NCBI GenBank assembly: GCA_019244185.1
Contig: JAFATB010000023.1
Span: 32,001 to 96,000, forward strand
DNA: 64,000 nt
Reading direction: 5' to 3'
Origin: Acidobacteriota bacterium
Lineage (GTDB): Bacteria; Acidobacteriota; Thermoanaerobaculia; Gp7-AA8
Part shown: positions 1-64,000 of the stretch, piece by piece
Layout: the number at the start of each line of letters is the position of its first letter
Position numbering within the stretch: the stretch's first letter is position 1
Notes under the pieces: model-generated
Told to the model about the DNA's origin: nothing
Database searches by the model: none
The model's input: the letters and a program-made list of their open reading frames with translations, nothing else
Program-made: the position numbers and the translations under genes

Positions 1-3000
1 CGCGGTCGCCGTTGTTGACCAGCGCGGTGAAGAAGACCGTGCGCTCGATGCGCTCAAACGTGTAGCTCGTGTTCGACGGCAGCGCCGTGGCCGTGCGCGA
101 GCCGGCGTCGGAGCGGAGCCGCAGCGGCAGGCCTTTGCCCTTCGTGACGAAGTACGCGTGGGCGCCGCTCGACGGCGTGTCGAGCGCGGTGCCGTAGAAC
201 TCGATCGCGTCGTTCGCGTCGAACGAGCCGTCGCCGCCGTCGGAGACGAAGATCGGGCATTCGTTGCCGTCGACGTACAGGCGCACCGCGTCAGGCACGG
301 TGCCCGGATCGAAGCCGGCGGCCACGATCGCGCTCTTGGTGACGCGATACCACCCCTCGTGCGTGACGTAGAGCTTCGCGGCGGGCGCGCCGAGGATCGC
401 GTACTGCTGATTGACGCGGCGGGTGTCGAATACCTGCGTGATCGGCTGCTGCGCCGCGAAGCCGCGCGCGGAGACGAAGATGCCGCCGTTCTCGAGCGGC
501 GCGGCATTCGCGAGCGTCGGCGCGTCGACGGTCGCCATCGCGGCGGCGGTGAAGCCGCTGTGGACGACGGGCGTGATCGGGCCGTGCATCGTGTGCTCGC
601 CGTTGAGGTCGACGTCTTCGAGCCAGTACTGCACGAACGAGCCGGCGTCGACGTTGTCCTTCCACTGATAGGAGCGGCCCGACTCGAGTCTGCGCGAGGC
701 GGTGAAGAACGCGGAGCCGGCGATGACGTACGGGTTGATCTTCTCGCGCTCGCCGCCGCTGCGCTGGCGATAGAGGTTGAAGCCGAGATTGTCGGACTCG
801 AAGCTGGTCTTCCAGGAGACGACCACGTGGCCGTTGCCGTCCTGCTCCGCGTCGAGCGAGAGCACGCGCGCGAACGTCGGCGCGGGCACGTTCGAAACGA
901 ACGACGCGCTGTTGTTCGTCGTGTTCGTCTCGGACTCGTTGATCGCGACGGTGGCCGTGTTGGTGACCTGCGTCGTGTTGACGGTGATGGTGCCGGTGAT
1001 GGTGATGACCTGCGTTGCGTTCACGGCGAGCGACGCGTAGTTGCACGTCACGGTGCCGCTCGCGAACGTGCACGTCGGCGAGCCCGGCGAGACGTTGGTA
1101 AACGAGACGCCCGACGGGATCGGATCGCTGACGACGACGCCGGTGGCAATCGTCGGGCCGTTGTTCTTGGCGGTCAGCGTGTAGGTGATGGTCTGCCCGA
1201 AGAAGATCGGATCGGGGCTGCCGGTCTTCGTGATCTGCACGTCGGTCTTGTGGACCGTGGTGGTCGTGCTGGCGGTGTTGTTCGCCGTGTTCGTCTCGGG
1301 GTTCGTCGTCGCGGTCGTGACGCTCTGCGTGATCGTGGTCGGATCGGCGAGCGCGGTGGACGTCTTGACGACGAGCTGGAAGTTGCCGGTGGTCGCACCC
1401 GCGGCGAGCGCGGTGCCCGCGGCGATGGTGCAGGTGATCGTGCCGGTGCCGCCGACGGCCGGCGTGGTGCACGACCAGCCCGCGGGCGGCGTCATCGAGA
1501 CGAACGTCGTGCCCGGAGGCGTCGTCTGCGTGAGCGTGACGCCGTAGGCCGGGATGTTCGTCGAGTTGTTCGTGACGGATTCGGTGTAGGTGATGTTGCC
1601 GCCCGCGCCGACGGGATCGGGCGAGTCGGAGATGGCGACGGAGATGTCCGTGCAGCCGGACTTGATGCCGGTGATCTGATCGAAGTCGGCCGTCGTCACG
1701 ATGGTGCCGACCGCGCCCGGCTGCGCGCCGAACGTGTCGTTCGCATCGGTGGTGATGCCGGACGTGCCGCCGAGGACGCTCGAAGCGCCGTTCGGAGTGC
1801 CGTTGGTGGCGATGTAGCCGCCCGCACCGCCGCCGCCGGGGCCGTGACGCTCGCCGGGGTATCCGCCGTTCGCATGGCCGCGCCATGCGTCGCCGCCGTC
1901 GCCGCCGTCGGCGTGCATGGTGAGACCGTTGATGCCGCCGTTGTGCGAGAGCACGACGATCGAGCCGCCGGCGCCACCGCCGCCGCCGCCGTCATTGAGC
2001 GTGTCGTCGTAGGCGTCGGCGCCGTTCGCGTTGATGGTCGCGGTGCCGCTCAGGTTCGCGGCGCGGATGAGGACCATGCCGCCGCCGGCCGCGCCGGAGC
2101 CGCCGAGGTCGCCGGTTGCGTCGCTGTTGTTGCGCGCGCCGCCGCCGCCGCCGCCGCCGAGAACCGCGCGGCCCGGAGAGTCGAAGAACGGAGCGCCGCC
2201 GAAGCCGCCGCGCGCCTGATTGGACTGCCACGCGTTGCCGCCGCCGCCGCCGCGGCCCCAGTTGCCGCCGCCGCCGCCGCCGGAGTTCTGGTCGTTGACC
2301 GTACCGGTATCGGTGCCGCCGCCGCCCGCGTTCGCGGGAGCACCGCGGCCGTAGTCGCCATTGGGATAACCCTGCGGGCCGATGTCGAGCGTCGCGCCCG
2401 AATCGAACAGCAGCTCGGGCGAGCCTGCGATGCCTTCACCCTTGATGCCGTGCGTGTCGTCGGTGGCGATCGCGTTTCGATAGTCGTCCGGCTGCGCGGT
2501 GCCGTTGCCGTCCTGCTGGATGCCGGCCGCGCCGCGGAAGCCCTGGCCGTTCACGCTGACGGTGGCGCTGTTGAGCGTGAGCTGACCGGCGACGTCGATG
2601 GCGAGAATGCCGCCGGTGAAGCCCGTCGTGGTCGTGCCGCCCCACGGACGCGCGGTCAGCGCGGCGCCGAGCGTCGCGTTGAGATACTGCGGCACGCGCA
2701 CGACCTGGAAGCGCCGTTGTCCCTGCGTCGCGGTCGCGGCCGCGTTCGTGTACGCGTACACGAGACCGCCGGAGCCGTTGACGCCGGTGAAGGTGATCGT
2801 GCCGCCCGCCGCGCCGATCGCGGTCGCATTCGTCGCGACCACGTATTCGTAGCGGCCGGCATTGTTCGCGTTGGTGTAGCCGGCGCCGATGCCGGTCACG
2901 CTGCCGGCGACGCCCGCGCCGTTGCCGTAGCGGTCGTCGTTCGTGCTGTCGATCGCCGCGTCCTGCATCTGGATGATGAGCAGCAGGTCGCCGGCGGTGA

Positions 3001-4243
3001 TCGAGTTCGCGGCGCCGGTGCGCGTGCCGGCGGTGATCGAGGTCGCGCCCGCGGCGGCGCTGGCCGTGCCCGGCCAGTAGGAGTTCACGACACCCGTGAT
3101 CGGCGCGGCGGGCGTGCCGTCCTTGCCCGGCTGCGTGCCGCAGACCGTGGCCTGCACGAGCGAGTAGGAGCTCGCGCTGGCGGTGTTCGGCGTGCCGGGG
3201 TCGACGGTGGTCGTCGTCACGGTCCCGGTGTTCGCCGCGATCGCGCCGCCGGTGAGCGGTGCGACGACCTGAATCGAAATCGAGGCGGTGGCGCCGTTCG
3301 TGAGCGTGCCGACGGTGCAGGTGACGGTCGTCGTGCCGCTGCAGGTTCCCTGCGTCGTCGTCGAACTGACGAACGTCACCGTGCCGGGAAGCGTGTCGGT
3401 GACGGTGACGCCGTTCGCGGCCGACGGGCCGTTGTTGTAGACGTAGAAGGTGTAGGTGAGAATCCCGCCCGGTGCGACCGGATCGGGAAGCGCGCTTTCA
3501 TTGAGCTCGACGTCGGCCTGCGCGGGCCGCACGTTGACGGCGATGTCGGTCCAGCTGCGATTGGCCGACAGCGTCCAGCTCATCGTGGTCGTGCCGGCCG
3601 CGGCGGCGCGGCGGCTGCTGGCCGCCTGGACGTCGTTGTTCGACGTGCCGGCGTTGGAGATGTTGTAGTTCTGGGTTTGCGCGGCGTTGACGGTGAGCGT
3701 CACCGACTCGCGCGCGGAGACGAAGTCCACGATGGTGTCGTTCGTGGCGGAGGTCAGTGCGGTCGACGTCGCAGGACTCGTGGTGCCGGTGTTTGTCGAC
3801 ACGATCGTCGACGGCATCGTCTGATTCGCGCCGGAGTACGTGATCGCGCCGATCACCCCGCGGACGGTCTGGCCCGCGCCGACGCCGCCCATCGTCACAC
3901 TCACATTGTTCGTTCCCGTGTTCGGATTGAGCAGGTACCACACCTCGGTACGCGTATCGACGGCCGCGTCCGTGATCGCTTCGAGCAGCGTCAGCGTCTG
4001 CGCGCCGTACGAGACGCTCGTCACCGTCGCGCCGGTCGGCGTGTTGACGTTCATGTGCACGCCGACGAGCAGCAGGCGATTGTTCGCCGTAGCTGCCGGG
4101 ATCGTGTGCGCCATCGTGACGGTCGGCGCGCCGTTGGTGAAGTTCGCCGCCGCCGAGTTCTGCACGACGAGCGTGGCCTGCGCCATAGCGGACGCGGCAA
4201 CGAAAAACGAGACGATTGCAGCAGGGATCAACCGGCGCAGCAT
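1..4243 (-). CDS. Large secreted DUF11-repeat / C25 (gingipain-like) peptidase-family protein, 3' end beyond window
   Basis: Not in the ORF track because it has no stop in the window. AAGGAG RBS, then ATG at 4243 giving MLRRLIPAAIVSFFVAASAMAQ (signal peptide). Frame checked at several points. Three DUF11-type units (e.g. PDPVAPGGILTYTFYVYNNGPSAANGVTVTDTLP), a Gly-rich region, WKTSFESDNLGFNLYR, and KLYVTHEGWYRVT...IEFYG, typical of the region preceding C25 catalytic domains. The catalytic domain itself is not visible. Confidence 0.8.
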   Translation of the reverse strand, partial: MLRRLIPAAIVSFFVAASAMAQATLVVQNSAAANFTNGAPTVTMAHTIPAATANNRLLLVGVHMNVNTPTGATVTSVSYGAQTLTLLEAITDAAVDTRTEVWYLLNPNTGTNNVSVTMGGVGAGQTVRGVIGAITYSGANQTMPSTIVSTNTGTTSPATSTALTSATNDTIVDFVSARESVTLTVNAAQTQNYNISNAGTSNNDVQAASSRRAAAAGTTTMSWTLSANRSWTDIAVNVRPAQADVELNESALPDPVAPGGILTYTFYVYNNGPSAANGVTVTDTLPGTVTFVSSTTTQGTCSGTTTVTCTVGTLTNGATASISIQVVAPLTGGAIAANTGTVTTTTVDPGTPNTASASSYSLVQATVCGTQPGKDGTPAAPITGVVNSYWPGTASAAAGATSITAGTRTGAANSITAGDLLLIIQMQDAAIDSTNDDRYGNGAGVAGSVTGIGAGYTNANNAGRYEYVVATNATAIGAAGGTITFTGVNGSGGLVYAYTNAAATATQGQRRFQVVRVPQYLNATLGAALTARPWGGTTTTGFTGGILAIDVAGQLTLNSATVSVNGQGFRGAAGIQQDGNGTAQPDDYRNAIATDDTHGIKGEGIAGSPELLFDSGATLDIGPQGYPNGDYGRGAPANAGGGGTDTGTVNDQNSGGGGGGNWGRGGGGGNAWQSNQARGGFGGAPFFDSPGRAVLGGGGGGGARNNSDATGDLGGSGAAGGGMVLIRAANLSGTATINANGADAYDDTLNDGGGGGGAGGSIVVLSHNGGINGLTMHADGGDGGDAWRGHANGGYPGERHGPGGGGAGGYIATNGTPNGASSVLGGTSGITTDANDTFGAQPGAVGTIVTTADFDQITGIKSGCTDISVAISDSPDPVGAGGNITYTESVTNNSTNIPAYGVTLTQTTPPGTTFVSMTPPAGWSCTTPAVGGTGTITCTIAAGTALAAGATTGNFQLVVKTSTALADPTTITQSVTTATTNPETNTANNTASTTTTVHKTDVQITKTGSPDPIFFGQTITYTLTAKNNGPTIATGVVVSDPIPSGVSFTNVSPGSPTCTFASGTVTCNYASLAVNATQVITITGTITVNTTQVTNTATVAINESETNTTNNSASFVSNVPAPTFARVLSLDAEQDGNGHVVVSWKTSFESDNLGFNLYRQRSGGEREKINPYVIAGSAFFTASRRLESGRSYQWKDNVDAGSFVQYWLEDVDLNGEHTMHGPITPVVHSGFTAAAMATVDAPTLANAAPLENGGIFVSARGFAAQQPITQVFDTRRVNQQYAILGAPAAKLYVTHEGWYRVTKSAIVAAGFDPGTVPDAVRLYVDGNECPIFVSDGGDGSFDANDAIEFYGTALDTPSSGAHAYFVTKGKGLPLRLRSDAGSRTATALPSNTSYTFERIERTVFFTALVNNGDR

Positions 4244-4406
4244 GGACCTTCTCCTTAGGACGATGAGCGTGTTGAACAGCTTACGGCGCGAGGACGTTCC
4301 CGCGGCGCCTCTCTTCGCGACGTTATCCTGACCTAGTTCGCCGCCTCTGGGCGCTCGGCAGCCGTCAAGAAGCCGTGAAATGTGCCGATTTCCGGCCGCG
4401 CTTCGC

Positions 4407-5207
4407 TTAGAAGGCGATGCCGGGCATCAGCAACGGCTCGATGTCGCGTCCGAAGAACAACATGACGAGCGCCGCAAGTCCGAGAAAAACGCCGAAGGGC
4501 AATTCCGCCTTCATGCCCTTCGCGCTGCGCGCCGCGACGGTGATGCCGATGACCGCGCCGGAGACGGACGCGAGCAGTAGCACGGGAAACAAGGCCTGCC
4601 ATCCGAGGATCGCGCCGAGCATCGCCATCATCTTCACGTCGCCGAGTCCCATGCCTTCGATCTTCTGCACGAGCTTGTAGGCGAGCGCGATGGCGAGAAT
4701 GCCGCCCGCACCGATGAGCGCGCCGAGAATCGACTCGCGCAACGTCGAAGCGAGCGCGAGCTCCGGATGCAACGCGCCGAGATGCAAAGCGCCGATCGCC
4801 AGACCGATGGCGACGCCCGGAAGGTCGATCACGTCGGGGAGAATCTGAATGTCGAGGTCGATGTAGATGAGCGCGATGAGCATCGACACGACGGCCGCGA
4901 CGAGCAGAAACGCGGGCGAGAGTCCCGTGCGCTGAAAGATGGCGAGATAGAACAGCGCGTTAGCGAGCTCGACTAGCGGATAGCGCGCGCCGATCGGCTC
5001 ATGACACTCGCGGCAGCGTCCGCGGAGCCAGAGGTAGCTGACGATCGGGATGTTGTCGTACGGCCGGATCGGCGTCGCGCAATGCGGGCAGCGGCTCGGC
5101 GGAAAGACGATCGATTCCTCGCGCGGATAGCGATGGATGACGACGTTGAGGAAGCTGCCAAAGATCGCCCCAAGAGCGAACGCCACAACCGAAAAGAACA
5201 AACCCAT
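4407..5207 (-). CDS. pilD: Prepilin peptidase / N-methyltransferase (A24)
   Basis: GSFLNVVIHRYP, CPHC...CREC zinc motifs, GMGLGDVK, LPFGVFL. Confidence 0.95.
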   Translation of the reverse strand: MGLFFSVVAFALGAIFGSFLNVVIHRYPREESIVFPPSRCPHCATPIRPYDNIPIVSYLWLRGRCRECHEPIGARYPLVELANALFYLAIFQRTGLSPAFLLVAAVVSMLIALIYIDLDIQILPDVIDLPGVAIGLAIGALHLGALHPELALASTLRESILGALIGAGGILAIALAYKLVQKIEGMGLGDVKMMAMLGAILGWQALFPVLLLASVSGAVIGITVAARSAKGMKAELPFGVFLGLAALVMLFFGRDIEPLLMPGIAF

Positions 5208-5224
5208 ACGCCACCCGATTGTAG

Positions 5225-5407
5225 GCCGGCACGGCCGGCTGCGCTAAGGGCCGAGCCGACCCTCACGTACGGCTGCCGCGCGAGTTCACGATGTGGCGGA
5301 TGCACGAGAGACGGCGACGAGCTCGCGTGCAGCCGCGCCGGATGAAATCGCGCTGCAGCCGTACGTGCAACTGGGCTCGGCCCTTAGCGCACCGGGCCGC
5401 GCCCGGC
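5225..5407. repeat. Long imperfect inverted repeat (REPIN/MITE-like or structured RNA)
   Basis: tgcgctaagggccgagcc (5240-5257) pairs perfectly with 5374-5391. cacgtacggctgc (5264-5276) pairs perfectly with 5355-5367. Confidence 0.75.
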
Positions 5408-5413
5408 GGCCGG

Positions 5414-5508
5414 CGGAGGCGTGTCGGAATCGAACCAACCTTTCGACGCTTCCGCGCCGAAACAACGGTTTTGAAGACCGCGGGAGCCACCAGACCCCAT
5501 TCGCCTCC
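5414..5508 (-). tRNA. selC: tRNA-Sec (UCA)
   Basis: GGAGGCGAATGGGGTCTGGTGGCTCCCGCGGTCTTCAAAACCG...GGTTCGATTCC...CGCCTCCG. UCA anticodon, long variable arm, extended D-stem, ~95 nt. Followed by CCG rather than CCA. Confidence 0.95.
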
Positions 5509-5582
5509 CGGTTTCCGGGCTGGCGACGATACCTGAAACGCGGCTCGCGCGTCGATGAGACCTGCTGCGCTCGATCGGTCGG

Positions 5583-6516
5583 GTGGTGTTGGCGACGGTA
5601 GGTGCGGGGGTCGTGGCGTTTCTCGTGTTCGCGGCGGTGTTACGCCAGCCGGTGCTCTCCGCGCCGCGGTATGGAGGTGCGCGTGCGAGCGCGGAGGTGC
5701 TTCGTCAACACGTTGACTTTCTGGCGAAGAGCGTGTTGCCGCGGAGTGCGGCGCATCCGGAGAACCTCGATCGCGCGGCGGCGTACATCGCGGACGCGTT
5801 TCGACGCGCGGGTGCGGAGGTCGTGGAGCAACCGTTCCGCGCGCGCGGACGCGTGTCCCGCAACGTCATCGCGCGGTTCGGACCGCGCGATGCGCGGCAG
5901 CCGCTGCTCGTGGTCGGCGCGCACTACGACGCGTTCGGCGAGACGGGCGCGCTGCCCGGCGCCGACGACAACGCGAGCGGCACCGCGGGTCTCCTCGAGC
6001 TCGCCCGCATCCTCCGCGACTCCAACGTGCACGCGCCCGTGGAGCTCGTCGCCTTCACGACGGAAGAGCCGCCGTTCTTCGGCTCGGAGGAGATGGGAAG
6101 CGCGGTCCACGCCGCGTCGCTTGCGGGACGACCGGTGCGCGGCATGATCAGTCTGGAGATGATCGGCGTCTTCTCTGGCGAGCAGACGTGGCCATCGCCG
6201 CTCTTCGCGTGGCTCTACACCGATCGGAGCGACTTCATCGCCGTCGCCGGCGGCTGGTCGGATCGCGCGCTTGCGCGTCAGGTGAAGCGCGGCATCCGCG
6301 GCGTGGGCGGCGTCGACGTCTACTCGTTCAGCGGTGCGCGAGAACTGTCCGACGCTTCCGACCAGCGCAGCCACTGGGCGCGCGGCTGGACGGCGGTCAT
6401 CGTCACCGACACCGAGTACCTGCGCAATCCGCGCTACCACACGAACCGCGACACCGCGGAGACGCTCGACTACGCGTTGATGGCGCGCGTTGTCGACGGC
6501 GTCGCGAACGCGGTCA

Positions 6517-6536
<20 letters not shown>
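5583..6536 (+). CDS. M28 family metallopeptidase
   Basis: VGAHYD, GADDNASG, TTEEPP and SDQ motifs; N-terminal hydrophobic anchor. Confidence 0.9.
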
Positions 6537-6939
<403 letters not shown>

Positions 6940-6947
6940 GTCGCCTC

Positions 6948-7394
6948 CTACTGCCCGCCGCCGGCCATCTGCCTGCCCGCCATCTGGTTCTCGGTGAGGA
7001 TTGCCACGCCGCGGAACTCCGCCGCGTTCGCCGCGCGCATCACCGTGCGGATCTTCCCGAAGTTAATGCGCTTGTCCGCTTTGAGCAGCACCGCGCGCGT
7101 CGGGTCCTTCTGATATTCGGCTCGCAGATACGTGTCGAGCTGTTTGTCGGGAATCCAGTTCTGGCCGACGAAGACCGTGCCGTCCGACTTCACGGAGATG
7201 ATCAGATCGCTCGGCTGCCCCGGCTTCTTCTCGGCGTGCGGACCCGCGGGCAGCAACACGTCGACGCCCTGCTGCAGCATGGGCGTGACGACCATAAAGA
7301 TGATGAGCAGCACGAGGCAGACGTCGACGAGCGGCGTGACGTTGATCTCGCTCCTGACTTCGTCGGGGCTTCCGCCGCCGGCTCCGAATGCCAT
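6948..7394 (-). CDS. ExbD/TolR biopolymer transport protein
   Basis: SEINVTPLVDVCLVLLIIFMVVTP. Confidence 0.93.
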   Translation of the reverse strand: MAFGAGGGSPDEVRSEINVTPLVDVCLVLLIIFMVVTPMLQQGVDVLLPAGPHAEKKPGQPSDLIISVKSDGTVFVGQNWIPDKQLDTYLRAEYQKDPTRAVLLKADKRINFGKIRTVMRAANAAEFRGVAILTENQMAGRQMAGGGQ

Positions 7395-7403
7395 CGCTCG
7401 CTC

Positions 7404-8117
7404 CTACGTCGTGGCCCGCGCCCGCGCGCGCGCTTCGTTCTTGATGAAGTAGTCGATCAGCTGCGACGAGGAGTTCGACATCTCGACCTGGAATCGCTCG
7501 ACCTTGTTGAGGAAGTAGTTGTACATCCACACCGCGGGCACGGCGACGAAGAGGCCGAGCGCGGTCGTCGCGAGCGCTTCCGCGATGCCGGCCGACACGG
7601 CGCCAAGACCGCCCGAGCCGGAGATGGCCATGCCGCGGAACGCGTTGATGATGCCGATGACGGTGCCGAAGAGACCGACGAACGGCGCGGTCGTCGAGAT
7701 CGTGGCGAGGTTGCCGAGGCCTTTCTTCATCTCCGCCGTCGTCATCAGCGTCTCACGCTCGATCGCCCTCTTTCCCGACTCGACGATGTCGAAGTCCTCG
7801 GGGAGCTCCTGCGACGACTGATACTGAAACTCCGTGAGGCCCGCCGACAGCACGCGCGCGAGGTGGCTGTGGCGGAAGCGGCGGTCCTTCGTGAAGTTGA
7901 TCGCCTGATCGAGCTTGTGATCGCGCAGCAGAGGCGTGACGCCGAGGGCGACCTGCAGCGACTCTTTCTTCGCGCGCTGGAAGCGCCACAGACGCTCGAC
8001 CGCGATCGTGAGCGACCAGATCGACATGAGGAGCAAGACCGACGCGACGCCCTTGCCCAGCAGCGTCATCGACTGCCACATGCCCAAGATACTGAAACTG
8101 GCGTCCATCCCTTCCAT
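7404..8117 (-). CDS. MotA/TolQ/ExbB proton channel protein
   Basis: LATISTTAPFVGLFGTV, GIAEALATTALGL. Start reassigned to the ATG after a GAGGAG RBS. Confidence 0.93.
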   Translation of the reverse strand: MEGMDASFSILGMWQSMTLLGKGVASVLLLMSIWSLTIAVERLWRFQRAKKESLQVALGVTPLLRDHKLDQAINFTKDRRFRHSHLARVLSAGLTEFQYQSSQELPEDFDIVESGKRAIERETLMTTAEMKKGLGNLATISTTAPFVGLFGTVIGIINAFRGMAISGSGGLGAVSAGIAEALATTALGLFVAVPAVWMYNYFLNKVERFQVEMSNSSSQLIDYFIKNEARARARATT

Positions 8118-8134
8118 GCTGCACGTCTCCTCTG

Positions 8135-8923
8135 CTATTCGATTTTGAAGTTGATCGTGAGGTTGTAATACACCGGCACCGCCTGTCCGTTGAGCGTGCC
8201 CGGTCTGAACTTCCACTGCCGCAGCGCGTTGAGCGCCGTTTCATCGAGCCCCATCCCAAGACTCTTGAGGATGCGCGCCTCGGTCACGTTGCCGTTGCGA
8301 TCGATGACCGCCTCGATGATCACGAATCCCTGCACGCGCGCACGCCGCGCGACGTCCGTATACAACGGATCTACGCGTTTGACGATCACCGGCGCCTTGA
8401 CGTTCCCTCCGACGCGCACCGGGACGTCGCCGGTGCCGCCGACCTGGCCGCCCAACTGCCCGCCGAGCTGACCGCCGACCACGCCGCCGACGACACCACC
8501 CACCACGCCACCGACGACGCCACCTTCGACGCCGCCGACCACGCCGCCTTCCACGCCGCCGGTCGTGTCGGTGTCGGCGGAGGTCTCGGGGACGTCGGGC
8601 ACGTCCTGCGGGACTTCGGTCGGCTGCCGGAACGTCGGCTGCTTCGGCGTCTCGTGCGGCGTCTCGACTTTCGGTTTCGGATGCGAGGCGCCCGACGCGG
8701 GGGCGGGCGGCGGCGGGGGTGGAGGCGGCGGTGGGGGCGCGGAGGTGACGATGAACGCCGCGATCGGTTTCTCGACGGTCTCGGGATGCTCGTGAACGTA
8801 CATCCCCGCCGCCACGACGGCGCCGACGATGCCGAGGTGAATGACCGCGGAAATCACGGCGGTGATCCACCCGCCCTTCTTCTTGTCTTTCCCCGCGGAT
8901 TCGATGAGCACATCGTCGAACAT
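8135..8923 (-). CDS. tonB: Energy transducer TonB
   Basis: N-terminal TM with SAVIH, poly-Pro, GGVEGGVVGG repeats, C-terminal TonB domain (ALRQWKFRPG). Start at MFDDVLIES. Confidence 0.92.
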   Translation of the reverse strand: MFDDVLIESAGKDKKKGGWITAVISAVIHLGIVGAVVAAGMYVHEHPETVEKPIAAFIVTSAPPPPPPPPPPPAPASGASHPKPKVETPHETPKQPTFRQPTEVPQDVPDVPETSADTDTTGGVEGGVVGGVEGGVVGGVVGGVVGGVVGGQLGGQLGGQVGGTGDVPVRVGGNVKAPVIVKRVDPLYTDVARRARVQGFVIIEAVIDRNGNVTEARILKSLGMGLDETALNALRQWKFRPGTLNGQAVPVYYNLTINFKIE

Positions 8924-8958
8924 CGCGAATCCCCTTTGTTTCGAGGACAACGGCCTGT

Positions 8959-8973
8959 GCTGAAGTAGTGCCA
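8959..8973 (-). promoter_or_regulatory. Possible sigma54 -24/-12 promoter of the tonB-exbBDD operon
   Basis: TGGCACTACTTCAGC fits GG-N10-GC with a perfect TGGCAC. Confidence 0.5.
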
Positions 8974-9024
8974 AACGGTTCGACACCGCCCGCTCGCGGG
9001 GAGAAACCGGCGCCGGCGTTGCCG

Positions 9025-9750
9025 TTACGGGCGGTTCGCCGCCCGCAGCAAGGCGAGGAAGCGCTGCGCGTCGCGCACGCGCGGGACGTTGTTGAACATG
9101 ACGTAGGTCTCGGGCGTCCGCGGCAGCCGCGCGATGAGCGTCCGCAGCTCGTCGTCCGTGTAGACGTGATACGCGTTCCCGATGCCGTGCAGCCGCCAGT
9201 AGGTGAGCGGCTGCTCGATCGCGTCGCGGTCGAACGGATCGACGACATGCGTCAGCGCGAGCTCGCCGCAGAGTTCCGCGATCAGCTCCTGCGGCCACGG
9301 CCCGCGCGGCTCCCACAGGAACCGCACGCCGTCCGGACGCTCGACGTTCGTAAAGAAGCGTCGCAGGTTTACGACGTTCGCGTCTTCCGCGCGAAAACTC
9401 GCCGGACATTGAAAGAGAATCGCCGTCGCGCGCAGGATCCGCGCCGCCTCGACGGTCGAGTCCCACGCGCGCCGCAGAATGGGCGTCCATTGAAAGCCGC
9501 CGCATTGTGCGCGCTCGTCGTCATTGAGCGGCGTGCGCAGACGCCGATAAGTGCGGCTTGACGAGCGATGCGTAATGAGCTGCCAAGCCTTGATCGTGAA
9601 TTCGAACCCTTCCGGCGCCTGCTCCCGCCACCGGAGCATGGTGCGCGGCGCGGGCGGCTCATAAAACGTCTGCTGCACTTCGACGAGTGGGAAGGTCTCG
9701 AAGTAGTCGCGGATGTTCATGGTGAAGCCGCAGAGGCCGACTTTGATCAT
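9025..9750 (-). CDS. DUF72 domain protein
   Basis: YFETFPLVEVQQTFY, FEFTIKAWQLITH, LFQCPASF, YVMFNN. Confidence 0.9.
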   Translation of the reverse strand: MIKVGLCGFTMNIRDYFETFPLVEVQQTFYEPPAPRTMLRWREQAPEGFEFTIKAWQLITHRSSSRTYRRLRTPLNDDERAQCGGFQWTPILRRAWDSTVEAARILRATAILFQCPASFRAEDANVVNLRRFFTNVERPDGVRFLWEPRGPWPQELIAELCGELALTHVVDPFDRDAIEQPLTYWRLHGIGNAYHVYTDDELRTLIARLPRTPETYVMFNNVPRVRDAQRFLALLRAANRP

Positions 9751-9809
9751 GCGCAGCGTTCAGGGAGCAAGAAGGCCGCCCATCAACAGCGCGCGCGGCG
9801 CGCAGTCGG

Positions 9810-9845
9810 AAAAACGAAAAGCGCCGGTCATGCCTGACCGGCGCT
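9810..9845 (-). terminator. Intrinsic terminator after tRNA-Ala
   Basis: AGCGCCGGTCA-GGCA-TGACCGGCGCT followed by TTTCGTTTTT. Confidence 0.85.
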
Positions 9846-9862
9846 GCATCGTCTTCGGGAAT

Positions 9863-9939
9863 TGGTGGAGCCGATGAGGATCGAACTCACGACCTCCTGA
9901 ATGCCATTCAGGCGCTCTCCCAAACTGAGCTACGGCCCC
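9863..9939 (-). tRNA. tRNA-Ala (GGC)
   Basis: GGGGCCGTAGCTCAGTTTGGGAGAGCGCCTGAATGGCATTCAGG...GTTCGATC...GGCTCCACCA. Confidence 0.97.
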
Positions 9940-10017
9940 ACGTTCTCGTCGCGCGACCGAGGCGCGAAGAGCAACGCCGCTAACGCGGCGGCACCTGAAA
10001 AATTTCAGGGCGGGCGC

Positions 10018-10047
10018 ATTCTACGGGAGTGCGTTAGCATTCGGCAA
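10018..10047 (-). promoter_or_regulatory. sigma70-type promoter of tRNA-Ala
   Basis: TTGCCG-N18-TAGAAT followed by a GC-rich discriminator. Confidence 0.65.
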
Positions 10048-10221
10048 TGCGCAGGGGAAAGCCGAAGTTCGGTCGCCAGCGATCGGCCAGCGGAGCGTTC
10101 TCGCTCTCCCGTTCCCTCCCCGCGCTCAAGCTGCCGCGCTCCGCGGCGGCCGCGTCCGGTGCCCGCCCGAAGCCGCGCATCGGGAAGCCCTCACCGGCCG
10201 GCGGTGTTAGGGGCGGCCGGA

Positions 10222-10500
10222 ATGGATGAACAGGAACCGTTGCACCCGGCCATCCGCGGTCTGAAGACCGTCTGCCGCTGCAACAACATCAAATACCGCA
10301 CGATCGAGCGGGCCATCCGCGAGGGAGCGCACACGCTGACGCAGGTCGCGAACCGCACCACCGCCACGATGGGCGAGTGCGGCGGCTCCTGCACGCCGGA
10401 CGTTCAGGCCATGCTCGACGAGCTGGCCCCCGCGTATACGCAACTCCCGAAAGCCGCCCCGGCGGCAAATCCGGATGCATGGTGGGTACGGAAGAAATGA
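10222..10500 (+). CDS. BFD-like [2Fe-2S]-binding protein
   Basis: VCRCNNI...ATMGECGGSC. Start reassigned because the longer ORF overlaps the tRNA. Confidence 0.85.
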   Translation: MDEQEPLHPAIRGLKTVCRCNNIKYRTIERAIREGAHTLTQVANRTTATMGECGGSCTPDVQAMLDELAPAYTQLPKAAPAANPDAWWVRKK

Positions 10501-10841
10501 CGAAAACTCTCGAGGTCTACCTCAAGCCTTCCTGAACGAGCTGCCGCAAGGCGGTGGCCGACCTGGAAGGTCGGGGATACGAACTGGTGAAGCACAACCT
10601 CGCGAACGACCGCCCGAGCCGCGAGCTCCTCGCGCGCCTCATCGACGAGCACGGACTCGACTCCGTGATGAACGCGCGCAGCCCCGCCTTCAAAGCCCGC
10701 AACCTCGGCGAGCGGAAGCTGGACAAGGCGGAAGCGATCGCGCTGATGCTCGAGGATCCGAACCTCATCCGGAGGCCGCTCGTCCTCGGCAAGCGCCGCG
10801 TCGTCTTCGGTCACAAGCCGGAGGAGTACGACGGCCTGTGA
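10497..10841 (+). CDS. ArsC/Spx-family selenoprotein (UxxC), Sec TGA at 10533-10535
   Basis: ATG overlaps the upstream stop (ATGA). MTKTLEVYLKPS-U-TSCRKA is in frame with the downstream ...MLEDPNLIRRPLV... and matches the family PSCTSCRKA motif. Confidence 0.9.
10558..10574 (+). promoter_or_regulatory. Candidate SECIS hairpin
   Basis: CCGACCT-GGA-AGGTCGG. The loop starts with G 29 nt after the UGA. A second hairpin lies at 10540-10558. Confidence 0.6.
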
Positions 10842-11110
10842 CGATGATTACGCCGTCGGCGATGGCCATCGCCACGATCACGGTGATGCTCTGGATCGTC
10901 TGGAGCGACACGATCCGCGCGAAGCGGCCCGCGCCGATCCTCTACGCGGTGCGCGTGGCGCTGTATCTCATCGTCACCGGGCTCTTGATCCTGAACCTCG
11001 TGCGCTACCCGCGGCTGTACAGCAGCGGCGCGCGCGCCGTTACCATCGTGGCCGCTTTGACCGGCCTCGTCGGTGCAGTGTATTTCGCACGGAGGCTCGT
11101 AAAGCGTTAG
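10838..11110 (+). CDS. Small 3-TM membrane protein, hypothetical
   Basis: GTGA overlap with the upstream stop (alternative ATG at 10844); three hydrophobic segments. Confidence 0.75.
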   Translation: MTMITPSAMAIATITVMLWIVWSDTIRAKRPAPILYAVRVALYLIVTGLLILNLVRYPRLYSSGARAVTIVAALTGLVGAVYFARRLVKR

Positions 11111-11154
11111 TTGTGTGGAAATGGAAACCTTTCCGAGTCTTAGTTCCGTATCAG

Positions 11155-11183
11155 TAGACAGTGCGGAAAAAATGCACTATGAT
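11155..11183 (+). promoter_or_regulatory. sigma70 promoter
   Basis: TAGACA-N17-TATGAT; predicted +1 near 11190. Confidence 0.75.
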
Positions 11184-11189
11184 GCTTCT

Positions 11190-11323
11190 GGGTTCGGTGA
11201 GGGTTGGCAGCTCTCCGAAGCGGATCTGACGAAGTCGCGGGGCCTGCGAATCTCTCTCTCTCGATCTCCCACGACGATACGGCTACCCACAAGCCGTCCT
11301 AGCGTCGATCCTCGGCCGGACCC
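11190..11323 (+). ncRNA. Putative structured small RNA, family unassigned (6S-like possible)
   Basis: 5' GGGTTCGGT-GAGGGTTGGC pairs with 3' GTCGATCCTC-G-GCCGGACCC. Three internal hairpins. Has its own promoter and terminator. Confidence 0.7.
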
Positions 11324-11343
11324 ACTTTTTTGCTGATGATTCG

Positions 11344-11371
11344 GAGCCGCGATTCTCGCGGCTCTTTTTTT
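11344..11371 (+). terminator. Intrinsic terminator
   Basis: GAGCCGCGA-TTC-TCGCGGCTC followed by T7. Confidence 0.88.
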
Positions 11372-11420
11372 CCTCCACGGAGCGCGGCTCCTGTCCGTTT
11401 TGCGACAATCCCCCCGTTTC

Positions 11421-13766
11421 ATGCCGCTTCTCCTTCATTCACTCGCCGCGCTCGCGCTCGTCGGTCTCGCGCATCGCTTCGTGCGCCCGCTCTCGCGCGG
11501 CGCGGCGCTCGTCCTCTTCGCGCTGCCGTTCGTCATCGCCGGCTACGCGCTTCTGACCTCGCGCGTCCTCGCGCCGGTCGACCTCGCGTATCAGACCGTG
11601 CCGCTCAACTGGATGAAGGAGACGTACGGCGTCAGCGACGTGAGCACCGGACTGCACAGCGACGTGCTGTCGCAGTTCATCCCGTGGCGCGCGGCCGTGC
11701 GCGACTCGCTCGCACGCGGCGAGTGGGGCCTCTGGAACCGCTACGCCTTCGCGGGCGACATCCTGCTCGCGGGCGAGCAGCCGGCGGTCTTCTCGCCGAT
11801 CACGCTCCTCGCGTGTCTGCTGCCCGCGGCGCTGAGCTTCACCTTCACCGGCGCGCTGACGCTCTTCATCGCCGCGCTCTGCGCGTTCCTCCTCGCGCGC
11901 GAACTCGATTGCGGCGAGCCGGCGGCGCTCGTCGCCGCGGCGTCGTGGTCGCTCGCGACCTCGCTCGTCGTCTTCGTACTCGTGCCGCTCGGCGCGACGT
12001 GGGCGTGGGCGCCGCTGCTGTTCGTGAGCGTCCAGCGTCTCGTGCGCGCGCCGCGCATCGCCTCCGCCGCGCTGCTCGCGTTCACGTTCACTGCATTGCT
12101 CGCGGCCGCGCATCTCGAATCCGTGTTGCTCATCGTCGCATTGGGCGTCGCGTACGCGCTGCTCGAGCTCGCGCGGCGGCCGTCGGTACGCGCGGTCGCG
12201 CTCGCGGCGGGCGCGGGCGTCGTCGCGCTGCTCGTTTCGGCCGTGCATCTCCTGCCGTTCTTCGAGGCGCTGCCGTGGACGATGGAGTACGCGACGCGCG
12301 ACCTGTTCCGCGACTCGGCGCGCGGCGTGCCGCTGCCCGACGCCGCGCTGCGGATGCTGATGACGTTCTTCCCGTACCTCAACGGACGGCCGCCGGTGAC
12401 GTCGTTCATGAACGGCGCGATCGGCAGCATTGCCACCGCGCTCGCGCTGTACGCGCTGTGGCGCGTGCGCTCGCGCGCGACGTGGTTCTTCGGCGCGACG
12501 TTCCTCGCCTGTCTCGTCATCGCGTCGGAATGGCGTCCCGTCGCGACGCTGCTCGGGCGTGTGCCGCTCTTCGACATCGCCATCTTCGACCGCATGGCCT
12601 TTGGCGCCGCGCTATCGCTGGCCGTGCTCGCCGCGCTCGGCGCCGAAGCGCTCGCGCGGCGCGGCGGCGATCGCGCGGCGGGCGCGACGCTCGCGGCGTG
12701 GTTCGTCGTCGTCGCCGCCGGCAACTACGCGTTGCTGCACGCGGCGTCCGTTCCGCGCGGTCCGGTGAAATTCGGCGAGCACGTTGTCGCCGCAGAGCTC
12801 GTGCCGCTCGCGTTCGCAGCGGCGCTGTTGTTTCGCAAACGTGCCGCGCTGCCCGCGCTGCTCGCGCTCATCATCGTGCAGCGCTGGCTCGCGGTCAGCG
12901 ACGCGCAGAAGTCGTTTCCGCGTCGCGCTGCCTATCCGCCGATCCCGATCCTCGAACCGCTGCGCGCGATCCGCACGCCGTTCCGCATCGTCGGCCACGG
13001 CAACGCGCTCATCCCCGGCACGGCCACGCTGTACGGACTCGAAGACGCGCGCGGCTACTCGGCGATGACGCTGCTGCGCTACCGCGAAACGTACGGCCTG
13101 TGGTGCGTCGAACAGCCGGTGTGGTTCAACCGCGTCGACGATCTCTCGCGGCCGTTCCTCTCATTCCTCAACGTCCGCTACGCCATCACGTGGGACCGCG
13201 CGGTGCCGCCGCCGGGATGGACGGAAGTGGCGCGGCAGCGCGGCGCGATCCTGCTCGAGAACCACAACGCGCTCGATCGCGCCTTCGTGCCGCGCGGCGT
13301 GCACGTCGGCGCGAGCACGAACGTCACGCTGATGGAGATGGCGCTCGCCACCGACTTTGCCGACCGCGCGTGGATCGAGGCGAACGTTCCCGCGCCGTAC
13401 GACTCCGCGAACGGGCCGGGGCGGCTCACGATCGCTAACGCGCGCCTCGGCTACGCGATCGACGCGGACATGCAGAACGACGGCTGGATCGTGACGTCGA
13501 TCGCGGCGTGGCCCGGCTGGCGCGCGTACGTCGACGGCCGCCGCGTCGACACGAACATCGCCAATCATGCGTTCGTCTCGGTGCGCGTCCCGCGCGGACA
13601 TCACCGCGTCGCGCTGCGCTACTTTCCGGACGGCTTCGCGGTGGGAAGGACGATCAGCGCGGTGACGCTCGCGCTGATCGTCCTCGCGTCGCTACTGTTT
13701 CATCGCCGCAAGCCGCTTCTCGAGGCTGGCGATGCGGCCGTCGCTGCGCTGCCCCTCGGGGAGTGA
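11421..13766 (+). CDS. YfhO-family membrane protein (GT-C glycosyltransferase-like)
   Basis: QFIPWR...GEWGLWNRYAFAG, many TM helices, FLNVRY, C-terminal WPGWRAYVDG...VRVPRGHHRVALRY. Confidence 0.88.
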   Translation: MPLLLHSLAALALVGLAHRFVRPLSRGAALVLFALPFVIAGYALLTSRVLAPVDLAYQTVPLNWMKETYGVSDVSTGLHSDVLSQFIPWRAAVRDSLARGEWGLWNRYAFAGDILLAGEQPAVFSPITLLACLLPAALSFTFTGALTLFIAALCAFLLARELDCGEPAALVAAASWSLATSLVVFVLVPLGATWAWAPLLFVSVQRLVRAPRIASAALLAFTFTALLAAAHLESVLLIVALGVAYALLELARRPSVRAVALAAGAGVVALLVSAVHLLPFFEALPWTMEYATRDLFRDSARGVPLPDAALRMLMTFFPYLNGRPPVTSFMNGAIGSIATALALYALWRVRSRATWFFGATFLACLVIASEWRPVATLLGRVPLFDIAIFDRMAFGAALSLAVLAALGAEALARRGGDRAAGATLAAWFVVVAAGNYALLHAASVPRGPVKFGEHVVAAELVPLAFAAALLFRKRAALPALLALIIVQRWLAVSDAQKSFPRRAAYPPIPILEPLRAIRTPFRIVGHGNALIPGTATLYGLEDARGYSAMTLLRYRETYGLWCVEQPVWFNRVDDLSRPFLSFLNVRYAITWDRAVPPPGWTEVARQRGAILLENHNALDRAFVPRGVHVGASTNVTLMEMALATDFADRAWIEANVPAPYDSANGPGRLTIANARLGYAIDADMQNDGWIVTSIAAWPGWRAYVDGRRVDTNIANHAFVSVRVPRGHHRVALRYFPDGFAVGRTISAVTLALIVLASLLFHRRKPLLEAGDAAVAALPLGE

Positions 13767-15005
13767 CTTCGCGTAGTCGATGGCCTGCTGCATCGTCGCG
13801 CGCGCGGCGGCGGTGTCGCCTTTCGCCGTGTAGATGTCGGCGCGCGCGGTGAGCACGACCAGCTTGCGCGGACCGTAGACGCGCGCGAGCGCGCGGTCGG
13901 ACGCGGCCAGCGCCTTGTCGTACTCCTTCATCGCGTTGTAGGCGAGGGCCAGGCGCGCCGGCGGGTTGTAGTCGTCCGGGAAATCGCGCTGCGACTGCTC
14001 GAGCATCGGGATCGCCTTTTCCGGCGTGCCGAGGTCGAGGTAGGCGGCGAGGCGGTGCGAGTCGTAGACCGCGCGCTGTTCGGCGGTCTTCGCCGCGGCG
14101 GCGGACTTCTCGAGGAACGCCGCCCATTCGCCGCGCAGCTTCTTCGCGCCCGCTTCGTCTTTCGCGTCGTCGCGCGCATCGATGAGCGACATGTACAGAC
14201 CGGAGCGGTCGTCGCCGGAGAGCGTCAGCGTGTGATCGTCGAAGACCTCGCGCGTGTCCTTCTCCAGCGTCGCGATCCACTGCGCGCGCTTCGGATTCTT
14301 CTCGTCGACTTCGATCGCGCACGAGAGCCCGCTCGCCGCGACGCCGGCCGCGGACGACGTGCCCTTCACGCGCGGATACAGATCGAGCGCGCGCGTCGTG
14401 CAGCGTTCCGCGTCGCGGGCCATGCTCAGCGAGAAGAGCAGCGACTCCGCGGTGCGGCCGTAGCCGTTCCATCCCTTCGGCGCATTGCCGAGGGCCTGGT
14501 CGAAGAGCTTCGCGGCCTCGGCGTCCTTCCCTGCGGAGGCGAGCGCGTTCGCGCGGGCGAGAAGCTGATCGGCGGACGAGAGCGACTTCGCGCGATACGT
14601 CTTCTCCGCGTCGTCGAGCATCTTGCGCAACTGCGGCACGGTCGCGCCGCCGACGTAACGCATCGTCACCGCGTCACGCTTCGCGTCGAGCACGAGCAGC
14701 GTCGGCAGCGCCGGGATCGGATACTTTTTGAGGAACGACGCGCTCTTCGCGTCTTCCGTGTTGAGGCTGAGCCAGACGAACCGTCCGGCGTACCGTTCGA
14801 GCGACGCGTCCGTGAGCACGTACGCGCGCATCGAGCGGCAGGTGTGTCACCACGGTGCCCACGCCTCGACGAAGATCGGCAGATTCTTCGTCTTCGCGCG
14901 GGACACCGCCGTGGCGTAGTCGTTCTCGATGAAAGGGAGAACTTCTTTCGCATGCGCGGCGACGCTCGCCAGGAGCACCGCCGCGGCCATGAGCATGTTT
15001 CGCAT
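13692..15005 (-). CDS. Exported thioredoxin-like selenoprotein (UxxC) with C-terminal TPR repeats, Sec TGA at 14849-14847
   Basis: MRNMLMAAAVLLASVAAHA signal peptide, then IENDYATAVSRAKTKNLPIFVEAWAPW-U-HTCRSM in frame with the track ORF 13692..14831. cis-Pro motif ALPTLLVLD; helical TPR-like C-terminus. Confidence 0.9.
14805..14826 (-). promoter_or_regulatory. Candidate SECIS hairpin
   Basis: CGCGT-A-CGT-GCTC-ACG-G-ACGCG. The loop starts with G 29 nt after the UGA. Confidence 0.55.
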
Positions 15006-15028
15006 CGTAATAGTCTACCGTGCGCGCC

Positions 15029-17122
15029 TCACATCGGACCGGGGGTGACCCAGCGACGTAACCATTCGTCCACCTCGCGGTAAAACACGCGCGAGTTTTC
15101 GGCGTTGAGAATCCAGTGGTTCTCCTCGGGCCAGACCAGCAGTCGCGACGGCACGCGCAGCCGCTGCAGCAGCGACCACGCTTCCAGCGTGTTGTTCAGC
15201 GGCACGCGGAAGTCGTGCTCGCCGACCGACAGCAGGATCGGCGTCTTGAACTGCGCGGCGAAACGCGCGGGACTCTGCGTGCGCCACACCTCGCCCTGCT
15301 CCCACACCGGACCGTTGTTCATCAGCTCGCGGCCGTAGATCGTGTCCGACGTCGCCCACTGCGTTTCGAGATTGATGAGCCCCGCGTGCGCGACGAGCGC
15401 CTTGAAGCGATCGCCCGACCACGCTTCGAGCGCGTACGTGAGATGCCCGCCGTAGCTCGCGCCGCCGGCGACCTGCCGCGTCGCGTCGATGAACGGATAG
15501 CGTTTGATCGCCTCGTCCGCCGCTTCCATCAGCTCGTCCGCGGGACCGCGCAGCGGATCGCCCTGAATGAGCTGGCCGAACTGCTCGCCGAAGCCGGTTG
15601 AGCCGCTGTAGTTCGTCATCAGCATCACGTACCCCGGCTTCGCGAGCAGGTGATAGTTCCAGCGCAGCGAGATCGCGTCGCGCCACATGTTCGCGGCGCC
15701 GCCGTGGATGAGCACGAACAGCGGGTACTTCTTCGACGCATCGAAGTTCGCCGGCAGGACGATCATGTTGTGGATGCGCCGGCCGCGCTTCGACGTGAAC
15801 CAGAAGTGCTGCGGCGGCTGCCAGTCGATCGTCTTCGCCTGCTCGACGTTGAACGACGTGAGGTTCGTGTGCTTCTTCGCGTTCAGGTCGACGCGCACGA
15901 TCTCGATCGGATTGACGGACGAGCCCCACTGCGCGACGACGACCGGCGCGCGTTCGGCGACGCGTAAGGACGTGTAGACGCCGCGCTGCGGATCGACCGC
16001 GAGCTGCGCGTCGCCGCCGGCCGCGGGCACCGAGTAGATCTTCACCAGCCCCGCGTCTTCGGCCGTGAAGTAGATCGTGCGGCCGTCGCTGGTGACGCCG
16101 AAGTCGTCGACGGAGCGGTCGGTTTTCGCGACGACGCGCTCGTTCTTCATCGACGGCCAGTCGAACGCAACGAGGCGGTTGAGGTTGTAGACCTTGCCGT
16201 TGTTCGGATTGAACGTCGCGAAAAGCGTCTTTCCGTCGGGACTGAAGTCCGGGCTGCCGTAGCCGCCGTTCGCGGTCGTGAGCTTCTCCGGCTCGCCGCC
16301 GTTCGCCGAGACTCGATAGAGATCGAACGAGACTTCCGCGTATGCGCCGGTGTTGCGCGTGCTGGTCGCGGCGAAGACGAGCCACTGTCCGTCGGGCGAC
16401 CACGCCGCGTCGAGCGACTCGCGTCCCTCGCCGCCGCCCGTGCCGCCGAAGCCGGCGCTCGCGACGAGCTTCGTGCCGGCGAGCACGTCCTTCGCCGGCG
16501 CGCCGGGCGTGAGCGACTGCACGAAGACGTGCGCCTGTTTCTCGTCGAGCCAGCGATCCCACGCGCGCACGGGGAAGCTGTCGTAGACGCGCACTTTGTC
16601 CTTACGGTCTTTCTCCGCTTTCGCTGCCTTCTTGTTGGCGTCGTCGTCGAGCGCGCCGGGATAGACGGTGCTGACGAACGAGATCGCGTTGCCGTCGGGG
16701 CGGAAGTGCGGGCGGCTCGCGCCGGTGGAGACATTCGTCACGCGCAACGCCTCGCCGCCGCCGGCGAGATCGAGGACGTAGATCTGTGCGGCGTCGTCCG
16801 TGTCGCGTTTCGCGGCGAAGGCGATGCGGCGGCTGTCGGACGACCACGTCACGTCGCTCTCGCCGGCCTTCGTGTTCGTGAGGCGGCGCGGCTGCGCGCT
16901 GCCGTCGGCGGGGACGAGCCACAGATCGCTGAGCTGATCTTTCTCGTCGTACGCGGGCTCCGTGAGCGAGAAGACGACCCACTTGCCGTCGGGGCTCAGC
17001 GCCGGCGCGCCGATGCGTTTCATCAGCCACATCGTCTCGTGCGTGAGCGGCACGCCCGCGGCGAACGCGGCGGCGGAGAAGAGAAGGAGGAGTGCGAGAG
17101 GGAGAAGCCGGACTCGTCTCAT
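15029..17122 (-). CDS. S9 family peptidase (prolyl oligopeptidase/acylaminoacyl peptidase)
   Basis: Signal peptide, SPDG beta-propeller repeats, IHGG, GASYGG, DFRVP, EENHW. Confidence 0.93.
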   Translation of the reverse strand: MRRVRLLPLALLLLFSAAAFAAGVPLTHETMWLMKRIGAPALSPDGKWVVFSLTEPAYDEKDQLSDLWLVPADGSAQPRRLTNTKAGESDVTWSSDSRRIAFAAKRDTDDAAQIYVLDLAGGGEALRVTNVSTGASRPHFRPDGNAISFVSTVYPGALDDDANKKAAKAEKDRKDKVRVYDSFPVRAWDRWLDEKQAHVFVQSLTPGAPAKDVLAGTKLVASAGFGGTGGGEGRESLDAAWSPDGQWLVFAATSTRNTGAYAEVSFDLYRVSANGGEPEKLTTANGGYGSPDFSPDGKTLFATFNPNNGKVYNLNRLVAFDWPSMKNERVVAKTDRSVDDFGVTSDGRTIYFTAEDAGLVKIYSVPAAGGDAQLAVDPQRGVYTSLRVAERAPVVVAQWGSSVNPIEIVRVDLNAKKHTNLTSFNVEQAKTIDWQPPQHFWFTSKRGRRIHNMIVLPANFDASKKYPLFVLIHGGAANMWRDAISLRWNYHLLAKPGYVMLMTNYSGSTGFGEQFGQLIQGDPLRGPADELMEAADEAIKRYPFIDATRQVAGGASYGGHLTYALEAWSGDRFKALVAHAGLINLETQWATSDTIYGRELMNNGPVWEQGEVWRTQSPARFAAQFKTPILLSVGEHDFRVPLNNTLEAWSLLQRLRVPSRLLVWPEENHWILNAENSRVFYREVDEWLRRWVTPGPM

Positions 17123-17208
17123 GCAGTTCATTCGGGAACTTGACAACGGTGCGTTCGGCGGCAACGATTCCTGGCCTCTGCCGGCATTGCGACGTTCGAG
17201 GAGGAACG

Positions 17209-17604
17209 ATGAACGTGCTCTCCAGGATGATCGGTTTCCTGACCACCACGAAGCCGGACGAAGCGCGCGCGTTCTTCGGCGACAAGCTCGGCTTCCGTTT
17301 CATCGACGACGACGGCTTCGCGCTCGTCTTCGACGCGAACGGCACGATGCTCCGCATCGCGAAAGCGAAGGCTTTCACGCCGGCGCAGGGGACAGTGCTC
17401 GGCTGGCAGGTCGCCGACGTCCACGCCGCCGCCGCGCAGCTCGCCGCGCGCGGCGTCGTCTTCGAGCAGTTCGGCCTCCCGTTTCTGCAGCAGGACGACG
17501 CGGGCGTCTGGACCGCGCCGAACGGCGACGCCGTGGCGTGGTTCAAAGATCCCGACGGCAACACGCTCTCCATCTCCAGTCACGCCGCGAGCGCGCGGTC
17601 ATGA
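17209..17604 (+). CDS. VOC/glyoxalase family protein
   Basis: ARAFFGDKLG...AWFKDPDGNTL; GAGGAGG RBS. Confidence 0.9.
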   Translation: MNVLSRMIGFLTTTKPDEARAFFGDKLGFRFIDDDGFALVFDANGTMLRIAKAKAFTPAQGTVLGWQVADVHAAAAQLAARGVVFEQFGLPFLQQDDAGVWTAPNGDAVAWFKDPDGNTLSISSHAASARS

Positions 17605-18374
17605 AGCAGACCGCTCTCATCACCGGCGCGTCGAGCGGCATCGGCCTCGATCTCGCGCATCTCTTCGCGCGCGACGGCCACGACGTCGTGCTCGTCGCGC
17701 GCAGCGGCGACAAGCTGCGCGCGCTCGCGCACGAGCTCGAAGTCGAGCATCAGGTCCGCGCGCATGTCGTCGTCGCCGATCTCGCGCAACCGGATGCGCC
17801 GCGCGCGATCGCGGACGCCGTGCGCGCGCTCGAGATCGACGTCCTCGTCAACAACGCCGGCTTCGGCCTCACCGGCGCGTTCGCGGAGACGCCGCTCGCG
17901 AGCGAGCTGGAGATGATCCAGGTCAACATCACCGCGCTGACGCAGCTCACGAAGCTCTTCCTGCCGGCGATGCTCGCGCGGAAACGCGGCCGCATCCTCA
18001 ACGTCGCCTCGACCGCCGCGTTTCAGCCGGGACCTTTGATGGCGGTCTACTACGCGACGAAGGCGTACGTGCTGTCTTTCTCGGAAGCGATCGCGGAAGA
18101 GCTGAGCGGCAGCGGTGTCGCCGTGACCGCGCTTTGTCCGGGACCGACGGCGACCGGCTTCGCGGATGCCGCGGCGATGCACGACCGGCGGCTCTTCAAG
18201 ATGATGCGGCCGATGACGTCGATGGACGTCGCGCGCAGCGGCTATCGCGCGCTGCAGCACGGCAAGCGCGTGGCCGTCACCGGCGCGCGCAACAAGCTGC
18301 TCGCGCAGGCGGTGCGCGTCAGCCCGCGGCGGCTGACGGTGAAGATCACGCGGGCGATGCAGGAAAAGGTGTGA
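17601..18374 (+). CDS. SDR family oxidoreductase
   Basis: TGASSGIG, NNAG, YYATK. Confidence 0.93.
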   Translation: MKQTALITGASSGIGLDLAHLFARDGHDVVLVARSGDKLRALAHELEVEHQVRAHVVVADLAQPDAPRAIADAVRALEIDVLVNNAGFGLTGAFAETPLASELEMIQVNITALTQLTKLFLPAMLARKRGRILNVASTAAFQPGPLMAVYYATKAYVLSFSEAIAEELSGSGVAVTALCPGPTATGFADAAAMHDRRLFKMMRPMTSMDVARSGYRALQHGKRVAVTGARNKLLAQAVRVSPRRLTVKITRAMQEKV

Positions 18375-19390
18375 GGCCGCGGCGCGTCGCCATCCAGCCC
18401 GACAAGCTTTGGCGCGAGGACAACCCGCGCCACCAGTCGTACTCCGCGCGCTGGACCGAGCTCCTCACCCGCGACGGCCACGAGGTCGTGCCGGTCGATG
18501 TTTTCGCTCCCGAGGCGTTCGAGCGCATCCGCGCGTGCGAGGGCTTTCTGTGGTGGTTTCCGCCGCTCCCGTTTCCGCGCGACGCGGCGAAGCGGATCAT
18601 CCTCGCGCTCGCGCATGCGACCGACGTCGTGCTCTTTCCGGACTGGAAGGAAGCGTGGCATTACGACGACAAGATCGCGCAGACGTACCTGCTGCACGCC
18701 GCGCGGATTCCGATGCCGGAGACGCACGTCTTCTGGCGTTACGGCGATGCGGTCGCGTTCCTGCGCGACGCGCGCTATCCGCTGGTGATGAAGCTCGCGG
18801 CGGGCTTCTTCGCGCAGCGCGTGACGCTCATCCGCAATCGCGCGGAAGGGGAGAAGTGGGCGCGCTGGCTCTTCAGCTCCGGGCTGTCGAATCTCCATCG
18901 TCCGTTCCGCCGGCTCGTGCTGAAAGAGTTCGTGAGTCTCTGGCGCCGTCACGCGCGCACGCTCGACGTTTCGCACGGCGGCGAGGAGCAGGGCTACATG
19001 CTGTTGCAGGAGTTCGTGCCGGGGAACGACTTCGACACGCGCGTCACCGTCATCGGCGACCGCGTCTTCGCCACGCGCCGCTACAACCGCCCGAACGACT
19101 TTCGCGCGAGCGGCAGCGGTCTGCTCGACATGGATCCGGCGAAGATCGATCGCGACGCGCTCGCGCTCGGACTGCACACCGCGCGCACGCTCGGCGCGCA
19201 TTCGCTGTCGCTCGACATCCTGCGCCACCACGGCCAGCCGGTGATCACCGAGGTGAGCTTCGGGTACGAGGCCGCGCAGGTGGCGATCCGGCCGGGACAC
19301 TGGCGCGGCGACGCGCTCACGTGGAGCGAAGGCTCCGTGCGCGCGGAAGACGCGCTGCTCGAAGACTTCCTCTCACGCCTCCCGGCGTGA
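18371..19390 (+). CDS. RimK-like ATP-grasp protein
   Basis: DDKIAQ, IPMPET, YPLVMK, LQEFVPGNDFDTRVTVIG, FRASGSG, ITEVS. Confidence 0.85.
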   Translation: MRPRRVAIQPDKLWREDNPRHQSYSARWTELLTRDGHEVVPVDVFAPEAFERIRACEGFLWWFPPLPFPRDAAKRIILALAHATDVVLFPDWKEAWHYDDKIAQTYLLHAARIPMPETHVFWRYGDAVAFLRDARYPLVMKLAAGFFAQRVTLIRNRAEGEKWARWLFSSGLSNLHRPFRRLVLKEFVSLWRRHARTLDVSHGGEEQGYMLLQEFVPGNDFDTRVTVIGDRVFATRRYNRPNDFRASGSGLLDMDPAKIDRDALALGLHTARTLGAHSLSLDILRHHGQPVITEVSFGYEAAQVAIRPGHWRGDALTWSEGSVRAEDALLEDFLSRLPA

Positions 19391-19795
19391 CGCGGAGAAG
19401 CGGATCACGACGAGCGCGATCGCCGCGCCGCAGAGATCGAGCAGGACGTCCTGCGGACGTCCGGTGCGCATGCGCGTCATGCTCTGATGGATCTCGTCGA
19501 TCGACGCGACGACCAGCACGATCGCCAGCGCGATGCCGGCCCAGCGCATCGTGAAGCCGCGGCGCTCCGCGCGCGCGGCGCGGAAGCCGAGCGCGCCGAG
19601 GAAACCGTATGCGGTGAGGTGCGTGGCCTTGCGGATGAGGATGTTCACGAGCTCGATGGAGCGGTCGGAAAGGAACTGTCCGATGAACTCATGCAGCCAG
19701 CCGTGCGTGTGCGACGACGAGAGCCGATCGTTGCCGGCGGAGACGAGGCACGCGGCCCACACGATGACCGGCAGCCAGTAGCGGAGGAAGCGCAT
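19373..19795 (-). CDS. VanZ family membrane protein
   Basis: IRKATHLTAYGFL, DEIHQS...RTG...DVLLD. Confidence 0.9.
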   Translation of the reverse strand: MRFLRYWLPVIVWAACLVSAGNDRLSSSHTHGWLHEFIGQFLSDRSIELVNILIRKATHLTAYGFLGALGFRAARAERRGFTMRWAGIALAIVLVVASIDEIHQSMTRMRTGRPQDVLLDLCGAAIALVVIRFSASRREA

Positions 19796-19820
19796 GCGGC
19801 GCGTACAATACCGCCTCCGC

Positions 19821-21440
19821 ATGGAAGCCCCGACGATCCGTCTCGTCCTTCAACAGCCGAGCCTCGCACCGACGAACCTCGAGCTCCGCGGACCGGTGAT
19901 CACCCTCGGCCGCGCGAGCGACTGCACGGTGCCGATCCGCGACCGCTACCTCTCGCGCCATCACGCGGAGATCGCGTTCGAGTCGGGCGCGTGGCTCGTG
20001 CGCGACCGCAACAGCGCGAACGGCACGCTGCTCAACAACGTGAAAGTCGACGGCGGCTCGCCGCTGCGCCCCGGCGACCGCATCGTCCTCGGCGATACGC
20101 AGATCGTCTTCGATCCGCCGGTCGAGCCGTCGCTCTCGCAGATCATCCCGCTCGACACCGACTCGCAGGCGAAGAACCTCGCGCTGCCGGCGGAGAAGGT
20201 CGTCGCCGGCGACACCGCGCGCGCCGGCGTGCTCGCGTCGCTCGCGCTGGAGTTCATCGAAGACCGTCCGATGGACGACCTCTTCGAGTTCATCCTCAGC
20301 CGCGTCGTCGAGCTGCTCCATCCGTCGCGCGCGGCGCTCGCGCTCCTCGGTGCCGGCGGCTCGTTCGAGCACGTGCATCTGCGCCGCCGCGACGAGAGCG
20401 ACTCCGCCGATCTCTACATCTCGCGCACGCTCCTCGGCGAAGTCATCGAAGGGCGCAACGTCATCTCGTTCGTCGACACGTCCGTCGACGAGAAGCTCGC
20501 CCGCGCGCAGTCGATCATCGCGCAGGACATCCGCTCGGCCGTCTGCGCGCCGCTGCTCGTCGGCGACGCGGTCCTCGGCGTGCTCTATCTCGATTTCCTT
20601 TCCGCGCATGGCTCGGTGACGCAGGACGACGTGCGTCTCATCGCGCAGATCGCGCGCTTCGCCGCGGCCAAGCTCGAGACGACGCGGCTGCGCGAGGAAG
20701 CGATCGCGAAGGCGAAGCTCGACGAGGAGCTGCGCACCGCGTACACGATCCAGAGCCGCCTGCTGCCGGTCGAGCTGCCGAGCGTCGACGGCTACGACCT
20801 CGCGGGCTCGAACCGCCCGTGCCGCACCGTGAGCGGCGACTTCTACGACTTCATCGTGCGGCCCGACGGCCGCATGTACTTCATCATCGCGGACGTGAGC
20901 GGCAAGGGCATCACCGCGGCGCTGGTGATGGCCAGCCTCGCGACGGCGTTCGACATCTTCGTCAGCCGCGATCCCGATCCCGCGGAGCTCGTGTCGCAGA
21001 TCAACAAGACGCTCGCGCCGAAGACCGCGCCGACGAAGTTCGTGACGCTGGTCGCCGGCGTCCTCGATCCGCGCAGTGGGACGATCGACTTCACGAACGC
21101 CGGCCACGTGCCGCCGCTGCTGATCACGGCGTCTGGCGTCGAGCGGCTCGCGTCGACGGACATGATCGTCGGCCTCTTCGCGCACGCGCGCTACCGCACG
21201 CAGCGCGTCACGCTCGCGCCGCACGACTCGCTCGTGCTCTTCACGGACGGCGTGACGGAAGCGGAGAACGCGGACGAGGAACAGCTCGGCCTCGACTCGG
21301 TGGCGACGGCCGTCGCGACGTTGCACGGCACGCCGGCGACGCGCATCCTCGACGCCATCGACGCGCACGTGCAGGCGTTCGCCGGACACACCGCGGCGAA
21401 CGACGACGTGACGCTGCTCGCCGTCACGCGGAACGTCTGA
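19821..21440 (+). CDS. FHA-GAF-SpoIIE (PP2C) protein phosphatase
   Basis: FHA: LGR..SRHHA..SANGT. GAF: SAVCAPL. PP2C: VSGDFYD, ADVSGKG, FTDG, DDVT. Confidence 0.93.
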   Translation: MEAPTIRLVLQQPSLAPTNLELRGPVITLGRASDCTVPIRDRYLSRHHAEIAFESGAWLVRDRNSANGTLLNNVKVDGGSPLRPGDRIVLGDTQIVFDPPVEPSLSQIIPLDTDSQAKNLALPAEKVVAGDTARAGVLASLALEFIEDRPMDDLFEFILSRVVELLHPSRAALALLGAGGSFEHVHLRRRDESDSADLYISRTLLGEVIEGRNVISFVDTSVDEKLARAQSIIAQDIRSAVCAPLLVGDAVLGVLYLDFLSAHGSVTQDDVRLIAQIARFAAAKLETTRLREEAIAKAKLDEELRTAYTIQSRLLPVELPSVDGYDLAGSNRPCRTVSGDFYDFIVRPDGRMYFIIADVSGKGITAALVMASLATAFDIFVSRDPDPAELVSQINKTLAPKTAPTKFVTLVAGVLDPRSGTIDFTNAGHVPPLLITASGVERLASTDMIVGLFAHARYRTQRVTLAPHDSLVLFTDGVTEAENADEEQLGLDSVATAVATLHGTPATRILDAIDAHVQAFAGHTAANDDVTLLAVTRNV

Positions 21441-21442
21441 CC

Positions 21443-22501
21443 ATGCAGAACTACACGATCCTTTCCCTCGACGGCGGCGGCATCCGCGGCCTGCTCACCG
21501 CGAAGATCCTCCAGAGCCTCGGCAACAGCGTCGTCGCGAACACGACCGTCCTCGCCGGCACGTCGACCGGCGGCATTCTCGCGCTCGCATTGGCCGCGGG
21601 CATCGACGCGCAGCAGCTCGTCGATCTCTACTCGAAGCGATGCCCGAACATCTTCGGCGCGCAGTTCTCGCCCGCATCGTCCGACGCGCAGATCCGCGAG
21701 TACCTGCATCTGCTCACCGGCAACGCGATCGCGGCGAACACGATCTGGGGCGTCATCGAGATGGGGCTGCTGAAGAAGGATCTCTTCTCCGCGAAGTACA
21801 GCCACGACGGACTCCGCCAGCAGATCACGAACGTCCTCGGCACGCACGCGACGACGCTCCTCAGCCAGCTGCCGCGCCGCGTGTTCGTGACGACGTATCA
21901 GCTCGACGACGGCAACGGCGCGTGGACGCCGATCTCGCTCGACAACTTCGGCTCGCCGGAGTCGCACGACAGCGCCATGCTCGACGCCGCGCTGTCGAGC
22001 TCCGCCGCGCCGACGTACTTTCCGCCGTACGAGCATCCGCTGTGGGGACCGTGCGTCGACGGCGGCATGTTCGCGAACGATCCGGCCATGTTCGTGCTCG
22101 CGCGCGTGCTGCAGCTCGGCGTCGATCCGAAGTCGATCCGCCTGCTGTCGATCGGCACCGGCGAAACGGTCGACGGCGTGCCGCGCGCGTACTTCAACAC
22201 CGTGCCGCCGGAGATGTGGGGCGCGGTGCAGTGGCTCGACCCGATCAAGGTGAAAGGCACGCCGCTGTCGAAAGGCCTGCTGCTCAATCTGCTGATGGAC
22301 GGCTCGTCGGAAGTCGACGACGAACAGGCCGGGACGATGCTGATGACCGGCAACTACCTGCGCGTGCAGATTCCGCTCAATCAACCGATCACGCTCGACG
22401 ACTGCAGCTGCACGCCGGAGCTCGAGAAGGTCGCCGACGCGTTCGTGCAGGGCTCGCAGTGGCCGGCGATCCAGCAGTGGGTCGCACGCAACTTCGTCTA
22501 G
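21443..22501 (+). CDS. Patatin-like phospholipase
   Basis: LSLDGGGIRG, GTSTG, SSAAPTYF, DGG. Confidence 0.92.
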   Translation: MQNYTILSLDGGGIRGLLTAKILQSLGNSVVANTTVLAGTSTGGILALALAAGIDAQQLVDLYSKRCPNIFGAQFSPASSDAQIREYLHLLTGNAIAANTIWGVIEMGLLKKDLFSAKYSHDGLRQQITNVLGTHATTLLSQLPRRVFVTTYQLDDGNGAWTPISLDNFGSPESHDSAMLDAALSSSAAPTYFPPYEHPLWGPCVDGGMFANDPAMFVLARVLQLGVDPKSIRLLSIGTGETVDGVPRAYFNTVPPEMWGAVQWLDPIKVKGTPLSKGLLLNLLMDGSSEVDDEQAGTMLMTGNYLRVQIPLNQPITLDDCSCTPELEKVADAFVQGSQWPAIQQWVARNFV

Positions 22502-23823
22502 CGCGCTCGCGGTAACCGCAGCCGCGCCACCGCGCCGCGCGCGCCGTCGCGGTTCTCGAGCGTCAGCGTGCCGCCGTGCGCCTCCGCGATCTGGCGGCTG
22601 AGCGCGAGTCCGACGCCGCTGCCGCCGGCCTTCGTGGTGAAGAATGGTACGAAGAGATTCGCCGTCGACGCGATGCCGGCGCCGTCGTCTTCGATCGCGA
22701 CTTCGACTTCGTCGCCGCGCGTGGCGCACGCGATCGCGACGTAGCCTTCGCCCGCTTCGAGCGACGCGTCGACGGCATTGCGCGCGAGGTTGATGAGCAA
22801 CTGTTCGAGTTGATCGCGGTCGACGTCGACGAGGACGTCCTCGTCGCACGTCACGCGCAGCGGCAGCCGCTGTTCGAGCTCGGGCAATCGCGCGACGAGC
22901 TCCGCGATCGGCGTGCGTCGCAGCACGGGACGCGGCAGCCGCGCGAGCCGCGCGTAGCCGTCCATGAAGCGCGCGAGACCGGCGGTGCGCGCGCCGATGA
23001 CGGCCAGTCCGCTGCGCACATCATCGAGCCAGTCGTCCGGCCGTGCACCGGCGTCATCGTTCGCGAACAGTTCGGCGAGACTCAGTGCGATGGAGCGGAT
23101 GGGCGCGAGCGAGTTGTTGAGCTCATGGCCGAGGACGCGCAGGAGGCGCTGCCACGCGATGCGTTCTTCTTCGCGCAGCGTGCGGCTGAGATCGGAGAGC
23201 ACGAGCAAGCGATGCGGCACGCCGTTGTCGCGGAAACGCGAGCGGCGCACGAGCCAGCGTCCCGACGCGCCGGGCAACGCGAGCTCCGCGGTCTCGGATT
23301 GCGCGCCGGCGAGCAGCGGCGCGAGCCCGAGCTCTTCGGCGCTGCGGCCGAGGAGCTGCTCGGTGTTGCGCGCGAGCAGGCGCTCGCCGGCGTGGTTGAC
23401 GAGCTGCAGCCGCTCGCGCGCGTCGAACGCGAAGATCGCGGAGTCGATGCCCGCCAGGATCGCGCGCACGAGCGCCGCGGATTCAAACGCTTCCAGTCTC
23501 CGCGTCCGCAGCGCCTCGGACAACCGATCCAGATCCGCGATCACCTCCGCCATCGCGCCGCCGGACGCGCGTCGCACGCGGAACGAATAGTCCTCTTCGC
23601 GAATCGCGCCGATGAAGCTCGCCAGCGTGCGCAGCGGATAGACGAGCTGCGCGCGCACGGCGATGACGTAGAGCGCGCACGAGATGACGCACGCGCCGAG
23701 GAGCAGCCAGCGCGCGACGCCGTGCAGTTCCTTGAACGCGAGCACGAGCGCGACGGCCATCAGCGGCACGAATGCGCCGAGGCCGAGGAAAAGCACGTTG
23801 CGCTCGAAGCGGAACAGACGCAT
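22498..23823 (-). CDS. Sensor histidine kinase (NtrY-like, PAS)
   Basis: 2 TM, HELNNSL, INLARNA, DDGAG, FFTTK..GSGVGL. Confidence 0.93.
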   Translation of the reverse strand: MRLFRFERNVLFLGLGAFVPLMAVALVLAFKELHGVARWLLLGACVISCALYVIAVRAQLVYPLRTLASFIGAIREEDYSFRVRRASGGAMAEVIADLDRLSEALRTRRLEAFESAALVRAILAGIDSAIFAFDARERLQLVNHAGERLLARNTEQLLGRSAEELGLAPLLAGAQSETAELALPGASGRWLVRRSRFRDNGVPHRLLVLSDLSRTLREEERIAWQRLLRVLGHELNNSLAPIRSIALSLAELFANDDAGARPDDWLDDVRSGLAVIGARTAGLARFMDGYARLARLPRPVLRRTPIAELVARLPELEQRLPLRVTCDEDVLVDVDRDQLEQLLINLARNAVDASLEAGEGYVAIACATRGDEVEVAIEDDGAGIASTANLFVPFFTTKAGGSGVGLALSRQIAEAHGGTLTLENRDGARGAVARLRLPRAR

Positions 23824-23826
23824 CGC

Positions 23827-25184
<1,358 letters not shown>

Positions 25185-25188
<4 letters not shown>

Positions 25189-27578
25189 TCGACCCTCAGC
25201 GCCAGCGCGGGATCGAGCGCCGCCGCGCGGCGCGCCGGCACCCACGACGCGACGATCGCCACCGCGAGCAGCGTGAGCGCGACCGCCGCGTACGCCGCCG
25301 GATTCGTCGCCGTGACGGCGTACAACACGCTGCCGAGCGCGCGTCCTGCCGCGAGCGCCGCGATCACGCCGACGACGACGCCCGCGAGCGCGAGTCGCAA
25401 GCCTTCGCGCAGCACGAACCGCAGCACCATGCGTTCATCCGCGCCGACCGCCATGCGCACGGCGAGCTCGCGCCGCCGCTCGGTCACGAGATACGCGAGC
25501 AAACCGTAGATGCCGACCGCGGTGAGGAAGAGCGCGACGAGTGCGAACGCGGAGAGCACGGCCGTCCCGAAGCGCGGCTGCGCGAGCGACGCCGACACGT
25601 ACGCGTCCATCGGCAGGATGCGGTCGACCGGCAGCGACGGATCGATCGCATGCACGGCCGCGCGGATCGACGCGACGAGCGAGCTTGCGGGTAACGCGCT
25701 GCGCACGACGTACGTCATCGACGAGTCCGCGGCCTGCAGCGCGTCGAAGTAGACGTGCGGCACCGGGCGCTCGCCGAGGCTGCCGTGGCGGATGCTGCCG
25801 ACGACGCCGATGATCGTGCGCCAGCGGATCTCCTGTGCGTCGAGCTCGGAGTAGGTGATGCGTTTGCCGATCGGATCCTGCCCCGGCCAGTAGCGCTGCG
25901 CGGCTGCCTCGTCGATGACGGCGTAGCGCGGCGACGACGGCGTGTCGCGCGCGTCGAACGCGCGTCCGCGCACGACCTTGATCCCGAGCGCCGCGGGAAA
26001 GCCGGGCAGCACGCGGCGGTACTTGCCGGACGGCATGCCGTCTCCCGGCGCTTCCGGACGTCCTTCGATGTGGAACGTCGCGGTGTTGTCGTCGCTGCTG
26101 AGCGGCAGGACCGTCGTTGCGGAAACGGCCGTGACGCCCGGCAGCGCCGCGATGCGTTGCTGGATGCCGCCGAAGAGCGCCACGAGCCGCGCGTTGTCGC
26201 CGCGCATCGACTCCGGCGCGGCGATGCGGAACGTGAGCACGCCGTGCGGATTGAAGCCGGGATCGTTCGCGGCGAGCCGCCGCAGGCTGACCAGCACCAG
26301 CGCGCCGGCGGAGAGCAGCGCCGTCGCCAGCGCGATCTCCACGACAACGAGCGCGGAGCGGAAGAAGCGCACCGCCAGCGTGTCGCCCGCGGTCTTCACC
26401 GCCTGCGGCCGCCAGCGCGTGAGCGTGGCCGCGCCGAGCGCGGGCCCGAGACACGCCGCGCCGAGAAGCGCGAGCAGCGCGAACGCGAAGAGAAGCACCG
26501 GAGCGTCGACGCGAATGACTTCGACGTGGCCGAGGAGCGTCGCGCCGTTGCGCACGATCGCGGCGACGACCGCGTACGTGAGCGCGAGACCGAGCGCGCC
26601 GCCGGCGGCGATGGCTACCCACGCCTCGAGGAAGCGCGTCGCGGCGGCGCGGAGCGGTCCGGCGCCGAGCGCGCCGCGCACGTCGCTCTCGCGGCGGCGC
26701 GCGATCGCGCGCGCGAGGACGAGCGCGAGACTGTTCGCCGCGCCGATGATGAAGACGAGCGCCGCGGCCGCGAAGAGCAGCAGCAGCGGACGCCGCAGGT
26801 CGGCGACGAGATCGTCGTGCAGTCCGGCGAGCACGATGTGCCAGTGCGTGTCGAGGAGGAACTGGCGGCGGCTCGCGACGCGATCGACAAGGCGGCGCGA
26901 GAGCACGTCCGCTTCCGCCTGCGCGCTTTGCAGCGTGGCACCGGGCGCGAGCCGCGCCAGCATCTCCAGATACTCGCTGCCGCGATTCGAGTCGTCGTAC
27001 GCCGACGGCGGCAGCACGAGCGGCTCCCACAGCTCGACGTCGGCGTCGGGAAACGCGAAGTCGCGCGGCATCACCGCGGCGATCGTGCGGCGGCGTCCGT
27101 CGAGGACGAGCGTCTTGCCGATCGCATCCGCGCCGCCGAAGCGCCGCTGCCACGTCGCGTAGCTCAGCACGACCGCGTCATCGTCGTTGGACCAGCGCCC
27201 GGCGAGCGGCGCGACGCCGAACGTCGGGAAGAAGCCGCGCGTGACGCGCGCGGTCGTGAGCCGCAGCGGCTCGCCGCCGCCGAGAACCGCGGAGCTCTTC
27301 TGCCACGCGCCGGAGGAGATGAACGAGCGCGAGGCGGCGCGGTCCGCGACGTCGGGCGGCGACATCGAGCCGCCGCGATCGTTCGACATCCCGTAATGGT
27401 TGTAGAGCCGCACGAGGCGCTCCGCGTGCGCATAGGGCAACGGCCGCAAGAGCAAGCCGTAGGTCACGGCGAAGGTCGACGTGAGGATCGCCGTCGACAG
27501 CGCGACCGTGGCGATGAGAGGGAGCGCGTACGACGGCGCGCGGAGCAGCGCGCGAATGGCCCAGCGAAGATCGTTCAT
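25185..27578 (-). CDS. ABC transporter permease, duplicated MacB/FtsX (ADOP-type)
   Basis: DLRWAIRALLRAP, LLRPLPY, GIYGLLAYLVTERRRE, C-terminal PARRAAALDPALALRVE. Confidence 0.92.
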
Positions 27579-27591
27579 GGCATCCTCCGCA

Positions 27592-28323
27592 TCAGCGCAG
27601 CTCGAAGCCGCTCTCGCGGATCGCCTGTTCGGCGAACGGCAGCGGCAGGTCTTCGACGACGGCGCCGTCGAACATGTGGATGGTGCGGTCGGCGTGCTTC
27701 GCGTAACGCGGGTCGTGCGTGACCATGCAGATCGTCGCGCCTTCGCGATTGAGCTCGCGCATGAGGTTCATCACCGCCTCGCCGTTCTTCGAGTCGAGGT
27801 TGCCGGTTGGTTCATCCGCGAGCACGATCGACGGCTCGCCGACGATCGCGCGCGCGACGGCGACGCGCTGCTGCTGTCCGCCGGAGAGCTGCGCCGGATA
27901 GTGCTTGACACGGTGCGACATCCCGACGCGCTCGAGCGCGGCGTGCACTTTCGCGCGGCGTTCCGCCGGCGCCATGCCGCGGTAGCTGAGCGGCAGCTCG
28001 ACGTTCTCGAACACCGTGAGATCGCCGACGAGGTTGAAGCTCTGGAAGATGAAGCCGACCTGGCGGTTGCGGATGCGCGCGCGCTCGAACGACGTCAGCC
28101 GCGCCACCGGCTGTGCGCCGAGGTCGTACTCGCCGCTGGTCGGCGCGTCGAGCAGGCCGAGGATCGAGAGCAGCGTCGACTTGCCGCAGCCGGACGGGCC
28201 GGCGATGGAAACGTACTCGCCGCGCTCGATCGCGAGATGCACGCCGGAGAGCGCGTGCGTTTCGACGTCGCCGGAGTGGAAGATCTTGGTGAGTCCTTTG
28301 AGATGAATCAGTGGCTCGGTCAT
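27592..28323 (-). CDS. ABC ATP-binding protein (LolD/MacB-like)
   Basis: [25 protein letters not shown]. Confidence 0.95.
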
Positions 28324-28331
28324 GACGCTCC

Positions 28332-29585
28332 TCATTGAATGCGTACGCGCCGCGCGTCGCTCCACGCGGACATGTCGGACAGGATTACGCGATCGCCCGC
28401 GGCGAGGCCGGAGCGGATCTCGACTTCGTTGACGGATGTGCGGCCGAGCGTGACCGGCGTAATGGCCGCCTCGCTGCCGTCGGGGCTGAGCTTGAAGAGG
28501 CCGATCGTTGCGCCATCCGCGGCCTGCACCGGACGGCCGACCTGCAGGACGTTCGCGAGCCGCTCGAGCTCGATCGTGCCGTCGACGGTGAGGTCGGGAC
28601 GCGCGCCGCGCGGCAACGGCCCCGGGATCGTGACGTCGACGACGACGTTGCCTTCCTGCGATGCGGGATCGATCCGGGAGACGTTGCCGCGGACGATGCC
28701 GTTGCGCGTGTCGATCGCGACGGCTTGTCCGACCGCCACGTCGCGCATCTGCGTCTCCGCGATGCGCAGCTGCGCTTTCAGCGGCGCCGGCTGCGCGACG
28801 CGCGCGAGGTTCGCGCCCGCCGCGACGCGCTGCCCCGACTCCGCGGCGAGCACCTGCAGCACGCCGTCGATGCCCGCGCGCACGTGCAGCGACGCGGCCT
28901 GGCTCTCGCGCAATGCGTGCAGCGCGCGCAGCTGCTCGACGCGTGCGCGCAACGCCGCGAGCTGCGCGTCGCCGGCGCGCGAGGCCATCGCCAGCCGCTG
29001 CTGCTCGATCTCGTTGCGCGTGCGCAGCTCCTCCGCGCGCGAGCTGGAGAGCTTCACGGTGAGCGGCGAGGTGAGGCCGTTCTGCGCGAGGTCGCGGTCG
29101 ACGTCCGCGCGCAGACTCGCTTCGACGAAGTCCGCCTTCACGCGCGCCGCCTCCGCGCGCTGGTTGAGAAACTCGCTCTGCAACTCCACGTTGCGCCGCG
29201 CGAGATCCGCCTCCGCGGCCTGCAGCTGCAGCGCGGCGTCCTTCGCGCCCTGCGCGACTTCGGCGTTGTCGAGCTCGAGGATGATCGTGTTCGCGGTGAC
29301 GGCCGTGCCGGGCCGCACGAGCACGCGGTCGACGCGACCTTCCGTCGCCGCGGCGATCCAGCGGATGTTCTCGGGGACGAGCGTGCCGCTGCCGCGCACT
29401 TCGCGCACGAGCGTGCCGCGACGCACGGTGTCGATGACGACGGCGGAGCGGTCGACGGTGGGAGCGGCGGGACGCAGCCGCGTGAGGCCGAACGCGGTCA
29501 GCGCGAGGGCGAGGATCGCGGCGGTGAAGAGCAGGCGTCGCCGTCGCGTACGTGCGGCGGCGAGCTCGGGTCGGACGATATCCAT
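28332..29585 (-). CDS. Periplasmic adaptor (HlyD/MacA-like)
   Basis: N-terminal TM, VRGSGTLVP, coiled coil, GLAAGDRVI. Start reassigned to MDIVRP. Confidence 0.9.
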   Translation of the reverse strand: MDIVRPELAAARTRRRRLLFTAAILALALTAFGLTRLRPAAPTVDRSAVVIDTVRRGTLVREVRGSGTLVPENIRWIAAATEGRVDRVLVRPGTAVTANTIILELDNAEVAQGAKDAALQLQAAEADLARRNVELQSEFLNQRAEAARVKADFVEASLRADVDRDLAQNGLTSPLTVKLSSSRAEELRTRNEIEQQRLAMASRAGDAQLAALRARVEQLRALHALRESQAASLHVRAGIDGVLQVLAAESGQRVAAGANLARVAQPAPLKAQLRIAETQMRDVAVGQAVAIDTRNGIVRGNVSRIDPASQEGNVVVDVTIPGPLPRGARPDLTVDGTIELERLANVLQVGRPVQAADGATIGLFKLSPDGSEAAITPVTLGRTSVNEVEIRSGLAAGDRVILSDMSAWSDARRVRIQ

Positions 29586-29601
29586 GGACCGCGCCTCGTG
29601 C

Positions 29602-29616
29602 GCAAGGCCACTGCCA
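29602..29616 (-). promoter_or_regulatory. sigma54 -24/-12 promoter
   Basis: TGGCAGTGGCCTTGC. The operon encodes its own enhancer-binding protein (bEBP). Confidence 0.75.
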
Positions 29617-29713
29617 CGGGTCTCCGCCGGCGACAAAGTGCTCACGTCCGGCTATTTACGACAAATTTCGTACTTGGGTTCAAGGATTCCGCGTGTGCGG
29701 ATGTGGGATTCGA

Positions 29714-29731
29714 CTGTTCGGATCCGAACAG
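29714..29731. promoter_or_regulatory. Perfect 18-bp palindrome, candidate bEBP UAS
   Basis: CTGTTCGGATCCGAACAG (TGT-N10-ACA), about 100 bp upstream of the sigma54 site. Confidence 0.6.
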
Positions 29732-29742
29732 CGGACTGGCGC

Positions 29743-29776
29743 TTGACAGCAATCGGTAGTTGATTGATCATTCAAC
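29743..29776 (+). promoter_or_regulatory. Promoter and TetR-type operator
   Basis: TTGACA at 29743; near-palindrome GTTGATTGATCATTCAAC just before the tetR ATG. Confidence 0.6.
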
Positions 29777-29782
29777 CAAGTC

Positions 29783-30445
29783 ATGGACACCCGCGAGAAA
29801 CTCCTTGCCGCCGCGGCGCGGCTCTTCCACGAGAAAGGCTTCACCGCCACGTCCGTGGCCGAGATCCTCGAGCGCGCGGACGTCAACAGCGGGAGCCTCT
29901 ATCACTTCTTCTCCGGCAAGGAAGAACTGCTGCGCGGCGTCCTCGAGCGCTACCACGCGCTGCTGCCCGACGAACTGATCGCGCCGGCCGAAGCGACGAC
30001 CGAGGACGGCGTCGAGCGCGTGTTCGCGCTGCTCGCGCTCTATCGCAAGGGGATGGAGATCACCGGCTGCCGTTACGGCTGCCCGATCGGCAACCTCGCG
30101 CTGGAGACGACCGACGCGTATCCCAACATCCGCCCGCTCGTGGAGGCGAACTTCGTCCAGTGGATCGGCCACGTCGAGCGCTGGCTCGCGGCCGAGGGAG
30201 CGCGCTTTCCGCGCGGCACTGACTTCCACCGCCTCGCGCAACTCGTGCTCACGACCATGGAGGGAGGGCTCATGCAGACGCGCGCGCGCCGCAGCCTCGC
30301 TCCGTTCGACGAATCCGTCGCCGCGTTGCGGCACTACCTCGATCTGCTCATGGGAAAGAAAGGAAAAGGAAATGCTCCATCCCGTACGACTCACCGCCGC
30401 CCTTCTGCTCCTCGCCGCAACAGCCGCTCCGCTCGCGGCCGCTGA
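29783..30445 (+). CDS. TetR/AcrR family regulator
   Basis: LFHEKGFTATSVAEI...GSLYHFFSGKEEL, GCPIGNL. Confidence 0.93.
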   Translation: MDTREKLLAAAARLFHEKGFTATSVAEILERADVNSGSLYHFFSGKEELLRGVLERYHALLPDELIAPAEATTEDGVERVFALLALYRKGMEITGCRYGCPIGNLALETTDAYPNIRPLVEANFVQWIGHVERWLAAEGARFPRGTDFHRLAQLVLTTMEGGLMQTRARRSLAPFDESVAALRHYLDLLMGKKGKGNAPSRTTHRRPSAPRRNSRSARGR

Positions 30446-30962
30446 CACCTCCACGGAGACGACGACGCTCGCGGGCCACGTGCTCGTCGTCACGCGCACA
30501 ACCCCGGAAAAGCGTCTCGAGATGCGCGTCACCGTTCCCGCGCCCCTCGGCGAAGTGTGGAACGCGTTCGCCACGCGCGAGGGCATGCAGACGTGGCTCT
30601 CGCCCGAAGCGAAAGTCGAGATGCGCGCGGGCGGCGACTGGCTCGTGAGCTATCCCGGCGCGGCACCAGGCGGTGGCAGCGTGCTCGCGTTCGTCCCGCG
30701 CGAGATGCTGTCGCTCTCCGCGATGGCGCCGGAGGCGTATCCGACCGTGCGCAAGGAACGGACGATGGCCACGTTCTTCTTCACCCCGAAGAGCGAGCGC
30801 GAAACGGAAGTGCGGCTCGTGCAGGTCGGCTGGAAAGAAGGCGCGGAGTGGGATCGCGCGTTCGACTATCTGTCGAAAGGCAACGCCATGCTGCTCAACG
30901 GTCTGCACCAGCGCTTCACCGACGGGCCGGTCAACTGGAGCGCGCTGCTGCAGAAGCACTGA
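30372..30962 (+). CDS. SRPBCC/AHSA1-like protein with signal peptide
   Basis: VPAPLGEVWNAFATREGMQTW. Confidence 0.85.
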   Translation: MLHPVRLTAALLLLAATAAPLAAADTSTETTTLAGHVLVVTRTTPEKRLEMRVTVPAPLGEVWNAFATREGMQTWLSPEAKVEMRAGGDWLVSYPGAAPGGGSVLAFVPREMLSLSAMAPEAYPTVRKERTMATFFFTPKSERETEVRLVQVGWKEGAEWDRAFDYLSKGNAMLLNGLHQRFTDGPVNWSALLQKH

Positions 30963-31010
30963 CGCGCGCGAGGGAGCCGCGCGGCGCTGCACGCGCCGCG
31001 CGGCTGCTGC

Positions 31011-32993
31011 TCAACGCGGGAACGCTTCCTTCACGCCGCCGTCGACCGGCAGCATCGCGCCGGTCGTTTTCGCCGCGCGCGGTCCCGCGAGAAAGAGCGC
31101 CGCTTCGGCGACGTCGTCCGCGGTCACTTCGACCTTGAGTAATGTGCGGTTGCGATAGAAGTCGGGGAGGCGCTCGGTGTCGACGCCGTACGCCTGCGCG
31201 CGCATCGTGCGCATCTCCTCGCTCCAGAAGCGCGAGCCGCCGAAGATCGCGTCGGGATTGAGCATGTTCGCGCGGATGCCGTGCTCGCCGCCTTCGAGCG
31301 CGACGATGCGGCAGAGCTGCGCTTCCGCGGCCTTGCTCACGCTGTACGCCCCGAACTCTTTCCCCGGCGCGGTCACGTTCTTCGACGCGTTGAAGACGAT
31401 CGATCCGCCGAGTCCCTGCGCCTTGAGCACGCGCAGGGCGGCGCGCGCGACGAGGAAGTGCCCGCGCGCGTTGATGGCGAAGCTGCGGTCCCAATCCGCG
31501 GTCGCGAGCTCGTCGAGCTTGCCGAACGACGAGATGCCGGCGTTGCTGACGACGACGTCGACGCCGCCGTACGCGCGTACGGTCTCGTCGAACGCGCGCT
31601 CGACGTCGTGCTCGTCCGCGACGTCGAGCCGCAACGCGATCGCGCGGCGCAATCCATGTTTGGCGACGATGCTCTTCGCGACGTCTTCCGCGAGGCCGAG
31701 GTCGATGTCGGTGACGACGACGTGCGCGCCTTCCTCGGCGAACCGTTCCGCCACCGCCCGCCCGATGCCGCTCGCCGCGCCGGTCACGAGCGCGATCTTG
31801 CTGGCCAGCTCTTTCTCCTTCGGCAGCAGCGTCAGTTTGTAGAGCTCGAGCGGCCAGTACTCCGCGTGAAACGCGTCGTCGTCGTCGAGCGTTTCGTAGC
31901 CGCCCGCGTCTTCCGCCGCGGCGAGGATGCGCATCGTATGGCGATAGATGTCGCGCACGATGCGCGCGCCGCGCGCGTCCTTGCCTGCCGTCCACATGCC
32001 GACGCCCGCCATTAGGACGATGCGCGGTGCCGGATCGAGCATCGCGAACTCACTCGGATGCGCGCGGTAATGCGCGGTCGCGCGTTCGACGTAGCCCGCG
32101 AGCGCCTCGCGCAGATCGTCGCTCTCGCGCAGAAAGAGCGGGAAGCGCTTCGTGTGCAGCAGGTGATCGGGCGTGGCCGCGCCGATCTGCGTGAGCTGTT
32201 CGGCATCGCTGCGCGCGAGGAACGAGAGCGTTTCCGGCGAGTCGTCGAATTCGAGAATGCGTCCGCCGAGCGCGCCGCGGATCGCGGGCGGCAGCTCGCG
32301 CGGCGCGGGACGCGCGACGGCCGTCGCACGCGGACGCGCCGACGTGCGCGCGAACTCTTCCGCGCGCGTCACGAGCTCGATGTGGCGGTCGTACGCCGCG
32401 CGCGCGTCGTCGCCCCACGTGATGAGGCCGTGGTTCATGAGCACGAGTCCCGCGGCGTCCGGCTGCGCGTCGAAGCGATCGGCGACGTCGCGGCTCAGAC
32501 GAAATCCGGGCCGGCGGTACGGCACGAGGATCACCGAGTCGCCGAAGCAGGCGCGCACGGTCTTCTCGCGGCCGCGCGTGTTCGTCAGCGCGAGGATCGC
32601 GTCGGCGTGCGTATGCAGCACCGCCTTCGCCGGAAGGAACGCGTGCAGCAGCGTCTCGATCGACGGCCGCGCGCTGGCCGGATCGACGAGACAACGCGCG
32701 AGATAGTCGACCATCTCCTGATCGCTCATGTCCTCGACGCGCTGCCGCAGCGGCGCGATGTAGTCGAGGCGCACGCCGGGGAACTGCTTCGGCACGATCG
32801 ACTTCATGTCGCTGCCGCTGCTCTTGATGTACATCACGTCGATGGGATTGCCGAGGAGATCGGCGGCGCGCGACTTGATCGAGTTGTTGCCGCCGCCCCA
32901 CAGCACGAGGTCTTCCTCCATGCCGACCAGACGCGATTGATAGACGAGACTCTCCAGTTCCGATTGCGGCGCTTCGGCCCAGCGGTTCTGCAT
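31011..32993 (-). CDS. Bifunctional class II aldolase / short-chain dehydrogenase (rhamnulose-1-P aldolase/SDR type)
   Basis: GGGNNSIK, PSIETLLH, HTHAD, TPDH, EYWPLE, TGAASGIG, YSVSK. Confidence 0.92.
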   Translation of the reverse strand: MQNRWAEAPQSELESLVYQSRLVGMEEDLVLWGGGNNSIKSRAADLLGNPIDVMYIKSSGSDMKSIVPKQFPGVRLDYIAPLRQRVEDMSDQEMVDYLARCLVDPASARPSIETLLHAFLPAKAVLHTHADAILALTNTRGREKTVRACFGDSVILVPYRRPGFRLSRDVADRFDAQPDAAGLVLMNHGLITWGDDARAAYDRHIELVTRAEEFARTSARPRATAVARPAPRELPPAIRGALGGRILEFDDSPETLSFLARSDAEQLTQIGAATPDHLLHTKRFPLFLRESDDLREALAGYVERATAHYRAHPSEFAMLDPAPRIVLMAGVGMWTAGKDARGARIVRDIYRHTMRILAAAEDAGGYETLDDDDAFHAEYWPLELYKLTLLPKEKELASKIALVTGAASGIGRAVAERFAEEGAHVVVTDIDLGLAEDVAKSIVAKHGLRRAIALRLDVADEHDVERAFDETVRAYGGVDVVVSNAGISSFGKLDELATADWDRSFAINARGHFLVARAALRVLKAQGLGGSIVFNASKNVTAPGKEFGAYSVSKAAEAQLCRIVALEGGEHGIRANMLNPDAIFGGSRFWSEEMRTMRAQAYGVDTERLPDFYRNRTLLKVEVTADDVAEAALFLAGPRAAKTTGAMLPVDGGVKEAFPR

Positions 32994-33028
32994 GACGCGC
33001 GGATTATGCTCCACGGTATGCTCTCGTC

Positions 33029-34153
33029 ATGACCATCAGTGCACGCGAGCGCGACCGGCTCGTCGAGAACCTCGTCGACGAGTTGAACGGCGCCGCGCTC
33101 TACGACGCGCTGGCCGTGGCGGAGAAAGACGAGCGGCTCGCCGAGGTGTACCGGCGGCTCGCGAATGTCGAGCGGCGCCACGCCGATCGCTGGCGCGCGA
33201 AGCTCGAGGCGGGCGGCGTCTCGCTCCCGCGCTTCAAGCCGTCGTGGCGCACGCGCACGCTCTCGTGGATGGCGCAGCGCTTCGGCACCGGCGCGGTGCT
33301 CCCGTCCGTGCAGAACCTCGAGCGCACCGACACGACCAAGTACGCGTCGCAAGCCGACGCGCGCGACTTCCACGCCGACGAGCGCTCGCACGCGCGCGTC
33401 ATTCAATTGATGTCGTCGATGCGCGGCGGCTTCGCGGGCACGCAGGTCGCGCGCATCGAAGGCCGCCACCGCACCGCCGGAGGCAACGCGCTCCGCGCCG
33501 CGGTTCTCGGCGCGAACGACGGGCTCGTGTCGAATCTCAGTCTGGTCATGGGCGTCGCCGGCGCCGCGCTCAACGAACGCGCGATCCTCATCACCGGCCT
33601 CGCCGGCCTGCTCGCCGGCGCCGGCTCGATGGCCCTCGGCGAATGGCTTTCCGTCCAGAGCTCGCGCGAGCTGTACGCGCATCAGATCGAGACCGAGCAG
33701 GAAGAACTGGAGACGATGCCGCGCGAGGAAGAGGAAGAGCTCGCGCTGATCTATCAGGCGCGCGGCCTCGCCGAGGAGCAGGCGCGCGAGTTCGCGGCGA
33801 GCGTGATGGCCAATCCGGAGACCGCGCTCGATACGCTGGCGCGCGAGGAGCTCGGCATCGATCCCGACGAGCTCGGAGGCTCGGCCTGGGTCGCCGCGTT
33901 CACTTCGTTCTGTCTCTTTTCCCTCGGCGCGATCGTGCCGGTGTTGCCGTTCTTCTTCGCCGGCGATCGCACGGCGGTGTTGCTCAGCGTCGGCTTCAGC
34001 GCGATTGCGCTCTTCACCGTCGGCGCCGCGATCACGCTCTTCACCGGCCGCTCGGTGTTCTTCTCGGGCTCGCGCCAGGTCGCGTTCGGCCTCGCGGCCG
34101 CGGCTCTCACGTTCGGCATCGGACGCCTCGTCGGCGTCTCGATTGGAGGATGA
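33029..34153 (+). CDS. Ferritin-like N-domain + VIT1/CCC1 transporter
   Basis: E..HADRW and ERSHAR motifs; LRAAVLGANDGLVS, SMALGEWLSV. Confidence 0.9.
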   Translation: MTISARERDRLVENLVDELNGAALYDALAVAEKDERLAEVYRRLANVERRHADRWRAKLEAGGVSLPRFKPSWRTRTLSWMAQRFGTGAVLPSVQNLERTDTTKYASQADARDFHADERSHARVIQLMSSMRGGFAGTQVARIEGRHRTAGGNALRAAVLGANDGLVSNLSLVMGVAGAALNERAILITGLAGLLAGAGSMALGEWLSVQSSRELYAHQIETEQEELETMPREEEEELALIYQARGLAEEQAREFAASVMANPETALDTLAREELGIDPDELGGSAWVAAFTSFCLFSLGAIVPVLPFFFAGDRTAVLLSVGFSAIALFTVGAAITLFTGRSVFFSGSRQVAFGLAAAALTFGIGRLVGVSIGG

Positions 34154-34155
34154 CC

Positions 34156-34602
34156 ATGCAGACGCTTTTCGACGAGGCCACGCGTTCCACGGTGCTCGCG
34201 CGCATCGACCGCATGCAGAGCGGCACCGCCGCGCGGTGGGGAAAGATGAACGCCGAGCAGATGCTCGCGCATCTCGTTCAGTCGCTGCAGATGAGCAGCG
34301 GCGAGCTGCCGACGAAGTCGAAGCGGCTGCCCATCCGCTTCTTTCCGCTCAAGCAGCTCATCGTCTATCTGCTGCCGTTCCCGAAAGGCGCGCCGACCGC
34401 GCGCGAGCTCATCCCCGGCGCGAACCCCGGCACGGTGGAGGAGAACAAGCGGAAGCTGGCGCAGAAGATCACCGCGTTCGGCGCTCTCGCGAACGCCACG
34501 TCGTGGCCGGAGCATCCGGCGTTCGGCCGGCTGTCGGCGCGCGCCTGGGGCGTGCTCACGTACCGCCACGTCGATCACCATCTGAGGCAATTCGGCGTCT
34601 GA
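34156..34602 (+). CDS. DinB-like DUF1569 protein
   Basis: WGKMNAEQMLAH, HPAFG, HVDHHLRQFGV. Confidence 0.9.
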   Translation: MQTLFDEATRSTVLARIDRMQSGTAARWGKMNAEQMLAHLVQSLQMSSGELPTKSKRLPIRFFPLKQLIVYLLPFPKGAPTARELIPGANPGTVEENKRKLAQKITAFGALANATSWPEHPAFGRLSARAWGVLTYRHVDHHLRQFGV

Positions 34603-34604
34603 CG

Positions 34605-34652
34605 TTGACAGCGGCGACGTTCCGGCCTACTGTATTAGTCAACTAATACAGT
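34605..34652 (+). promoter_or_regulatory. sigma70 promoter with overlapping GntR/YtrA-like operator
   Basis: TTGACA-N17-TACTGT; perfect inverted repeat ACTGTATTAGT-CA-ACTAATACAGT (34629-34652). Confidence 0.75.
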
Positions 34653-34665
34653 GAAGGAGAACATC

Positions 34666-35112
34666 ATGCTTCGACGTCTCACCGTTTCCCTCGCCGCCCT
34701 CGCTCTCATCCTTGTCTCGCTTCCGCTCGCCGCCGACTCCGGCTCCTGTCATCGCAAGCTGGTCGACCACACCGGCTTCTGCCTCTTCACGCTCAGCGAC
34801 ATGCGCTCGGTGCAGATGGCGGTGGACGCGTATTGGGCCGACCACAACGCGTATCCCGTCGCCGCCACGATGGCCGAGCTGCAGCACGCGCTCGAGCCGG
34901 TGTACATCGCCCACCTGCCGGCCAAAGACTTCTGGGGCACGGAGTTCCGCTACGTCGTGGCGCGGGACGGTAAGAGCTATCGCCTCGTGAGCGCCGGCTC
35001 GGATCGCAAGTTCGACGAGAGCTCGTGGAGCGCGTACGGTCTCACCAGCGCCTCATCCGACGACGCGGTGCTGGCCAGCGATCACGAGCGGCAGTGGACG
35101 ATCCAGGAATGA
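34666..35112 (+). CDS. Secreted protein with GspG C-terminal-like domain
   Basis: AAGGAG RBS, signal peptide, AVDAYWADHNAYP, KDFWGTEFRY, YRLVSAGSD. Confidence 0.75.
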   Translation: MLRRLTVSLAALALILVSLPLAADSGSCHRKLVDHTGFCLFTLSDMRSVQMAVDAYWADHNAYPVAATMAELQHALEPVYIAHLPAKDFWGTEFRYVVARDGKSYRLVSAGSDRKFDESSWSAYGLTSASSDDAVLASDHERQWTIQE

Positions 35113-35165
35113 CGCGCGCGTGACTTCGGCACAGGCGGCGCGTCTGAAGCCTCGAAGGAGACTCG

Positions 35166-35897
35166 ATGCGCCGCCTGTCCGTGCTGTTGGTTCTCGCTCT
35201 GCCGCTGCACGCCGACGTCGTTGCCGACGTCCGCACCGCGCTCACCCGCCTCACCGCGCGCGATCCGATCCACGCGACCTACGAAGTGCAGCGCGCCGTG
35301 AAGAACGAAGGGAAGTTCGACAACGACTCGTTCGACGGCCGCGCCGCCGTCGAGCTCGAAGGCGACGCAAGCGGCTTCCGTGTCATTGTGCCGCGCGCGC
35401 TGGTCGACGTGATGGAGCGCGAGCTCCAGTCGCACGCGCACAATCCCAAACAGCCGACGCCCACCGTGAACGCAATGCGCGACTTCGGTCCGGTCGACAC
35501 CGCCGACGCGATCGACTTCGCGCCGACGCTGCTGCAACTCCTCGACGGCGCGACGCTCGCGTCGGACAAGACGTCGGCGTGGCAGGGCAAGCCCGCGCGC
35601 GCGATCACGTTCCGCCTCGCCGACCGCCGCGAGTCCGACGTCGGCAAGGAGACGATCGCCGAGAACCGCCTTACGCTCTGGGTCGGCACCGATCTCATCC
35701 CCCTCGGCGCCGAGCACGTCCGCTCCTCGAAGTTCTCCTTCCTCATCTTCCACGGCGAAGCCACCACCCGCCGCCTCTGGACCCTCGCCCGCCTCGGCGA
35801 CCGCCTCGTGCGCGTGCGCCGCGAAAGCTCCGAGAGCGGCTCCGGCATGGGCCAGAAGAGCAACGAGCAGTCGGTGGCGGTGGTGAGGGTGCACTAG
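35166..35897 (+). CDS. Secreted hypothetical protein
   Basis: AAGGAG RBS, signal peptide ending LHA, typical codon usage. Confidence 0.8.
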   Translation: MRRLSVLLVLALPLHADVVADVRTALTRLTARDPIHATYEVQRAVKNEGKFDNDSFDGRAAVELEGDASGFRVIVPRALVDVMERELQSHAHNPKQPTPTVNAMRDFGPVDTADAIDFAPTLLQLLDGATLASDKTSAWQGKPARAITFRLADRRESDVGKETIAENRLTLWVGTDLIPLGAEHVRSSKFSFLIFHGEATTRRLWTLARLGDRLVRVRRESSESGSGMGQKSNEQSVAVVRVH

Positions 35898-35900
35898 CGT

Positions 35901-35925
35901 CGCTCGCCCCGCGATGCAGCTGCCG
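35901..35925 (+). repeat. Direct repeat, left of mazEF
   Basis: CGCTCGCCC-CGCGATGCAGCTGCCG; a copy with one inserted base lies at 36535-36560. Confidence 0.8.
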
Positions 35926-35959
35926 GAATGGGAGCGGTATCATCTTTGTCGACACGTCC

Positions 35960-36202
35960 ATGAAAGCGCGCATTCAGAAGTGGGGCGATAGTCTCGCGCT
36001 ACGTATCCCGAAGCCATTCGCGGAGGAAGCGGGACTTGGCGAAGACTCCACCGTGGACGTGACGGTCCGCAACGGCAATTTAGTGGTGGTCGCCGTCGAG
36101 GAACCGCACGAAACGCTCGAGACGCTCGTGGCGCGGATCACGCCTGAGAACCGTCACGACGAAACGGACATGGGAAAACCGGTTGGCAACGAAAGCTGGT
36201 AG
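35960..36202 (+). CDS. mazE: AbrB/MazE antitoxin
   Basis: MKARIQKWGDSLALRIPK...LETLVARITPENRHDE. Confidence 0.93.
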   Translation: MKARIQKWGDSLALRIPKPFAEEAGLGEDSTVDVTVRNGNLVVVAVEEPHETLETLVARITPENRHDETDMGKPVGNESW

Positions 36203-36533
36203 CGGCTACGTTCCCGAGCGCGGGGATCTCATCTGGCTGTCGTTCGATCCACAGGCTGGGCATGAGCAGGCCGGACGCCGGCCGGCCGTGGTGCTGTCGC
36301 CCGCTTCCTACAACCGCAGCTCCGGCTTGGCGTTGGTCGTCCCCGTCACGTCGCACATCAAGAGCTATCCATTCGAAGTGCTCATTCCTGCCGGCGGGCA
36401 CGTCTCGGGCGTCGTTCTCGCGGACCATCTGAAGAGCGTTGATTGGCGGGCTCGCAAGGCCGAACGCATCGCAGCGTTACCAGAAGTCACTTTGAATCAG
36501 GTACTGAAGAAGGCCGCGTTGCTTTTGACGTGA
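36183..36533 (+). CDS. mazF: MazF/PemK endoribonuclease toxin (start uncertain)
   Basis: YVPERGDLIWLSFDPQAGHEQAGRRPAVVLS...KSVDWRAR. Confidence 0.95.
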   Translation: MATKAGSGYVPERGDLIWLSFDPQAGHEQAGRRPAVVLSPASYNRSSGLALVVPVTSHIKSYPFEVLIPAGGHVSGVVLADHLKSVDWRARKAERIAALPEVTLNQVLKKAALLLT

Positions 36534-36534
36534 C

Positions 36535-36560
36535 CGCTCGCCCACGCGATGCAGCTGCCG
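36535..36560 (+). repeat. Direct repeat, right of mazEF
   Basis: CGCTCGCCCACGCGATGCAGCTGCCG. Confidence 0.8.
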
Positions 36561-36678
36561 CTACGCGCAGCTGATCGCCATGTCCGTCGCGATCAGCCGC
36601 GCGCAGCGCCGGCTGCCTCGCGGCGAGCGACCGCGGCGGCGACGCCGTCCGCGCGTCGCGTACACTGGAAGCATCGGC

Positions 36679-39282
36679 ATGCGCTTTGGCCCATACGAAG
36701 TCGTCGACCGCCTCGCGGAAGGCGGTATGGGTGAGGTGTACAAAGCGCGCGACACGCGGCTCGACCGCACCGTCGCACTGAAAGTCCTCCCGCAACATCT
36801 CTCCAGCGATCCCGAACTGCGCCGGCGTTTCGAGCGCGAGGCGCGCGCGATCTCCGCGCTCTCGCACCCGCACATCTGCACGCTCTTCGACATCGGCAGC
36901 GACGGCGGGCAGGACTTCCTGGTGATGGAGTATCTCGACGGCGAGACGCTCGCCGAGCGCGTCACGCACGGCCCGCTGCCGATCGCCGACGTCATCCGCT
37001 ACGGCATCGAGATCGCCGACGCGCTCGAAAAAGCGCATCGCGCCGGCATCGTTCACCGCGACCTCAAGCCGGGCAACATCGTCCTCACGCGCAGCGGCGC
37101 GAAGCTCCTCGACTTCGGCCTCGCGAAATGGCTTCCGCCGGATGCGTCGTCGGTGCTCGGCCGTTCCGAGGACGTCACGAAGACCGCGCCGCTGACCTCG
37201 CAGGGCACGCTCCTCGGCACCATTCCGTACATGGCGCCCGAACAGCTGGAGGCGAAAGAAGTCGATGCGCGTACAGACATCTTCGCCTTCGGCGCGATCC
37301 TCTACGAGATGGCCACGGGCGTGCGCGCGTTCAGCGCCGGCTCGAACGCGAGTCTCATCGCCGCGATCCTGCGCGAGGAGCCGCCGCTGCCGTCGCGATT
37401 GCGCGCGCTCGCGCCGCGCGCGTTCGATCAGATCGTCCGCACGTGTCTGGCGAAGAATCCGGACGATCGCTTCCAGTCCGTGCACGACGTGCGCATCGCG
37501 CTGGAGATGCTCGGCGCGAGCGGCGACGACGCGGACGCGGAAGAAGAACGCGCGCGCAGGCCGTGGCTCGTCCCCGCGATCGCCGCCGCCGTGGCCATCG
37601 TGGCGATGATCGCCGCCGCGGCGTTCTGGCTGCGTCCCGCCGCAACGGCGCGCGTCTACCGCTTCACGATCGCGCCGCCGCAGGGCTCGACCTTTCCGAC
37701 GCTCGGCGAAGGCGGCGCGCTCGCGCTCGCGCCGGACGGGCGGCAGCTCGTCTTCGAGGCCACGACGCCGGAAGGGCGCACGTATCTCTGGCTGCGGTCG
37801 TTCGAATCCGAGGTGCCAGAGATGCTGGAGGGGACGGAAGGGGGCGAGTATCCGTTCTGGTCGCCGGACGGACGCGCCATCGCCTTCTTCGCGGACGGAA
37901 AGCTGAAGCGCATGAATCTCCCCGACGGTCCGCCGCAGACGTTGTGCGACGCGCCGACGGGACGCGGCGGCTCGTGGTCGCGCGGCGGCACGATCCTCTT
38001 CGCGCCGGCGAGCACCGGACCGCTGTATCGGGTCTCCGCGTCGGGTGGACAGCCGGAAGTCGCGACCGCGGCGCCGCGAGGCGTGTACTCGGAGCGCTGG
38101 CCGCAGTTCATCGACGACGACCGCTTCCTCTTCGTCGTGCAGAGCCAGCGTCCCGCGCTGCGCGGCGTCTTTGCCGGCTCGCTGAAATCGCGGGGGATGA
38201 AGAAGCTGCTGCCGACCCCGCTCAGCGTCGCGTACGCGCCGGGGCGCCTCTGCTACGTGCGCGATCATGTGCTCGTCGAGCAGCGCTTCGACGGCGACGA
38301 GCTCGCGGGCGACGCGCGCGTCATCGCCGACGCGATGGTCTACTACGCCGATCGCGCGTACGTGCCCGTCACCGCGTCGGCGGATGTGGTGGCCTTCCGC
38401 CGCAACGCCGCCGCCAACATGCGCGTGGCCTGGTTCGCGCGCGACGGCCGCCGCCTCGGCGCGATCGGCGAGCTCGGCGAATTCGAGGGTCCCGCGCTCT
38501 CGCCCGACGGCACGCGCGTCGCGTTCGGGTACTTTGATACCAATGAATCGCTGAACCACATCGCGCTGGCCACGCTCAGCGGCGGCGTCCCGCGCCGCTT
38601 CACCTTCGCGCACGGCAACCAGTACTCGCCGGTCTGGTCGCCCGACGGCGCGCGGCTGGCGTTCAGCGACGACGAGGCCGGCGTCGACACGCTTTCGTCG
38701 AAACCGTTCGCCGGCACGAGCAACGAGCGCCCGCTCATTCCGCCGCCGCCGAGCTCCACGTACGCGCAGAGCTGGTCGCCCGACGGCGCGCACATTCTCT
38801 ATCGCGTGCAGGACGCGAAGAACGGCTTCGACATCCGCGCGCTGTCGCTTCTCGACGGCAAATCGGAGCTGTACGTGAGCGGTCCCGCCGATCAGTCGCA
38901 GGGACAGTTCTCGCCCGACGGCCGCTGGGTCGCGTACACGTCGACCGAGTCGGGACGCCACGAGGTCTACGTGCAGCCGTTCCCCGCAACGGGCGCGAAG
39001 TGGCAGGTGTCGGTGAGCGGCGGCGAGCAGCCGCGCTGGCGCCGCGACGGCAAGGAGCTCTTCTACCTCGCGCCCGACCGCTCGCTGATGGCGTTGCCGA
39101 TCGCGGCGATGGGCGCGTTCGACGACGCCGCGCCGCAACGCCTCTTCGCGACGAACATCCCGTTCGGCGACATCAACGTCTCGCAGTCGTACGACGTCAG
39201 CGCGGACGGCGAACGCTTCGTCGTCGCGGCCGCGGATCCACTGTCGCCGCAGACGCCGATCAGCGTCATTGCAGGACGTTAG
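36679..39282 (+). CDS. Ser/Thr protein kinase with TM and TolB/PD40 beta-propeller
   Basis: GGMGEVY, VALK, HRDLKPGN, DFG, YMAPE; many WSPDG repeats. Confidence 0.95.
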   Translation: MRFGPYEVVDRLAEGGMGEVYKARDTRLDRTVALKVLPQHLSSDPELRRRFEREARAISALSHPHICTLFDIGSDGGQDFLVMEYLDGETLAERVTHGPLPIADVIRYGIEIADALEKAHRAGIVHRDLKPGNIVLTRSGAKLLDFGLAKWLPPDASSVLGRSEDVTKTAPLTSQGTLLGTIPYMAPEQLEAKEVDARTDIFAFGAILYEMATGVRAFSAGSNASLIAAILREEPPLPSRLRALAPRAFDQIVRTCLAKNPDDRFQSVHDVRIALEMLGASGDDADAEEERARRPWLVPAIAAAVAIVAMIAAAAFWLRPAATARVYRFTIAPPQGSTFPTLGEGGALALAPDGRQLVFEATTPEGRTYLWLRSFESEVPEMLEGTEGGEYPFWSPDGRAIAFFADGKLKRMNLPDGPPQTLCDAPTGRGGSWSRGGTILFAPASTGPLYRVSASGGQPEVATAAPRGVYSERWPQFIDDDRFLFVVQSQRPALRGVFAGSLKSRGMKKLLPTPLSVAYAPGRLCYVRDHVLVEQRFDGDELAGDARVIADAMVYYADRAYVPVTASADVVAFRRNAAANMRVAWFARDGRRLGAIGELGEFEGPALSPDGTRVAFGYFDTNESLNHIALATLSGGVPRRFTFAHGNQYSPVWSPDGARLAFSDDEAGVDTLSSKPFAGTSNERPLIPPPPSSTYAQSWSPDGAHILYRVQDAKNGFDIRALSLLDGKSELYVSGPADQSQGQFSPDGRWVAYTSTESGRHEVYVQPFPATGAKWQVSVSGGEQPRWRRDGKELFYLAPDRSLMALPIAAMGAFDDAAPQRLFATNIPFGDINVSQSYDVSADGERFVVAAADPLSPQTPISVIAGR

Positions 39283-39430
39283 TGAAGCGCGGCACGTGCG
39301 GCAAAAGGCTCAAGAATTAATGCCGTGCAGGGTCAATTCCTGAAACACGGCACAATCGCTAACCCACTGTAAATCCTGAAACCGCCTTGTAACTCGCGCG
39401 TTTTGTACGACATGGTATTTTCCCGCCGCG

Positions 39431-39446
39431 TGGCAATCGCATTGCT
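39431..39446 (+). promoter_or_regulatory. sigma54 -24/-12 promoter
   Basis: TGGCAATCGCATTGCT after an AT-rich stretch and an inverted repeat (about 39321-39352). Confidence 0.65.
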
Positions 39447-39460
39447 CCGCGCAGTCTGTA

Positions 39461-40036
39461 ATGAATGATGCACTTCGCGACGCCGCACGCGTCATCGTGA
39501 CCGCCGACATCGCGTTGGGACCCGGTGAGGTCTTCTCCGTCGCCATCGACGACATGGCCGCATCGCTCCCCGAAGAAGAGTGCTTCCGCTTCGCCCTCCA
39601 CTATTACGCGCGCGTGCTGTACGAGCTCGCACAATCGCAGCGGTCGATGCATCGCCTCCCCGAATGGACGGCGCGCGTCGCGCAGACGGCCGTCGACCGC
39701 GACACCGATTGCTTCGCCATCGCCGGCACCGGCGGCACGCTCGTCCAGTCGATCGAGCGTCCGCTCGCGCGCGTGCACGTCGCGATGCGCACCAGCGGTC
39801 TGCGCGACCGCGAGGTCACCGGCGATCTCGCGCCGCTGCGCGGCTCCTCGCTCGCGCGCTCGGTGCTCGCGGTCTGTCAGGCCGTCCTGCCGCGCCTTTC
39901 GGACTCCGTCCGCGCCGCGCTGCCGTCCGCGCTCGCGAACATGAACGCCTCCTACGAGCTCGCGCATCACTACGCCGACCCCGACAGCCAGCGCCACGTG
40001 CCGTCGGTCGCGTATCTCGCGGCATCGTTTGTCTGA
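39461..40036 (+). CDS. Hypothetical protein
   Basis: ORF with normal codon usage; no motif recognised. Confidence 0.7.
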   Translation: MNDALRDAARVIVTADIALGPGEVFSVAIDDMAASLPEEECFRFALHYYARVLYELAQSQRSMHRLPEWTARVAQTAVDRDTDCFAIAGTGGTLVQSIERPLARVHVAMRTSGLRDREVTGDLAPLRGSSLARSVLAVCQAVLPRLSDSVRAALPSALANMNASYELAHHYADPDSQRHVPSVAYLAASFV

Positions 40037-41243
40037 CATCCGCCTGCTCTTCGCCGCGCGCATCGTGCGGCTCTTCGCCTACGGCTTCCTCTCCGTCGTC
40101 CTCGTGCTCTATCTCTCCGCGGCCGGTCTCGACAAAGAGCACATCGGCCTGCTGCTGTCGCTGACGCTCGTCGGCGACGTGCTGATGTCGCTTTACCTGA
40201 CGACGCGCGCGGACGTCTTCGGACGCCGCCGCACGCTCGTCGCCGGCGCGGCGCTGATGTTCCTCGCCGCGGTGGCCTTCGCCGTGACGCGCGACTTCAC
40301 GCTGATGCTCCTCGCCGCGACGATCGGCGTGATCAGCCCGAGCGGCAACGAGGTCGGCCCGTTCCTCGCCGTCGAACAGGTCGCGCTCGCGCAGCTCGCC
40401 GGCGCGCGCGACCGCACCAGCCTCTTCGCCTGGTACAACCTGAGCGGCTCGTTCGCCACCGCGTGCGGCGCGCTCGCCGCCGGCGCGTTTACGACGCGTC
40501 TCATGCGCGGCGGCTTCACCGCGGTCGCGAGCTACCGCGTCGTCATCGCCGGCTACGCGCTCCTCGGCATCGTGATGGCGCTGCTGTTTCTCCGCGTCTC
40601 GCGCGCCGTCGAAAACCCGAACGACGCGGCGAGCGGCGCGCCGCCGGCCGCGAAGTCGCTGTTCCGCATCAGCGCGTCACGCGACGTCGTCACGCGGCTC
40701 TCGATCCTCTTCGCCGTCGACTCGTTCGCCGGCGGTCTCGTCGTGCAGAGCATCGTCGCCTACTGGTTCTTCCATCACTTCCGTGCCAGCCCCGCGCTCA
40801 TCGGCTCGATCTTCTTCGGCGCGAACATCCTGGCCGGCATCTCCGCGCTCGCCGCCGCGCGCATCGCGCGCCGCATCGGTCTGCTGAAGACGATGGTCTT
40901 CACGCACCTGCCGTCGAACGTCCTGCTGCTGCTCGTGCCGTTCATGCCCACGCTGCCGCTCGCGATCGCGGTGCTCCTGCTGCGCTTCTCGATCTCGCAG
41001 ATGGACGTGCCGACGCGGCAGTCGTACGTCATCGCGGTCGTCGATCCATCCGAGCGAACGGCGGCCGCGGGAATCACCGGCGTCGCGCGCACGACCGGTG
41101 CCGCGCTCGCGCCGGTCATCGCCATGCCGCTCATCGCCGGCATGCGCAGCTGGATTCCGTTCGTCGCCGCGGGCGTGCTGAAGATCGGCTACGACCTCGT
41201 GCTGCTCCACGGCGCGCGCCGTCACACGATGCCGGACGACTGA
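40029..41243 (+). CDS. MFS transporter
   Basis: ADVFGRRRTL, SPSGNEVGPF, SQMDVPTRQSY; about 12 TM. Confidence 0.92.
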   Translation: MSDIRLLFAARIVRLFAYGFLSVVLVLYLSAAGLDKEHIGLLLSLTLVGDVLMSLYLTTRADVFGRRRTLVAGAALMFLAAVAFAVTRDFTLMLLAATIGVISPSGNEVGPFLAVEQVALAQLAGARDRTSLFAWYNLSGSFATACGALAAGAFTTRLMRGGFTAVASYRVVIAGYALLGIVMALLFLRVSRAVENPNDAASGAPPAAKSLFRISASRDVVTRLSILFAVDSFAGGLVVQSIVAYWFFHHFRASPALIGSIFFGANILAGISALAAARIARRIGLLKTMVFTHLPSNVLLLLVPFMPTLPLAIAVLLLRFSISQMDVPTRQSYVIAVVDPSERTAAAGITGVARTTGAALAPVIAMPLIAGMRSWIPFVAAGVLKIGYDLVLLHGARRHTMPDD

Positions 41244-41881
41244 TCGACGACGCGGCCGCGGTCGAGCAGCACGAGCTCTTCGCAGATTGCCGCGACTTCC
41301 TCGCGCTGATGCGTGACGTACAGCATCGGGATGGGGAACGCGTCGCGCACGCGCACGAGGTACTCGAGCACGCGGTCGCGCAGCACCACATCGACCCCCG
41401 CCAGCGGCTCGTCGAGGAGCAGCACCTCGGGACGGCTGAGCAGCGCGCGCGCGAGCGCCACGCGTTTGCGCTCACCGCCGGAGAGATGCGCGACGCCGCG
41501 GCCGAGGAGCGGCTCGAGCTCGAGGACGTCGACGACGTGCGCGAAGGCGAAGACGTCATCGTCGCCGTCGCGCGTCGCGCCGTACGACACGTTCTGCCGC
41601 ACGGAGAGATGCGGAAAGAGCGCGTCGTCCTGCGGCACGTAGCCCACGCGGCGCGCGCGCGGCGGCACGAACACGCGTTGCGCGGCGTCGAACACGACGC
41701 GTTCGTTGAGCTCGATGCGTCCCGTCGCCGGCGTGCGCAGGCCGGCGATCGTTTCGAGGAGCGAGGTCTTGCCCGCGCCCGACGGGCCGTACAAAGCGGT
41801 GATCCGCCGCGTCGTCGCGAACGAGACGTCGAGCGTGAACGGCGCGAGCGGCAGCACGACGTCACGCAACACGATGCTCAC
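41222..41881 (-). CDS. modC: Molybdate ABC ATP-binding protein (short, no TOBE domain)
   Basis: GPSGAGKT, RRVGYVPQD, LSGGERKR, LLDEP; GTGA overlap with the upstream gene. Confidence 0.88.
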   Translation of the reverse strand: MSIVLRDVVLPLAPFTLDVSFATTRRITALYGPSGAGKTSLLETIAGLRTPATGRIELNERVVFDAAQRVFVPPRARRVGYVPQDDALFPHLSVRQNVSYGATRDGDDDVFAFAHVVDVLELEPLLGRGVAHLSGGERKRVALARALLSRPEVLLLDEPLAGVDVVLRDRVLEYLVRVRDAFPIPMLYVTHQREEVAAICEELVLLDRGRVVDQSSGIV

Positions 41882-43287
41882 AGCGCGCGCCTCCCGCGGC
41901 GGAGAAAGGTCTCCGCGATCCACACCGACACGAACGCGACGAGGACGGCGATGAAGAGCAGGCGAAACGCGTCGGCGTCGCGGCCGAGCTGCACGCTCTC
42001 GTAGATCGCGAGCGAGAGCGTCTGCGTGCGCCCCGGGATGTTGCCGGCCACGAGGATCGTCGCGCCGAACTCGCCGATCGCGCGCGCGAACGCGAGCAGC
42101 AATCCGCCGACGATGCCGCGCGCGGCGAGCGGCAGCGTGATGGTGGCGAAGACGCGCGCGTTCGTCGCGCCGAGGGTGCGGGCGATCTGTTCGAGTCGCG
42201 GGTTCACTTCCTCGAAGGCCACGCGCGCGGCGCGCACGAGGAGCGGGAATGACATCACCATCATCGCCAGGACGACTGCACGCCATGTGAACACGAGCTC
42301 GAGTCCGAACGAGCGGCGCAGGCGGCCGAGTCCTTCGAGGAGGAGCAGCCCGGTCGCAACCGGCGGCATCACCAGCGGCAACGCGACGAGCGTCTCGACG
42401 AGCGACTTGCCGCGCCACTCGAACCGCGCGAGCAGCCACGCGACGGCGAGTCCGGGGACGAGGATGAGAAATGTCGAGAGCGATGCCGTGCGCAGCGTCA
42501 GCCAGAGCGGCGTGAGCACGTCGTGTTTCGTGACGTTTGACGCCGGCGCGGGCGCGGCGTTCGTGATGAAGCCTTCGCGCGCGAAGACCGGCAGCCCCTC
42601 ATGCGTCGCGTACGCGAGAAACCGCTGCGCGCCGGCGCGGTCGTGCGCGTGCGTCAGTACGGCAAAGGCGTACGCGATCGGCGGCGCGTCGTCGCGCGGC
42701 ACCTCGTACGCAACGCGCACGTCATTCGTCGTGAGCGCGTCGGTGCGGTAGACGATCGCCGCGTCCGCGCCGCCCGACGCCACCGCGCGCAACGCGCCGC
42801 GCACGTTCTCGGTCGGAATCACGTGCGGCGCGAGCGCGGTCCAGAGTACCTTACGCTCGAGGTACGTCCGCGCGTAAATGCCGGCGGGAACGGTCGACGG
42901 CTCCGCGAGCGCGAGCCGCCGCACGCGCAGCAACTCGCGCGGCGAGGTCATCGCCGGCGCATCGCGCGGCACGACGACGACGAGCGCGTTCGACAACACG
43001 CTGACGCGCGTGCCGACGTCGACGAGCCCGCGCGCAACGAGGCGGTCCATGGTCGCGTTGTCGGCGGAGAAGAAGACGTCCGCCGGCGCGCCTTCCTCGA
43101 TCTGCCGCGCCAGCGTCGGCGAGCCGGCCGCGTGCACCAGCACCCGCCCGCCGCCCGCCCGCGCGTACTGCGCGCCGATCGCCTCGACCGCATCGGCAAG
43201 GCTCGCCGCCGCGAACACGCGCACCTCGTCCGCATGAAGCGCGAACGTCAGCAGCAACAACGCGAAGGCGAGGAATCGCCGATGCAC
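41878..43287 (-). CDS. modAB: Fused molybdate-binding protein and permease (ModA-ModB)
   Basis: Signal peptide, VFAAASL, GAPADVFFSA, VPAGIYA; then LPLVMPPVATG, FARAIGEFGAT, GNIPGRTQT in one frame. Confidence 0.88.
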   Translation of the reverse strand: MHRRFLAFALLLLTFALHADEVRVFAAASLADAVEAIGAQYARAGGGRVLVHAAGSPTLARQIEEGAPADVFFSADNATMDRLVARGLVDVGTRVSVLSNALVVVVPRDAPAMTSPRELLRVRRLALAEPSTVPAGIYARTYLERKVLWTALAPHVIPTENVRGALRAVASGGADAAIVYRTDALTTNDVRVAYEVPRDDAPPIAYAFAVLTHAHDRAGAQRFLAYATHEGLPVFAREGFITNAAPAPASNVTKHDVLTPLWLTLRTASLSTFLILVPGLAVAWLLARFEWRGKSLVETLVALPLVMPPVATGLLLLEGLGRLRRSFGLELVFTWRAVVLAMMVMSFPLLVRAARVAFEEVNPRLEQIARTLGATNARVFATITLPLAARGIVGGLLLAFARAIGEFGATILVAGNIPGRTQTLSLAIYESVQLGRDADAFRLLFIAVLVAFVSVWIAETFLRRGRRAL

Positions 43288-43322
43288 GCGCGGATCATAG
43301 TCGCGCCGCTACACTGACAACG

Positions 43323-43748
43323 ATGCGCCGCACTTTGCTCGCTCTCGCCTTCCTGTCCGTTCTGACGTCGTGCACGACGATGCAGCCGTCCGCGCCGATG
43401 CAGGTCGTCGACGACGACCGCCTCTTCTGCGGCCTCTCGATTCCCGACGGCGGCACCGTGTCCGAGCGCGACCTCGCGCAGTTCCTCGACGAAGTCGTCG
43501 TCACCCGTTTCCCCGACGGCTTCAGCGTCTTCCACATCGACGGCCACTACAACGACACGCGCAAAGGCCCCGTCGCCGAATCGAGCATCGTCATCGAGAT
43601 CATCCACGTCCACGACGCGAGCAAGGACCAACTCGTCCGCGAGATCGCCACCGAATACCGGCGCCGCTTCCGCCAGCAAGCCGTCCTGCGCATGCACGCG
43701 TCGGGAGCGATGGAGTTGATCGAGGAGAAGAGCGCGTCAACCGAATGA
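43323..43748 (+). CDS. DUF3574-like lipoprotein
   Basis: Lipobox LTSC; FLDEVVVTRFPDGFSV, YRRRFRQQAVLR. Confidence 0.85.
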   Translation: MRRTLLALAFLSVLTSCTTMQPSAPMQVVDDDRLFCGLSIPDGGTVSERDLAQFLDEVVVTRFPDGFSVFHIDGHYNDTRKGPVAESSIVIEIIHVHDASKDQLVREIATEYRRRFRQQAVLRMHASGAMELIEEKSASTE

Positions 43749-44216
43749 GCTCGGTGGCAGGAACCGCGGAAGGATCGCCGCGGCCACCGCGAGCGCGCCG
43801 AGCAGCATCGTCGCCATGATCTTCGACGGCTTCAGCACGCGCTCGCGAAAGGTGACGTTCTTCTCGCCCCAGCCTTTCCAGTGCGAAGGCAGCCGATACG
43901 GTTCCTCGAACAAGCCGAGCGCGGATTCGATCGACGCGATCACCTTCTGCGTTTCCGCGAGAAAGCAGCGCTGCTTCAACTGCCACTTGATCGAGAACAC
44001 CGTGACGATTGCCATCGCTGCCGCGGCGAGCCCCGCGCCGACACCGGTCTGCAACAGCAGCCCGCGCTTGTCGCTCGTCAGCAGCAGCGCGGCGCCGATG
44101 AAGCCGACCAGAATCGCCGAGCTCCAGTTGAAGATCTCGTTCTCCCGCGCGCGCCGATACTCCAGCTGCTTGAGCTGCGCTTCGTAAAGGTGCAGCAGGA
44201 GCTCGTGGTCGGGCAT
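43737..44216 (-). CDS. Hypothetical 3-TM membrane protein
   Basis: Helix-TM-TM-helix-TM layout; TATCAT 7 nt before the ATG. Confidence 0.7.
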   Translation of the reverse strand: MPDHELLLHLYEAQLKQLEYRRARENEIFNWSSAILVGFIGAALLLTSDKRGLLLQTGVGAGLAAAAMAIVTVFSIKWQLKQRCFLAETQKVIASIESALGLFEEPYRLPSHWKGWGEKNVTFRERVLKPSKIMATMLLGALAVAAAILPRFLPPSSFG

Positions 44217-44237
44217 GGCCACGATGATACGGCCCCC

Positions 44238-45428
44238 TCACCACCTCCGCGGCATCTTCACCCCCTCCGCCCCGCACAGCTCCGCGTGGCGCTCGAGCGC
44301 GGCCACGATCGCGGAGCGATCGTCGCCGCTTGCGCGCGCGGAGCGATCGTCACCGCTCACCGTTGCCGCATCTTCGAGCCAGAGTTTGGAGACGACGAGA
44401 CGCTTGCCGTCGATGCGGGCGTCGAGGCGGCCGAGGAAGCGGTCGTGGTGGAGGAGGGGGCAGACGTACCAGCCCCAGCGCCGTTGCGCGGCGGGTTTGT
44501 AGACTTCCCAGACGTATTCGAAGGCGAAGACGTGGCGGACGAGGTCGCGGTCCCAGAGGAGCGGATCGAGTGGGCCGAGGATGCGGACGCGGTCGTCGTA
44601 GCGCGGGCGTGGGGTCGTGAGGAACGACGGCACGGCGAGGTAGCGGCGGGCGGAGTCTTCGATGGCCACTTCGACGAGCTCGCCGTCGGCGAGCATTGCA
44701 TCGACGACACCCGACGTCCGCACGTTGCTGAGCATCGACCACATCGCGCCGCTCGCGCGCGTGAGGAGGCCGGCGGCGTGCGCGCGTTCGCGCAGCGCCC
44801 AGCGGGCGAAGTCGCCGCGCGGTTTCTCGGTCGCGACGTCGCGGCCGAGGGCGCGTTCGGGGACGTCGTAGAGCTTCGCGCCGGATGAGGTGCGGCCGGC
44901 GACGACGACGTCGCAGCGCGTCCACAAGACTTCGAGCGCCATCGACGTCGCCTTCGCGGTGCCGCGCCAGCCGGCCCAGTCGATCGGCTCGACTTCGCCG
45001 TGGTCCGTGAGATCGCGCGCGGTGAGCGGGCCGCGGGCGCGCACTTCCTCGAGCACTGCCGCAATCAAACGCGGCGCGAGGCGCTGTTCGCGTTCGCCGT
45101 GCCGCCACCACGGCGTCTGTGCGGCGTGTCCCTGCACGCGATACCACGGGAACGCGGACGCGGGGAGGATGCAGCGCTCCTTGGCGAAGTGCTCGAACGC
45201 CTCGCGCGGAAAGAGATGCCGCCAGACGTCGCCGCGCGCCACGCCTTCGGTGCGCGCCATGACCACGAGATCCGCATTCGTGCCGATCGGATCGAGCGGA
45301 TCGAGCTGAATGCAGCGCAGGCGGTCGAGCACCTTGCGCGTGCCGGCGCGGCCGCGTCCGAGCGAGCGCGCGAGGCCGAGGTGCGCGACGAGCAGGCGGC
45401 GCGCATCGGCGCGGGAGAGCGTCTCCAT
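44238..45428 (-). CDS. AlkZ/YcaQ-like winged-helix DNA glycosylase
   Basis: CIQLDP (QxD), ILGPLDPLLWDR, YVWEVYKPAAQRRWGWYV. Confidence 0.88.
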   Translation of the reverse strand: METLSRADARRLLVAHLGLARSLGRGRAGTRKVLDRLRCIQLDPLDPIGTNADLVVMARTEGVARGDVWRHLFPREAFEHFAKERCILPASAFPWYRVQGHAAQTPWWRHGEREQRLAPRLIAAVLEEVRARGPLTARDLTDHGEVEPIDWAGWRGTAKATSMALEVLWTRCDVVVAGRTSSGAKLYDVPERALGRDVATEKPRGDFARWALRERAHAAGLLTRASGAMWSMLSNVRTSGVVDAMLADGELVEVAIEDSARRYLAVPSFLTTPRPRYDDRVRILGPLDPLLWDRDLVRHVFAFEYVWEVYKPAAQRRWGWYVCPLLHHDRFLGRLDARIDGKRLVVSKLWLEDAATVSGDDRSARASGDDRSAIVAALERHAELCGAEGVKMPRRW

Positions 45429-45510
45429 GCGCGGCGCAGGGTCGCATAACAAGCGTCGAGGAATATCGTGATAACGACTATCGTTGCGCGGCGACAGAAA
45501 GGAAGTTCGC

Positions 45511-45957
45511 ATGTTTCGAAAACTGATCGCTACCGTTCCCGACGGCGCCGTCGCCGTGCTCCGCGTCGTCCTCGGCATCGTGATGCTCGCTCACGGCCTG
45601 CAGAAGACCTTCGGCCTCTTCGGCGGCTACGGCTTCCAGGGGACGATGGGCTTCTTCACGCAGCAGATGCACATCCCGGCCGTCTTCGCGTTCCTGGCCA
45701 TCGCCGCGGAGTTCGCCGGTGGACTCGGACTGATCGTCGGTCTCCTCGGGCGCGTGGCCGCGTTCGGCGTGGCCGTGAACATGCTCGTGGCGATGATCCT
45801 CGTCCACCTGCCGGTCGGCTTCTTCATGAACTGGAACGGAAACCTCAAGGGCGAGGGCTACGAGTACCATCTGCTCGCCATCGCCATGGCCGTCGCCATC
45901 ATGCTGCGCGGCTCCGGCGCGGCGTCGATCGATCTCGCGCTGTCGCAGAAACGATGA
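45511..45957 (+). CDS. DoxX family membrane protein
   Basis: HGLQKTFGLFGGYG, GFFMNW, GEGYEYHLL. Confidence 0.92.
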   Translation: MFRKLIATVPDGAVAVLRVVLGIVMLAHGLQKTFGLFGGYGFQGTMGFFTQQMHIPAVFAFLAIAAEFAGGLGLIVGLLGRVAAFGVAVNMLVAMILVHLPVGFFMNWNGNLKGEGYEYHLLAIAMAVAIMLRGSGAASIDLALSQKR

Positions 45958-46388
45958 CCAAACGAACCGTCGAAGAGCAGGCGTTTCTCAGCATCCTCCG
46001 GACCGCGGACTCTCTCGTCCGCGGTCTCGATGCGCTGCTCAAACCGCACGGGCTCACGACGACGCAGTACAACGTGCTGCGCATCCTGCGCGGGGCGGGG
46101 GAGGACGGCGCGACGTGCACCGCCATCGCCTCGCGCATGATCACCGCCGATCCCGACGTCACACGCCTGCTCGACCGCATGGAGAAGCGCGGCCTGCTCG
46201 TGCGGCGCCGCGACGATCGCGACCGCCGCGTGGTGCTGACCTCGATCACCGACGCGGGCCGCGCGATGCTCGAGGAGCTCGACGACGCGCTGATCGAGCT
46301 GCATCGCAACCAGCTGCGCGGCGTGCCGAAGACGCGGCTGCGCGAGTTGATCGCGGACCTCGACAAGATCCGCGGCGTCGAGTCGTAG
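45954..46388 (+). CDS. MarR family regulator
   Basis: QYNVLRILRGA, PDVTRLLDRME, DRRVV...ITDAG. Confidence 0.93.
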   Translation: MTKRTVEEQAFLSILRTADSLVRGLDALLKPHGLTTTQYNVLRILRGAGEDGATCTAIASRMITADPDVTRLLDRMEKRGLLVRRRDDRDRRVVLTSITDAGRAMLEELDDALIELHRNQLRGVPKTRLRELIADLDKIRGVES

Positions 46389-47740
<1,352 letters not shown>

Positions 47741-47750
<10 letters not shown>

Positions 47751-48802
47751 TCCGCGTCTCCGAAGACGAGGCGGAAGGTCGTGCCCGCGGCGGACGTCGC
47801 GACGAGCTGCAGATCGCCGCCGTGGTCGAGCATGATCTTGCGCGAGATCGAAAGACCCAGTCCCATTCCCTCTCCCATTCTGCGCGTCGTGACGTACGGA
47901 TCGAAAATCCGCGCGCGCAGCGACTCGGGGATGCCGGCGCCGCTGTCGCTGACGTCGAGGGCGACCGGCGCATTCGCGCGCGCGATCGCGAACGTCACCG
48001 CGCCGCCGCCGTTCCCTTCGACGGCGCGCGCGCTGTTGGTACACAGGTTGACCAATACCTGGCGCAGCAGGTCGCCGTCGGCGCAGACGCGCGCGTCGCC
48101 GCCGGACCATTGCAGCGTGAGACCCGGCCACGCGTTGCCGAACGTCGCGCAGAACTCCTCGACGACCGCGCGCAGCGACAGCGGCCGCAGCACCGGCGTG
48201 CCGATCGCCGCGAACGACGCGAACCCGCGCGTGAACCGCGCCAGCCGCTCGAGCTCCTCGGCGATGCTCTCGCCGGCCGCGAGCACGTCGTTCTGCGGCG
48301 CGCCGCGGCGCACGCCGTCGCCGAGGCGCTCGAGCTCGAGGCGGGCGGCGGTGAGCGGACCTTTGATCTCGTGCGCCTGACGTCGCGCCGTTTCCTGCAG
48401 CGTCGCCACGCGATCGAGATACTCGCGCCGCTCGCGCGCCTGCGCTTTTCGCGCGCGCAGCGAGATCCACGTGGCCGCCACCGCGGCGCCGGCGACGAAG
48501 AGCGCGAGCAGCGTCAGCTCGAAGCGCTGCTGCATCTCCGCGCGATTGAGACGAATCACTTCGAGCCGCCGCAGCAGCAGGTTCGTGTTCTCGAAGCGGC
48601 GGCGATACGCATCGCGATGTTCGTCGTCGAACGCGCGCAGCCGCTTCTGATCGTTCAGCGATTGTTCGAGCGCCTCGCGCACCTCGGGGCGTAGCGCGAC
48701 GTCGAGCCAGAGTCCCGAAATCTGATGGACCAACAGCCAGAAGAGCAGCGTCGCGCCGGCGATGGCGACGAGCGTCGCGGCGAGAGACCGCGCGCGATTC
48801 AT
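47741..48802 (-). CDS. Sensor histidine kinase
   Basis: 2 TM, AHEIKGPL, VNLCTN, DSGAGI, GMGLGL. Confidence 0.92.
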
Positions 48803-49380
48803 CGGAACGCCACCTCCGCGTTCCAGTGATACGCGCGGATCGGTTTCGCATCGAGCGTCGTGCCGATGAGCGCGGTGACGAGCGGCGAGCCGCCGCCGGG
48901 CGTGCCGAGGCCGCCGGACTTCGCGATCCATTGCCGCGCGTCTTCTCCTTCGGCGATGGAGAACGGCAGTACGGACAGCGTCACGCGCAGTGCGACGCGA
49001 TCGGCATTCGCGGCGAAGAGGCGCACGGGCACGCGCCACCATTTGTCGAGCGCGTCGCGCGAGGCGAGCCGCTGCCGTTCCTCTTTGCCGTCGAACTCGA
49101 TCCGCCGCACGAGCCACACTTCATCCCACAGGTCGAAGCGCACCTCGACACGCGCGGCGCCGCGTCGGTCGGACTCGCGCGCCTGCGCCGAGAGGAGGAA
49201 CGTCGTCGTGAGGCCGCTGGAGATCTGCTTCTTCACCTCGCGCTCGTCGAGGAGCGACGACGGCAGCGAGACGGCGACGGTGCGGCCCGGCTGCGCGACG
49301 AACGACGGCCGCGGCTGCGCGAACGCGAACGCGGGCAGCAGCAGCGCGACGAGCAGTGCGGAGACGCGCGTCGCCGTCAC
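48799..49380 (-). CDS. Secreted hypothetical protein (DUF4390-like)
   Basis: Signal peptide ending AFA; SGLTTTF, RFDLWDE; translationally coupled on both sides. Confidence 0.7.
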   Translation of the reverse strand: MTATRVSALLVALLLPAFAFAQPRPSFVAQPGRTVAVSLPSSLLDEREVKKQISSGLTTTFLLSAQARESDRRGAARVEVRFDLWDEVWLVRRIEFDGKEERQRLASRDALDKWWRVPVRLFAANADRVALRVTLSVLPFSIAEGEDARQWIAKSGGLGTPGGGSPLVTALIGTTLDAKPIRAYHWNAEVAFR

Positions 49381-50672
49381 TTCCACGTGTACCCCAGCCC
49401 CAGGCGCAGCGTGCCCCAGACGTTGCGGCGCACCCACGCCGCGGAGAGGCGCATGCCTTCGTCGCTGTTGAGATCGACGAAGCGCTGGCCCTCGCGGTCG
49501 TAGTCGCCCTGCCGCGCGACGTACTGCGCGTCGAGCTCGACGCGCGAGTCGCCGGCTTCTTTCGCCGCGTCGGGACGCAGGTTGTACGACCAGCCGCCGC
49601 CGATGAGGGCGTAGAGCGGCTGCGCGCGGATGACCTGCGGTGTGAGGAGCTGGTTCGCGCGCTCCTCGGTGTTCGTCCAGCCGGCCTGCAGCGTCGCGGA
49701 GACTGAGTCGCGGTCGGAGAGCTCGAAGTAGCGCGCGGCGATTGCGTCGACGCCGTAGCTGTTGAAGTGGTCGGCGTACGCATCGACGCGATCCGTGCCC
49801 GGGATCATGATGAAGCGCGAATACGAGGCGAGGTCGCGCGACGACCATTGCGGCGCGATGCGCACGAACGTGCCGCGCGTCGGGACGAACGGCTGGTTCG
49901 TCGTGTTGTACGCCCACGCGAACGACACGATCCGCTCGCCGTCCTGCAGCGTGTACGGGGCGTCGTTGATGAACGTCGTACTGCGGCTGAAACGCGTCTC
50001 CTCGTAGTCGAGCGTCAGCGTGTGCTTCGGCGTGAGCGGAATGCCGACGACCACCTGCGGCGACAGCGTCGGATTGCGCGCCGGCTCGACGGGCCAGCGG
50101 AGATTCACCGTGGCAAACGCGCGCGTGCCGAAGAGGTCGTACTGCGTGTAGCCGATGGCCGGGGCGCTGTAGTCGGTGGTGAACTCCTGCCGGTCGCGCC
50201 GGCTGGTGATTCCGATGTGCGCCACGCCGCGGCGGCCAATGAACTTGCGGTAGCCGATCGCGGCGTCGCTGGTGTCGGCGCCGAGGGAGCCGGCGTAGTC
50301 GACGGCGGTCCGGCGCTGCTCGTCGTTGAGGATCGGACGCGCGTCGATGAAGTAGAAAAACGGCTTCGTCTCCGCGACGGTGATGACGAGCACGTGCCGC
50401 CCGCGATCGGAGCCTTTCTCCAAGGCGAAGTCCGCCGAGAGCAGATACGGCAGGCGATTGAGGCGCAGCGACGCCGCGCGCAGCTCATCCTCGGTGTACT
50501 CGGCGCCGGCGCGCAGCAGCGACTCCGAGACGATCAGATCCGCCGACACGCGATGCGCGTTGCGCACTTCGATGCGCTCGATGAAGAAGCGCGCGGGCGC
50601 CGCGTCCTGCGCCTGCAGCGGCGCGGCGACGACGGCGGCCAGAGCGAGAGCGATGAGAAACGTACGAGTCAT
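49377..50672 (-). CDS. POTRA-containing outer-membrane beta-barrel (Omp85-like)
   Basis: Signal peptide, IERIEVRN...LVITVAET POTRA, C-terminal LGLGYTWK. Confidence 0.7.
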   Translation of the reverse strand: MTRTFLIALALAAVVAAPLQAQDAAPARFFIERIEVRNAHRVSADLIVSESLLRAGAEYTEDELRAASLRLNRLPYLLSADFALEKGSDRGRHVLVITVAETKPFFYFIDARPILNDEQRRTAVDYAGSLGADTSDAAIGYRKFIGRRGVAHIGITSRRDRQEFTTDYSAPAIGYTQYDLFGTRAFATVNLRWPVEPARNPTLSPQVVVGIPLTPKHTLTLDYEETRFSRSTTFINDAPYTLQDGERIVSFAWAYNTTNQPFVPTRGTFVRIAPQWSSRDLASYSRFIMIPGTDRVDAYADHFNSYGVDAIAARYFELSDRDSVSATLQAGWTNTEERANQLLTPQVIRAQPLYALIGGGWSYNLRPDAAKEAGDSRVELDAQYVARQGDYDREGQRFVDLNSDEGMRLSAAWVRRNVWGTLRLGLGYTWK

Positions 50673-50687
50673 GGAAGCGCTCGTAAG

Positions 50688-50702
50688 GCGGGCCGGATGC
50701 CA
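50688..50702 (-). promoter_or_regulatory. Probable sigma54 promoter
   Basis: TGGCATCCGGCCCGC (GG-N10-GC); paired TGT-N12-AC(A/G) sites at 50787-50827. Confidence 0.55.
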
Positions 50703-50900
50703 TCCGTTCCGCGGCGGGCGATGTTGGTCAAGTCGTTTACTACTCGGGAGTTCGCCGCCGCGGGCGGTCTCCGGCACGCGCGGCAGTGTATGCGAAACCG
50801 GACAGCGCCTGTCGGTTCGACCGGACGGCCACACCGGCATCACGCTGAAGAGCAGCACCGCGCTGCCGGCCGCGAACGGCAGCATCGCCACGAGGTTCCT

Positions 50901-51674
50901 TCAACCGATGCGCACGCTCAGCATCGACACCGAGCCGCCGTCGACGCCTTCGACGGGAAACGTGACCGCGTCACCTTCGCGCTGCAGCGCCGCGACGTAG
51001 AGCAGCGGCAGGTAGTGATCGGGCGTCGGCGCGGCGAGCTGCGCGTCGCGGCCGAGCTCCTCGTAGTCGATCAGCGGATCGTGATGTCCGCGCAGCAGCA
51101 ACTCGCGCGCGAGCGTCTCGAAGCGCACCGCCCAGTCGAACGGCTCCGGATGATGCCGCCCCCACGCGTACGTATGCAGGTTGTGCACGAGGTTCCCGCT
51201 GCCGATGACGAGCACCTCTTCGTCGCGCAGCGGCGCGAGTCGTTTCGCGAGGTCGTAGTGAAAGCGCGGCGGCTGCGTCTCGTCGATGCTCAGCTGCACG
51301 ACCGGGATGTCGGCGTCCGGATAGACATGCACGAGCACGGACCACGTACCGTGATCGAGTCCCCATCGCGTGTCGAGTCCGGCGTCCACCGGCGCGAGCA
51401 GCGACTGCACGCGCGCGGCGAGCTCGGGATCGCCCGGCGCGGGGTACTGCACCTCGTACAGCGGACGCGGGAAGCCGCCGAAGTCGTGGATCGTGCGCGG
51501 GCGATCCATCGCCGTCACCAGCGTGGCCGGGAGATACCAGTGCGCCGAGACGGCGAGGATCGCGCGCGGGCGCGGGAGCTCGCGTCCCATCCGCGCCCAC
51601 GTCTCCGTGTACGCGTTGCGCTCGAGCGCGTTCATCGGATTGCCATGGCCGAAGAAGACGACGGGCATTGCCAT
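50901..51674 (-). CDS. ygiD: 4,5-DOPA extradiol dioxygenase (LigB family)
   Basis: GHGNPMNA, SAHW, TIHDFGGFP, GLDHGTW, PTPDHYLPL. Confidence 0.93.
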   Translation of the reverse strand: MAMPVVFFGHGNPMNALERNAYTETWARMGRELPRPRAILAVSAHWYLPATLVTAMDRPRTIHDFGGFPRPLYEVQYPAPGDPELAARVQSLLAPVDAGLDTRWGLDHGTWSVLVHVYPDADIPVVQLSIDETQPPRFHYDLAKRLAPLRDEEVLVIGSGNLVHNLHTYAWGRHHPEPFDWAVRFETLARELLLRGHHDPLIDYEELGRDAQLAAPTPDHYLPLLYVAALQREGDAVTFPVEGVDGGSVSMLSVRIG

Positions 51675-51698
51675 GGCGAGAGAGTCTACGCCCGCGCG

Positions 51699-52256
51699 CT
51701 ACGCGGTCACGGGCACCTGCTTCACCGCCTGCACCTCGACCTCGATGCGCACTTCGTTCGCGACGAGCACGCCGCCCGTCTCCAGCGCCTGATTCCACTT
51801 GAGGCCCCACTCGCGGCGATCGATGCGCGCCGACGCGCGCGAGCCGGCGCGCGTGCCGCCCCACGGATCCTTCCCCGTGCCCTCGTACACGCAGTCGAGC
51901 GTCACTTCCATCGTCGTGCCGCGGATCGTGAGATCGCCGATGACGCGGAAGCGATCGCCTTCCTGCTTCGCCGCGCCTTCGACGCGCTTGCTGACGAACG
52001 TCAGCGTCGGATGTTTCTCGACGTCGAGGAAGTCGGCGGAGCGCAAATGCGCGTCGCGATCGGGGCTGCCGGTGTCGATGCTGTTCGCCGTGAGCTCGAC
52101 GTTCACGCGCGAGTTGTCGGGATTGCTCTCGTCCACTTCGATCGTCCCCTTCACGTCCTTGAAGCGGCCGCGAACGGTGGTGAACATCATGTGTTTGACT
52201 GCGAACTCGACGCTCGAATGCGCCGGGTCGATCTGCCACGTGGTGGTGTCTGCCAT
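51699..52256 (-). CDS. YceI family protein
   Basis: WQIDPAHS, RDAHLRSADF, GDLTIRG, DPWG. Confidence 0.95.
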   Translation of the reverse strand: MADTTTWQIDPAHSSVEFAVKHMMFTTVRGRFKDVKGTIEVDESNPDNSRVNVELTANSIDTGSPDRDAHLRSADFLDVEKHPTLTFVSKRVEGAAKQEGDRFRVIGDLTIRGTTMEVTLDCVYEGTGKDPWGGTRAGSRASARIDRREWGLKWNQALETGGVLVANEVRIEVEVQAVKQVPVTA

Positions 52257-52342
52257 GGGGTGATTCTCCTCGTGCGCAACGGCTGCAATGAACGTGCGCA
52301 TGGATATTTAGAATTCAATCCATATTGAAGTATGATCGCCAC

Positions 52343-54235
52343 GTGGCCGAGTTCGATTACGTCGTGGTCGGATCGGGCGCCGGCGGCGGCACCGTCGCGG
52401 CGCGTCTCGCGGAGAACGGCTTCACCGTGCTGCTGCTCGAGGCCGGCGGCGATCCGTTGCAGATGCGCGGCACCGGTCCGGCCGCGGAACCGCCGGGGCA
52501 GAACCGCCTGCCCGACGATTACCTCGTGCCCGTCTTCCACGCGAACGCCGTCGAGAACGAGGCCATGCGCTGGGACTTTTTCGTGCGCCACTATCGCGAC
52601 GACGCGCTGCAACAGCGCGACGACAAATACCGCGCGACCTACAACGGCCAGCCCGTCGACGGCGTCCTCTATCCGCGCGCCGGCTGTCTCGGCGGCTGCA
52701 CCTCGCACAACGCGCTCATCACCGTCTACCCGCACAATCAGAACTGGGACGAGATCGCCGCGCTCACCGGCGACGCGTCGTGGTCCGCGGACAACATGCG
52801 CACGTACTGGCAGCGCCTCGAGAACTGCCACCATCGTCCCGGCTGGCGCTTCCTCGAGAAGCTGACGCGCTGGAATCCGACGCGCCACGGCTTCGGCGGC
52901 TGGCTGCATACCGAGGCCGCGATTCCGAAGGCGGCGTTGGACGACGGCAGCCTCAAGACGTTCATCATCGATACGGTCGCCGCGTGCACGCGCGAGCTCG
53001 GCAACTCGCTCGTCGAACGCATCCGCTGGTTCCTCCTCGGCCACGGCGATCCGAACGACTGGCGCCTCGTGCGCGAGAACGCGGTCGGCCTGCGCTACCC
53101 GCCGCTGGCCACACATCGTCACGTGCGCAACGGCACGCGCGAGCGCGTGCTCGCCGTCGCGAAACAACATCCGTCGCAGCTCACGATCGAGCTCAACGCG
53201 CTCGCGACGCGCGTGCTGTTCGACGACGCGAACCGCGCCATCGGCGTCGAGTACCGCAAAGGCGCGCGGCTGTATCGCGCGCACGCGCAGCCGAGCGGCG
53301 AAGAAGGACAGCTCAAAAAAGTCTTCGTGAAACGCGAGGTGATTCTCGCCGGCGGCGCGTTCAACACGCCGCAGCTGCTCATGCTCTCCGGCATCGGTCC
53401 GCGCGACGAGCTCGAGACACACGGCATCGACGTGCGCGTCGAACTGCCCGGCGTCGGCGCGAATCTGCAGGACCGCTATGAGGTCGGCATCGTCAACCGG
53501 ATGAACTTCAAGTCGTGGTGGATCCTCGACGACGCGCGGTTCGCCGCCGGCGACAAGCCGTACAAACAGTGGAAGAAACGGCGCAAAGGCGTGTACACGA
53601 CGAACGGTGCGGTCGCCGCGGTCATCCGCCGCTCGCTGCCCGAGCGTCCCGTGCCCGACCTCTTCGTCTTCGCGCTCCTCGGCAAGTTCTACGGCTACTT
53701 CCCCGGCTACTCCGCGCTCTTTCCGAAGTACCGCAACTATCTGACGTGGTGCATTCTCAAGGCGCACACGCGCAATTCCGCGGGACGGGTGCGCCTGCGC
53801 TCGACCGATCCGCGCGACACGCCGCTGATCGACTTCTCGTATTTCGCGGAAGGAAACGATCGCGCCGAGGAGGACTTGCGGTCGGTCGTGGCGGGCATCC
53901 GCTTCGTACGCGAGCTCACGCGGCCGCTGCGCGAGCGCGGCCTGATCGAGGAAGAGGAGCGTCCCGGCGAGGCACTGCAATCGGACGAGGCGTTGAGCGA
54001 TTACGTCCGTTACAACGCGTGGGGACACCACGCGTCGTGCACGTGCCCGATCGGCGACCGCGCGAACGGCGGCGTCGTCAACGGCGACTTCGAAGTGCAC
54101 GGCACGCGCAACCTGCGCATCGTCGACGCGTCGGTCTTCCCGAAAATCCCCGGCTTCTTCATCGTGAGCTCGGTCTACACGATCGCGGAGAAGGCGGCGG
54201 ATGTGATTGCGCGCGCGGCGCGGTCAGAGCCCTGA
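52343..54235 (+). CDS. GMC family oxidoreductase
   Basis: GSGAGG, PRAGCLGGC, TPQLLMLSGIG, HASCTC, LRIVDASVFP. Confidence 0.93.
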   Translation: MAEFDYVVVGSGAGGGTVAARLAENGFTVLLLEAGGDPLQMRGTGPAAEPPGQNRLPDDYLVPVFHANAVENEAMRWDFFVRHYRDDALQQRDDKYRATYNGQPVDGVLYPRAGCLGGCTSHNALITVYPHNQNWDEIAALTGDASWSADNMRTYWQRLENCHHRPGWRFLEKLTRWNPTRHGFGGWLHTEAAIPKAALDDGSLKTFIIDTVAACTRELGNSLVERIRWFLLGHGDPNDWRLVRENAVGLRYPPLATHRHVRNGTRERVLAVAKQHPSQLTIELNALATRVLFDDANRAIGVEYRKGARLYRAHAQPSGEEGQLKKVFVKREVILAGGAFNTPQLLMLSGIGPRDELETHGIDVRVELPGVGANLQDRYEVGIVNRMNFKSWWILDDARFAAGDKPYKQWKKRRKGVYTTNGAVAAVIRRSLPERPVPDLFVFALLGKFYGYFPGYSALFPKYRNYLTWCILKAHTRNSAGRVRLRSTDPRDTPLIDFSYFAEGNDRAEEDLRSVVAGIRFVRELTRPLRERGLIEEEERPGEALQSDEALSDYVRYNAWGHHASCTCPIGDRANGGVVNGDFEVHGTRNLRIVDASVFPKIPGFFIVSSVYTIAEKAADVIARAARSEP

Positions 54236-54970
54236 AGCGGTGCGCGCGCGATACCGCGCGATGACGTCCGCCGCCGGCCCGTCCGCCACCACCCGCGCTT
54301 CCTCGACCCAGATCACGCGCGAGCAGAGGCTGGCCACGACGTCGAGCTCGTGCGAGACGACGACGACGGTGGCGCCGTTCGTGACGAACCGTTCGATGCG
54401 CGCCTGGCACTGACGGCGGAACGAGGCGTCGCCGACGGCGAGGATCTCGTCGAGCAGGATCGTGTCCGCTTCGATGGCGGTGGCGACGGCGAAGGCGAGC
54501 CGCGCGACCATGCCGGTCGAGTACGTGCGCAACGGCGCATCGATCGACGCGGCGATGCCGGAGAAGGCGATGATGTCGTCGGCGCGCGCGCGCATGTAGG
54601 CGCGGGAGCAGCCGAGGAGCGCGCCGTTGAAGAAAATGTTCTCGCGGCCGGAGAGCTCGGCCTCGAAGCCGGTGCCGAGCTCCATCACCGGCGCCACCGT
54701 GCCGCGGCTGAGCGCGGTGCCGAGGGACGGCGGGATGATGCCCGCGGCGACGCGCAGCAGCGTCGACTTGCCGGCGCCGTTCGGGCCGATGATGCCGACC
54801 GCCTCGCCGTGAGGAATGGCCAGCGTCACGTCGCGCAGTCCGTAGCGGAACTCCGACTTGCGATGCGCGGCGAAGCCGCTCACGAGCGCGGCCTTGAAGC
54901 TGTGGATCTTCGCCGCGCGATAGCGCACGCTCACGTTCTCGAGCTCGATCGCGTTGTCGGCGGCGTTCAT
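54224..54970 (-). CDS. wzt: Polysaccharide ABC exporter ATPase (Wzt/TagH), no C-terminal domain
   Basis: GPNGAGKS, LSGRENI, YSTGMVARLAFA. Confidence 0.9.
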   Translation of the reverse strand: MNAADNAIELENVSVRYRAAKIHSFKAALVSGFAAHRKSEFRYGLRDVTLAIPHGEAVGIIGPNGAGKSTLLRVAAGIIPPSLGTALSRGTVAPVMELGTGFEAELSGRENIFFNGALLGCSRAYMRARADDIIAFSGIAASIDAPLRTYSTGMVARLAFAVATAIEADTILLDEILAVGDASFRRQCQARIERFVTNGATVVVVSHELDVVASLCSRVIWVEEARVVADGPAADVIARYRARTASGL

Positions 54971-54972
54971 GA

Positions 54973-55821
54973 TCAGAGGTGCGCGTGGAAGCGCGGCGCC
55001 ATGTGGCGGAAGATCATCCAGCCGATGCAGACGGCGCCGAGCGAGATCACGATGCTGACGCCGAGCGTCTCCGGCGTCGGCAGGATGCCGTAGTAAATCG
55101 GATCGCGAACGATCTCCACGATGTAGACCAGCGGATTGAGCTTGATCAGCCACCGGAAGCGGTCGGGGATGATCGAGATCGGGTAAATGATCGGCGTCAG
55201 ATAGAGGAGCGCCGGCATGCCCGCCTGCACCATCTCGCGCACGTCGCCGAAGAAGATCGACGCGGCGGTGAGCGCGAGCGCGGTGCCGAAGGTGAAGAGG
55301 CCGACGAGCAGAAGACTGATCGGCAGGAACCAGAGCGTCGCGTGCAGCGGCGCGCCGACGACGAGCATGATCGCGAAGAGCACGAGCAGCGAGAGCCCAA
55401 CGTTGACGAGGCCCGAGATCGCGATCGAGAGCGTGAAGATCGACTGCGGCACGCGGACGCGTTTCATCAGCGGACCGTTCCAGGCCACGCTGGCCATGGC
55501 GTTGACCGTCGTCTGCGCGAAGAAGTTCCACGCCACGTACGCGGAGAGAAAGTACGTCTCGTAGTGTGGCGCGCGCTCGCGGAACATGGTCGCAAAGACG
55601 ACCGTGAAGATGAGCATCAGCAGCAGCGGATGCAGCATCGTCCACAGAAACCCGAGCACCGAGCGTTTGTAGCGGACGGTGAGGTCGCGGTGCACGAGCT
55701 CGTAGAGGAGGCCCGCGTGCGCGCGCAGGTCGCGCAGCTCGCTCGTCCACCGCAGCGGCTCGCCGGCGACGGTGCGGCGCACGAGGGCATGGCTCGCGCC
55801 GAAGGACGATGCGGTGGACAC
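54973..55821 (-). CDS. wzm: Polysaccharide ABC exporter permease (Wzm/TagG)
   Basis: RDLTVRYKRSVLGFLWTMLHPL, YLTPIIYP, LNPL. Confidence 0.92.
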   Translation of the reverse strand: MSTASSFGASHALVRRTVAGEPLRWTSELRDLRAHAGLLYELVHRDLTVRYKRSVLGFLWTMLHPLLLMLIFTVVFATMFRERAPHYETYFLSAYVAWNFFAQTTVNAMASVAWNGPLMKRVRVPQSIFTLSIAISGLVNVGLSLLVLFAIMLVVGAPLHATLWFLPISLLLVGLFTFGTALALTAASIFFGDVREMVQAGMPALLYLTPIIYPISIIPDRFRWLIKLNPLVYIVEIVRDPIYYGILPTPETLGVSIVISLGAVCIGWMIFRHMAPRFHAHL

Positions 55822-55877
55822 GGCGCACCTTGTACGCGAGCAGCGGGGGGCGAAGCAAGCCTTCTACAATCCGCGGA

Positions 55878-58010
55878 GTGCAGTGGATCCGACCGCTCGA
55901 CTGGACGCGCGGCGCGCATCGTCCGCCGGCCGCGCCGCCCGAGCGCGTCGACGTGATCGTGCCGGTCTACGGCGCGGCCGCGGAGCTCGCGGCGTGTCTG
56001 GCGAGCGTCGTGGCGCACACGGACCTCGCGCGGCATCGCGTGGTGCTGGTCGTCGACGGACCGCAGGACGCGGAGGTGGAGGCGGTGGTCGCGCGGGATC
56101 CGCGGATGCACGTGCTGCGCAATGACGAGCGGCTCGGCTTCGCGGCGTCGGTGAACCGCGGCATGGCCGCGTCGGCGACGGACGTCGTGCTGCTCAACAG
56201 CGACACGGTCGTGACGGCGCGGTGGCTGGAGAAGCTGATCGACGCCGCATATGCGTCGGGCGATACGGGGACGGTCACGCCGCTGTCGAACGACGCGACG
56301 CTCTGTTCGGTGCCGCGCGCGTTCGCGGAGAACCTCCTGCCCGCGGGCTACGACGTCGCGTCGTTCGCGGAGCTGGTCGAGCGCGCGTCGGCACGCGCGC
56401 GGCCGCTGCTGCCGACCGCGGTCGGCTTCTGCATGTACATCCGCCGCGCGTTGCTCGACGACATCGGGCTCTTCGACGCGCAACGCTTCGGCGCGGGCTA
56501 CGGCGAGGAAAACGATTTCTGCCTGCGCGCGCTCGCGCGCGGCTGGCTGCACGTCGCCGACGACGCGACGTTCGTCTACCACGCCGGCCATCGCAGTTTC
56601 GGCGCGTCGCGCGCGGAGCGGCAGCGCGCCGCGCGCGCCGCGCTCAGCCGCCGGCATCGACGCTATCTGGCCACGATCGCGGAGCTCATGCGTCGTGATC
56701 CGCTCGCGCCGGTGCGGGCGCGCATCGAGTCCGCGCTTGCCTCGCAATCGGACGGCGAACATCTGCGGGTCGTGCACCTCGTCCACGGCTGGCCGCCGTT
56801 CCAGCACGCGGGCACCGAGCTCTACGCGTACTGGCTCGCGCGTCGGCAGCGTGCGATGCATGACGTCGCGGTGTACGCGCGCGCCGCCGATCCCGCGCGC
56901 GCGGACTGCGAGGCGGTGGAGCTCGTCGACGGCGGCATGCGCGTGCGCCTCGTGACGAATCACTTCACCGCGCGCAATCCGCTGCGGCGCAATGCCCTTC
57001 GCAACCGCGCGCTCGAACGTGACTTCGCGCGCTTTCTCGCCGAGACGCGCGCGGAGCTGTTGCACGTGCACCACCTCGCCGGCCACGCGTTCTCGCTCGT
57101 ACGCGTGGCGCGGCGGATGGGCATTCCGATCGTGCTGCAGATTCAGGACTGGTGGTTCGTCTGCGCGCGCGTGAATCAGTTTCACCGCGACGGCGTGCGT
57201 TGCGCGGGACCGGCGCCGGAGAAATGCGCGCGCTGCGTGACGCTGACGCGCGTGCCGCCGGCGATGCTGACGAACCGCCTCGTGCATGCGCTGCGTCGCC
57301 GCGAGGCGCGCGCGGCGCTCCGCGCGGCGGATGCGTTCATCGCCGGCTCGCAGGCGATCCGCGACGACTACGCGAAGGTCGTTCCGCGCGCGACGCCGTT
57401 TCACGTGCTGCCGTACGGCGTGGCCATCGAGCGCAACGACGCGCCGCGTCCGCTGGCGCGCAGGCCGTTGCGTTTCGGCTACGTCGGCTCCATCGCGCCG
57501 CACAAGGGCGTGCACATCGCGGTGGAGGCAATGCGCGGCATCGAGCCGTCCGACGCGACGCTGCACCTCTGGGGCGACGCGGCCGCGTACCCCGACTACG
57601 TCGCGTCGATGCCGCATGGCGCGAACGTGGTCTTCGAGGGGCGCTTCGAGGAAGGGGACAAGCCGCGCGTCTACGCGTCGATGGACGTGCTGCTCGTGCC
57701 GTCGATCGGCCTCGAGTCGTTCGGCCTCGCGCCGCGCGAGGCGATGGCCTCCGGCGTGCCGGTGATCGCGACGAGCGGCGGCGCGCTGTCCGAGATGTTC
57801 GCGCCCAACACCTGCGGCGAGTTCGTCCCGCCCGGCGATGTCGCGGCGCTGCGCGTGCTGCTGCAGCGCGCGATCGCGGAGCCGTCGATCGTCGACGCGT
57901 GGCGCGCGCGCCTGCCTCGGCCGAAGAGCGAGGAGGCGCACGCGGAGGAGATCGAGCGGGTGTATCGGGAGGTGGTGGGCGGCGCCGGCGCGGAGCGTAC
58001 GCGGCGATGA
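55878..58010 (+). CDS. Two-domain glycosyltransferase (GT2 + GT4)
   Basis: VDVIVPVY, LLNSD, YGEENDFC; then AGTELY, HKG, ESFGLAPREAMASGVPV. Confidence 0.92.
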   Translation: MQWIRPLDWTRGAHRPPAAPPERVDVIVPVYGAAAELAACLASVVAHTDLARHRVVLVVDGPQDAEVEAVVARDPRMHVLRNDERLGFAASVNRGMAASATDVVLLNSDTVVTARWLEKLIDAAYASGDTGTVTPLSNDATLCSVPRAFAENLLPAGYDVASFAELVERASARARPLLPTAVGFCMYIRRALLDDIGLFDAQRFGAGYGEENDFCLRALARGWLHVADDATFVYHAGHRSFGASRAERQRAARAALSRRHRRYLATIAELMRRDPLAPVRARIESALASQSDGEHLRVVHLVHGWPPFQHAGTELYAYWLARRQRAMHDVAVYARAADPARADCEAVELVDGGMRVRLVTNHFTARNPLRRNALRNRALERDFARFLAETRAELLHVHHLAGHAFSLVRVARRMGIPIVLQIQDWWFVCARVNQFHRDGVRCAGPAPEKCARCVTLTRVPPAMLTNRLVHALRRREARAALRAADAFIAGSQAIRDDYAKVVPRATPFHVLPYGVAIERNDAPRPLARRPLRFGYVGSIAPHKGVHIAVEAMRGIEPSDATLHLWGDAAAYPDYVASMPHGANVVFEGRFEEGDKPRVYASMDVLLVPSIGLESFGLAPREAMASGVPVIATSGGALSEMFAPNTCGEFVPPGDVAALRVLLQRAIAEPSIVDAWRARLPRPKSEEAHAEEIERVYREVVGGAGAERTRR

Positions 58011-59161
58011 TGCGCGCGCTCGTGAACGTCCTGCGCGGCGAAGGCTTCGCCTCCGCCGCCCGCCGCGCGAACGAACGCATCGACGAAGCCGCGCGTGCGG
58101 CGGTTTTGCGCGCGCGCGGGCGGTTCGTGTCTGTGCCGCGTGTCGACATCCTCAACCTCTCCGCGACGAGCGTCGCTCCGCGCACGGGCGGCGTTGCGGT
58201 GCAATTGCGCGCGCGGCTCGACACGGAACGCGCGCTACGGCCGGTCGCGCTGCTGCATCCGGGAGGCCTCGAGTGTTCGGCGCCGGTGCCGCACGCGCGG
58301 GCGGGCGGGTGGCGGAGGGCGGCGGACTTCGACGTCGCCGTGCGCGAGGCGTTGACGCGCAGCGGCGCGAACGCCGTGCACATCGAAGGCACGAGCGAGT
58401 TGCCGCTCGCGGACGTGCTGCGCTGGATCGACGCGGGCGTCGCGGTCGTCGTCAGCGTGCACGATCGCACGCTTCTCGACGCGCAGCCGCGCGCGCTCGC
58501 GCTGCAGCTGCTGCGCGACGCACGCGGTTTGATCTTTCCGTCGCGCTTTCTGCTCGACGCGTATCGCGTCGAGTTCGGATTGCCGCTCGCGCATGCGCGC
58601 ATCGTCGCGCCCGCGACGCCGGTGCCGCGCGCCTTCACGCGTGCGAACGCGCCGCGCGGCGTTGCGTTTGCGGGGAGTGTGCAACGTCACAAAGGCGGCG
58701 CGTTGCTCGCGGACATCGCGCGCGCCTTGCCGGCGCAGCTCCATCTCTTCGGCGGCGGCGACGTCGAGTTGCTGCGCGGCTTGCGCGCGCTCCGCAATGT
58801 CCGCGTGCACGGCTACTACCGCGCGGGCACGCTGCCGTCGCTGCTCGCGCGGCACGGCATCGGGCTCGTGCTCCTGCCGTCGATCGTGCCGGAGTCGTAT
58901 TCGCTCGTCCTCTCCGAATCGTGGCTCGCCGGCGCCGACGTCCTCGCCTTCGACCTCGGCGCAACCGCCGATCGCATCCGCGACGAAGGCGGCGGCCTCC
59001 TCGCGCCGCTCGCATCCGGCGCCGACGGCATCACGACGCTCGCGCGTCGCTGGCTCGACGGCGAACGTCCGCCGCATCGCGCGCATGCGATCGCATCGCC
59101 GCTCGACGCCGCGCGCGCGCACGTGGCGCTCTATCGCGAATGGGGCTTGTTGCCCGGCTGA
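58007..59161 (+). CDS. GT4-like glycosyltransferase
   Basis: SVHD, FPSRF, HKG, PSIVPESYSLVLSE. Confidence 0.85.
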   Translation: MMRALVNVLRGEGFASAARRANERIDEAARAAVLRARGRFVSVPRVDILNLSATSVAPRTGGVAVQLRARLDTERALRPVALLHPGGLECSAPVPHARAGGWRRAADFDVAVREALTRSGANAVHIEGTSELPLADVLRWIDAGVAVVVSVHDRTLLDAQPRALALQLLRDARGLIFPSRFLLDAYRVEFGLPLAHARIVAPATPVPRAFTRANAPRGVAFAGSVQRHKGGALLADIARALPAQLHLFGGGDVELLRGLRALRNVRVHGYYRAGTLPSLLARHGIGLVLLPSIVPESYSLVLSESWLAGADVLAFDLGATADRIRDEGGGLLAPLASGADGITTLARRWLDGERPPHRAHAIASPLDAARAHVALYREWGLLPG

Positions 59162-60810
59162 ACGCGCCAGAGCTGCGCGGCGCGGTCTTCGTAGACGAGC
59201 TCCATACCGCCGTTCGCGCGCGGCGGCGGGCAGACGCGTTTCGCGACGAGGAACGATTCGATCGCCAGCGGACGCAGGCGCGCGGCGATCGCGTCGGTGT
59301 CGTGCGCGTCGCCGAGGACGCGGGCGATCGAGAATGGTCCGACGACGTCGCCGAGGAGCGAGCCGCGCGCGTAGTCCTTCAGCTGCTCGCCGCCGCAGAC
59401 GTAGACGCGCGTCGTGCCGGCGCGCTGCACCGCGGCGTACTCGGGCACGTGCCGCGCGAGGAACGCCTCGCGCGCGGCGGGAGTGAGTGGCGGCGGCCCG
59501 AGGACGACGAGACGATAGATGATGTAGAGCACGCCGGGCGCGACGGCGATGCAGGCGAGCGCGTTCACGAGCGAGGGACGCCGCGCCGCGATGGCGGCGG
59601 CCGCGGTCATGCTCAGCAGCGGCAGCAGCGGAACGAGATAACGCGAGTCCTGCGGCAGGAACGTGAAGATCACGACGTACGCGGCGCAGAGGATCGCCAC
59701 GCAGCGCGCGCGTAGGTCGCGCATCGCGGCGGCGAGCACGACGATCAGCATGACCACGAGCAGCGGCGTCACCGGCGGCTGCGCGTTGACGTATTCGCGC
59801 GCGACGGTCGCGTCCCATGTCAGCCGCGCGATGCGCAACGCGCGCGCGCCGGCTGACATTGACACCATCGGATGCGACCAGACGTTCGCGCCGAAGACAC
59901 CCGGCAGAAACGGGAAGACCGGATTGCCGCTGTTCGCGACGAGCCAGAGCGTCGTCGGCAGCGCGCACGCGAGCATCGTGATCATGAGCGTCGGCGCGGC
60001 GCGCACGCGGTCGCGCGCGAGGATGAGCACGATGACGAAGGCCGCGACGGCAAAGTAGCCGCCGAGGTACTTCACGCCGCACGCGGTGCCGCAGAAGACG
60101 CCGGTGAGGAGGAGGGAGAGGCGGTCGTCGCGCTCGAGAAAGCGATCGAGGCAGACGAAGCCGGCGGTGACGAACATCGCCAGCGCGGCGTCGACGTACG
60201 TGAGCGTGCCGAGGTGCAGCACGAGCGGACTGCCGAGGAAGAGCGCGGCGGCGAGCAGGCCGATGCGCGGGCGCCACGCGACGAGCAGCGCGGCGGTGAC
60301 GATCAGCTCGGCGAAGGCGACGAGGTGCGTGGCGGTGTCACCCGCGAACAGGAGCACCGGCGCGCAGAGCAGCTCGTGCAGCTGCGGAAAGAGGGGGAAG
60401 CGCAGCTCCGGCTGAAATGCGAGCGTGCCCGAACGCGCCAGCGCGCGCACGAACGGCAGGTGGTACAGCGTCTCGTCGAACGCGAGCGGCGGAAAGAGCG
60501 CGAGCGGAAAGAGCAGCGCGAACAGCGCGATGCCGGCGCCGGTCGCGACGTCGGCATGCGGCACGCGCAGTCCACGCCGAACGCCGCCCGCAATCGCGAT
60601 GACGAGCAGCGCGACGACCGCGCCCGCGCGCAACGCGCCGCAAAGTGCGAGCGCGAACAGCGCGTGCGCGAAGAGCGCGAGTCCGAGCGCGCAGCGCGTT
60701 GGCAGGTCGCAGCGCGTTCCGACGGCGAGCGTGCCCGCGCCCGCGGCGGCGAGCAGCACGAAGCACGGCACCGCGGCGCAAGTCATGACGAAAAGCAATC
60801 CGGCGTTCAC
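59131..60810 (-). CDS. GT-C type membrane glycosyltransferase (start uncertain)
   Basis: PPLAFDETLYHLP, YVD, CGVKY, GNPVFP, RYLVP; many TM. Confidence 0.8.
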   Translation of the reverse strand: MNAGLLFVMTCAAVPCFVLLAAAGAGTLAVGTRCDLPTRCALGLALFAHALFALALCGALRAGAVVALLVIAIAGGVRRGLRVPHADVATGAGIALFALLFPLALFPPLAFDETLYHLPFVRALARSGTLAFQPELRFPLFPQLHELLCAPVLLFAGDTATHLVAFAELIVTAALLVAWRPRIGLLAAALFLGSPLVLHLGTLTYVDAALAMFVTAGFVCLDRFLERDDRLSLLLTGVFCGTACGVKYLGGYFAVAAFVIVLILARDRVRAAPTLMITMLACALPTTLWLVANSGNPVFPFLPGVFGANVWSHPMVSMSAGARALRIARLTWDATVAREYVNAQPPVTPLLVVMLIVVLAAAMRDLRARCVAILCAAYVVIFTFLPQDSRYLVPLLPLLSMTAAAAIAARRPSLVNALACIAVAPGVLYIIYRLVVLGPPPLTPAAREAFLARHVPEYAAVQRAGTTRVYVCGGEQLKDYARGSLLGDVVGPFSIARVLGDAHDTDAIAARLRPLAIESFLVAKRVCPPPRANGGMELVYEDRAAQLWRVQPGNKPHSR

Positions 60811-60836
60811 GCGTCGCGTATCATGCGCGACCACTG

Positions 60837-61799
60837 ATGAAAACGGCGCTGATCTTCGGCGTGTCGGGGCAGGACGGCGCGTATCTCTCGCGGCTGCTCC
60901 TCGACAAGCAGTACGCCGTGCACGGCACCTCGCGCGACGCCGCGCGGCAGCCGTTCGCGCGCCTCGAAACGCTCGGCATCCGCGACCGCGTCACGACGCA
61001 CACGCTGTCGACGACCGACGCCGCCGCGCTGCGCCGCCTCATCGACGAAGTGCGCCCCGACGAGGTCTACAACCTCAGCGGCGTGAGCTCGGTCGCGCTG
61101 TCGTTCGCCGACCCCGCGCTGACGCGCGCGTCGATCGTCGAGGCGCAGACGCTCATCCTCGAAACGATCCGCACGCAACTGCCGTCCGCGCGGCTCTATC
61201 ACTCGGGCTCCAGCGAGTGTTTCGGCGACCGGCCGTTCGGCACCGCGAGCGACGAGGAGACGCCGCTCGCGCCGCGCAGTCCCTATGCTGAAGCGAAGGC
61301 TGACGCGCATCGCGCGACCATTGCGTATCGCGAGCGCCACGGCCTGCACGCGTCGTCGGGCATCGTCTTCAATCACGAGTCGCCGCTGCGCGGCGAGACG
61401 TTCGTGACGAAGAAGATCGTCGCCGGCGCCGCCGCGATCGCCGCCGGCCGCGCCGCCGACAAGCTCCACCTCGGCGATCTCTCCGCGTCGCGCGACTGGG
61501 GCTACGCCGCCGAATACGTCGAGGCGATGTGGTGCATGCTGCAGCAGGACGCGCCGGACGATTACGTGATCGCGACCGGCGAGAGCCATACGGTCGAGGA
61601 GTTCGCGTCCGCGGCGTTCGCGGAGCTCGGCCTCGACGCGCGCGAGCACATCGTCAGCGATCCGTCGCTCCTGCGCCGCGCGGAACTGCACTACAGCCGC
61701 GGCAACCCTTCGCGCGCGCGCGACATCCTCGGCTGGGAAGCGCGCACGAAGTTCCACGCGCTCGTGCGCCTGCTCGCCGGCGCCGCGCGCTTACAGTAG
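60837..61799 (+). CDS. gmd: GDP-mannose 4,6-dehydratase
   Basis: GVSGQDGAYL, SSECFG, PRSPYAEAK, FNHESPLRG, RDWGYA. Confidence 0.93.
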   Translation: MKTALIFGVSGQDGAYLSRLLLDKQYAVHGTSRDAARQPFARLETLGIRDRVTTHTLSTTDAAALRRLIDEVRPDEVYNLSGVSSVALSFADPALTRASIVEAQTLILETIRTQLPSARLYHSGSSECFGDRPFGTASDEETPLAPRSPYAEAKADAHRATIAYRERHGLHASSGIVFNHESPLRGETFVTKKIVAGAAAIAAGRAADKLHLGDLSASRDWGYAAEYVEAMWCMLQQDAPDDYVIATGESHTVEEFASAAFAELGLDAREHIVSDPSLLRRAELHYSRGNPSRARDILGWEARTKFHALVRLLAGAARLQ

Positions 61800-63974
61800 A
61801 TCGAGCAGTGCGAGTCGTTGGCGAATACGCAGCCCCGCGGCGCGCGGACTGAACTCCGCGCGGATCGTCTCGCGTGCACGCGCTCCGATGCGCGCGCGAA
61901 ACTCCGCGTCGTCGACGAGACGGCGCATGCAGTGCGCGGCGTGATCGACGTCCGGCTCCGCCCACCGTTGTCCCGCGGCGTACGGCCCGTGCGCGCGGTC
62001 GAGCGTCACGAGCTCGTACGCGACCGGACACGAGTTGCCGGCGTGCATGAAGTCCATGTTGCCGGACCACGCCGTCGCGATCACCGGCTTTCCGAGGTCC
62101 ATCGCTTCCGCGAGCGTCAGCCCGAAACTCTCCGCGCGATGCAGCGACACGACGGCGTCGCACGACGACAGCAGTCCATGCATCTGTGCGCGCGGCAGCT
62201 CGCGATCGACCCGGTAGACGTTCGCGATGCCGCGCACCGCCTCGGTTAAGTCCGTGTTCGTGGTCTTCACGAGCAGCGCAACGGAGTCGTCCTGCGGAAA
62301 CGCGCGGCGAAACGCCTCGATCGCGGCGAACGGATTCACGCGCTCGACGACGTCGTCAAAGTCGAACGTGCAGAGAAAGGTGAAGCGCCGCGGCGGGACG
62401 CCGAGGTCCTGCGGCGTGCACGGTTCGACGTCCGTCACGGCAACGCCGGGCGGCATGTGCACGACGGGAATCGCCACCTTGCGGCCGATCGCGCTCTGCA
62501 CGAACGCGCTCGGCGCCCAGATCTCGTCGAGCGCCTCCGCCGACGCGATCCACGTGTCGGGAAGCTCCGGCAGCTCCCAATGCCAGCCGCCGATCGTGTA
62601 CGCGCCGGAGCGGAACACGCGCGGCCGTTGCTCGCGGACGGCAGGCATGCGATCGCCGTTCACGTACACGAGCGTCGCGCGATAGCGCGGCTCGGCATCG
62701 CCGTCGATGAGCTGATGCGCGAGTCCGCCTTCGTCGCAGGCGCGTGCGACGAGCCGCGACTCCGGCGCGTCGCCGGCGATGTTCAGTCCCGTCGCGAGCG
62801 ATGTCTTTGCGTGCGTAGCCAGCGGCGCCCCTTCCTTGCGACCGAGGAGAAACTCGCGCGCGGACTTGCGCAGGGAGCGCGGCAGCAGCGTCACGAGCGG
62901 ACGCACGCTTGAGAGCGCGCGATAGGAGTAGAGCGCGGCCCGCGCCGCGACCGCGTTGCGCCGCGCGTCGCGATGTTCCGCGAAGAGCTCGGGATGCGCG
63001 AACGGATCGTCGCCGGCCGCGGCCTGCAGTTCGGGCGAGTGCCGGTAGGCGATGCGCGCGCGGTCGGGAATGCGCGTGCCGTCGACGAAGTGCGCGTAGC
63101 GATACGGCGCATCGCGGAACGTCTGCGCGCCCGCGGCGCGCAACGCGTCGCCGTAATCATCGATGAGCGGCGCGGCGTCGCCGGCGTGCGCGAGCAACTG
63201 CCGCGGATCGTTCTTCGAAACGTTTTCCGGACGCGCGGGATCGTAGCCGCTGAAGTGAAAGAAGCGCAGCGGCGCACCGTTCACCGTGATGTCGTCGCCG
63301 TGCCGTTCGATCGTGCGCTGCGCGAGATTCCAGTAGGCGACGTTGTAGCCATCGTGGCGGAGGACGGCGACACCGGGGAAGAGTCCGGGCACGAGGTCGA
63401 TCCACTTTTGATCGACGAAGAGGCCGCGCGCGACGTCGACGACGCACTGGTACTCGAGCTTCTCCTGCCACCACGCGAGAAACGGCGAGAGCTGCGGGCG
63501 CTGACGCGCGGCGAGAAACCCGAGGTTGTAGGCGCCGGCCTGCAGGATCGTGCGCTCGCTCGGATGCTCGTCATCGGTGCCGATCGAGCCGGTGAGATGC
63601 GGCGTGAGCGTGAGGAACGCCTCGTCATCCGTGCGATCGAGCTCGTCGAGCCGGCTGAAGAGGCGAACATCGGGATCGAAGTAGATGACGCGCTCGTAGC
63701 CGCGCGCGAACAGCTCGGCGAACATCCACGGTTTGACGGCTGTATTCAGCTCGAGGATCGTGTAGCGGAAGCAGAACTCGCGGCGCCGCGGCAGCGGCAG
63801 CACGTCGAGCGGCACGATCGTGAACGGCTCGCGCGCGTCGTCGGCCGTCACGTTGCCGCCGACGAGCAACACGAAGCGATCCCACTCCGGATGCTGCTCC
63901 GCGACCGACGCCATCAGCACGCGCGCGTAATGCCGATAGTTCGGCGAGACGATCGAGAACGCCGCGGTCTTCAT
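61791..63974 (-). CDS. Two-domain glycosyltransferase (GT-A N-domain + GT4-like C-domain)
   Basis: ELNTAVKP, YFDPD, DQKWID, YNVAYWNL; SLHRAESFGLTLAEAM. Confidence 0.88.
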   Translation of the reverse strand: MKTAAFSIVSPNYRHYARVLMASVAEQHPEWDRFVLLVGGNVTADDAREPFTIVPLDVLPLPRRREFCFRYTILELNTAVKPWMFAELFARGYERVIYFDPDVRLFSRLDELDRTDDEAFLTLTPHLTGSIGTDDEHPSERTILQAGAYNLGFLAARQRPQLSPFLAWWQEKLEYQCVVDVARGLFVDQKWIDLVPGLFPGVAVLRHDGYNVAYWNLAQRTIERHGDDITVNGAPLRFFHFSGYDPARPENVSKNDPRQLLAHAGDAAPLIDDYGDALRAAGAQTFRDAPYRYAHFVDGTRIPDRARIAYRHSPELQAAAGDDPFAHPELFAEHRDARRNAVAARAALYSYRALSSVRPLVTLLPRSLRKSAREFLLGRKEGAPLATHAKTSLATGLNIAGDAPESRLVARACDEGGLAHQLIDGDAEPRYRATLVYVNGDRMPAVREQRPRVFRSGAYTIGGWHWELPELPDTWIASAEALDEIWAPSAFVQSAIGRKVAIPVVHMPPGVAVTDVEPCTPQDLGVPPRRFTFLCTFDFDDVVERVNPFAAIEAFRRAFPQDDSVALLVKTTNTDLTEAVRGIANVYRVDRELPRAQMHGLLSSCDAVVSLHRAESFGLTLAEAMDLGKPVIATAWSGNMDFMHAGNSCPVAYELVTLDRAHGPYAAGQRWAEPDVDHAAHCMRRLVDDAEFRARIGARARETIRAEFSPRAAGLRIRQRLALLDLL

Positions 63975-64000
63975 CGGCCCGTTCCCGCCAGCGATGACGA

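Follow-up and report, generated by a model that had tools for sequence, protein, structure and literature searches.

Two in-frame UGA codons as very probable selenocysteine codons in an ArsC/Spx-family gene and a thioredoxin-TPR gene of an Acidobacteriota bacterium

Two genes in a 64,000-nucleotide stretch of DNA from an Acidobacteriota bacterium (the whole of which is called the window here) carry an in-frame UGA that, judging from comparative sequence analysis, very probably encodes selenocysteine (Sec) by the standard bacterial pathway. Gene A (10497..10841, + strand) would encode a 114-aa selenoprotein of the ArsC/Spx family with the motif U13-T-S-C16, and gene B (13692..15005, - strand) a 437-aa, putatively secreted selenoprotein with a thioredoxin-like and a tetratricopeptide repeat (TPR) part and the motif W-U53-H-T-C56. 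The UGA, at 10533..10535 (+) in gene A and 14847..14849 (-) in gene B, occupies the first Cys position of a CxxC motif in both genes, as had been noticed in a first-pass annotation, which proposed that both genes are recoded. The presence of the decoding machinery and the pairing of TGA with Cys at these exact positions in homologues both uphold that proposal. The functional readings of the two proteins are much less certain than the assignment of the codons.

The machinery for Sec decoding is present in this genome. ARAGORN located selC, the gene for a tRNA-Sec with a UCA anticodon, at 5412..5508 on the - strand, and the Rfam model RF01852 matched 5415-5508 of the same strand with 71.1 bits (gathering score 47), in agreement with the tRNA annotated earlier. 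The genes selA, selB and selD, correctly placed outside the window in that annotation and suggested there as a search target, were found by profile searches elsewhere in the genome (5.3 Mb, 98.9% complete), on contigs other than that of the window, with 479.5 bits for selA (TIGR00474, cut-off 267.9), 378.1 bits for selB (TIGR00475, cut-off 242.25) and 371.8 bits for selD (TIGR00476, cut-off 125). SelD has the motif GGUACK, in which the one in-frame TGA of the gene is its own Sec codon. With a UCA-bearing selC and SelA, SelB and SelD all in place, the organism has the bacterial selenocysteine-decoding trait, and its genome holds at least six selenoprotein genes. The tRNA is also common in the class sample, where 57 of 61 genomes gave a tRNA-Sec match of at least 61 bits.

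Both genes have an open frame upstream of the TGA. Gene A starts with the ATG at 10497, which shares the sequence ATGA with the stop of the preceding gene, and ends with a TGA at 10839-10841; read across the internal TGA it gives MTKTLEVYLKPS-U-TSC-RKA, and its N-terminus, MTK..LKP(S/T)U, is constant in all 36 aligned read-through orthologues. Gene B runs from the ATG at 15005 to the stop at 13694-13692 and reads WAPW-U-HTC across its TGA; the 52 codons before the TGA specify a signal-peptide-like N-terminus followed by the first strand and helix of a thioredoxin fold. On these sequence features the upstream starts proposed for the two genes are both credible.

Comparison with homologues provided the main evidence for recoding. 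At the motif column the codon is TGA in 36 of 38 gene A homologues and TGT or TGC (Cys) in the other two, while gene B homologues have TGA in 35 of 37 and TGC in two; with G002, G024 and G042 left out, which are unpublished genomes, the TGA counts are 34 of 36 and 32 of 34. The protein sequence is conserved on both sides of the TGA, so that each gene presents the pattern required of a selenoprotein gene, namely a UGA aligned with Cys between two conserved flanks. No other stop is as common in this genome as TGA, which ends 2990 of 4674 long ORFs, and its conservation in frame at these frequencies despite being the usual stop is more than chance would give. In one relative (G016) both genes are Cys forms, but a tRNA-Sec of 69.6 bits is retained. 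Three full-length database homologues of gene A (P0004, P0005 and P0007) have Cys at the motif position. Among 149 representatives of a more distant gene B set, clustered at 50% identity, the position is Cys in 92, Ser in one, Asp in one and uncovered in 55, and 46 of the uncovered representatives start at residues 58-60, directly past the motif, as would be expected of truncated Sec forms. The database entries for the window itself are cut in this way, to 95 aa for gene A (P0003) and 379 aa for gene B (P0123), and most close homologues of both genes likewise stand as short ORFs, just as had been predicted for standard annotation pipelines. The TGA codons also recur in separate assemblies: contigs from runs X1-X3, from which the window may itself derive, span both codons with no differences, and in a diverged strain from another study (X5) positions 10533-10535 are unchanged among the 25 of 26 contig differences listed.

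We identified a putative SelB-binding hairpin downstream of each UGA. In gene B, a SECIS-like hairpin spans nucleotides +10 to +59 counted from the U of the UGA (14791..14840, - strand), with its apical loop at about nucleotides 33-39 and a minimum free energy of -27.6 kcal/mol (z -2.67 against dinucleotide shuffles). Across homologues its stem is 92.1% paired overall (28-45% when slid), the lower stem 96.3%, and one pair, 27-46, covaries, being U-A in 12 sequences and C-G in 11. Against synonymous-codon shuffles, the Sec forms have z values from -0.12 to -4.64 and the two Cys forms values of -0.57 and -0.90; in the window's own genome the signal is weak (z -1.25, with 108 of 1000 shuffles as good). 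Codon entropy at conserved residues is 0.5 over codons +1 to +19 and 0.7 further downstream. RNAalifold chose another inner helix for gene B and did not return the proposed structure. Taken over the orthologues, the pairing and covariation suggest that gene B has the hairpin expected of a SECIS element directly downstream of its UGA.

The candidate apical hairpin of gene A, GACCU-GGA-AGGUC (10560..10572, + strand), has its GGA loop at nucleotides 33-35 from the U of the UGA; a second, less conserved hairpin is at 10541-10557 (+). The apical hairpin is 96.4% paired over 33 distinct sequences, with changes on both sides in two of the five pairs. It is present in 33 of 36 Sec forms and was not recovered in G036, G038 and G039, the three most distant Sec-form orthologues. 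Its codons are practically invariant (CTG in 33 of 34, GAA in 35 of 35 and GGT in 33 of 33 sequences), GGT making up just 6.3% of the Gly codons of this genome, and conserved residues have a codon entropy of 0.55 over codons +1 to +19 vs 1.0 further downstream. The hairpin also persists in the Cys form of gene A in G016, which means that the D-L-E-G peptide accounts for part of it. The folding energy of gene A does not stand out from synonymous-codon shuffles (z +0.19; 555 of 1000 fold at least as well), and RNAalifold, in place of the proposed structure, gave no more than a stem of 5 pairs close to the first hairpin. Given the weak z values of both hairpins in their own genome, their support comes from the orthologue set and not from the window alone. 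The arrangement in both genes resembles that of the Escherichia coli fdhF SECIS and SelB, in which a UGA is followed by a hairpin within about 10 nucleotides and an apical loop about 30 nucleotides downstream, and in this genome both loops start with G (GGA in gene A, GCUC in gene B). Rules on a loop G and on spacing in bacterial SECIS elements are those of the bSECISearch model. The sequences, however, are unrelated to that of fdhF and the gene A hairpin has just 5-7 bp, and we regard both as candidate SelB sites.

Gene A belongs to the ArsC superfamily (PF03960, 69.8 bits, gathering score 24) and, by a narrow margin, to the Spx/MgsR subfamily TIGR01617 (80.6 vs 75.05 bits). Its scores are below the cut-offs of the glutaredoxin-dependent arsenate reductase ArsC (TIGR00014, 41.4 vs 106.05 bits) and of the ArsC-like selenoproteins NF041106 (ArsC_rel_Se_1, 20.3 vs 85 bits), although it shares with the latter the PF03960 superfamily, an N-terminal UxxC with Sec first, a small single-domain architecture and Cys-form homologues. 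UxxC 'arsenate reductase-like' (ArsC-like) selenoproteins have been catalogued before (PMC9312934; Zhang et al. 2006, PMC1794560; PMC13188914); UxxC thioredoxin-fold and ArsC-like selenoproteins are known kinds, and the recoding mechanism is textbook. The word 'Spx' does not occur in the 2022 selenoprotein review (PMC9312934), nor do 'Spx' or 'TIGR01617' in the 2026 one (PMC13188914).

The closest solved relatives of gene A raise the question of whether it is a regulator. The six best are all Spx, the redox-switch regulator of Firmicutes (3l78, 7f75 and 1z3e among them; 3l78 is the top match, E 1.6e-14), and the alignment matches PSCTSCRKA residue for residue, with U13 at the first Cys of the Spx CxxC, and keeps the RRP motif. 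Together with the TIGR01617 score, this makes it conceivable, though we consider it unlikely, that the protein acts as an Spx-type regulator on the RNA polymerase alpha C-terminal domain with U13-x-x-C16 as its switch, rather than as an oxidoreductase working with its neighbour. Against this, gene A fails all three Spx equivalog models (NF002459, 59.8 vs 123 bits; NF009210, 44.9 vs 159; NF009885, 39.4 vs 152), and its 114 aa fall short of the 131-132 aa of Spx chains, whose C-terminal tail it lacks. The context that is conserved for gene A is coupled translation with a gene for a BFD-like [2Fe-2S]-binding protein, which is not known as a context of Spx. This gene (10222..10500, + strand; Fer2_BFD, 56.8 bits) encodes about 92 aa from a start at M108 of a long ORF, chosen from orthologue N-termini; its product has four invariant Cys residues (C18, C20, C53 and C57) in 30 orthologues, and it lies directly upstream of gene A in 35 of the 37 genomes with a gene A orthologue.

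Gene B combines two domains. Its N-terminal part matched Thioredoxin_7 (PF13899, 37.2 vs 27 bits) and Thioredoxin (PF00085, 30.1 vs 23.5 bits) and fell slightly under the cut-off for Thioredoxin_2, and its C-terminal part matched TPR_12 (PF13424, 39.5 bits, gathering score 30.1). The AlphaFold model (pLDDT 95.9) has a thioredoxin fold at about residues 25-135 and helical repeats at 144-435, and TPR structures predominate among its structural matches. From the signal peptide, judged by eye and by low pLDDT in residues 1-20, the protein is predicted to be exported. Two named families, to which the thioredoxin domain alone matches, were rejected on their scores: DsbD (NF001419, 33.4 vs 330 bits) and the TsoB selenoprotein (NF045694, 24.7 vs 805 bits). 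With UxxC thioredoxin-like selenoproteins gene B shares an N-terminal thioredoxin fold with W-U-x-x-C, to which it adds the predicted signal peptide and some 300 aa of TPR superhelix. No thioredoxin-TPR selenoprotein was found in the 2022 review (PMC9312934) or the 2026 review (PMC13188914), and neither 'TPR' nor 'tetratricopeptide' occurs there or in the further selenoprotein papers searched; in the 2022 table Thioredoxin_7 is represented among selenoproteins only by a PDZ protein, whose motif is CxxU rather than UxxC. The only structures with both thioredoxin and TPR domains among the top structural matches, at ranks 2 and 8, are those of the 'chaperedoxin' YbbN/CnoX of E. coli (3qou) and its Salmonella homologue (3qdn), which have the same domain order, thioredoxin then TPR. 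The match to 3qou is weak with a poor superposition (E 1.4e-5, but TM 0.21/0.32 and rmsd 25), identity to the YbbN structures is 13-15%, and no sequence-level match to YbbN was found among the 60 best PDB matches. YbbN is cytoplasmic and is not known to have a CxxC. Gene B differs from it in its far longer TPR part, its predicted signal peptide and its putatively redox-active UxxC.

The first-pass annotation had described the tRNA and the two genes as a selenocysteine neighbourhood. The part of this that stands is the association of genes A and B, which form a conserved convergent pair. A YfhO-like membrane protein gene between them (11400..13766, + strand; YfhO, 79.1 bits) is a variable insert, found in some relatives and absent where the A-B gap is about 540-720 bp, and is not part of the pair. 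Directly upstream of gene B on the same strand, with 23 nucleotides between its stop and the ATG of gene B, is an S9 (prolyl-oligopeptidase family) peptidase gene (15029..17164, - strand; Peptidase_S9, 146.9 bits; PD40, 85.7 bits), which adjoins gene B in the loci of 28 relatives. The link to the tRNA was overstated. In this genome selC is 5.0 kb from gene A and 8.2 kb from gene B, and a unit of A and B would fall within 10 kb of selC by chance in only about 2% of cases, given at least six selenoprotein genes in 5.3 Mb; one could therefore suppose an island selected for co-regulation or co-transfer. We consider this very unlikely. In the ten genomes with both on one contig the distance from selC to gene A is 4.5 (G014), 5.0, 15.5, 26.5, 28.8, 32.2, 34.1, 74.8, 90.3 and 97.0 kb, a spread that excludes an operon and points to location in one chromosomal region rather than to a unit. 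The genes between selC and the pair (M28 peptidase, ExbB, TonB and tRNA-Ala) are unrelated to them, and the remaining selenoprotein genes, like selA, selB and selD, are distributed among contigs C4, C6, C7, C14 and C26.

Two further readings concern the codons themselves. That both TGAs are real stops, the true genes being the 95- and 379-aa ORFs downstream of non-coding sequence, leader peptides or pseudogene remnants, agrees with the short forms held in protein collections and with the status of TGA as the commonest stop, but is extremely improbable: conservation at the protein level extends over the upstream codons in 36 (A) and 35 (B) genomes, and these codons hold the catalytic motif and, in gene B, the signal peptide and first thioredoxin-fold elements, the codon is Cys and not a random sense codon where TGA is missing, and a truncated gene B product would be a TPR protein with neither redox domain nor export signal. 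Read-through as Trp, Gly or Cys, by a variant code, a suppressor tRNA or near-cognate decoding, could draw on one gene A homologue deposited with W (P0037, KPSWTSCRK), presumably translated with a TGA=Trp table, and on the insertion of Cys in place of Sec that other systems are known to show when selenium is scarce. It is hardly credible here, where TGA serves as a stop throughout the genome and ends the neighbouring BFD-like gene, gene A itself and the S9 peptidase gene as well as DsbD, where the aligned residue is Cys in 92 of the 94 covered gene B representatives and never Trp or Gly, and where the genome has all of the Sec machinery and a hairpin follows the UGA.

With Sec as the preferred reading of both codons, SelD would supply selenophosphate, with which SelA would convert Ser-tRNA-Sec, the selC product, to Sec-tRNA-Sec; SelB would bring this to the in-frame UGA on binding the mRNA hairpin just downstream, the +10 to +59 hairpin in gene B and GACCU-GGA-AGGUC in gene A. 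That selenium is actually incorporated is inferred, as are the redox reactions, export and clients of the two proteins. Gene A would yield a cytoplasmic thioredoxin-fold protein of the ArsC/Spx superfamily, translationally coupled to the [2Fe-2S] protein and with Sec for the first Cys of its N-terminal CxxC, and may be a selenol/thiol oxidoreductase or redox switch cycling through a Sec13-Cys16 selenenylsulfide. Gene B may be an envelope reductase/holdase, in which the TPR part would hold client proteins while Sec53 attacks their disulfides or sulfenic acids; it would resemble a periplasmic, Sec-using counterpart of YbbN/CnoX.

Ordinary gene callers shorten both genes, and the subfamilies of A and B are misannotated across public databases. 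A bolder combination, that gene A is a Sec-containing, RNA-polymerase-binding switch of the Spx type and gene B represents a family of secreted Sec-dependent 'chaperedoxins', is in our judgement distinctly unlikely. If true, transcription regulators would include a selenoprotein for the first time, gene A sensing through a selenenylsulfide and not a disulfide bond and being coupled to a [2Fe-2S] protein by which its redox state is set or read, and gene B would define an abundant soil-bacterial protein family that is at present hidden in databases as plain TPR proteins.

Read with its in-frame TGA (10533-10535) as selenocysteine (Sec, U), gene A, which encodes an ArsC/Spx-family protein, extends on the forward strand from an ATG at 10497 to a TGA stop at 10839-10841 and comprises 114 residues, starting MTKTLEVYLKPS-U-TSC-RKA. 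Gene B, on the reverse strand, runs from an ATG at 15005 through a TGA at 14849-14847 to a non-TGA stop at 13694-13692 and encodes 437 residues with the motif WAPW-U-HTC. The first-pass annotation, which had proposed a tRNA-Sec and two hidden UxxC selenoproteins within 10 kb, had all of its coordinates correct. We searched each read-through protein against 60 relatives and the window's own genome (G000). Gene A gave 37 strong matches (E < 1e-30), 36 with exactly one TGA and one, in G016, with none; gene B was matched over its full length in 35 genomes, nearly always with one TGA, and in the G032 and G026 rows with an additional TAG inside the match. In the aligned motif columns, gene A (n=38) has U in 36 sequences and Cys in two, the G016 orthologue (73% identity) and a G044 homologue (32% identical), and gene B (n=37) has U in 35 and Cys in two (G016 and G046); these counts include the unpublished genomes G002, G024 and G042, without which U accounts for 34/36 (A) and 32/34 (B). 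Since the tRNA-Sec is kept in both G016 (69.6 bits) and G046 (61.2 bits), their Cys codons represent gene-specific replacement and not loss of the trait. G016, a member of the genus, has Cys (TGT/TGC) in A and B alike (loci L028 and L068 of contig C261) and so offers a natural Sec-to-Cys pair for each gene. In G028 the B orthologue (C3:4780163-4781449) was matched as three pieces in different frames, one of them with a second TGA; it looks frameshifted, or may reflect an assembly problem.

The pairing of Cys with TGA in homologues, a comparison that the first-pass annotation had suggested, was found at both positions and extends to distant proteins. Searching gene B against 1.84 billion cluster representatives returned 5485 matches at E <= 0.001, of which 473 reached E <= 1e-30. 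Across the best 149 representatives aligned (50%-identity clusters), the column holds Cys in 92, Ser in one and Asp in one, and is uncovered in 55. About one-third of the representatives (46/149, all among the uncovered) begin just past the motif, at query residues 58-60, with a Met directly following it, as would be expected of truncated Sec forms. Proteins P0004, P0005 and P0007 are full-length database homologues of gene A with Cys at this position.

A nonsense mutation or an assembly error is ruled out by the conservation of both codons across genomes; contigs from three sequencing runs, possibly the window's own source, span both TGAs with 0 differences, and 10533-10535 is unchanged among the 25 listed of the 26 differences of a diverged strain (X5) from a separate study. 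A reassigned genetic code is excluded because TGA is the main stop of G000, ending 2990 of 4674 long ORFs and the neighbouring genes too. The recoding of A and B is standard bacterial Sec recoding, and the finding of the first-pass annotation is real and was correctly read.

The machinery is complete. ARAGORN placed a tRNA-SeC with anticodon tca at 5412-5508 (-), and the Rfam tRNA-Sec model matched 5415-5508 (-) with 71.1 bits (gathering score 47). Contig C26, of which the window covers 32001-96000, belongs to a genome of 5.30 Mb in 26 contigs, rated 98.9% complete, that also encodes SelA (479.5 bits), SelB (378.1 bits) and SelD (371.8 bits), each above its curated cut-off and on contigs other than the window's, so that all three genes to be sought beyond the window were recovered. 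The selD gene itself (G000:C6:611614-612546, (-)) contains an in-frame TGA in the context GGUACK (GG-U-ACK). Among the 61 sampled genomes, drawn from the same genus, family, order and class, 57 have a tRNA-Sec of >=61 bits; in G001, G018 and G034 the only matches scored ~48-50 bits and resemble long-arm tRNAs of other kinds, and the G051 match scored 53 bits. The closest database proteins of A and B come from sources named as Thermoanaerobaculia or Acidobacteria metagenome bins.

We then scored the RNA downstream of each TGA. The consensus folds from RNAalifold differed from the hairpins predicted sequence by sequence, because the inner helix shifts register between orthologues, and pairing was scored on named structures instead. 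Gene B is predicted to form a single long hairpin at nt +10 to +59 (-27.6 kcal/mol; z -2.67 relative to dinucleotide-shuffled sequences). In 35 Sec-form orthologues this structure is 92.1% paired, compared with 28-45% when the partner columns are slid, and pairing in its 10-bp lower stem reaches 96.3%; at pair 27-46, 12 sequences have U-A and 11 have C-G. Against synonymous shuffles, in which the protein is kept and synonymous codons are drawn according to the codon usage of the genome, the Sec forms ranged from z -0.12 to -4.64 (about half below -2.5, 32/35 at or below -1.25), while the two Cys forms gave -0.57 and -0.90. The Cys form with z -0.57 is that of G016, where the 3' side of the lower stem is altered and the hairpin is weak (-16.3 kcal/mol). 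In G000 itself z is only -1.25, with 108 of 1000 shuffles folding equally well. We accept this predicted hairpin as the SECIS element of gene B.

Gene A has two small predicted hairpins downstream of its TGA. Of the 36 Sec forms, 33 are predicted to fold the second, GACCU-GGA-AGGUC (10560-10572; loop at nt 33-35), which is 96.4% paired and shows double-sided changes at two of its five pairs. Its energy in G000 is not above coding expectation when compared with synonymous shuffles (z +0.19). Synonymous sites within it are frozen, with CTG in 33/34, GAA in 35/35 and GGT in 33/33 sequences, in a genome where GGT accounts for just 6.3% of glycine codons and GAA for 30% of glutamate codons. Conserved residues have a codon entropy of 0.55 over codons +1 to +19 vs 1.0 further downstream. 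This candidate hairpin is likely, with less certainty than that of gene B, to be the SECIS element of gene A.

Both families are systematically mis-annotated in databases. Standard pipelines truncate the two genes, as the first-pass annotation had anticipated: the window's own entries are P0003 (95 aa, from VADLEG) for A and P0123 (379 aa) for B. Among the best 120 matches of gene A, most homologues cover 74-83% of the query and most of the close ones are ~95-aa fragments. Most of the best 120 matches of gene B cover 84-87% (~378 aa), lack the catalytic domain and go under the name 'tetratricopeptide repeat protein'; just 11 of these 120 are 432-466 aa long with thioredoxin Pfam domains. P0037, a 120-aa homologue of gene A, was deposited with Trp at the Sec position (KPSWTSCRK), presumably a mistranslation with a TGA=Trp table and a mis-annotation unlike truncation.

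The gene A protein matches Pfam ArsC with 69.8 bits and narrowly passes the NCBIfam model for the Spx/MgsR subfamily (TIGR01617, 80.6 vs 75.05). Among NCBIfam profiles it falls below the cut-offs of the Spx equivalogs and of arsC TIGR00014, and it fails the model of the ArsC-like selenoproteins, NF041106 (20.3 vs 85). Its six best solved relatives are all Spx, with PSCTSCRKA aligned and U13 standing where the redox switch has its first Cys. The boldest reading, that gene A is a selenocysteine-bearing Spx-type regulator, seems to us rather improbable; what is new, modestly, is that Sec also occurs in the Spx/MgsR branch of the ArsC superfamily, beyond the ArsC-like Sec family already described. 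The ATG of gene A overlaps (ATGA) the stop of a gene for a ~92-aa BFD-like [2Fe-2S] protein with four invariant Cys; of the 37 genomes that carry an A orthologue, 35 have this gene immediately before it.

For gene B, the read-through protein matches Thioredoxin_7, Thioredoxin and several TPR models in Pfam; a PF00085 profile scan of the genome did not return it among its 10 matches. By sequence, it is most similar among solved structures to a putative disulphide isomerase (2kuc), to thioredoxins and to the C-terminal domain of DsbD. The AlphaFold model, built with 150 sequences (pLDDT 95.9, pTM 0.92), consists of a thioredoxin fold followed by helical repeats (144-435), and confidence is low only for residues 1-20, presumed to form a signal peptide. 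Foldseek returned TPR proteins for this model; among the top matches, a thioredoxin domain is likewise present only in YbbN of E. coli (3qou, rank 2) and in its homologue from Salmonella (rank 8), and these superpose poorly. G000 encodes a full-length DsbD (C26:450752-452710, (+)) ~400 kb away on the contig of B, with CIPC in its thioredoxin domain, which might supply electrons to an exported thioredoxin of the gene B kind. The novelty here is likewise modest: a widespread, predicted secreted thioredoxin-TPR selenoprotein, concealed in databases as a TPR protein.

A and B are convergent, 3' to 3', and lie on one contig in 23 genomes, 0.54-4.9 kb apart in 22 of them (2.85 kb in the window) and 10.8 kb apart in G036; the longer gaps, including that of the window, contain a YfhO-like gene. 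Upstream of B on the same strand is an S9 peptidase gene, its stop 23 nt from B's ATG, and this arrangement recurs at 28 relatives' loci. The distance from tRNA-Sec to A varies (4.5-97 kb in the 10 genomes where it was measurable), so the conserved unit is bfd-like > A facing B < S9 peptidase, with selC only loosely sharing the region. The tRNA-Sec is flanked by an M28 peptidase gene (5583-6536, (+)) and a prepilin peptidase gene (4407-5207, (-)), and between it and A lie an ExbB/MotA-family gene with a TonB C-terminal-domain gene (7404-9505, (-)) and a tRNA-Ala(GGC) (9863-9939, (-)); none of these is selenium-related. Just 3' of A, a 73-codon ORF (11115-11336, (+)) has tblastn matches of 48-68% identity at the same place in ~16 relatives and no Pfam family, and is a candidate gene or a conserved untranslated region. 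G014, G018, G020, G021 and G035 gave no strong match to gene B (best E ~1e-8 to 1e-10), several of these assemblies being fragmented, and gene A is present in most of them. In G014 (L015) A and the S9 peptidase gene are near neighbours, which would fit a loss of B.

An in-frame-TGA census of G000 used a home-made codon-usage score that was noisy and insensitive (its first version missed A and B, later ones selD), and served only to supply four candidates, which were then checked independently. Outside the window (~135 kb in window coordinates), a Bcp/PrxQ-type peroxiredoxin with FYPKADTPG-U-T (G000:C26:167211-167582, (+)) has an AhpC-TSA match of 126 bits spanning U. A rhodanese-domain protein (G000:C7:394824-395465, (+); Rhodanese 68.3 bits, spanning U) carries Y-C-T-U-P in its active-site loop, the same form as the CxU rhodanese selenoproteins listed in reviews. 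A molybdopterin oxidoreductase with ARI-U-HSSTV (G000:C4:575948-577477, (+)), whose Molybdopterin match has one TGA inside, is probably a formate dehydrogenase alpha subunit selenoprotein (FdhA). Together with A, B and SelD, at least six selenoprotein genes are present, a floor given the crude census. Five census candidates were rejected: the end of IleRS with the next gene, a Cons_hypoth95/PhoH junction and three without a family. A thioredoxin-like match with one TGA (G000:C26:452075-452710) proved to be DsbD, with an ordinary TGA stop at its end.

A and B are thioredoxin-fold UxxC selenoproteins, the commonest kind, and their novelty is modest. Zhang et al. (2006; PMC1794560) list ArsC-like, thioredoxin and thiol:disulfide interchange selenoproteins, and give four selenoproteins in three families for Acidobacteria. 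Table 1 of a 2022 review (PMC9312934) has 'Arsenate reductase' (UxxS), 'Arsenate reductase-like protein' (UxxC), Thioredoxin (UxxC), a thiol:disulfide interchange protein (Thioredoxin_2, UxxC) and a PDZ protein with Thioredoxin_7 (CxxU), and a 2026 review (PMC13188914) ties the ArsC-like UxxC family to NF041106. 'Spx', 'TPR' and 'tetratricopeptide' were absent in this context from the selenoprotein texts searched; both subfamilies may nevertheless appear in the supplements to the reviews or to deep-Sep (PMC12013277). Our literature search returned nothing joining 'selenoprotein' and 'Thermoanaerobaculia', and only two papers with both 'selenoproteome' and 'Acidobacteriota'.

For this lineage, with a tRNA-Sec in nearly all sampled genomes of the class and at least six selenoprotein genes in G000, judging the redox capacity or selenium demand of these soil and rhizosphere bacteria from such annotations would miss A and B. 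The occurrence of Sec and Cys versions of both genes within one genus (G016 vs the rest) is new, and provides ready-made pairs with which to ask what advantage Sec brings over Cys, both for a CxxC switch and for a thioredoxin that is exported.

Follow-up and report, generated by a model that had tools for sequence, protein, structure and literature searches.

A previously uncatalogued four-way-junction RNA in one family of uncultured soil Acidobacteriota

We describe an RNA gene at positions 11155-11371 (+ strand) of the window, by which we mean the whole 64,000-nt stretch of Acidobacteriota DNA analysed here. The RNA represents a previously uncatalogued family, and it is confined to one family of uncultured soil Acidobacteriota in the class Thermoanaerobaculia. 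The gene has its own promoter and a conserved fold, occurs in paralogous copies within single genomes, and is present in RNA libraries. The window element is almost certainly a real stand-alone structured RNA. This agrees with a sequence-only reading of the window, made before our analysis, that had proposed a stand-alone structured RNA gene without assigning it to a family: we find the promoter, covarying helices, no Rfam match and contigs in RNA libraries. The argument that the element is more than a chance fold is carried by the comparative data and the metatranscriptome contigs, because the fold statistics of the single sequence are only marginal. As the best explanation of the whole we tentatively favour an uncatalogued small RNA (sRNA) gene whose product acts in trans through CU-rich loops.

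Gene layout and promoter

All the elements that the sequence-only reading had named are present between 11155 and 11371. The promoter is sigma-70-like and occupies 11155-11183 (+ strand), with a -35 box TAGACA (11155-11160), a 17-nt spacer and a -10 box TATGAT (11178-11183), so that 10 of the 12 consensus positions are matched. It is the sole such site within 10500-12000, a range in which shuffles predict 0.1. Of 72 homologous copies, drawn from several genera, 62 have a comparable -35/-10 pair with the same spacing to the RNA start. The earlier reading had likewise called the window's promoter near-consensus. Secondary copies carry TAGACA-17-TATATT.

The core structured RNA is 136 nt long (11190-11325, + strand), starting with GGG at 11190 and ending with ...GGACCCAC at 11325. 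It is supported by the predicted fold, a covariance-model match of 147.5 bits, base-pair counts in alignments, and RNA-library contigs that lie on 11190-11299. Immediately 3' of the closing stem (P1) is a U-run (11326-11331), followed by an intrinsic-terminator-like hairpin at 11343-11365 (10 pairs, seven of them G-C) with a T-run to 11371; both had been placed correctly in the earlier reading. Of the 72 copies, 39 have a hairpin followed by a T-run, with hairpin sequences that differ between copies; every primary copy of the window's genus is among them. The other 33 have no recognisable terminator. Among the genus homologues the conserved stretch extends from the -10 box to the end of the closing stem, past which there are hairpins of unrelated sequence and then T-runs.

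An operator-like palindrome, ATGCA-N6-TGCAT, spans the -10 box in 16 of 72 copies. It is degenerate in the window and has no second copy in the window's genome; the idea of an operator and regulon was dropped for these reasons.

Coding potential was rejected. Neither overlapping open reading frame has a Pfam match, including the 73-aa frame at 11115-11336, and the homologues differ by 1- and 2-nt indels, among them changes in the length of the CU tract, so that no reading frame is conserved. The earlier reading had likewise seen no credible ORF.

Four-way junction fold

Three alignments were used. A1 is a plain MAFFT alignment of 42 copies from the genus, A2 consists of 72 copies from 13 genera fitted to a covariance model, and A3 consists of 74 metagenome copies from outside model building, again fitted to the model. 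All 13 genera fold to one architecture, a four-way junction with helices P1-P4, whose coordinates in the window are all on the + strand.

Closing stem P1. Positions 11190-11208 pair with 11304-11323, with several G-U pairs, and the stem is continued inwards by a weaker GCU/AGC extension. The 5' strand thus covers 11190-11212 (GCU at 11210-11212) and the 3' strand covers 11301-11323, reading AGC, GUCGAUCCUC, a bulged G and GCCGGACCC; both were assigned from the fold and the pair counts. In all, P1 is a 19-bp stem with one or two bulges plus the weak 3-bp extension, i.e. ~19-22 bp. Its 19 main pairs are 94.5-96.8% paired in the alignments, with changes on both sides at 14 of 19 in A2, and the extension is only 72-78% paired. 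A closing stem of about 19 bp with G-U pairs had been foreseen, as had the three internal hairpins described next, and all four are present in the minimum free energy (MFE) fold of the + strand.

P2 and the junction. P2 (11214-11224) is the hairpin UCCG-AAG-CGGA, 93-94% paired with little covariation; outside the genus it takes the form UCCGAG-CGGGAA-CUUGGA, a 6-bp stem with a CGGGAA loop. The junction strand J2/3 (11225-11233) is UCUGACGAA; the near-invariant GGAUCUGAC is made up of the final bases of P2 and this strand. Across genera the junction strand is UCUGAC. The most invariant letters of the RNA are GGATC at the boundary between P2 and the junction, found in 42 of 42 genus copies; in A2 the motif GGAnCnGAC is present in 63 of 72 copies and GGATCTGAC in 52. 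The frequencies of motifs in A3 are not evidence, because they were set by the search pattern.

P3. This helix (11234-11275) has the stem GUCG.GGGG/UCCC.CGAC and the apical loop CCUGCGAA(UC)6GAUC, with the (UC)6 tract at 11251-11262. Across genera it appears as AGUCG.GGG / CCC.CGACU with the loop CCUGCGAA(UC)nGAUC. It is 95-98% paired, with both-side changes at 7 of 8 pairs (A2). In A2, 66 of 72 copies retain CCTGCGA together with a CU tract; the motif is unpaired in the folds, and among the 72 copies the length of the tract ranges over 5-24 nt.

P4. The hairpin at 11279-11297 is ACGGCU/AGCCGU with the loop ACCCACA, 96-99% paired, and both sides have changed at 6 of 6 pairs in A2 and at 5 of 6 in A3. 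Across genera its stem is 6-7 bp of freely changing sequence, and its loop is variable in sequence but C-rich. In every genus both apical loops, those of P3 and P4, are poor in G and rich in C/U.

We considered a pseudoknot between GGAUC in J2/3 and GAUCU in the P3 loop, and dropped it because there is no covariation in genera with a changed junction.

Comparative support and strand

Folded alone, the + strand reaches an MFE of -54.6 kcal/mol (z = -1.79), a marginal result that 9 of 200 shuffles equal. For the minus strand z is +0.23, and 112 of 200 shuffles do as well.

Base pairs were counted in all three alignments. In A1, 91.7% of cells are paired and 8 of 40 pairs have changed on both sides, with 0-4 of 500 shuffles doing as well and a best slid control of 50.8%. 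The corresponding values are 94.0% of cells, 31 of 40 pairs, 0 of 500 shuffles and 50.9% for A2, and 94.3%, 20 of 40, 0 of 500 and 49.3% for A3, both of which lean towards the structure because they were fitted to the model. Compensatory changes, of the kind that the earlier reading had wanted to look for among homologues, are present in both of these alignments. RNAalifold applied to the raw MAFFT alignment gave a poor consensus: it recovered no more than 21 pairs, and the covariation term was -0.56. We replaced it with a hand-drawn structure, which was checked by the pair counts and by model-based realignment.

The strand is fixed as + because the alignments contain frequent G-U pairs, which would read C-A on the opposite strand. 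The same argument had been made from the closing stem of the single sequence, and the minus-strand fold, no better than its shuffles, agrees with it.

Distribution

With blastn, 31 of the genus's 34 other genomes proved to contain the element, at 73-92% identity and in up to four copies per genome; 26 genomes of other genera gave no match. The genus and family tallies in this work include two unpublished genomes, G002 and G024, without which the blastn count is 29 of 32; the tally of the neighbouring membrane-protein gene, below, also includes G206 and G166. None of these four unpublished genomes was used in the alignments and models.

A first covariance model was built from the 42 genus copies and the hand-drawn structure. 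It found a single copy in the window's own genome, the one at 147.5 bits. In a class-wide sample 15 of 151 genomes were positive with this model, all of them in the window's family of Thermoanaerobaculia; in 16 other families of the class, searched with stricter filters, the count was 0 of 115 sampled genomes. Within the window's family 59 of 124 genomes, in 13 of 40 genera, were positive. A second model (R2), built from 72 copies from all 13 genera, was run on the order and returned the same 59 genomes (59 of 127, with 0 of 3 in two other families).

We also searched with a sequence pattern. The matches included Thermoanaerobaculia and Acidobacteriota metagenome-assembled genomes (MAGs), one of them labelled 'gp7 AA8'. 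When 37 pattern-match loci were checked with the model, 30 matched and seven, from other phyla, did not; these seven are taken as chance matches because the model does not recognise them. The same pattern occurred in more than 119 metagenome contigs among the matches listed, and 73 of 80 metagenome loci among those listed matched the model, one of them with tandem copies 217 nt apart.

Presence in RNA libraries

A search with a 251-nt query found part of it in 24 sequencing runs from 22 studies, of which 13 are on record as RNA. The share of the query contained in those runs (0.18-0.27) corresponds to the conserved core, and the source libraries are from soil, rhizosphere and sediment. In all four of the soil or plant metatranscriptomes examined we found contigs of the core only, on 11190-11273 or 11190-11299, in line with the earlier proposal of a transcript.

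The deepest contig came from a size-fractionated soil library (X9): 113 nt, with a word depth of 13,707. It covers 11197-11273 and is immediately preceded by adapter-like letters. In a second run (X3) a 160-nt contig (depth 93.7) passes from adapter-like letters, plus a G, straight into 11190. We take the adapter-like letters on these contigs to be Illumina adapter tails. The 3' end of the X3 contig, ...GGACCCACC, is the end of P1 in a relative, a weak hint of an RNA 3' end. Contigs from X1 (depth 4.9) and X6 (depth 3.1) carry 15 and 8 upstream letters respectively, including part of the -10 region, and the X6 contig extends 135 letters beyond 11299. The sequence-only reading had set the transcription start at 11190, for which the X3 contig speaks and from which the X1 and X6 contigs depart. 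The flanks 11016-11169 and 11302-11455 gave no contigs in the four runs, which is uninformative since the flanks of relatives differ.

Such contigs cannot establish the ends, strand or level of an RNA, and RNA libraries may carry contaminating DNA. Within these limits they are good evidence that the core occurs naturally as an abundant RNA; about its ends they give no more than a hint.

Genomic neighbourhood

Upstream of the RNA in the window are a gene for a BFD-like [2Fe-2S] protein (10222-10500), a gene for an ArsC/Spx-family selenoprotein (10497-10841) and a gene for an 88-aa membrane protein (10844-11110). In the selenoprotein gene an in-frame TGA (10533-10535) occupies the first position of the CxxC motif; among 35 distinct loci (one from G002) this codon is TGA in 34 and TGT in one. 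A tRNA-Sec gene lies on the - strand at 5415-5508. The earlier placing of the RNA between two selenoprotein loci is borne out on the upstream side. TonB-ExbBD genes also occur in the neighbourhood of the RNA, beside the BFD and ArsC-like selenoprotein genes.

Most copies of the RNA directly follow this conserved cluster of BFD, ArsC-like selenoprotein and small membrane protein. In 46 of 72 copies the RNA is on the same strand as the membrane-protein gene, 65-211 nt after it. Eight copies, all of one genus, have the opposite orientation and finish 7-17 nt from the stop codon of that gene. The remaining 18, which lack this neighbour, are either secondary copies or at loci whose flanks are short. 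The secondary copies have promoters of their own and sit at unrelated loci.

The membrane-protein gene was found in 107 of 124 family genomes and 38 of 40 genera. It is thus near-universal, whereas the RNA is not, and so the RNA is a patchy addition at a fixed site. When the model was run without filters on the sequence downstream of the membrane-protein gene in 19 RNA-negative genomes, nothing scored above 18.2 bits; a divergent syntenic copy was found only in a Ca. Gilichinskyi MAG, at 34.9 bits.

On the downstream side the genes vary. In 17 loci a GT2 glycosyltransferase gene and then YfhO follow, the gene start being 42-83 nt after P1; in the window and three other loci YfhO follows directly; and in at least eight loci there is a convergent TPR gene.

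Comparison with Rfam

The whole window was scanned with Rfam 15 at gathering thresholds, and the only matches were the tRNA-Sec and a tRNA (9866-9939, - strand). Relaxing the scan to E up to 10 over 11050-11450 gave nine sub-threshold matches, none of which fits the core. The best of them, ncS54, scored 22.1 bits against a threshold of 43 and lies on the terminator rather than on the core. No family reaches its gathering score on the core, and the earlier reading too had left the family unassigned.

Proposed mode of action

The RNA most probably acts in trans. We infer this from the occurrence of up to four copies per genome at unrelated loci, the tandem pair, the variable downstream genes and the inversion in one genus. 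The copies behave as independent units, as those of a trans-acting sRNA would, with a promoter of their own in 62 of 72 cases, differing genes downstream, and both secondary and inverted copies.

The mechanism that we tentatively propose is as follows. The sigma-70-type promoter would drive transcription from a start at or beside G11190. The transcript would be ~180 nt long if it ended at the terminator (~11371), or ~136 nt if trimming or termination set its 3' end where the closing stem finishes (~11325). The four-way junction, shut by the stem of ~19-22 bp, would display the two G-poor, C/U-rich loops of P3 and P4, with clamp and junction serving as a stable scaffold. The CU-rich loop of P3, aided by the C-rich loop of P4, may pair with purine-rich stretches of mRNA, either GA-rich or Shine-Dalgarno-like, and the pairing would alter the translation or stability of those mRNAs. 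The sequence-only reading had already suggested that the CU-rich loop could pair with GA-rich ribosome-binding sites, which we consider plausible. Action would be in trans, and the neighbouring genes would not be the targets. Apical loops rich in C/U and poor in G are characteristic of sRNAs, such as RsaE/RoxS, CcsR and RepG, whose pairing partners are purine-rich ribosome-binding regions. For the present RNA, base pairing through the CU loop is a possibility that we hold with rather less confidence than action in trans.

We searched the window's genome for candidate targets. It contains 64 (GA)>=4 tracts, 16 of which precede a plausible start codon, a weak excess over the 10 in opposite-strand controls (64 sites each). 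About nine genes have (GA)4-5 at Shine-Dalgarno spacing, and at three sites there is a 13-nt perfect complement to the loop directly before a start codon. Exact complements of the loop are mostly Glu-Ile-Glu codons. Whole-loop duplex energies against start regions are dominated by GC content and do not discriminate, and 11 candidate target proteins have nothing in common. None of three candidates traced through the genus is a conserved target: for the ABA4-like gene, the best of the candidates, the 34 other genomes of the genus yielded no orthologue; the GA-rich site of bioY is kept in 1 of 30 orthologues (a genus tally including G002 and G024); and the extended site before a PPC-domain gene is found in 0 of 6 other homologues inspected, four of which are close orthologues. 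With regard to a seed, the junction is more conserved than the P3 loop, whose CU tract drifts in length.

These last findings bear on another reading, in which the RNA binds protein, as a sponge or as the scaffold of a small RNP. A protein would recognise the four-way junction and the GGAUCUGAC strand, and/or the (CU)n tract would titrate a pyrimidine-binding factor, for which cold-shock-domain proteins, ribosomal protein S1 and Rho (with its YC-binding sites) are candidates. The most conserved part of the RNA is indeed the junction (GGATC and GGAnCnGAC), compensatory change maintains all four helices, and a repeat tract of drifting length is tolerated. The depth reached in the X9 library, the paralogous copies, as in known sponge RNAs, and the failure to find a conserved mRNA target point the same way. 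The invariant junction, drifting repeat and maintained helices suggest a protein-binding, ligand-binding or scaffold role about as well as they suggest pairing. On the other side, we identified no partner protein, no protein gene accompanies the secondary copies, and the RNA has a single exposed GGA rather than a repeated protein-binding motif of the CsrB kind; the C/U-rich apical loops, moreover, are the classic signature of a base-pairing sRNA. We regard protein binding as the less likely of the two, though a serious competitor.

A more far-reaching reading is rather unlikely. In it the RNA would be a global regulator of a new class, of the rank of 6S or CsrB, in which the loop CCUGCG...(CU)n...GAUC(A)CC mimics the 3' end of 16S rRNA, or else a Rho or cold-shock tract, and titrates Shine-Dalgarno sequences or a pyrimidine-binding factor genome-wide. 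Control by redox state or iron might be added to this, because of the fixed place of the gene after the BFD and Spx-like selenoprotein cluster. In the genus the 16S rRNA ends in ...CCUGCGGCUGGAUCACCUCCUUUCU. This 3' end (the 3' strand of helix 45 plus the anti-Shine-Dalgarno tail) and the P3 loop CCUGCGAA(UC)nGAUC(A/U)CC have CCUGCG and GAUC(A)CC in common, in the same order, and both are pyrimidine-rich and resemble an anti-Shine-Dalgarno sequence. The likeness is limited in that the base after GAUC varies, the CC(C) belongs to the covarying P3 stem, and the spacing is 4 nt in one and 12-14 nt in the other. It was noticed after the fact and may be read as a lead only.

That the RNA is instead a cis-acting leader, like a riboswitch or attenuator, gating read-through of the terminator into GT2/YfhO, we consider improbable. 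The order of parts would suit it, since promoter, junction-rich fold and terminator are followed by a same-strand gene (GT2 in 17 loci, YfhO in four including the window), and the conserved junction nucleotides are reminiscent of aptamer cores. A riboswitch would be expected to keep constant, co-oriented and related genes downstream, and what we find is GT2/YfhO at 21 loci, TPR at at least eight, other arrangements at 18 and inversion at eight; high-scoring RNAs are retained without GT2/YfhO at the TPR loci. An expression platform should compete with the closing helix, yet the spacers and terminators are unrelated in sequence to P1 and change from species to species, a P1 of 19-22 bp is far too stable for a switching helix, and 33 copies have no recognisable terminator. 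One abundant contig stops at P1. For these reasons the leader was rejected.

Less probable still is a 6S-like RNA, an open-promoter mimic that binds RNA polymerase holoenzyme, which the sequence-only reading had offered as one identity. The long stem pairing the 5' and 3' ends, the abundance, and the presence of more than one copy per genome, as with 6S in some bacteria, recall 6S RNA (RF00013). The topology tells against it: three hairpins around a four-way junction take the place of a long irregular helix with a large central bubble and a terminal stem. No Rfam 6S or 6S-Flavo match was found at E up to 10, and a canonical 6S RNA, scoring 65.1 bits (cut-off 46.4), lies at another site in the genome, G000:C2:175196-175395, so this identity is abandoned. 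A Y-RNA-like partner of the Ro (Rsr) protein, suggested by the closing stem, three arms, pyrimidine-rich loop and cloverleaf-like topology, is the most remote reading of all, given that the 98.9%-complete genome (G000) encodes no TROVE/Ro domain (PF05731) in a search that was positive for the Deinococcus and Bacteroides controls, that no Rfam Y RNA matches, and that the P4 loop is not T-loop-like.

Relation to known small RNAs

Acidobacteriota are among the most abundant bacteria of soil, and to our knowledge almost nothing is known about their RNA regulators. C-rich-loop sRNAs of other bacteria include RsaE/RoxS (Firmicutes), the CcsR or 'cuckoo' RNAs with CCUCCUCCC (RF02791), RepG of Helicobacter and the cyanobacterial Yfr1. 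Our RNA is like these in having its own promoter and terminator, G-poor, C/U-rich loops, and paralogues within one genome. It is unlike them in sequence and model (the CcsR1 model touches the terminator region only, at 11.7 bits against a cut-off of 65.3), in its larger size with a clamp of 19-22 bp and a covarying four-way junction, and in having as its loop a dinucleotide repeat whose length varies. We class it as a new family, unusual in its construction, among the bacterial small regulatory RNAs, a broad and known kind. Because the combination of clamp, four-way junction and dinucleotide-repeat loop is unusual for a base-pairing sRNA, the mechanism could prove to be new.

Full-text searches on noncoding RNAs and sRNAs of Thermoanaerobaculia found nothing relevant, and the listings and abstracts retrieved on structured or small RNAs of Acidobacteria contain no description of this RNA. 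A table in a 2022 review (PMC9029176) gives 4 annotated sRNAs for the whole phylum Acidobacteriota. A comparative-genomics study (Weinberg et al. 2010, PMC2864571) presents Acido-1 (RF01686) and Acido-Lenti-1 (RF01687) as candidate noncoding RNAs of Acidobacteria; as there described they are likewise stand-alone candidates, and neither model matches our region at E up to 10. On the evidence of its promoter, covariation on ~146 copies, paralogues, synteny and presence in RNA libraries, the RNA is a ready candidate for a new Rfam family, and it offers an entry point to post-transcriptional control in a lineage that has no cultured representative.

The marine IMES RNAs are environmental noncoding RNAs that are highly abundant in metatranscriptomes. 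Our RNA shares with them hosts that are exclusively uncultured, a high read depth and a structure backed by covariation, and differs in its lineage, in its fold, in having no Rfam match, and in coming from soil, rhizosphere and sediment libraries. It would serve as a marker transcript for the lineage in soil metatranscriptomes.

Genomic neighbourhood of the sRNA

The surroundings of the sRNA (window 11190-11325, +) are iron- and redox-related in character, since just upstream of it lie a TonB/ExbB/ExbD/ExbD cluster (6520-9505, -) and a gene for a BFD-like [2Fe-2S] protein (10222-10500, +). A tRNA-Sec gene is found at 5415-5508 (-, 71.1 bits). The ArsC/Spx-family gene (10497-10841, +) scores 69.8 bits against PF03960 when its TGA is read as U; this in-frame TGA, at 10533-10535, takes the place of the first Cys of the N-terminal CxxC motif (KPS-U-TSCRKA). 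Among 35 distinct loci with homologues of the gene, one of them from an unpublished genome (G002), 34 keep the TGA, and in one species the codon is TGT (Cys) instead. A conserved TGA at the CxxC cysteine is a classic selenoprotein signature.

Promoter and arrangement variants

An ATGCA-N6-TGCAT inverted repeat overlaps the -10 box in 16 of the 72 sRNA copies aligned from the family (e.g. loci L002, L005 and L007), and a degenerate form is present in the window at 11172-11189. The repeat may be an operator; no second copy of it was found in the window's own genome.

In one genus of the family (loci L055-L058 and L092-L095) the sRNA gene lies on the opposite strand to the conserved membrane-protein gene, an inversion of the usual arrangement. 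It keeps its own promoter (TTGnnn-17-TATAGT) and ends only 7-17 nt from the stop codon of that gene, so that the 3′ ends of the two transcripts may overlap. Metagenome contig L274 carries a tandem same-strand pair, at 5902-6039 (137.9 bits) and 6256-6396 (57.7 bits), with 217 nt between them. In the 'Ca. Gilichinskyi gelida' MAG, a divergent copy (L205, 409-541, -; 34.9 bits) occupies the usual syntenic position and apparently lacks hairpin P4, and a well-conserved copy lies at a different locus (L053, 1501-1647, -; 73.7 bits).

Comparison with other RNAs

The canonical 6S RNA of the window's genome was located elsewhere (L166, G000:C2:175196-175395, -; RF00013, 65.1 bits). The 16S rRNA 3′ ends of the genus (L181-L185) have CCUGCG and GAUC(A)CC in common with the P3 loop of the sRNA (window 11243-11270), in the same order, a likeness in sequence that was noticed post hoc and whose meaning is uncertain.

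bioY orthologues

Upstream of many bioY orthologues in the genus (L207, L209, L210, L214, L215 and others), a -10-like TATGCT lies about 7 nt from the ATG and a Shine-Dalgarno sequence is missing, which together suggest that their mRNAs are leaderless.

Follow-up and report, generated by a model that had tools for sequence, protein, structure and literature searches.

A thioredoxin-TPR gene with an in-frame UGA, predicted to encode an exported selenoprotein, in an Acidobacteriota bacterium

A gene with a single in-frame UGA codon, found in a 64,000-nucleotide stretch of DNA from an Acidobacteriota bacterium (the window), very probably encodes a 437-residue, selenocysteine-containing precursor with a Sec-type export signal, in which a thioredoxin-fold domain is followed by a TPR arm; its redox chemistry is suggested by fold and motif, and its recoding appears to depend on a two-part RNA element. 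Judged from its sequence and that of its relatives, the UGA-containing gene is a genuine selenoprotein gene. The product is best read as a periplasmic selenol/thiol oxidoreductase equipped with a substrate-holding arm. This thioredoxin-TPR selenoprotein family was not found in NCBIfam release 20.0 or in the 119-family selenoprotein catalogue of a 2026 review (PMC13188914).

Gene structure, Sec/Cys exchange and conservation

When read with genetic code table 11, the region falls into a 52-codon ORF (14847..15005) and a 379-codon ORF (13692..14831) that share one frame. With TGA translated as U, positions 13692-15005 of the minus strand yield 437 residues and a stop, and codon 53 (14849-14847, context WAPW-U-HTC) is the sole in-frame TGA. 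The main features of the coding region are as follows.

13692..15005, minus strand: predicted complete selenoprotein gene, 437 codons plus a TAA-type stop, one in-frame UGA (TGA=U translation, end-to-end alignment with Cys homologues, TGA kept in 72 of 74 loci)
14847..14849, minus strand: UGA codon 53, predicted to be read as selenocysteine (aligned with Cys in loci L013 and L015 and in the WAPWCHTC motif of 11 database homologues of full length)
14838..14849, minus strand: redox motif U53-H-T-C56 (UxxC) at the start of helix 54-63 (U/C53 and C56 invariant in 72 of 72 family rows)

Among the 74 related loci that cover the motif codon, 72 carry TGA and two carry TGC; one further locus, whose N-terminus is missing at a contig edge, is counted outside the 74. 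Eleven full-length sequences with WAPWCHTC occur among the 120 best database homologues and align from end to end with the predicted product. The remaining 109 entries are 365-386 aa long and are named "TPR repeat protein", with 107 of them starting exactly at the Met that follows the motif (Met59), and one (P0016) is identical to the downstream part of a TGA-containing locus (L002). Public databases cut the protein short at Met59. The segment before the TGA is under purifying selection, with a dN/dS of 0.28 over codons 20-52, compared with 0.33 over codons 54-135 and 0.38 in the TPR part, as calculated over the 72 complete rows. The two features by which a selenoprotein gene is recognized, alignment of the UGA with Cys and coding conservation to either side of it, were therefore both observed. 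The initial annotation had proposed a 437-codon read-through product, called for a survey of U/C exchange among homologues, and named non-conservation upstream of the TGA, or an existing catalogue entry for the family, as grounds for rejection; neither was encountered. The data bear out the product: its upstream part is conserved in frame, Cys-for-Sec homologues exist, the TGA forms carry a SECIS-like structure (see below), and a tRNA-Sec gene is present in the window.

Domain architecture and export

The predicted protein is composed of an export signal, a redox domain and a long helical arm.

14949..15005, minus strand: predicted signal peptide spanning codons 1-19 (MRNMLMAAAVLLASVAAHA, cleavage expected after AHA; judged by eye, pLDDT <50 for residues 1-18, 67 of 72 family N-termini pass a crude rule)
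14601..14939, minus strand: domain with a thioredoxin fold of the Thioredoxin_7 class, residues about 23-135; cis-Pro-type motif ALPT at 99-102 (PF13899, 2kuc_A, AlphaFold2 model)
13695..14588, minus strand: TPR-like all-helical domain, residues about 140-437, about 14 helices (Pfam TPR, DSSP on the model, Foldseek)
14400-14402 and 14319-14321, minus strand: conserved C202 and C229, respectively, in the TPR-like domain

Residues 27-131 match the Pfam families Thioredoxin_7 (PF13899, 37.2 bits, cut-off 27) and Thioredoxin (PF00085, 30.1 bits, cut-off 23.5), and residues 147-413 match TPR families, including TPR_12 (39.5 bits, cut-off 30.1) as well as TPR_14, TPR_8, TPR_2 and TPR_19, likewise above their cut-offs. 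A confident AlphaFold2 model (pLDDT 91, pTM 0.86) comprises a beta-alpha thioredoxin-type core at residues 25-118 and helices from 123 to 434, with residues 1-18 disordered; U53 lies where strand 44-49 gives way to helix 54-63, and ALPT, a cis-Pro-type motif by its position in the sequence, precedes strand 102-107. The profile score, the CxxC-type motif at the start of helix 1 and the cis-Pro motif before strand 3 place the first domain in the Thioredoxin_7 class, while profile scores above the gathering score and an alpha-helical superhelix identify the second as a TPR repeat region. By sequence, the nearest protein of solved structure among the best 60 of 136 matches is 2kuc_A, named as a putative disulphide isomerase (E 4e-11). 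The top Foldseek matches are TPR superhelices. C202 is found in 69 and C229 in 67 of 72 rows, and both are lost together in three genomes (L064, L065 and L067).

When judged by eye, the N-terminus (MRNMLMAAAVLLASVAAHA|KE) is built like a Sec signal peptide, with charged, hydrophobic and A-x-A parts. Of the 72 N-termini in the family, 67 pass a crude test that asks for K or R among residues 1-8, at least 10 consecutive uncharged residues and a small-x-small site. A lipobox-like motif occurs in 42 of the 85 Cys representatives of full length, so that predicted export signals are a family-wide trait. The signal peptide with its AHA site, the thioredoxin fold and the TPR-like helices of the initial annotation, for which it had suggested AlphaFold and Foldseek as a check, are all recovered, with an arm of about 300 rather than about 280 residues.

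A two-part RNA element downstream of the UGA

Two conserved hairpins lie within 81 nt after the UGA, and structured RNA is thus present in the coding region downstream of the UGA, as expected of a SECIS element.

14791..14840, minus strand: hairpin A, an irregular 50-nt stem-loop that begins 6 nt past the UGA (MFE folds, 64 distinct sequences)
14771..14789, minus strand: hairpin B, GCCGGACG-GUU-CGUCUGGC, 8 bp with a GUU loop, probable SelB-binding core (RNAalifold, pairing, loop conservation)

Hairpin A consists of a 10-bp lower stem (96% of cells paired), an internal loop on the 5' side, a covarying upper stem and a small apical hairpin. Hairpin B is paired in 99.6% of cells (about -13 kcal/mol) and is nucleotide-invariant at four-fold sites. 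Of 68 sequences, 66 have the loop GUU; the loop is separated from the UGA by 65 nt in 66 of the 68 and by 64 nt in the remaining two. In the four most distant TGA forms (L064-L067), the sequence of hairpin B is identical, whereas the stems of hairpin A differ with compensating changes. The proposed structure as a whole pairs 90% of cells, compared with 30-45% in slid controls, and both-side pair changes occur in 45 cells, a value reached by none of 500 shuffles. Of the 62 distinct Sec forms, 59 fold more stably over the 81 nt than their synonymous recodings do (median z -3.3), versus z values of -0.46 and -0.04 in the Cys forms (n=2). Synonymous diversity reaches its gene-wide minimum at codons 73-79, within the hairpin B region (0.121 versus a mean of 0.404), and at 4- and 6-fold sites it is 0.267 over codons 54-79 versus 0.473 elsewhere (Mann-Whitney p 5e-4). 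A dinucleotide-shuffle test gave no significant result for the 81 nt of the window's own gene (z -0.38). RNAalifold recovered hairpin B and missed hairpin A because the upper stem of the latter, 74.7% paired in one fixed register, shifts register between sequences. In hairpin B, the covariation of G80-C84 to A80-U84 represents 3-5 independent events, and a sign test (median p 0.5) therefore cannot reach significance.

According to the Zhang and Gladyshev model (as given in section 5 of PMC13188914), the consensus bacterial SECIS has a loop of the form N1-G-[G/U]-N-N2 located 16-37 nt from the UGA. Hairpin B agrees with the loop and stem of this consensus, with a 3-nt loop (5 with the closing pair) that begins with G-U, an 8-bp stem and a position within the coding region. 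It departs from the consensus in its spacing of 64-65 nt and in the conserved 50-nt hairpin that lies in between; the apical loop of hairpin A is 25-31 nt from the UGA. These features suggest that hairpin B is probably the SelB-binding core and that recoding would use a two-part element, namely the covarying hairpin A followed by the invariant hairpin B with its G-[G/U] loop, in which hairpin A may serve as a structural spacer that brings hairpin B within range of the ribosome.

Two alternative readings of the region bear on these data. If the database annotation were right, the gene would encode a plain TPR protein beginning at Met59, the TGA would be a true stop, and the 52-codon ORF would be a separate small gene or a decayed remnant. 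The names of 109 of the 120 closest entries and the conservation of Met59 agree with such a view, which is nevertheless exceedingly improbable: the upstream codons are conserved in frame in all 74 covering loci, with the low dN/dS given above for the 72 complete rows, and supply the signal peptide, the first thioredoxin strand and helix and half of the CxxC motif; the Cys forms read through without a break; structured RNA follows the TGA in TGA forms only; tRNA-Sec is present; and a product started at Met59 would lack an export signal and have a broken fold. A more credible alternative, if still a doubtful one, accepts the selenoprotein and regards hairpin A alone as the SECIS, with hairpin B kept for pausing, mRNA stability or as a site for a regulatory protein. 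The apical loop of hairpin A falls inside the 16-37 nt range, hairpin A by itself is more stable than its synonymous recodings in 57 of 62 distinct Sec forms, and bacterial SECIS elements outside the consensus loop rule are acknowledged (PMC13188914). Against this, the loop has a G at its start or in its first two positions in just 4 of 68 sequences, the window's own (GCUC) included, and otherwise varies (ACAC, UCAC, UUCACC), whereas hairpin B is invariant at four-fold sites, presents the consensus loop on its 8-bp stem and is disrupted in both Cys forms.

Comparison with known families

No selenoprotein model of NCBIfam release 20.0 matched the protein at its cut-off, and the 119-family catalogue (PMC13188914) contains neither a TPR domain nor a combination of Thioredoxin_7 with UxxC, in keeping with the remark in the initial annotation that the architecture was not recognizable as a characterized family and should be compared with published lists. 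Catalogued UxxC families with a thioredoxin fold include thioredoxin (PF00085), thiol:disulfide interchange protein (PF13098) and DsbA-like, DsbG-like and TlpA-like proteins (PMC13188914, Table 1). They resemble the present protein in fold, in the replacement of the N-terminal Cys of CxxC by Sec and in having Cys homologues, and represent the commonest kind of bacterial selenoprotein. PF13098 scores 25.5 bits here against a cut-off of 27 and is listed by precomputed Pfam for full-length Cys relatives. Trx7/PDZ selenoprotein (NF041199), in which Sec occupies the resolving position of a CxxU motif (PMC13188914, Table 1), is likewise a selenoprotein and also joins a Thioredoxin_7-type domain to a module that binds peptides or proteins, but it combines CxxU with PDZ rather than UxxC with TPR. 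NF041199 was absent from the NCBIfam matches at E <= 0.01, and Pfam detected no PDZ domain. Reductases of the DsbD gamma/DsbH type are also periplasmic and give weak matches to the thioredoxin domain (NF001419 DsbD, 33.4 bits; DsbD chains, E about 3e-6), and one related Cys cluster has been automatically named 'DsbH family'. However, the present protein has no membrane domain, the TPR arm is absent from these reductases, and the NF001419 score is far below its cut-off of 330.

In domain order, the closest parallel is CnoX/YbbN (E. coli 3qou, Salmonella 3qdn), in which a TPR domain at the C-terminus likewise follows a thioredoxin fold at the N-terminus; the Foldseek matches listed contain no thioredoxin-TPR entries other than E. 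coli YbbN 3qou (E 2.8e-5) and Salmonella 3qdn. Passages in PMC10998233, PMC6282202 and PMC8129009 describe CnoX as joining a redox function with holdase chaperone activity, a passage in PMC13451151 states that it works with GroEL, and in a passage of PMC10998233 the E. coli protein is given SQHC, not CxxC. CnoX is cytoplasmic and about 280 aa long, whereas the present protein carries Sec in its active site, begins with a predicted signal peptide, contains a Thioredoxin_7-type domain and has a TPR arm of about twice the length. Superposition is poor (TM-scores 0.21/0.31 to 3qou), which limits the likeness to architecture, and no CnoX/YbbN chain occurred among the best 60 of 136 sequence matches. 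Thus, the order of the domains is shared, but cytoplasmic location and close kinship are not. By analogy, the architecture is that of a predicted periplasmic, selenium-dependent counterpart of the cytoplasmic CnoX/YbbN 'chaperedoxin'.

Gene neighbourhood and proposed function

Both neighbours reported in the initial annotation, a secreted S9 peptidase directly upstream and a convergent YfhO gene, were confirmed.

15029..17131, minus strand: S9 serine peptidase (PD40 propeller and Peptidase_S9; Dpp5-like), probably co-transcribed (PF00326, 146.9 bits)
11400..13766, plus strand: YfhO-family ORF, converging on the selenoprotein gene and overlapping its 3' end by 75 nt

The S9 peptidase gene, whose start codon is uncertain (17131 or 17122), ends 23 nt upstream of the selenoprotein gene on the same strand; its product has a signal-peptide-like N-terminus and scores 370 bits with the NCBIfam Dpp5 model, below the cut-off of 900. 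In 46 of 74 loci, the gene immediately upstream, in the same orientation, encodes an S9 peptidase. Sixteen upstream ORFs were tested among the 24 loci lacking an S9 match, and 11 of them matched Amidohydro_1. Most loci have short gaps to the next gene. Since the gene usually follows one for an exported hydrolase (S9 or amidohydrolase), its substrates are probably envelope or imported (poly)peptides. The mature S9 protein contains no cysteine and is therefore not a redox substrate. As a different subclade has an upstream gene from a different enzyme family, and neither S9 peptidase nor amidohydrolase precedes the gene in some loci, a fixed partnership is not established.

In the proposed mechanism, UGA codon 53 would be decoded as selenocysteine by the SelB/tRNA-Sec system of the host, and the 437-residue precursor would be exported by its Sec signal peptide. 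The redox center U53-H-T-C56 would present a selenol in place of the attacking cysteine of CxxC, and the TPR-like superhelix of about 300 residues would most likely hold polypeptide or peptide substrates. The selenolate may attack a substrate disulfide or an oxidized cysteine to form a mixed selenenylsulfide, which C56 would resolve, and the resulting Se-S bond would then be recycled by a putative periplasmic electron pathway. A bolder proposal, offered as a speculation that may well fail, combines two claims. Hairpin B, 65 nt away, would define a new SECIS class, brought into range by the 50-nt spacer hairpin A, such that the path across the junction would be about 15 nt, and the protein would be a periplasmic selenium-dependent chaperedoxin, whose TPR arm holds disulfide-linked or oxidized (poly)peptides to be reduced for degradation by the co-encoded exopeptidase or amidohydrolase. 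If true, the former would represent a natural case of 'coding from a distance' inside a bacterial reading frame and would explain why the family was missed by spacing-limited SECIS searches and gene callers, and the latter would be widespread in soil Thermoanaerobaculia.

Other functions can be envisaged for such a protein. Instead of serving as a reductase or redox-protective holdase, it might be an oxidant or isomerase of the DsbA/DsbC type that makes or rearranges disulfides in exported proteins. His-containing dipeptides mark the oxidizing enzymes DsbA (CPHC) and PDI (CGHC), and the predicted periplasmic location, the His in the UxxC dipeptide and the naming of 2kuc_A, the best solved relative among the best 60 of 136 matches, would all suit this role. 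We consider it unlikely, as the Thioredoxin_7 domain groups by sequence with DsbD-gamma and thioredoxins, one related Cys cluster bears the automatic name of a DsbH-type reductase, and no DsbB/VKOR-like partner was seen nearby, although none of these points is decisive. Less probable again is a dedicated assembly or escort factor, whose TPR arm would bind the hydrolase encoded upstream. TPR domains commonly bind protein partners, and the operon-like place after an exported hydrolase (46 of 74 loci for S9, 11 of 16 others tested for amidohydrolase) fits such a role, but the redox center would be idle on the cysteine-free mature S9 protein, and the upstream enzyme differs in another subclade and is of neither kind in some loci. 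The preferred reading therefore remains the selenol/thiol oxidoreductase with a substrate-holding arm.

Selenium machinery in the window

No selA, selB or selD was detected among the scanned genes of the window, which does contain the gene for the dedicated tRNA 9 kb from the selenoprotein gene.

5412..5508, minus strand: tRNA-Sec (selC), anticodon UCA (ARAGORN; Rfam RF01852, 71.1 bits, gathering score 47)

In addition, a second conserved UGA-containing gene, related to Spx/ArsC, is located 4 kb away.

Gene organization, domains, and predicted structure

The exported thioredoxin-TPR selenoprotein of the initial annotation is encoded by a single 437-codon frame (window 15005..13692, minus strand) with one interruption: codon 53 (14849-14847) is a TGA and lies within the motif W-A-P-W-U-H-T-C. 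Translation table 11 divides this frame into two ORFs of 52 codons and, from Met59, 379 codons. In Pfam, both Thioredoxin_7 (37.2 bits, cut-off 27) and Thioredoxin (30.1 bits, cut-off 23.5) match residues 27-131, and several TPR families are placed on residues 147-413. Every NCBIfam model (release 20.0) scores below its cut-off on the protein, with the best scores obtained for DsbD (33.4 vs. 330), thioredoxin (34.1 vs. 96.8), and the selenoprotein TsoB (24.7 vs. 805). On visual inspection, the N-terminus (MRNMLMAAAVLLASVAAHA/KE) resembles a Sec signal peptide. As read from its sequence, the product is exported, contains Sec, and combines a thioredoxin fold and its UxxC centre with a long TPR arm.

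The AlphaFold2 model, built with 15 sequences as input, is confident (pLDDT 91, pTM 0.86) and consists of a disordered N-terminus (residues 1-18), a thioredoxin-type beta-alpha core, and about 14 helices spanning residues 123 to 434. U53 is positioned between strand 44-49 and helix 54-63, and the ALPT segment (residues 99-102) precedes strand 102-107. Two cysteines of the TPR arm are conserved (C202 in 69 and C229 in 67 of 72 rows) and are jointly absent from three related loci (L064, L065, and L067), a co-loss that would fit a structural disulfide of an exported protein.

Evidence for selenocysteine at codon 53

Four independent lines of evidence, namely homologues, DNA of related genomes, selection, and machinery, argue that UGA codon 53 is a selenocysteine codon. 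A word-indexed protein search (8000 scored candidates) detected at least 3094 relatives at E <= 0.001. Eleven of the best 120 are full length (432-466 aa) and contain WAPWCHTC, with Cys located exactly at the TGA position of the window. The other 109 comprise 365-386 aa, and 107 of them start at a Met matching residue 59, as expected of a gene caller that meets an in-frame TGA. Their sources label these entries 'tetratricopeptide repeat protein' or 'thiol reductase thioredoxin'.

A scan of species-representative genomes revealed 75 related loci, most of them titled Thermoanaerobaculia, 14 only Acidobacteriota/Acidobacteria, two 'Eisenbacteria', and two unclassified. The motif is covered by 74 of them, and its codon is TGA in 72 and TGC in two (L013 and L015). 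The remaining locus (L032) begins after the motif, at a contig edge. The residues before the TGA (LPFIENDY...AKAKNVPIFVEAWAPW) are kept in frame in all loci covering the motif, and dN/dS amounts to 0.28 over codons 20-52 (before the TGA), 0.33 over the remainder of the thioredoxin domain, and 0.38 over the TPR part.

With respect to the Sec-decoding machinery, a second gene with a conserved in-frame TGA lies 4 kb away (the Spx/ArsC-related gene described below), and the window contains the following tRNA gene:

5412-5508, minus strand: tRNA-Sec, anticodon UCA (ARAGORN; Rfam RF01852, 71.1 bits vs. 47)

This gene is flanked by those for a prepilin peptidase (4407-5207) and an M28 peptidase (5583-6536). 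No selA, selB, or selD was found among the genes of the 64-kb window, including those adjoining the tRNA-Sec gene. Use of TGA as a genome-wide sense codon was rejected because neighbours of the selenoprotein gene terminate at TGA, such as the upstream S9 peptidase gene (15029..17131, minus strand) and the YfhO-family ORF. A GC3-based scan for additional genes with in-frame TGA yielded 17 candidates, mostly frame artefacts or adjacent genes. The nucleotide after the UGA (window 14846) is always C, giving UGA-CAC, and His54 is encoded by CAC in 70 of 70 sequences; UGA-C is a weak termination context in E. coli.

A conserved two-hairpin RNA structure downstream of the UGA

Across the 99 nt compared, 68 distinct sequences (the window and 67 loci) align without gaps, and their individual minimum-energy folds have a near-uniform layout of UGA, 6 nt, hairpin A, 0-1 nt, and hairpin B:

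14791..14840, minus strand: hairpin A, an irregular stem-loop of 50 nt
14771..14789, minus strand: hairpin B, an 8-bp stem with a GUU loop

Hairpin A (about 50 nt) comprises a 10-bp lower stem, (U)GCCGCUCGA/UCGAGCGG(U)A, an internal loop of 3-4 nt on the 5' side, an upper stem of 5-7 bp, and a small apical hairpin, and hairpin B has the form GCCGGACG-GUU-CGUCUGGC. Standard pairs occupy 90% of the cells of this structure vs. 30-45% when partners are slid by 1-3 columns. The paired fraction is 96% for the lower stem of hairpin A, 99.6% for hairpin B, and, in one fixed register, 74.7% for the upper stem of hairpin A, whose register shifts between subclades and thereby lowers the value. Changes on both sides of a pair were observed in 45 cells, a number reached by none of 500 shuffles.

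Since the region after the UGA is coding, two coding-aware tests were used. Synonymous diversity, defined as codon heterozygosity among sequences sharing the majority amino acid, has its gene-wide minimum at codons 73-79, which form hairpin B (0.121 vs. a mean of 0.404). Here Ala73 is always GCC (69/69), Arg75 CGG (55/55), and Val77 GTC (70/70), and Gly74 is encoded by GGA or GGG and never by GGC. Mean diversity at four- and six-fold sites is 0.267 in codons 54-79 vs. 0.473 elsewhere (Mann-Whitney p 5e-4). In the second test, the 81 nt after the UGA of each sequence were compared with 200 synonymous recodings drawn from the codon usage of the family; 59 of 62 distinct Sec forms are more stable at the 5% level (median z -3.3), and the two forms with Cys in place of U53 gave z values of -0.46 and -0.04. 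The sequences are mutually related, so these diversity and recoding counts represent non-independent trials. A dinucleotide-shuffle fold of the window's own 81 nt gave z -0.38, a statistic that is uninformative for a GC-rich coding region and was therefore replaced by the synonymous-recoding null.

The closing pair of hairpin B has switched from G-C to A-U in 13 of 70 Sec forms (CGG TTC to CAG TTT, an Arg-to-Gln replacement plus a silent change), with an A·C intermediate in two sequences and the opposite mismatch in none. These switches correspond to 3-5 independent events on the tree, a number that leaves a sign test on this covariation underpowered. In the four TGA forms that diverge most (L064-L067, protein identity about 50%), the sequence of hairpin B is unchanged, and the stems of hairpin A differ in sequence yet still pair. 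RNAalifold on the 68-sequence alignment recovered hairpin B together with a weak invariant 5' helix around the UGA; it missed hairpin A because the upper stem changes register, and per-sequence folds and a count on the named structure were used for this reason. Rfam detected only two tRNAs at the gathering threshold in the whole window and no match at E <= 1 within 14650-14950.

According to a 2026 review, the consensus bacterial SECIS has an apical loop of 3-9 nt with G within its first two nucleotides, mostly N1-G-[G/U]-N-N2 with N1 and N2 paired, a stem of 4-16 bp, a UGA-to-loop distance of 16-37 nt, and an MFE of at most -7.5 kcal/mol (PMC13188914). Hairpin B obeys the loop rule exactly (G-GUU-C), as well as the stem and energy rules, and its UGA-to-loop distance is 65 nt (64 nt in 2 of 68 sequences), outside the consensus range. 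The apical loop of hairpin A is found 25-31 nt from the UGA and reads ACAC, UCAC, UUCACC, and similar sequences; that hairpin A alone serves as a non-consensus SECIS appears rather doubtful. We infer instead that hairpin B is the SelB-binding core and hairpin A a structural spacer. With hairpin A folded, the path from the UGA to the loop of hairpin B through the junction would be about 6 + 1 + 8 = 15 nt, which would place it close to the bottom of the canonical range. With a 3'-UTR construct in E. coli, Su, Li and Gladyshev (2005) reportedly achieved Sec insertion by a remote SECIS that was brought near the UGA. The RNA signal of the gene violates the spacing rule on which search tools for bacterial SECIS elements rely. 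Should the spacer-hairpin reading be true, these tools need a second model, and other genes with long-range SECIS elements may be hidden in genomes.

Wider family and Sec/Cys exchange

An exhaustive search of 50%-identity representatives detected 5485 proteins at E <= 0.001, including 473 at E <= 1e-30. Among the best 150 representatives, about 42 by hand count start exactly at query residue 59 and are presumed to be Sec forms, and 85 are full length with W..WC..C, mostly WAPWCH[T/S/A]C; 42 of these 85 Cys forms have a lipobox-like motif near the N-terminus. The family range was taken from a language-model look-up with a natural Cys homologue (protein entry P0012), whose related clusters belong to Myxococcota, Pseudomonadota, Acidobacteriota, Krumholzibacteriota, and Planctomycetota and are all named merely 'thioredoxin family' or 'TPR' protein.

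In a quick, unrooted FastTree of 164 rows, based on the part after the motif, Cys forms nest repeatedly among confirmed Thermoanaerobaculia TGA forms (Cys entries P0007 and P0010 with loci L007 and L023, respectively, and Cys locus L013 with L047 and L073). When Met59-truncated entries are counted as Sec forms, this tree requires 17 Sec/Cys changes. Such frequent switching among close relatives provides natural pairs for studying what Sec gives a periplasmic oxidoreductase.

Gene neighbourhood and proposed function

The S9 peptidase gene, which encodes a PD40 propeller and a Peptidase_S9 domain (NCBIfam Dpp5, 370 bits vs. a cut-off of 900), shares the strand of the selenoprotein gene and ends 23 nt before it. 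Of 74 loci, 46 have an S9 homologue at this position and in this orientation, and 66 of the 74 have at least 2400 nt of upstream DNA; estimated gaps to the selenoprotein gene are mostly from -13 to about 150 nt. Twenty-four loci have sufficient upstream DNA and no S9 match. For 16 of them, the nearest upstream ORF was run against Pfam; the other eight, with a nearest ORF on the opposite strand (six) or a same-strand 462-aa ORF (L051 and L055), were left out. Amidohydro_1 (about 460 aa, same strand) was found in 11 of the 16 ORFs:

Upstream Amidohydro_1 ORF, same strand (Pfam): L035, L038, L039, L040, L044, L050, L053, L057, L058, L061, L070

In one Thermoanaerobaculia subclade, Amidohydro_1 takes the place of the S9 peptidase directly upstream. 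The recurring neighbour is therefore an exported hydrolase, and not always the same one. On the other side, the YfhO-family ORF (11400..13766, plus strand) converges tail to tail on the selenoprotein gene with a 75-nt overlap (13692-13766); downstream, 26 loci carry a YfhO homologue and 32 the ArsC-related gene. Synteny with the selenoprotein locus extends, in 29 loci, to a signalling gene for an FHA-GAF-SpoIIE (PP2C) phosphatase (19794-21440, plus strand).

Following the established chemistry of CxxC/UxxC thioredoxin-fold enzymes, the U53 selenolate would attack a disulfide or an oxidised cysteine of a bound (poly)peptide, the mixed selenenylsulfide would be resolved by C56, and the Se-S form would be recycled through a periplasmic electron pathway, for which no candidate was found within the window. 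Architecture and context suggest that the TPR arm may hold unfolded or peptide substrates, as in CnoX, and that the selenoprotein may share its compartment and pathway with the upstream exopeptidase or amidohydrolase. Its role might, for example, be to open disulfide-linked peptides for degradation or to guard envelope proteins against over-oxidation. In its general form, this mode of action is probable, and the peptide-processing version is a tentative proposal.

Two other roles were weighed. The best solved sequence relative of the thioredoxin domain is 2kuc_A, a Bacteroides 'putative disulphide-isomerase' (E 4e-11), followed by ordinary thioredoxins and DsbD gamma domains (E about 1e-8 to 1e-6); that the selenoprotein acts as an oxidase or isomerase is considered unlikely. 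A dedicated escort factor for the upstream hydrolase would be in line with the recurrent adjacency of the two genes, and the change of hydrolase between loci makes this role more improbable still. The mature S9 protein of the window has no cysteine and is thus not a thiol substrate. Complex prediction for the mature peptidase (residues 25-700 of the first row of the alignment) with the TPR arm (135-437) gave a score of 0.00 and a mark of 0.32, values that argue neither for nor against an interaction.

Generic TPR superhelices are the Foldseek matches to the whole model, and E. coli YbbN/CnoX (3qou; E 2.8e-5, TM 0.21/0.31) and its Salmonella orthologue (3qdn) are the sole Trx-TPR entries among the matches listed. 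We are not aware of any periplasmic equivalent of CnoX, and the selenoprotein is a possible one. CnoX itself, which is cytoplasmic (PMC13451151), is a Trx-TPR 'chaperedoxin' described as pairing a redox-protective function with that of a holdase (PMC10998233, PMC6282202, and PMC8129009). As called from Met59, 109 of the best 120 database entries are missing both signal peptide and active site and bear only the name "TPR repeat protein", which constitutes a systematic mis-annotation.

Relation to catalogued selenoproteins

Thioredoxin-fold proteins with UxxC are the commonest kind of bacterial selenoprotein, and the chemistry is therefore not new. The thioredoxin-TPR selenoprotein family, however, appears to be uncatalogued. 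Table 1 of a 2026 review lists 119 prokaryotic selenoprotein families and, in its accessible text, contains a thiol:disulfide interchange family with UxxC (PF13098), no entry that includes a TPR domain, and no UxxC family of the Thioredoxin_7 class; supplements to the primary surveys might include this family among their low-confidence candidates (PMC13188914). The same PF13098 entry is carried by the available text of a 2022 review (PMC9312934). NCBIfam release 20.0 has no model for the family, and public records annotate its truncated (Met59) form. Full-text literature searches returned no paper joining selenoprotein with PF13899 or Thermoanaerobaculia with selenocysteine, and no relevant prior description for selenocysteine combined with tetratricopeptide, thioredoxin, periplasmic, or selenoproteome. 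What is new would thus be an exported family with a new architecture, to be added to the 119 catalogued families, together with its long-range two-hairpin SECIS. Its members are plentiful in the Thermoanaerobaculia (Acidobacteriota), a major soil lineage, and also occur in a few other phyla.

A second selenoprotein gene and other features of the window

Another UGA-containing gene, first spotted through a truncated Pfam match, lies 4 kb from the thioredoxin-TPR gene:

10497-10841, plus strand: second selenoprotein gene, Spx/ArsC-related, 114 residues, UGA at 10533-10535, U at codon 13, KPS-U-TSC

Its table-11 ORF spans only the part after the UGA. The protein scores 80.6 bits on TIGR01617 (cut-off 75.05) and 20.3 on NF041106, the catalogued 'ArsC family (seleno)protein' model (cut-off 85). 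At the motif codon, the window and 29 syntenic loci (including L021) have TGA and L015 has Cys, with L013 and L069 unassigned. A GACCU-GGA-AGGUC hairpin, whose loop obeys the consensus SECIS rule, is conserved about 30 nt after the UGA. Locus L015 has Cys in both the thioredoxin-TPR gene (motif codon at 867) and the ArsC-related gene about 1.8 kb downstream, which suggests genome-wide loss or absence of Sec use.

Three further ORFs of the window were noted:

1-4243, minus strand: very large ORF with three DUF11 repeats, truncated at the window edge (>1414 aa)
36580-39282, plus strand: signalling gene, Ser/Thr protein kinase fused to PD40 propeller repeats
41878-43287, minus strand: single ORF with SBP_bac_11 (periplasmic solute-binding) and BPD_transp_1 (ABC permease) domains

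The DUF11-repeat ORF probably encodes a surface or adhesin-type protein, and the SBP_bac_11/BPD_transp_1 ORF fuses two parts for which separate genes are the usual arrangement.
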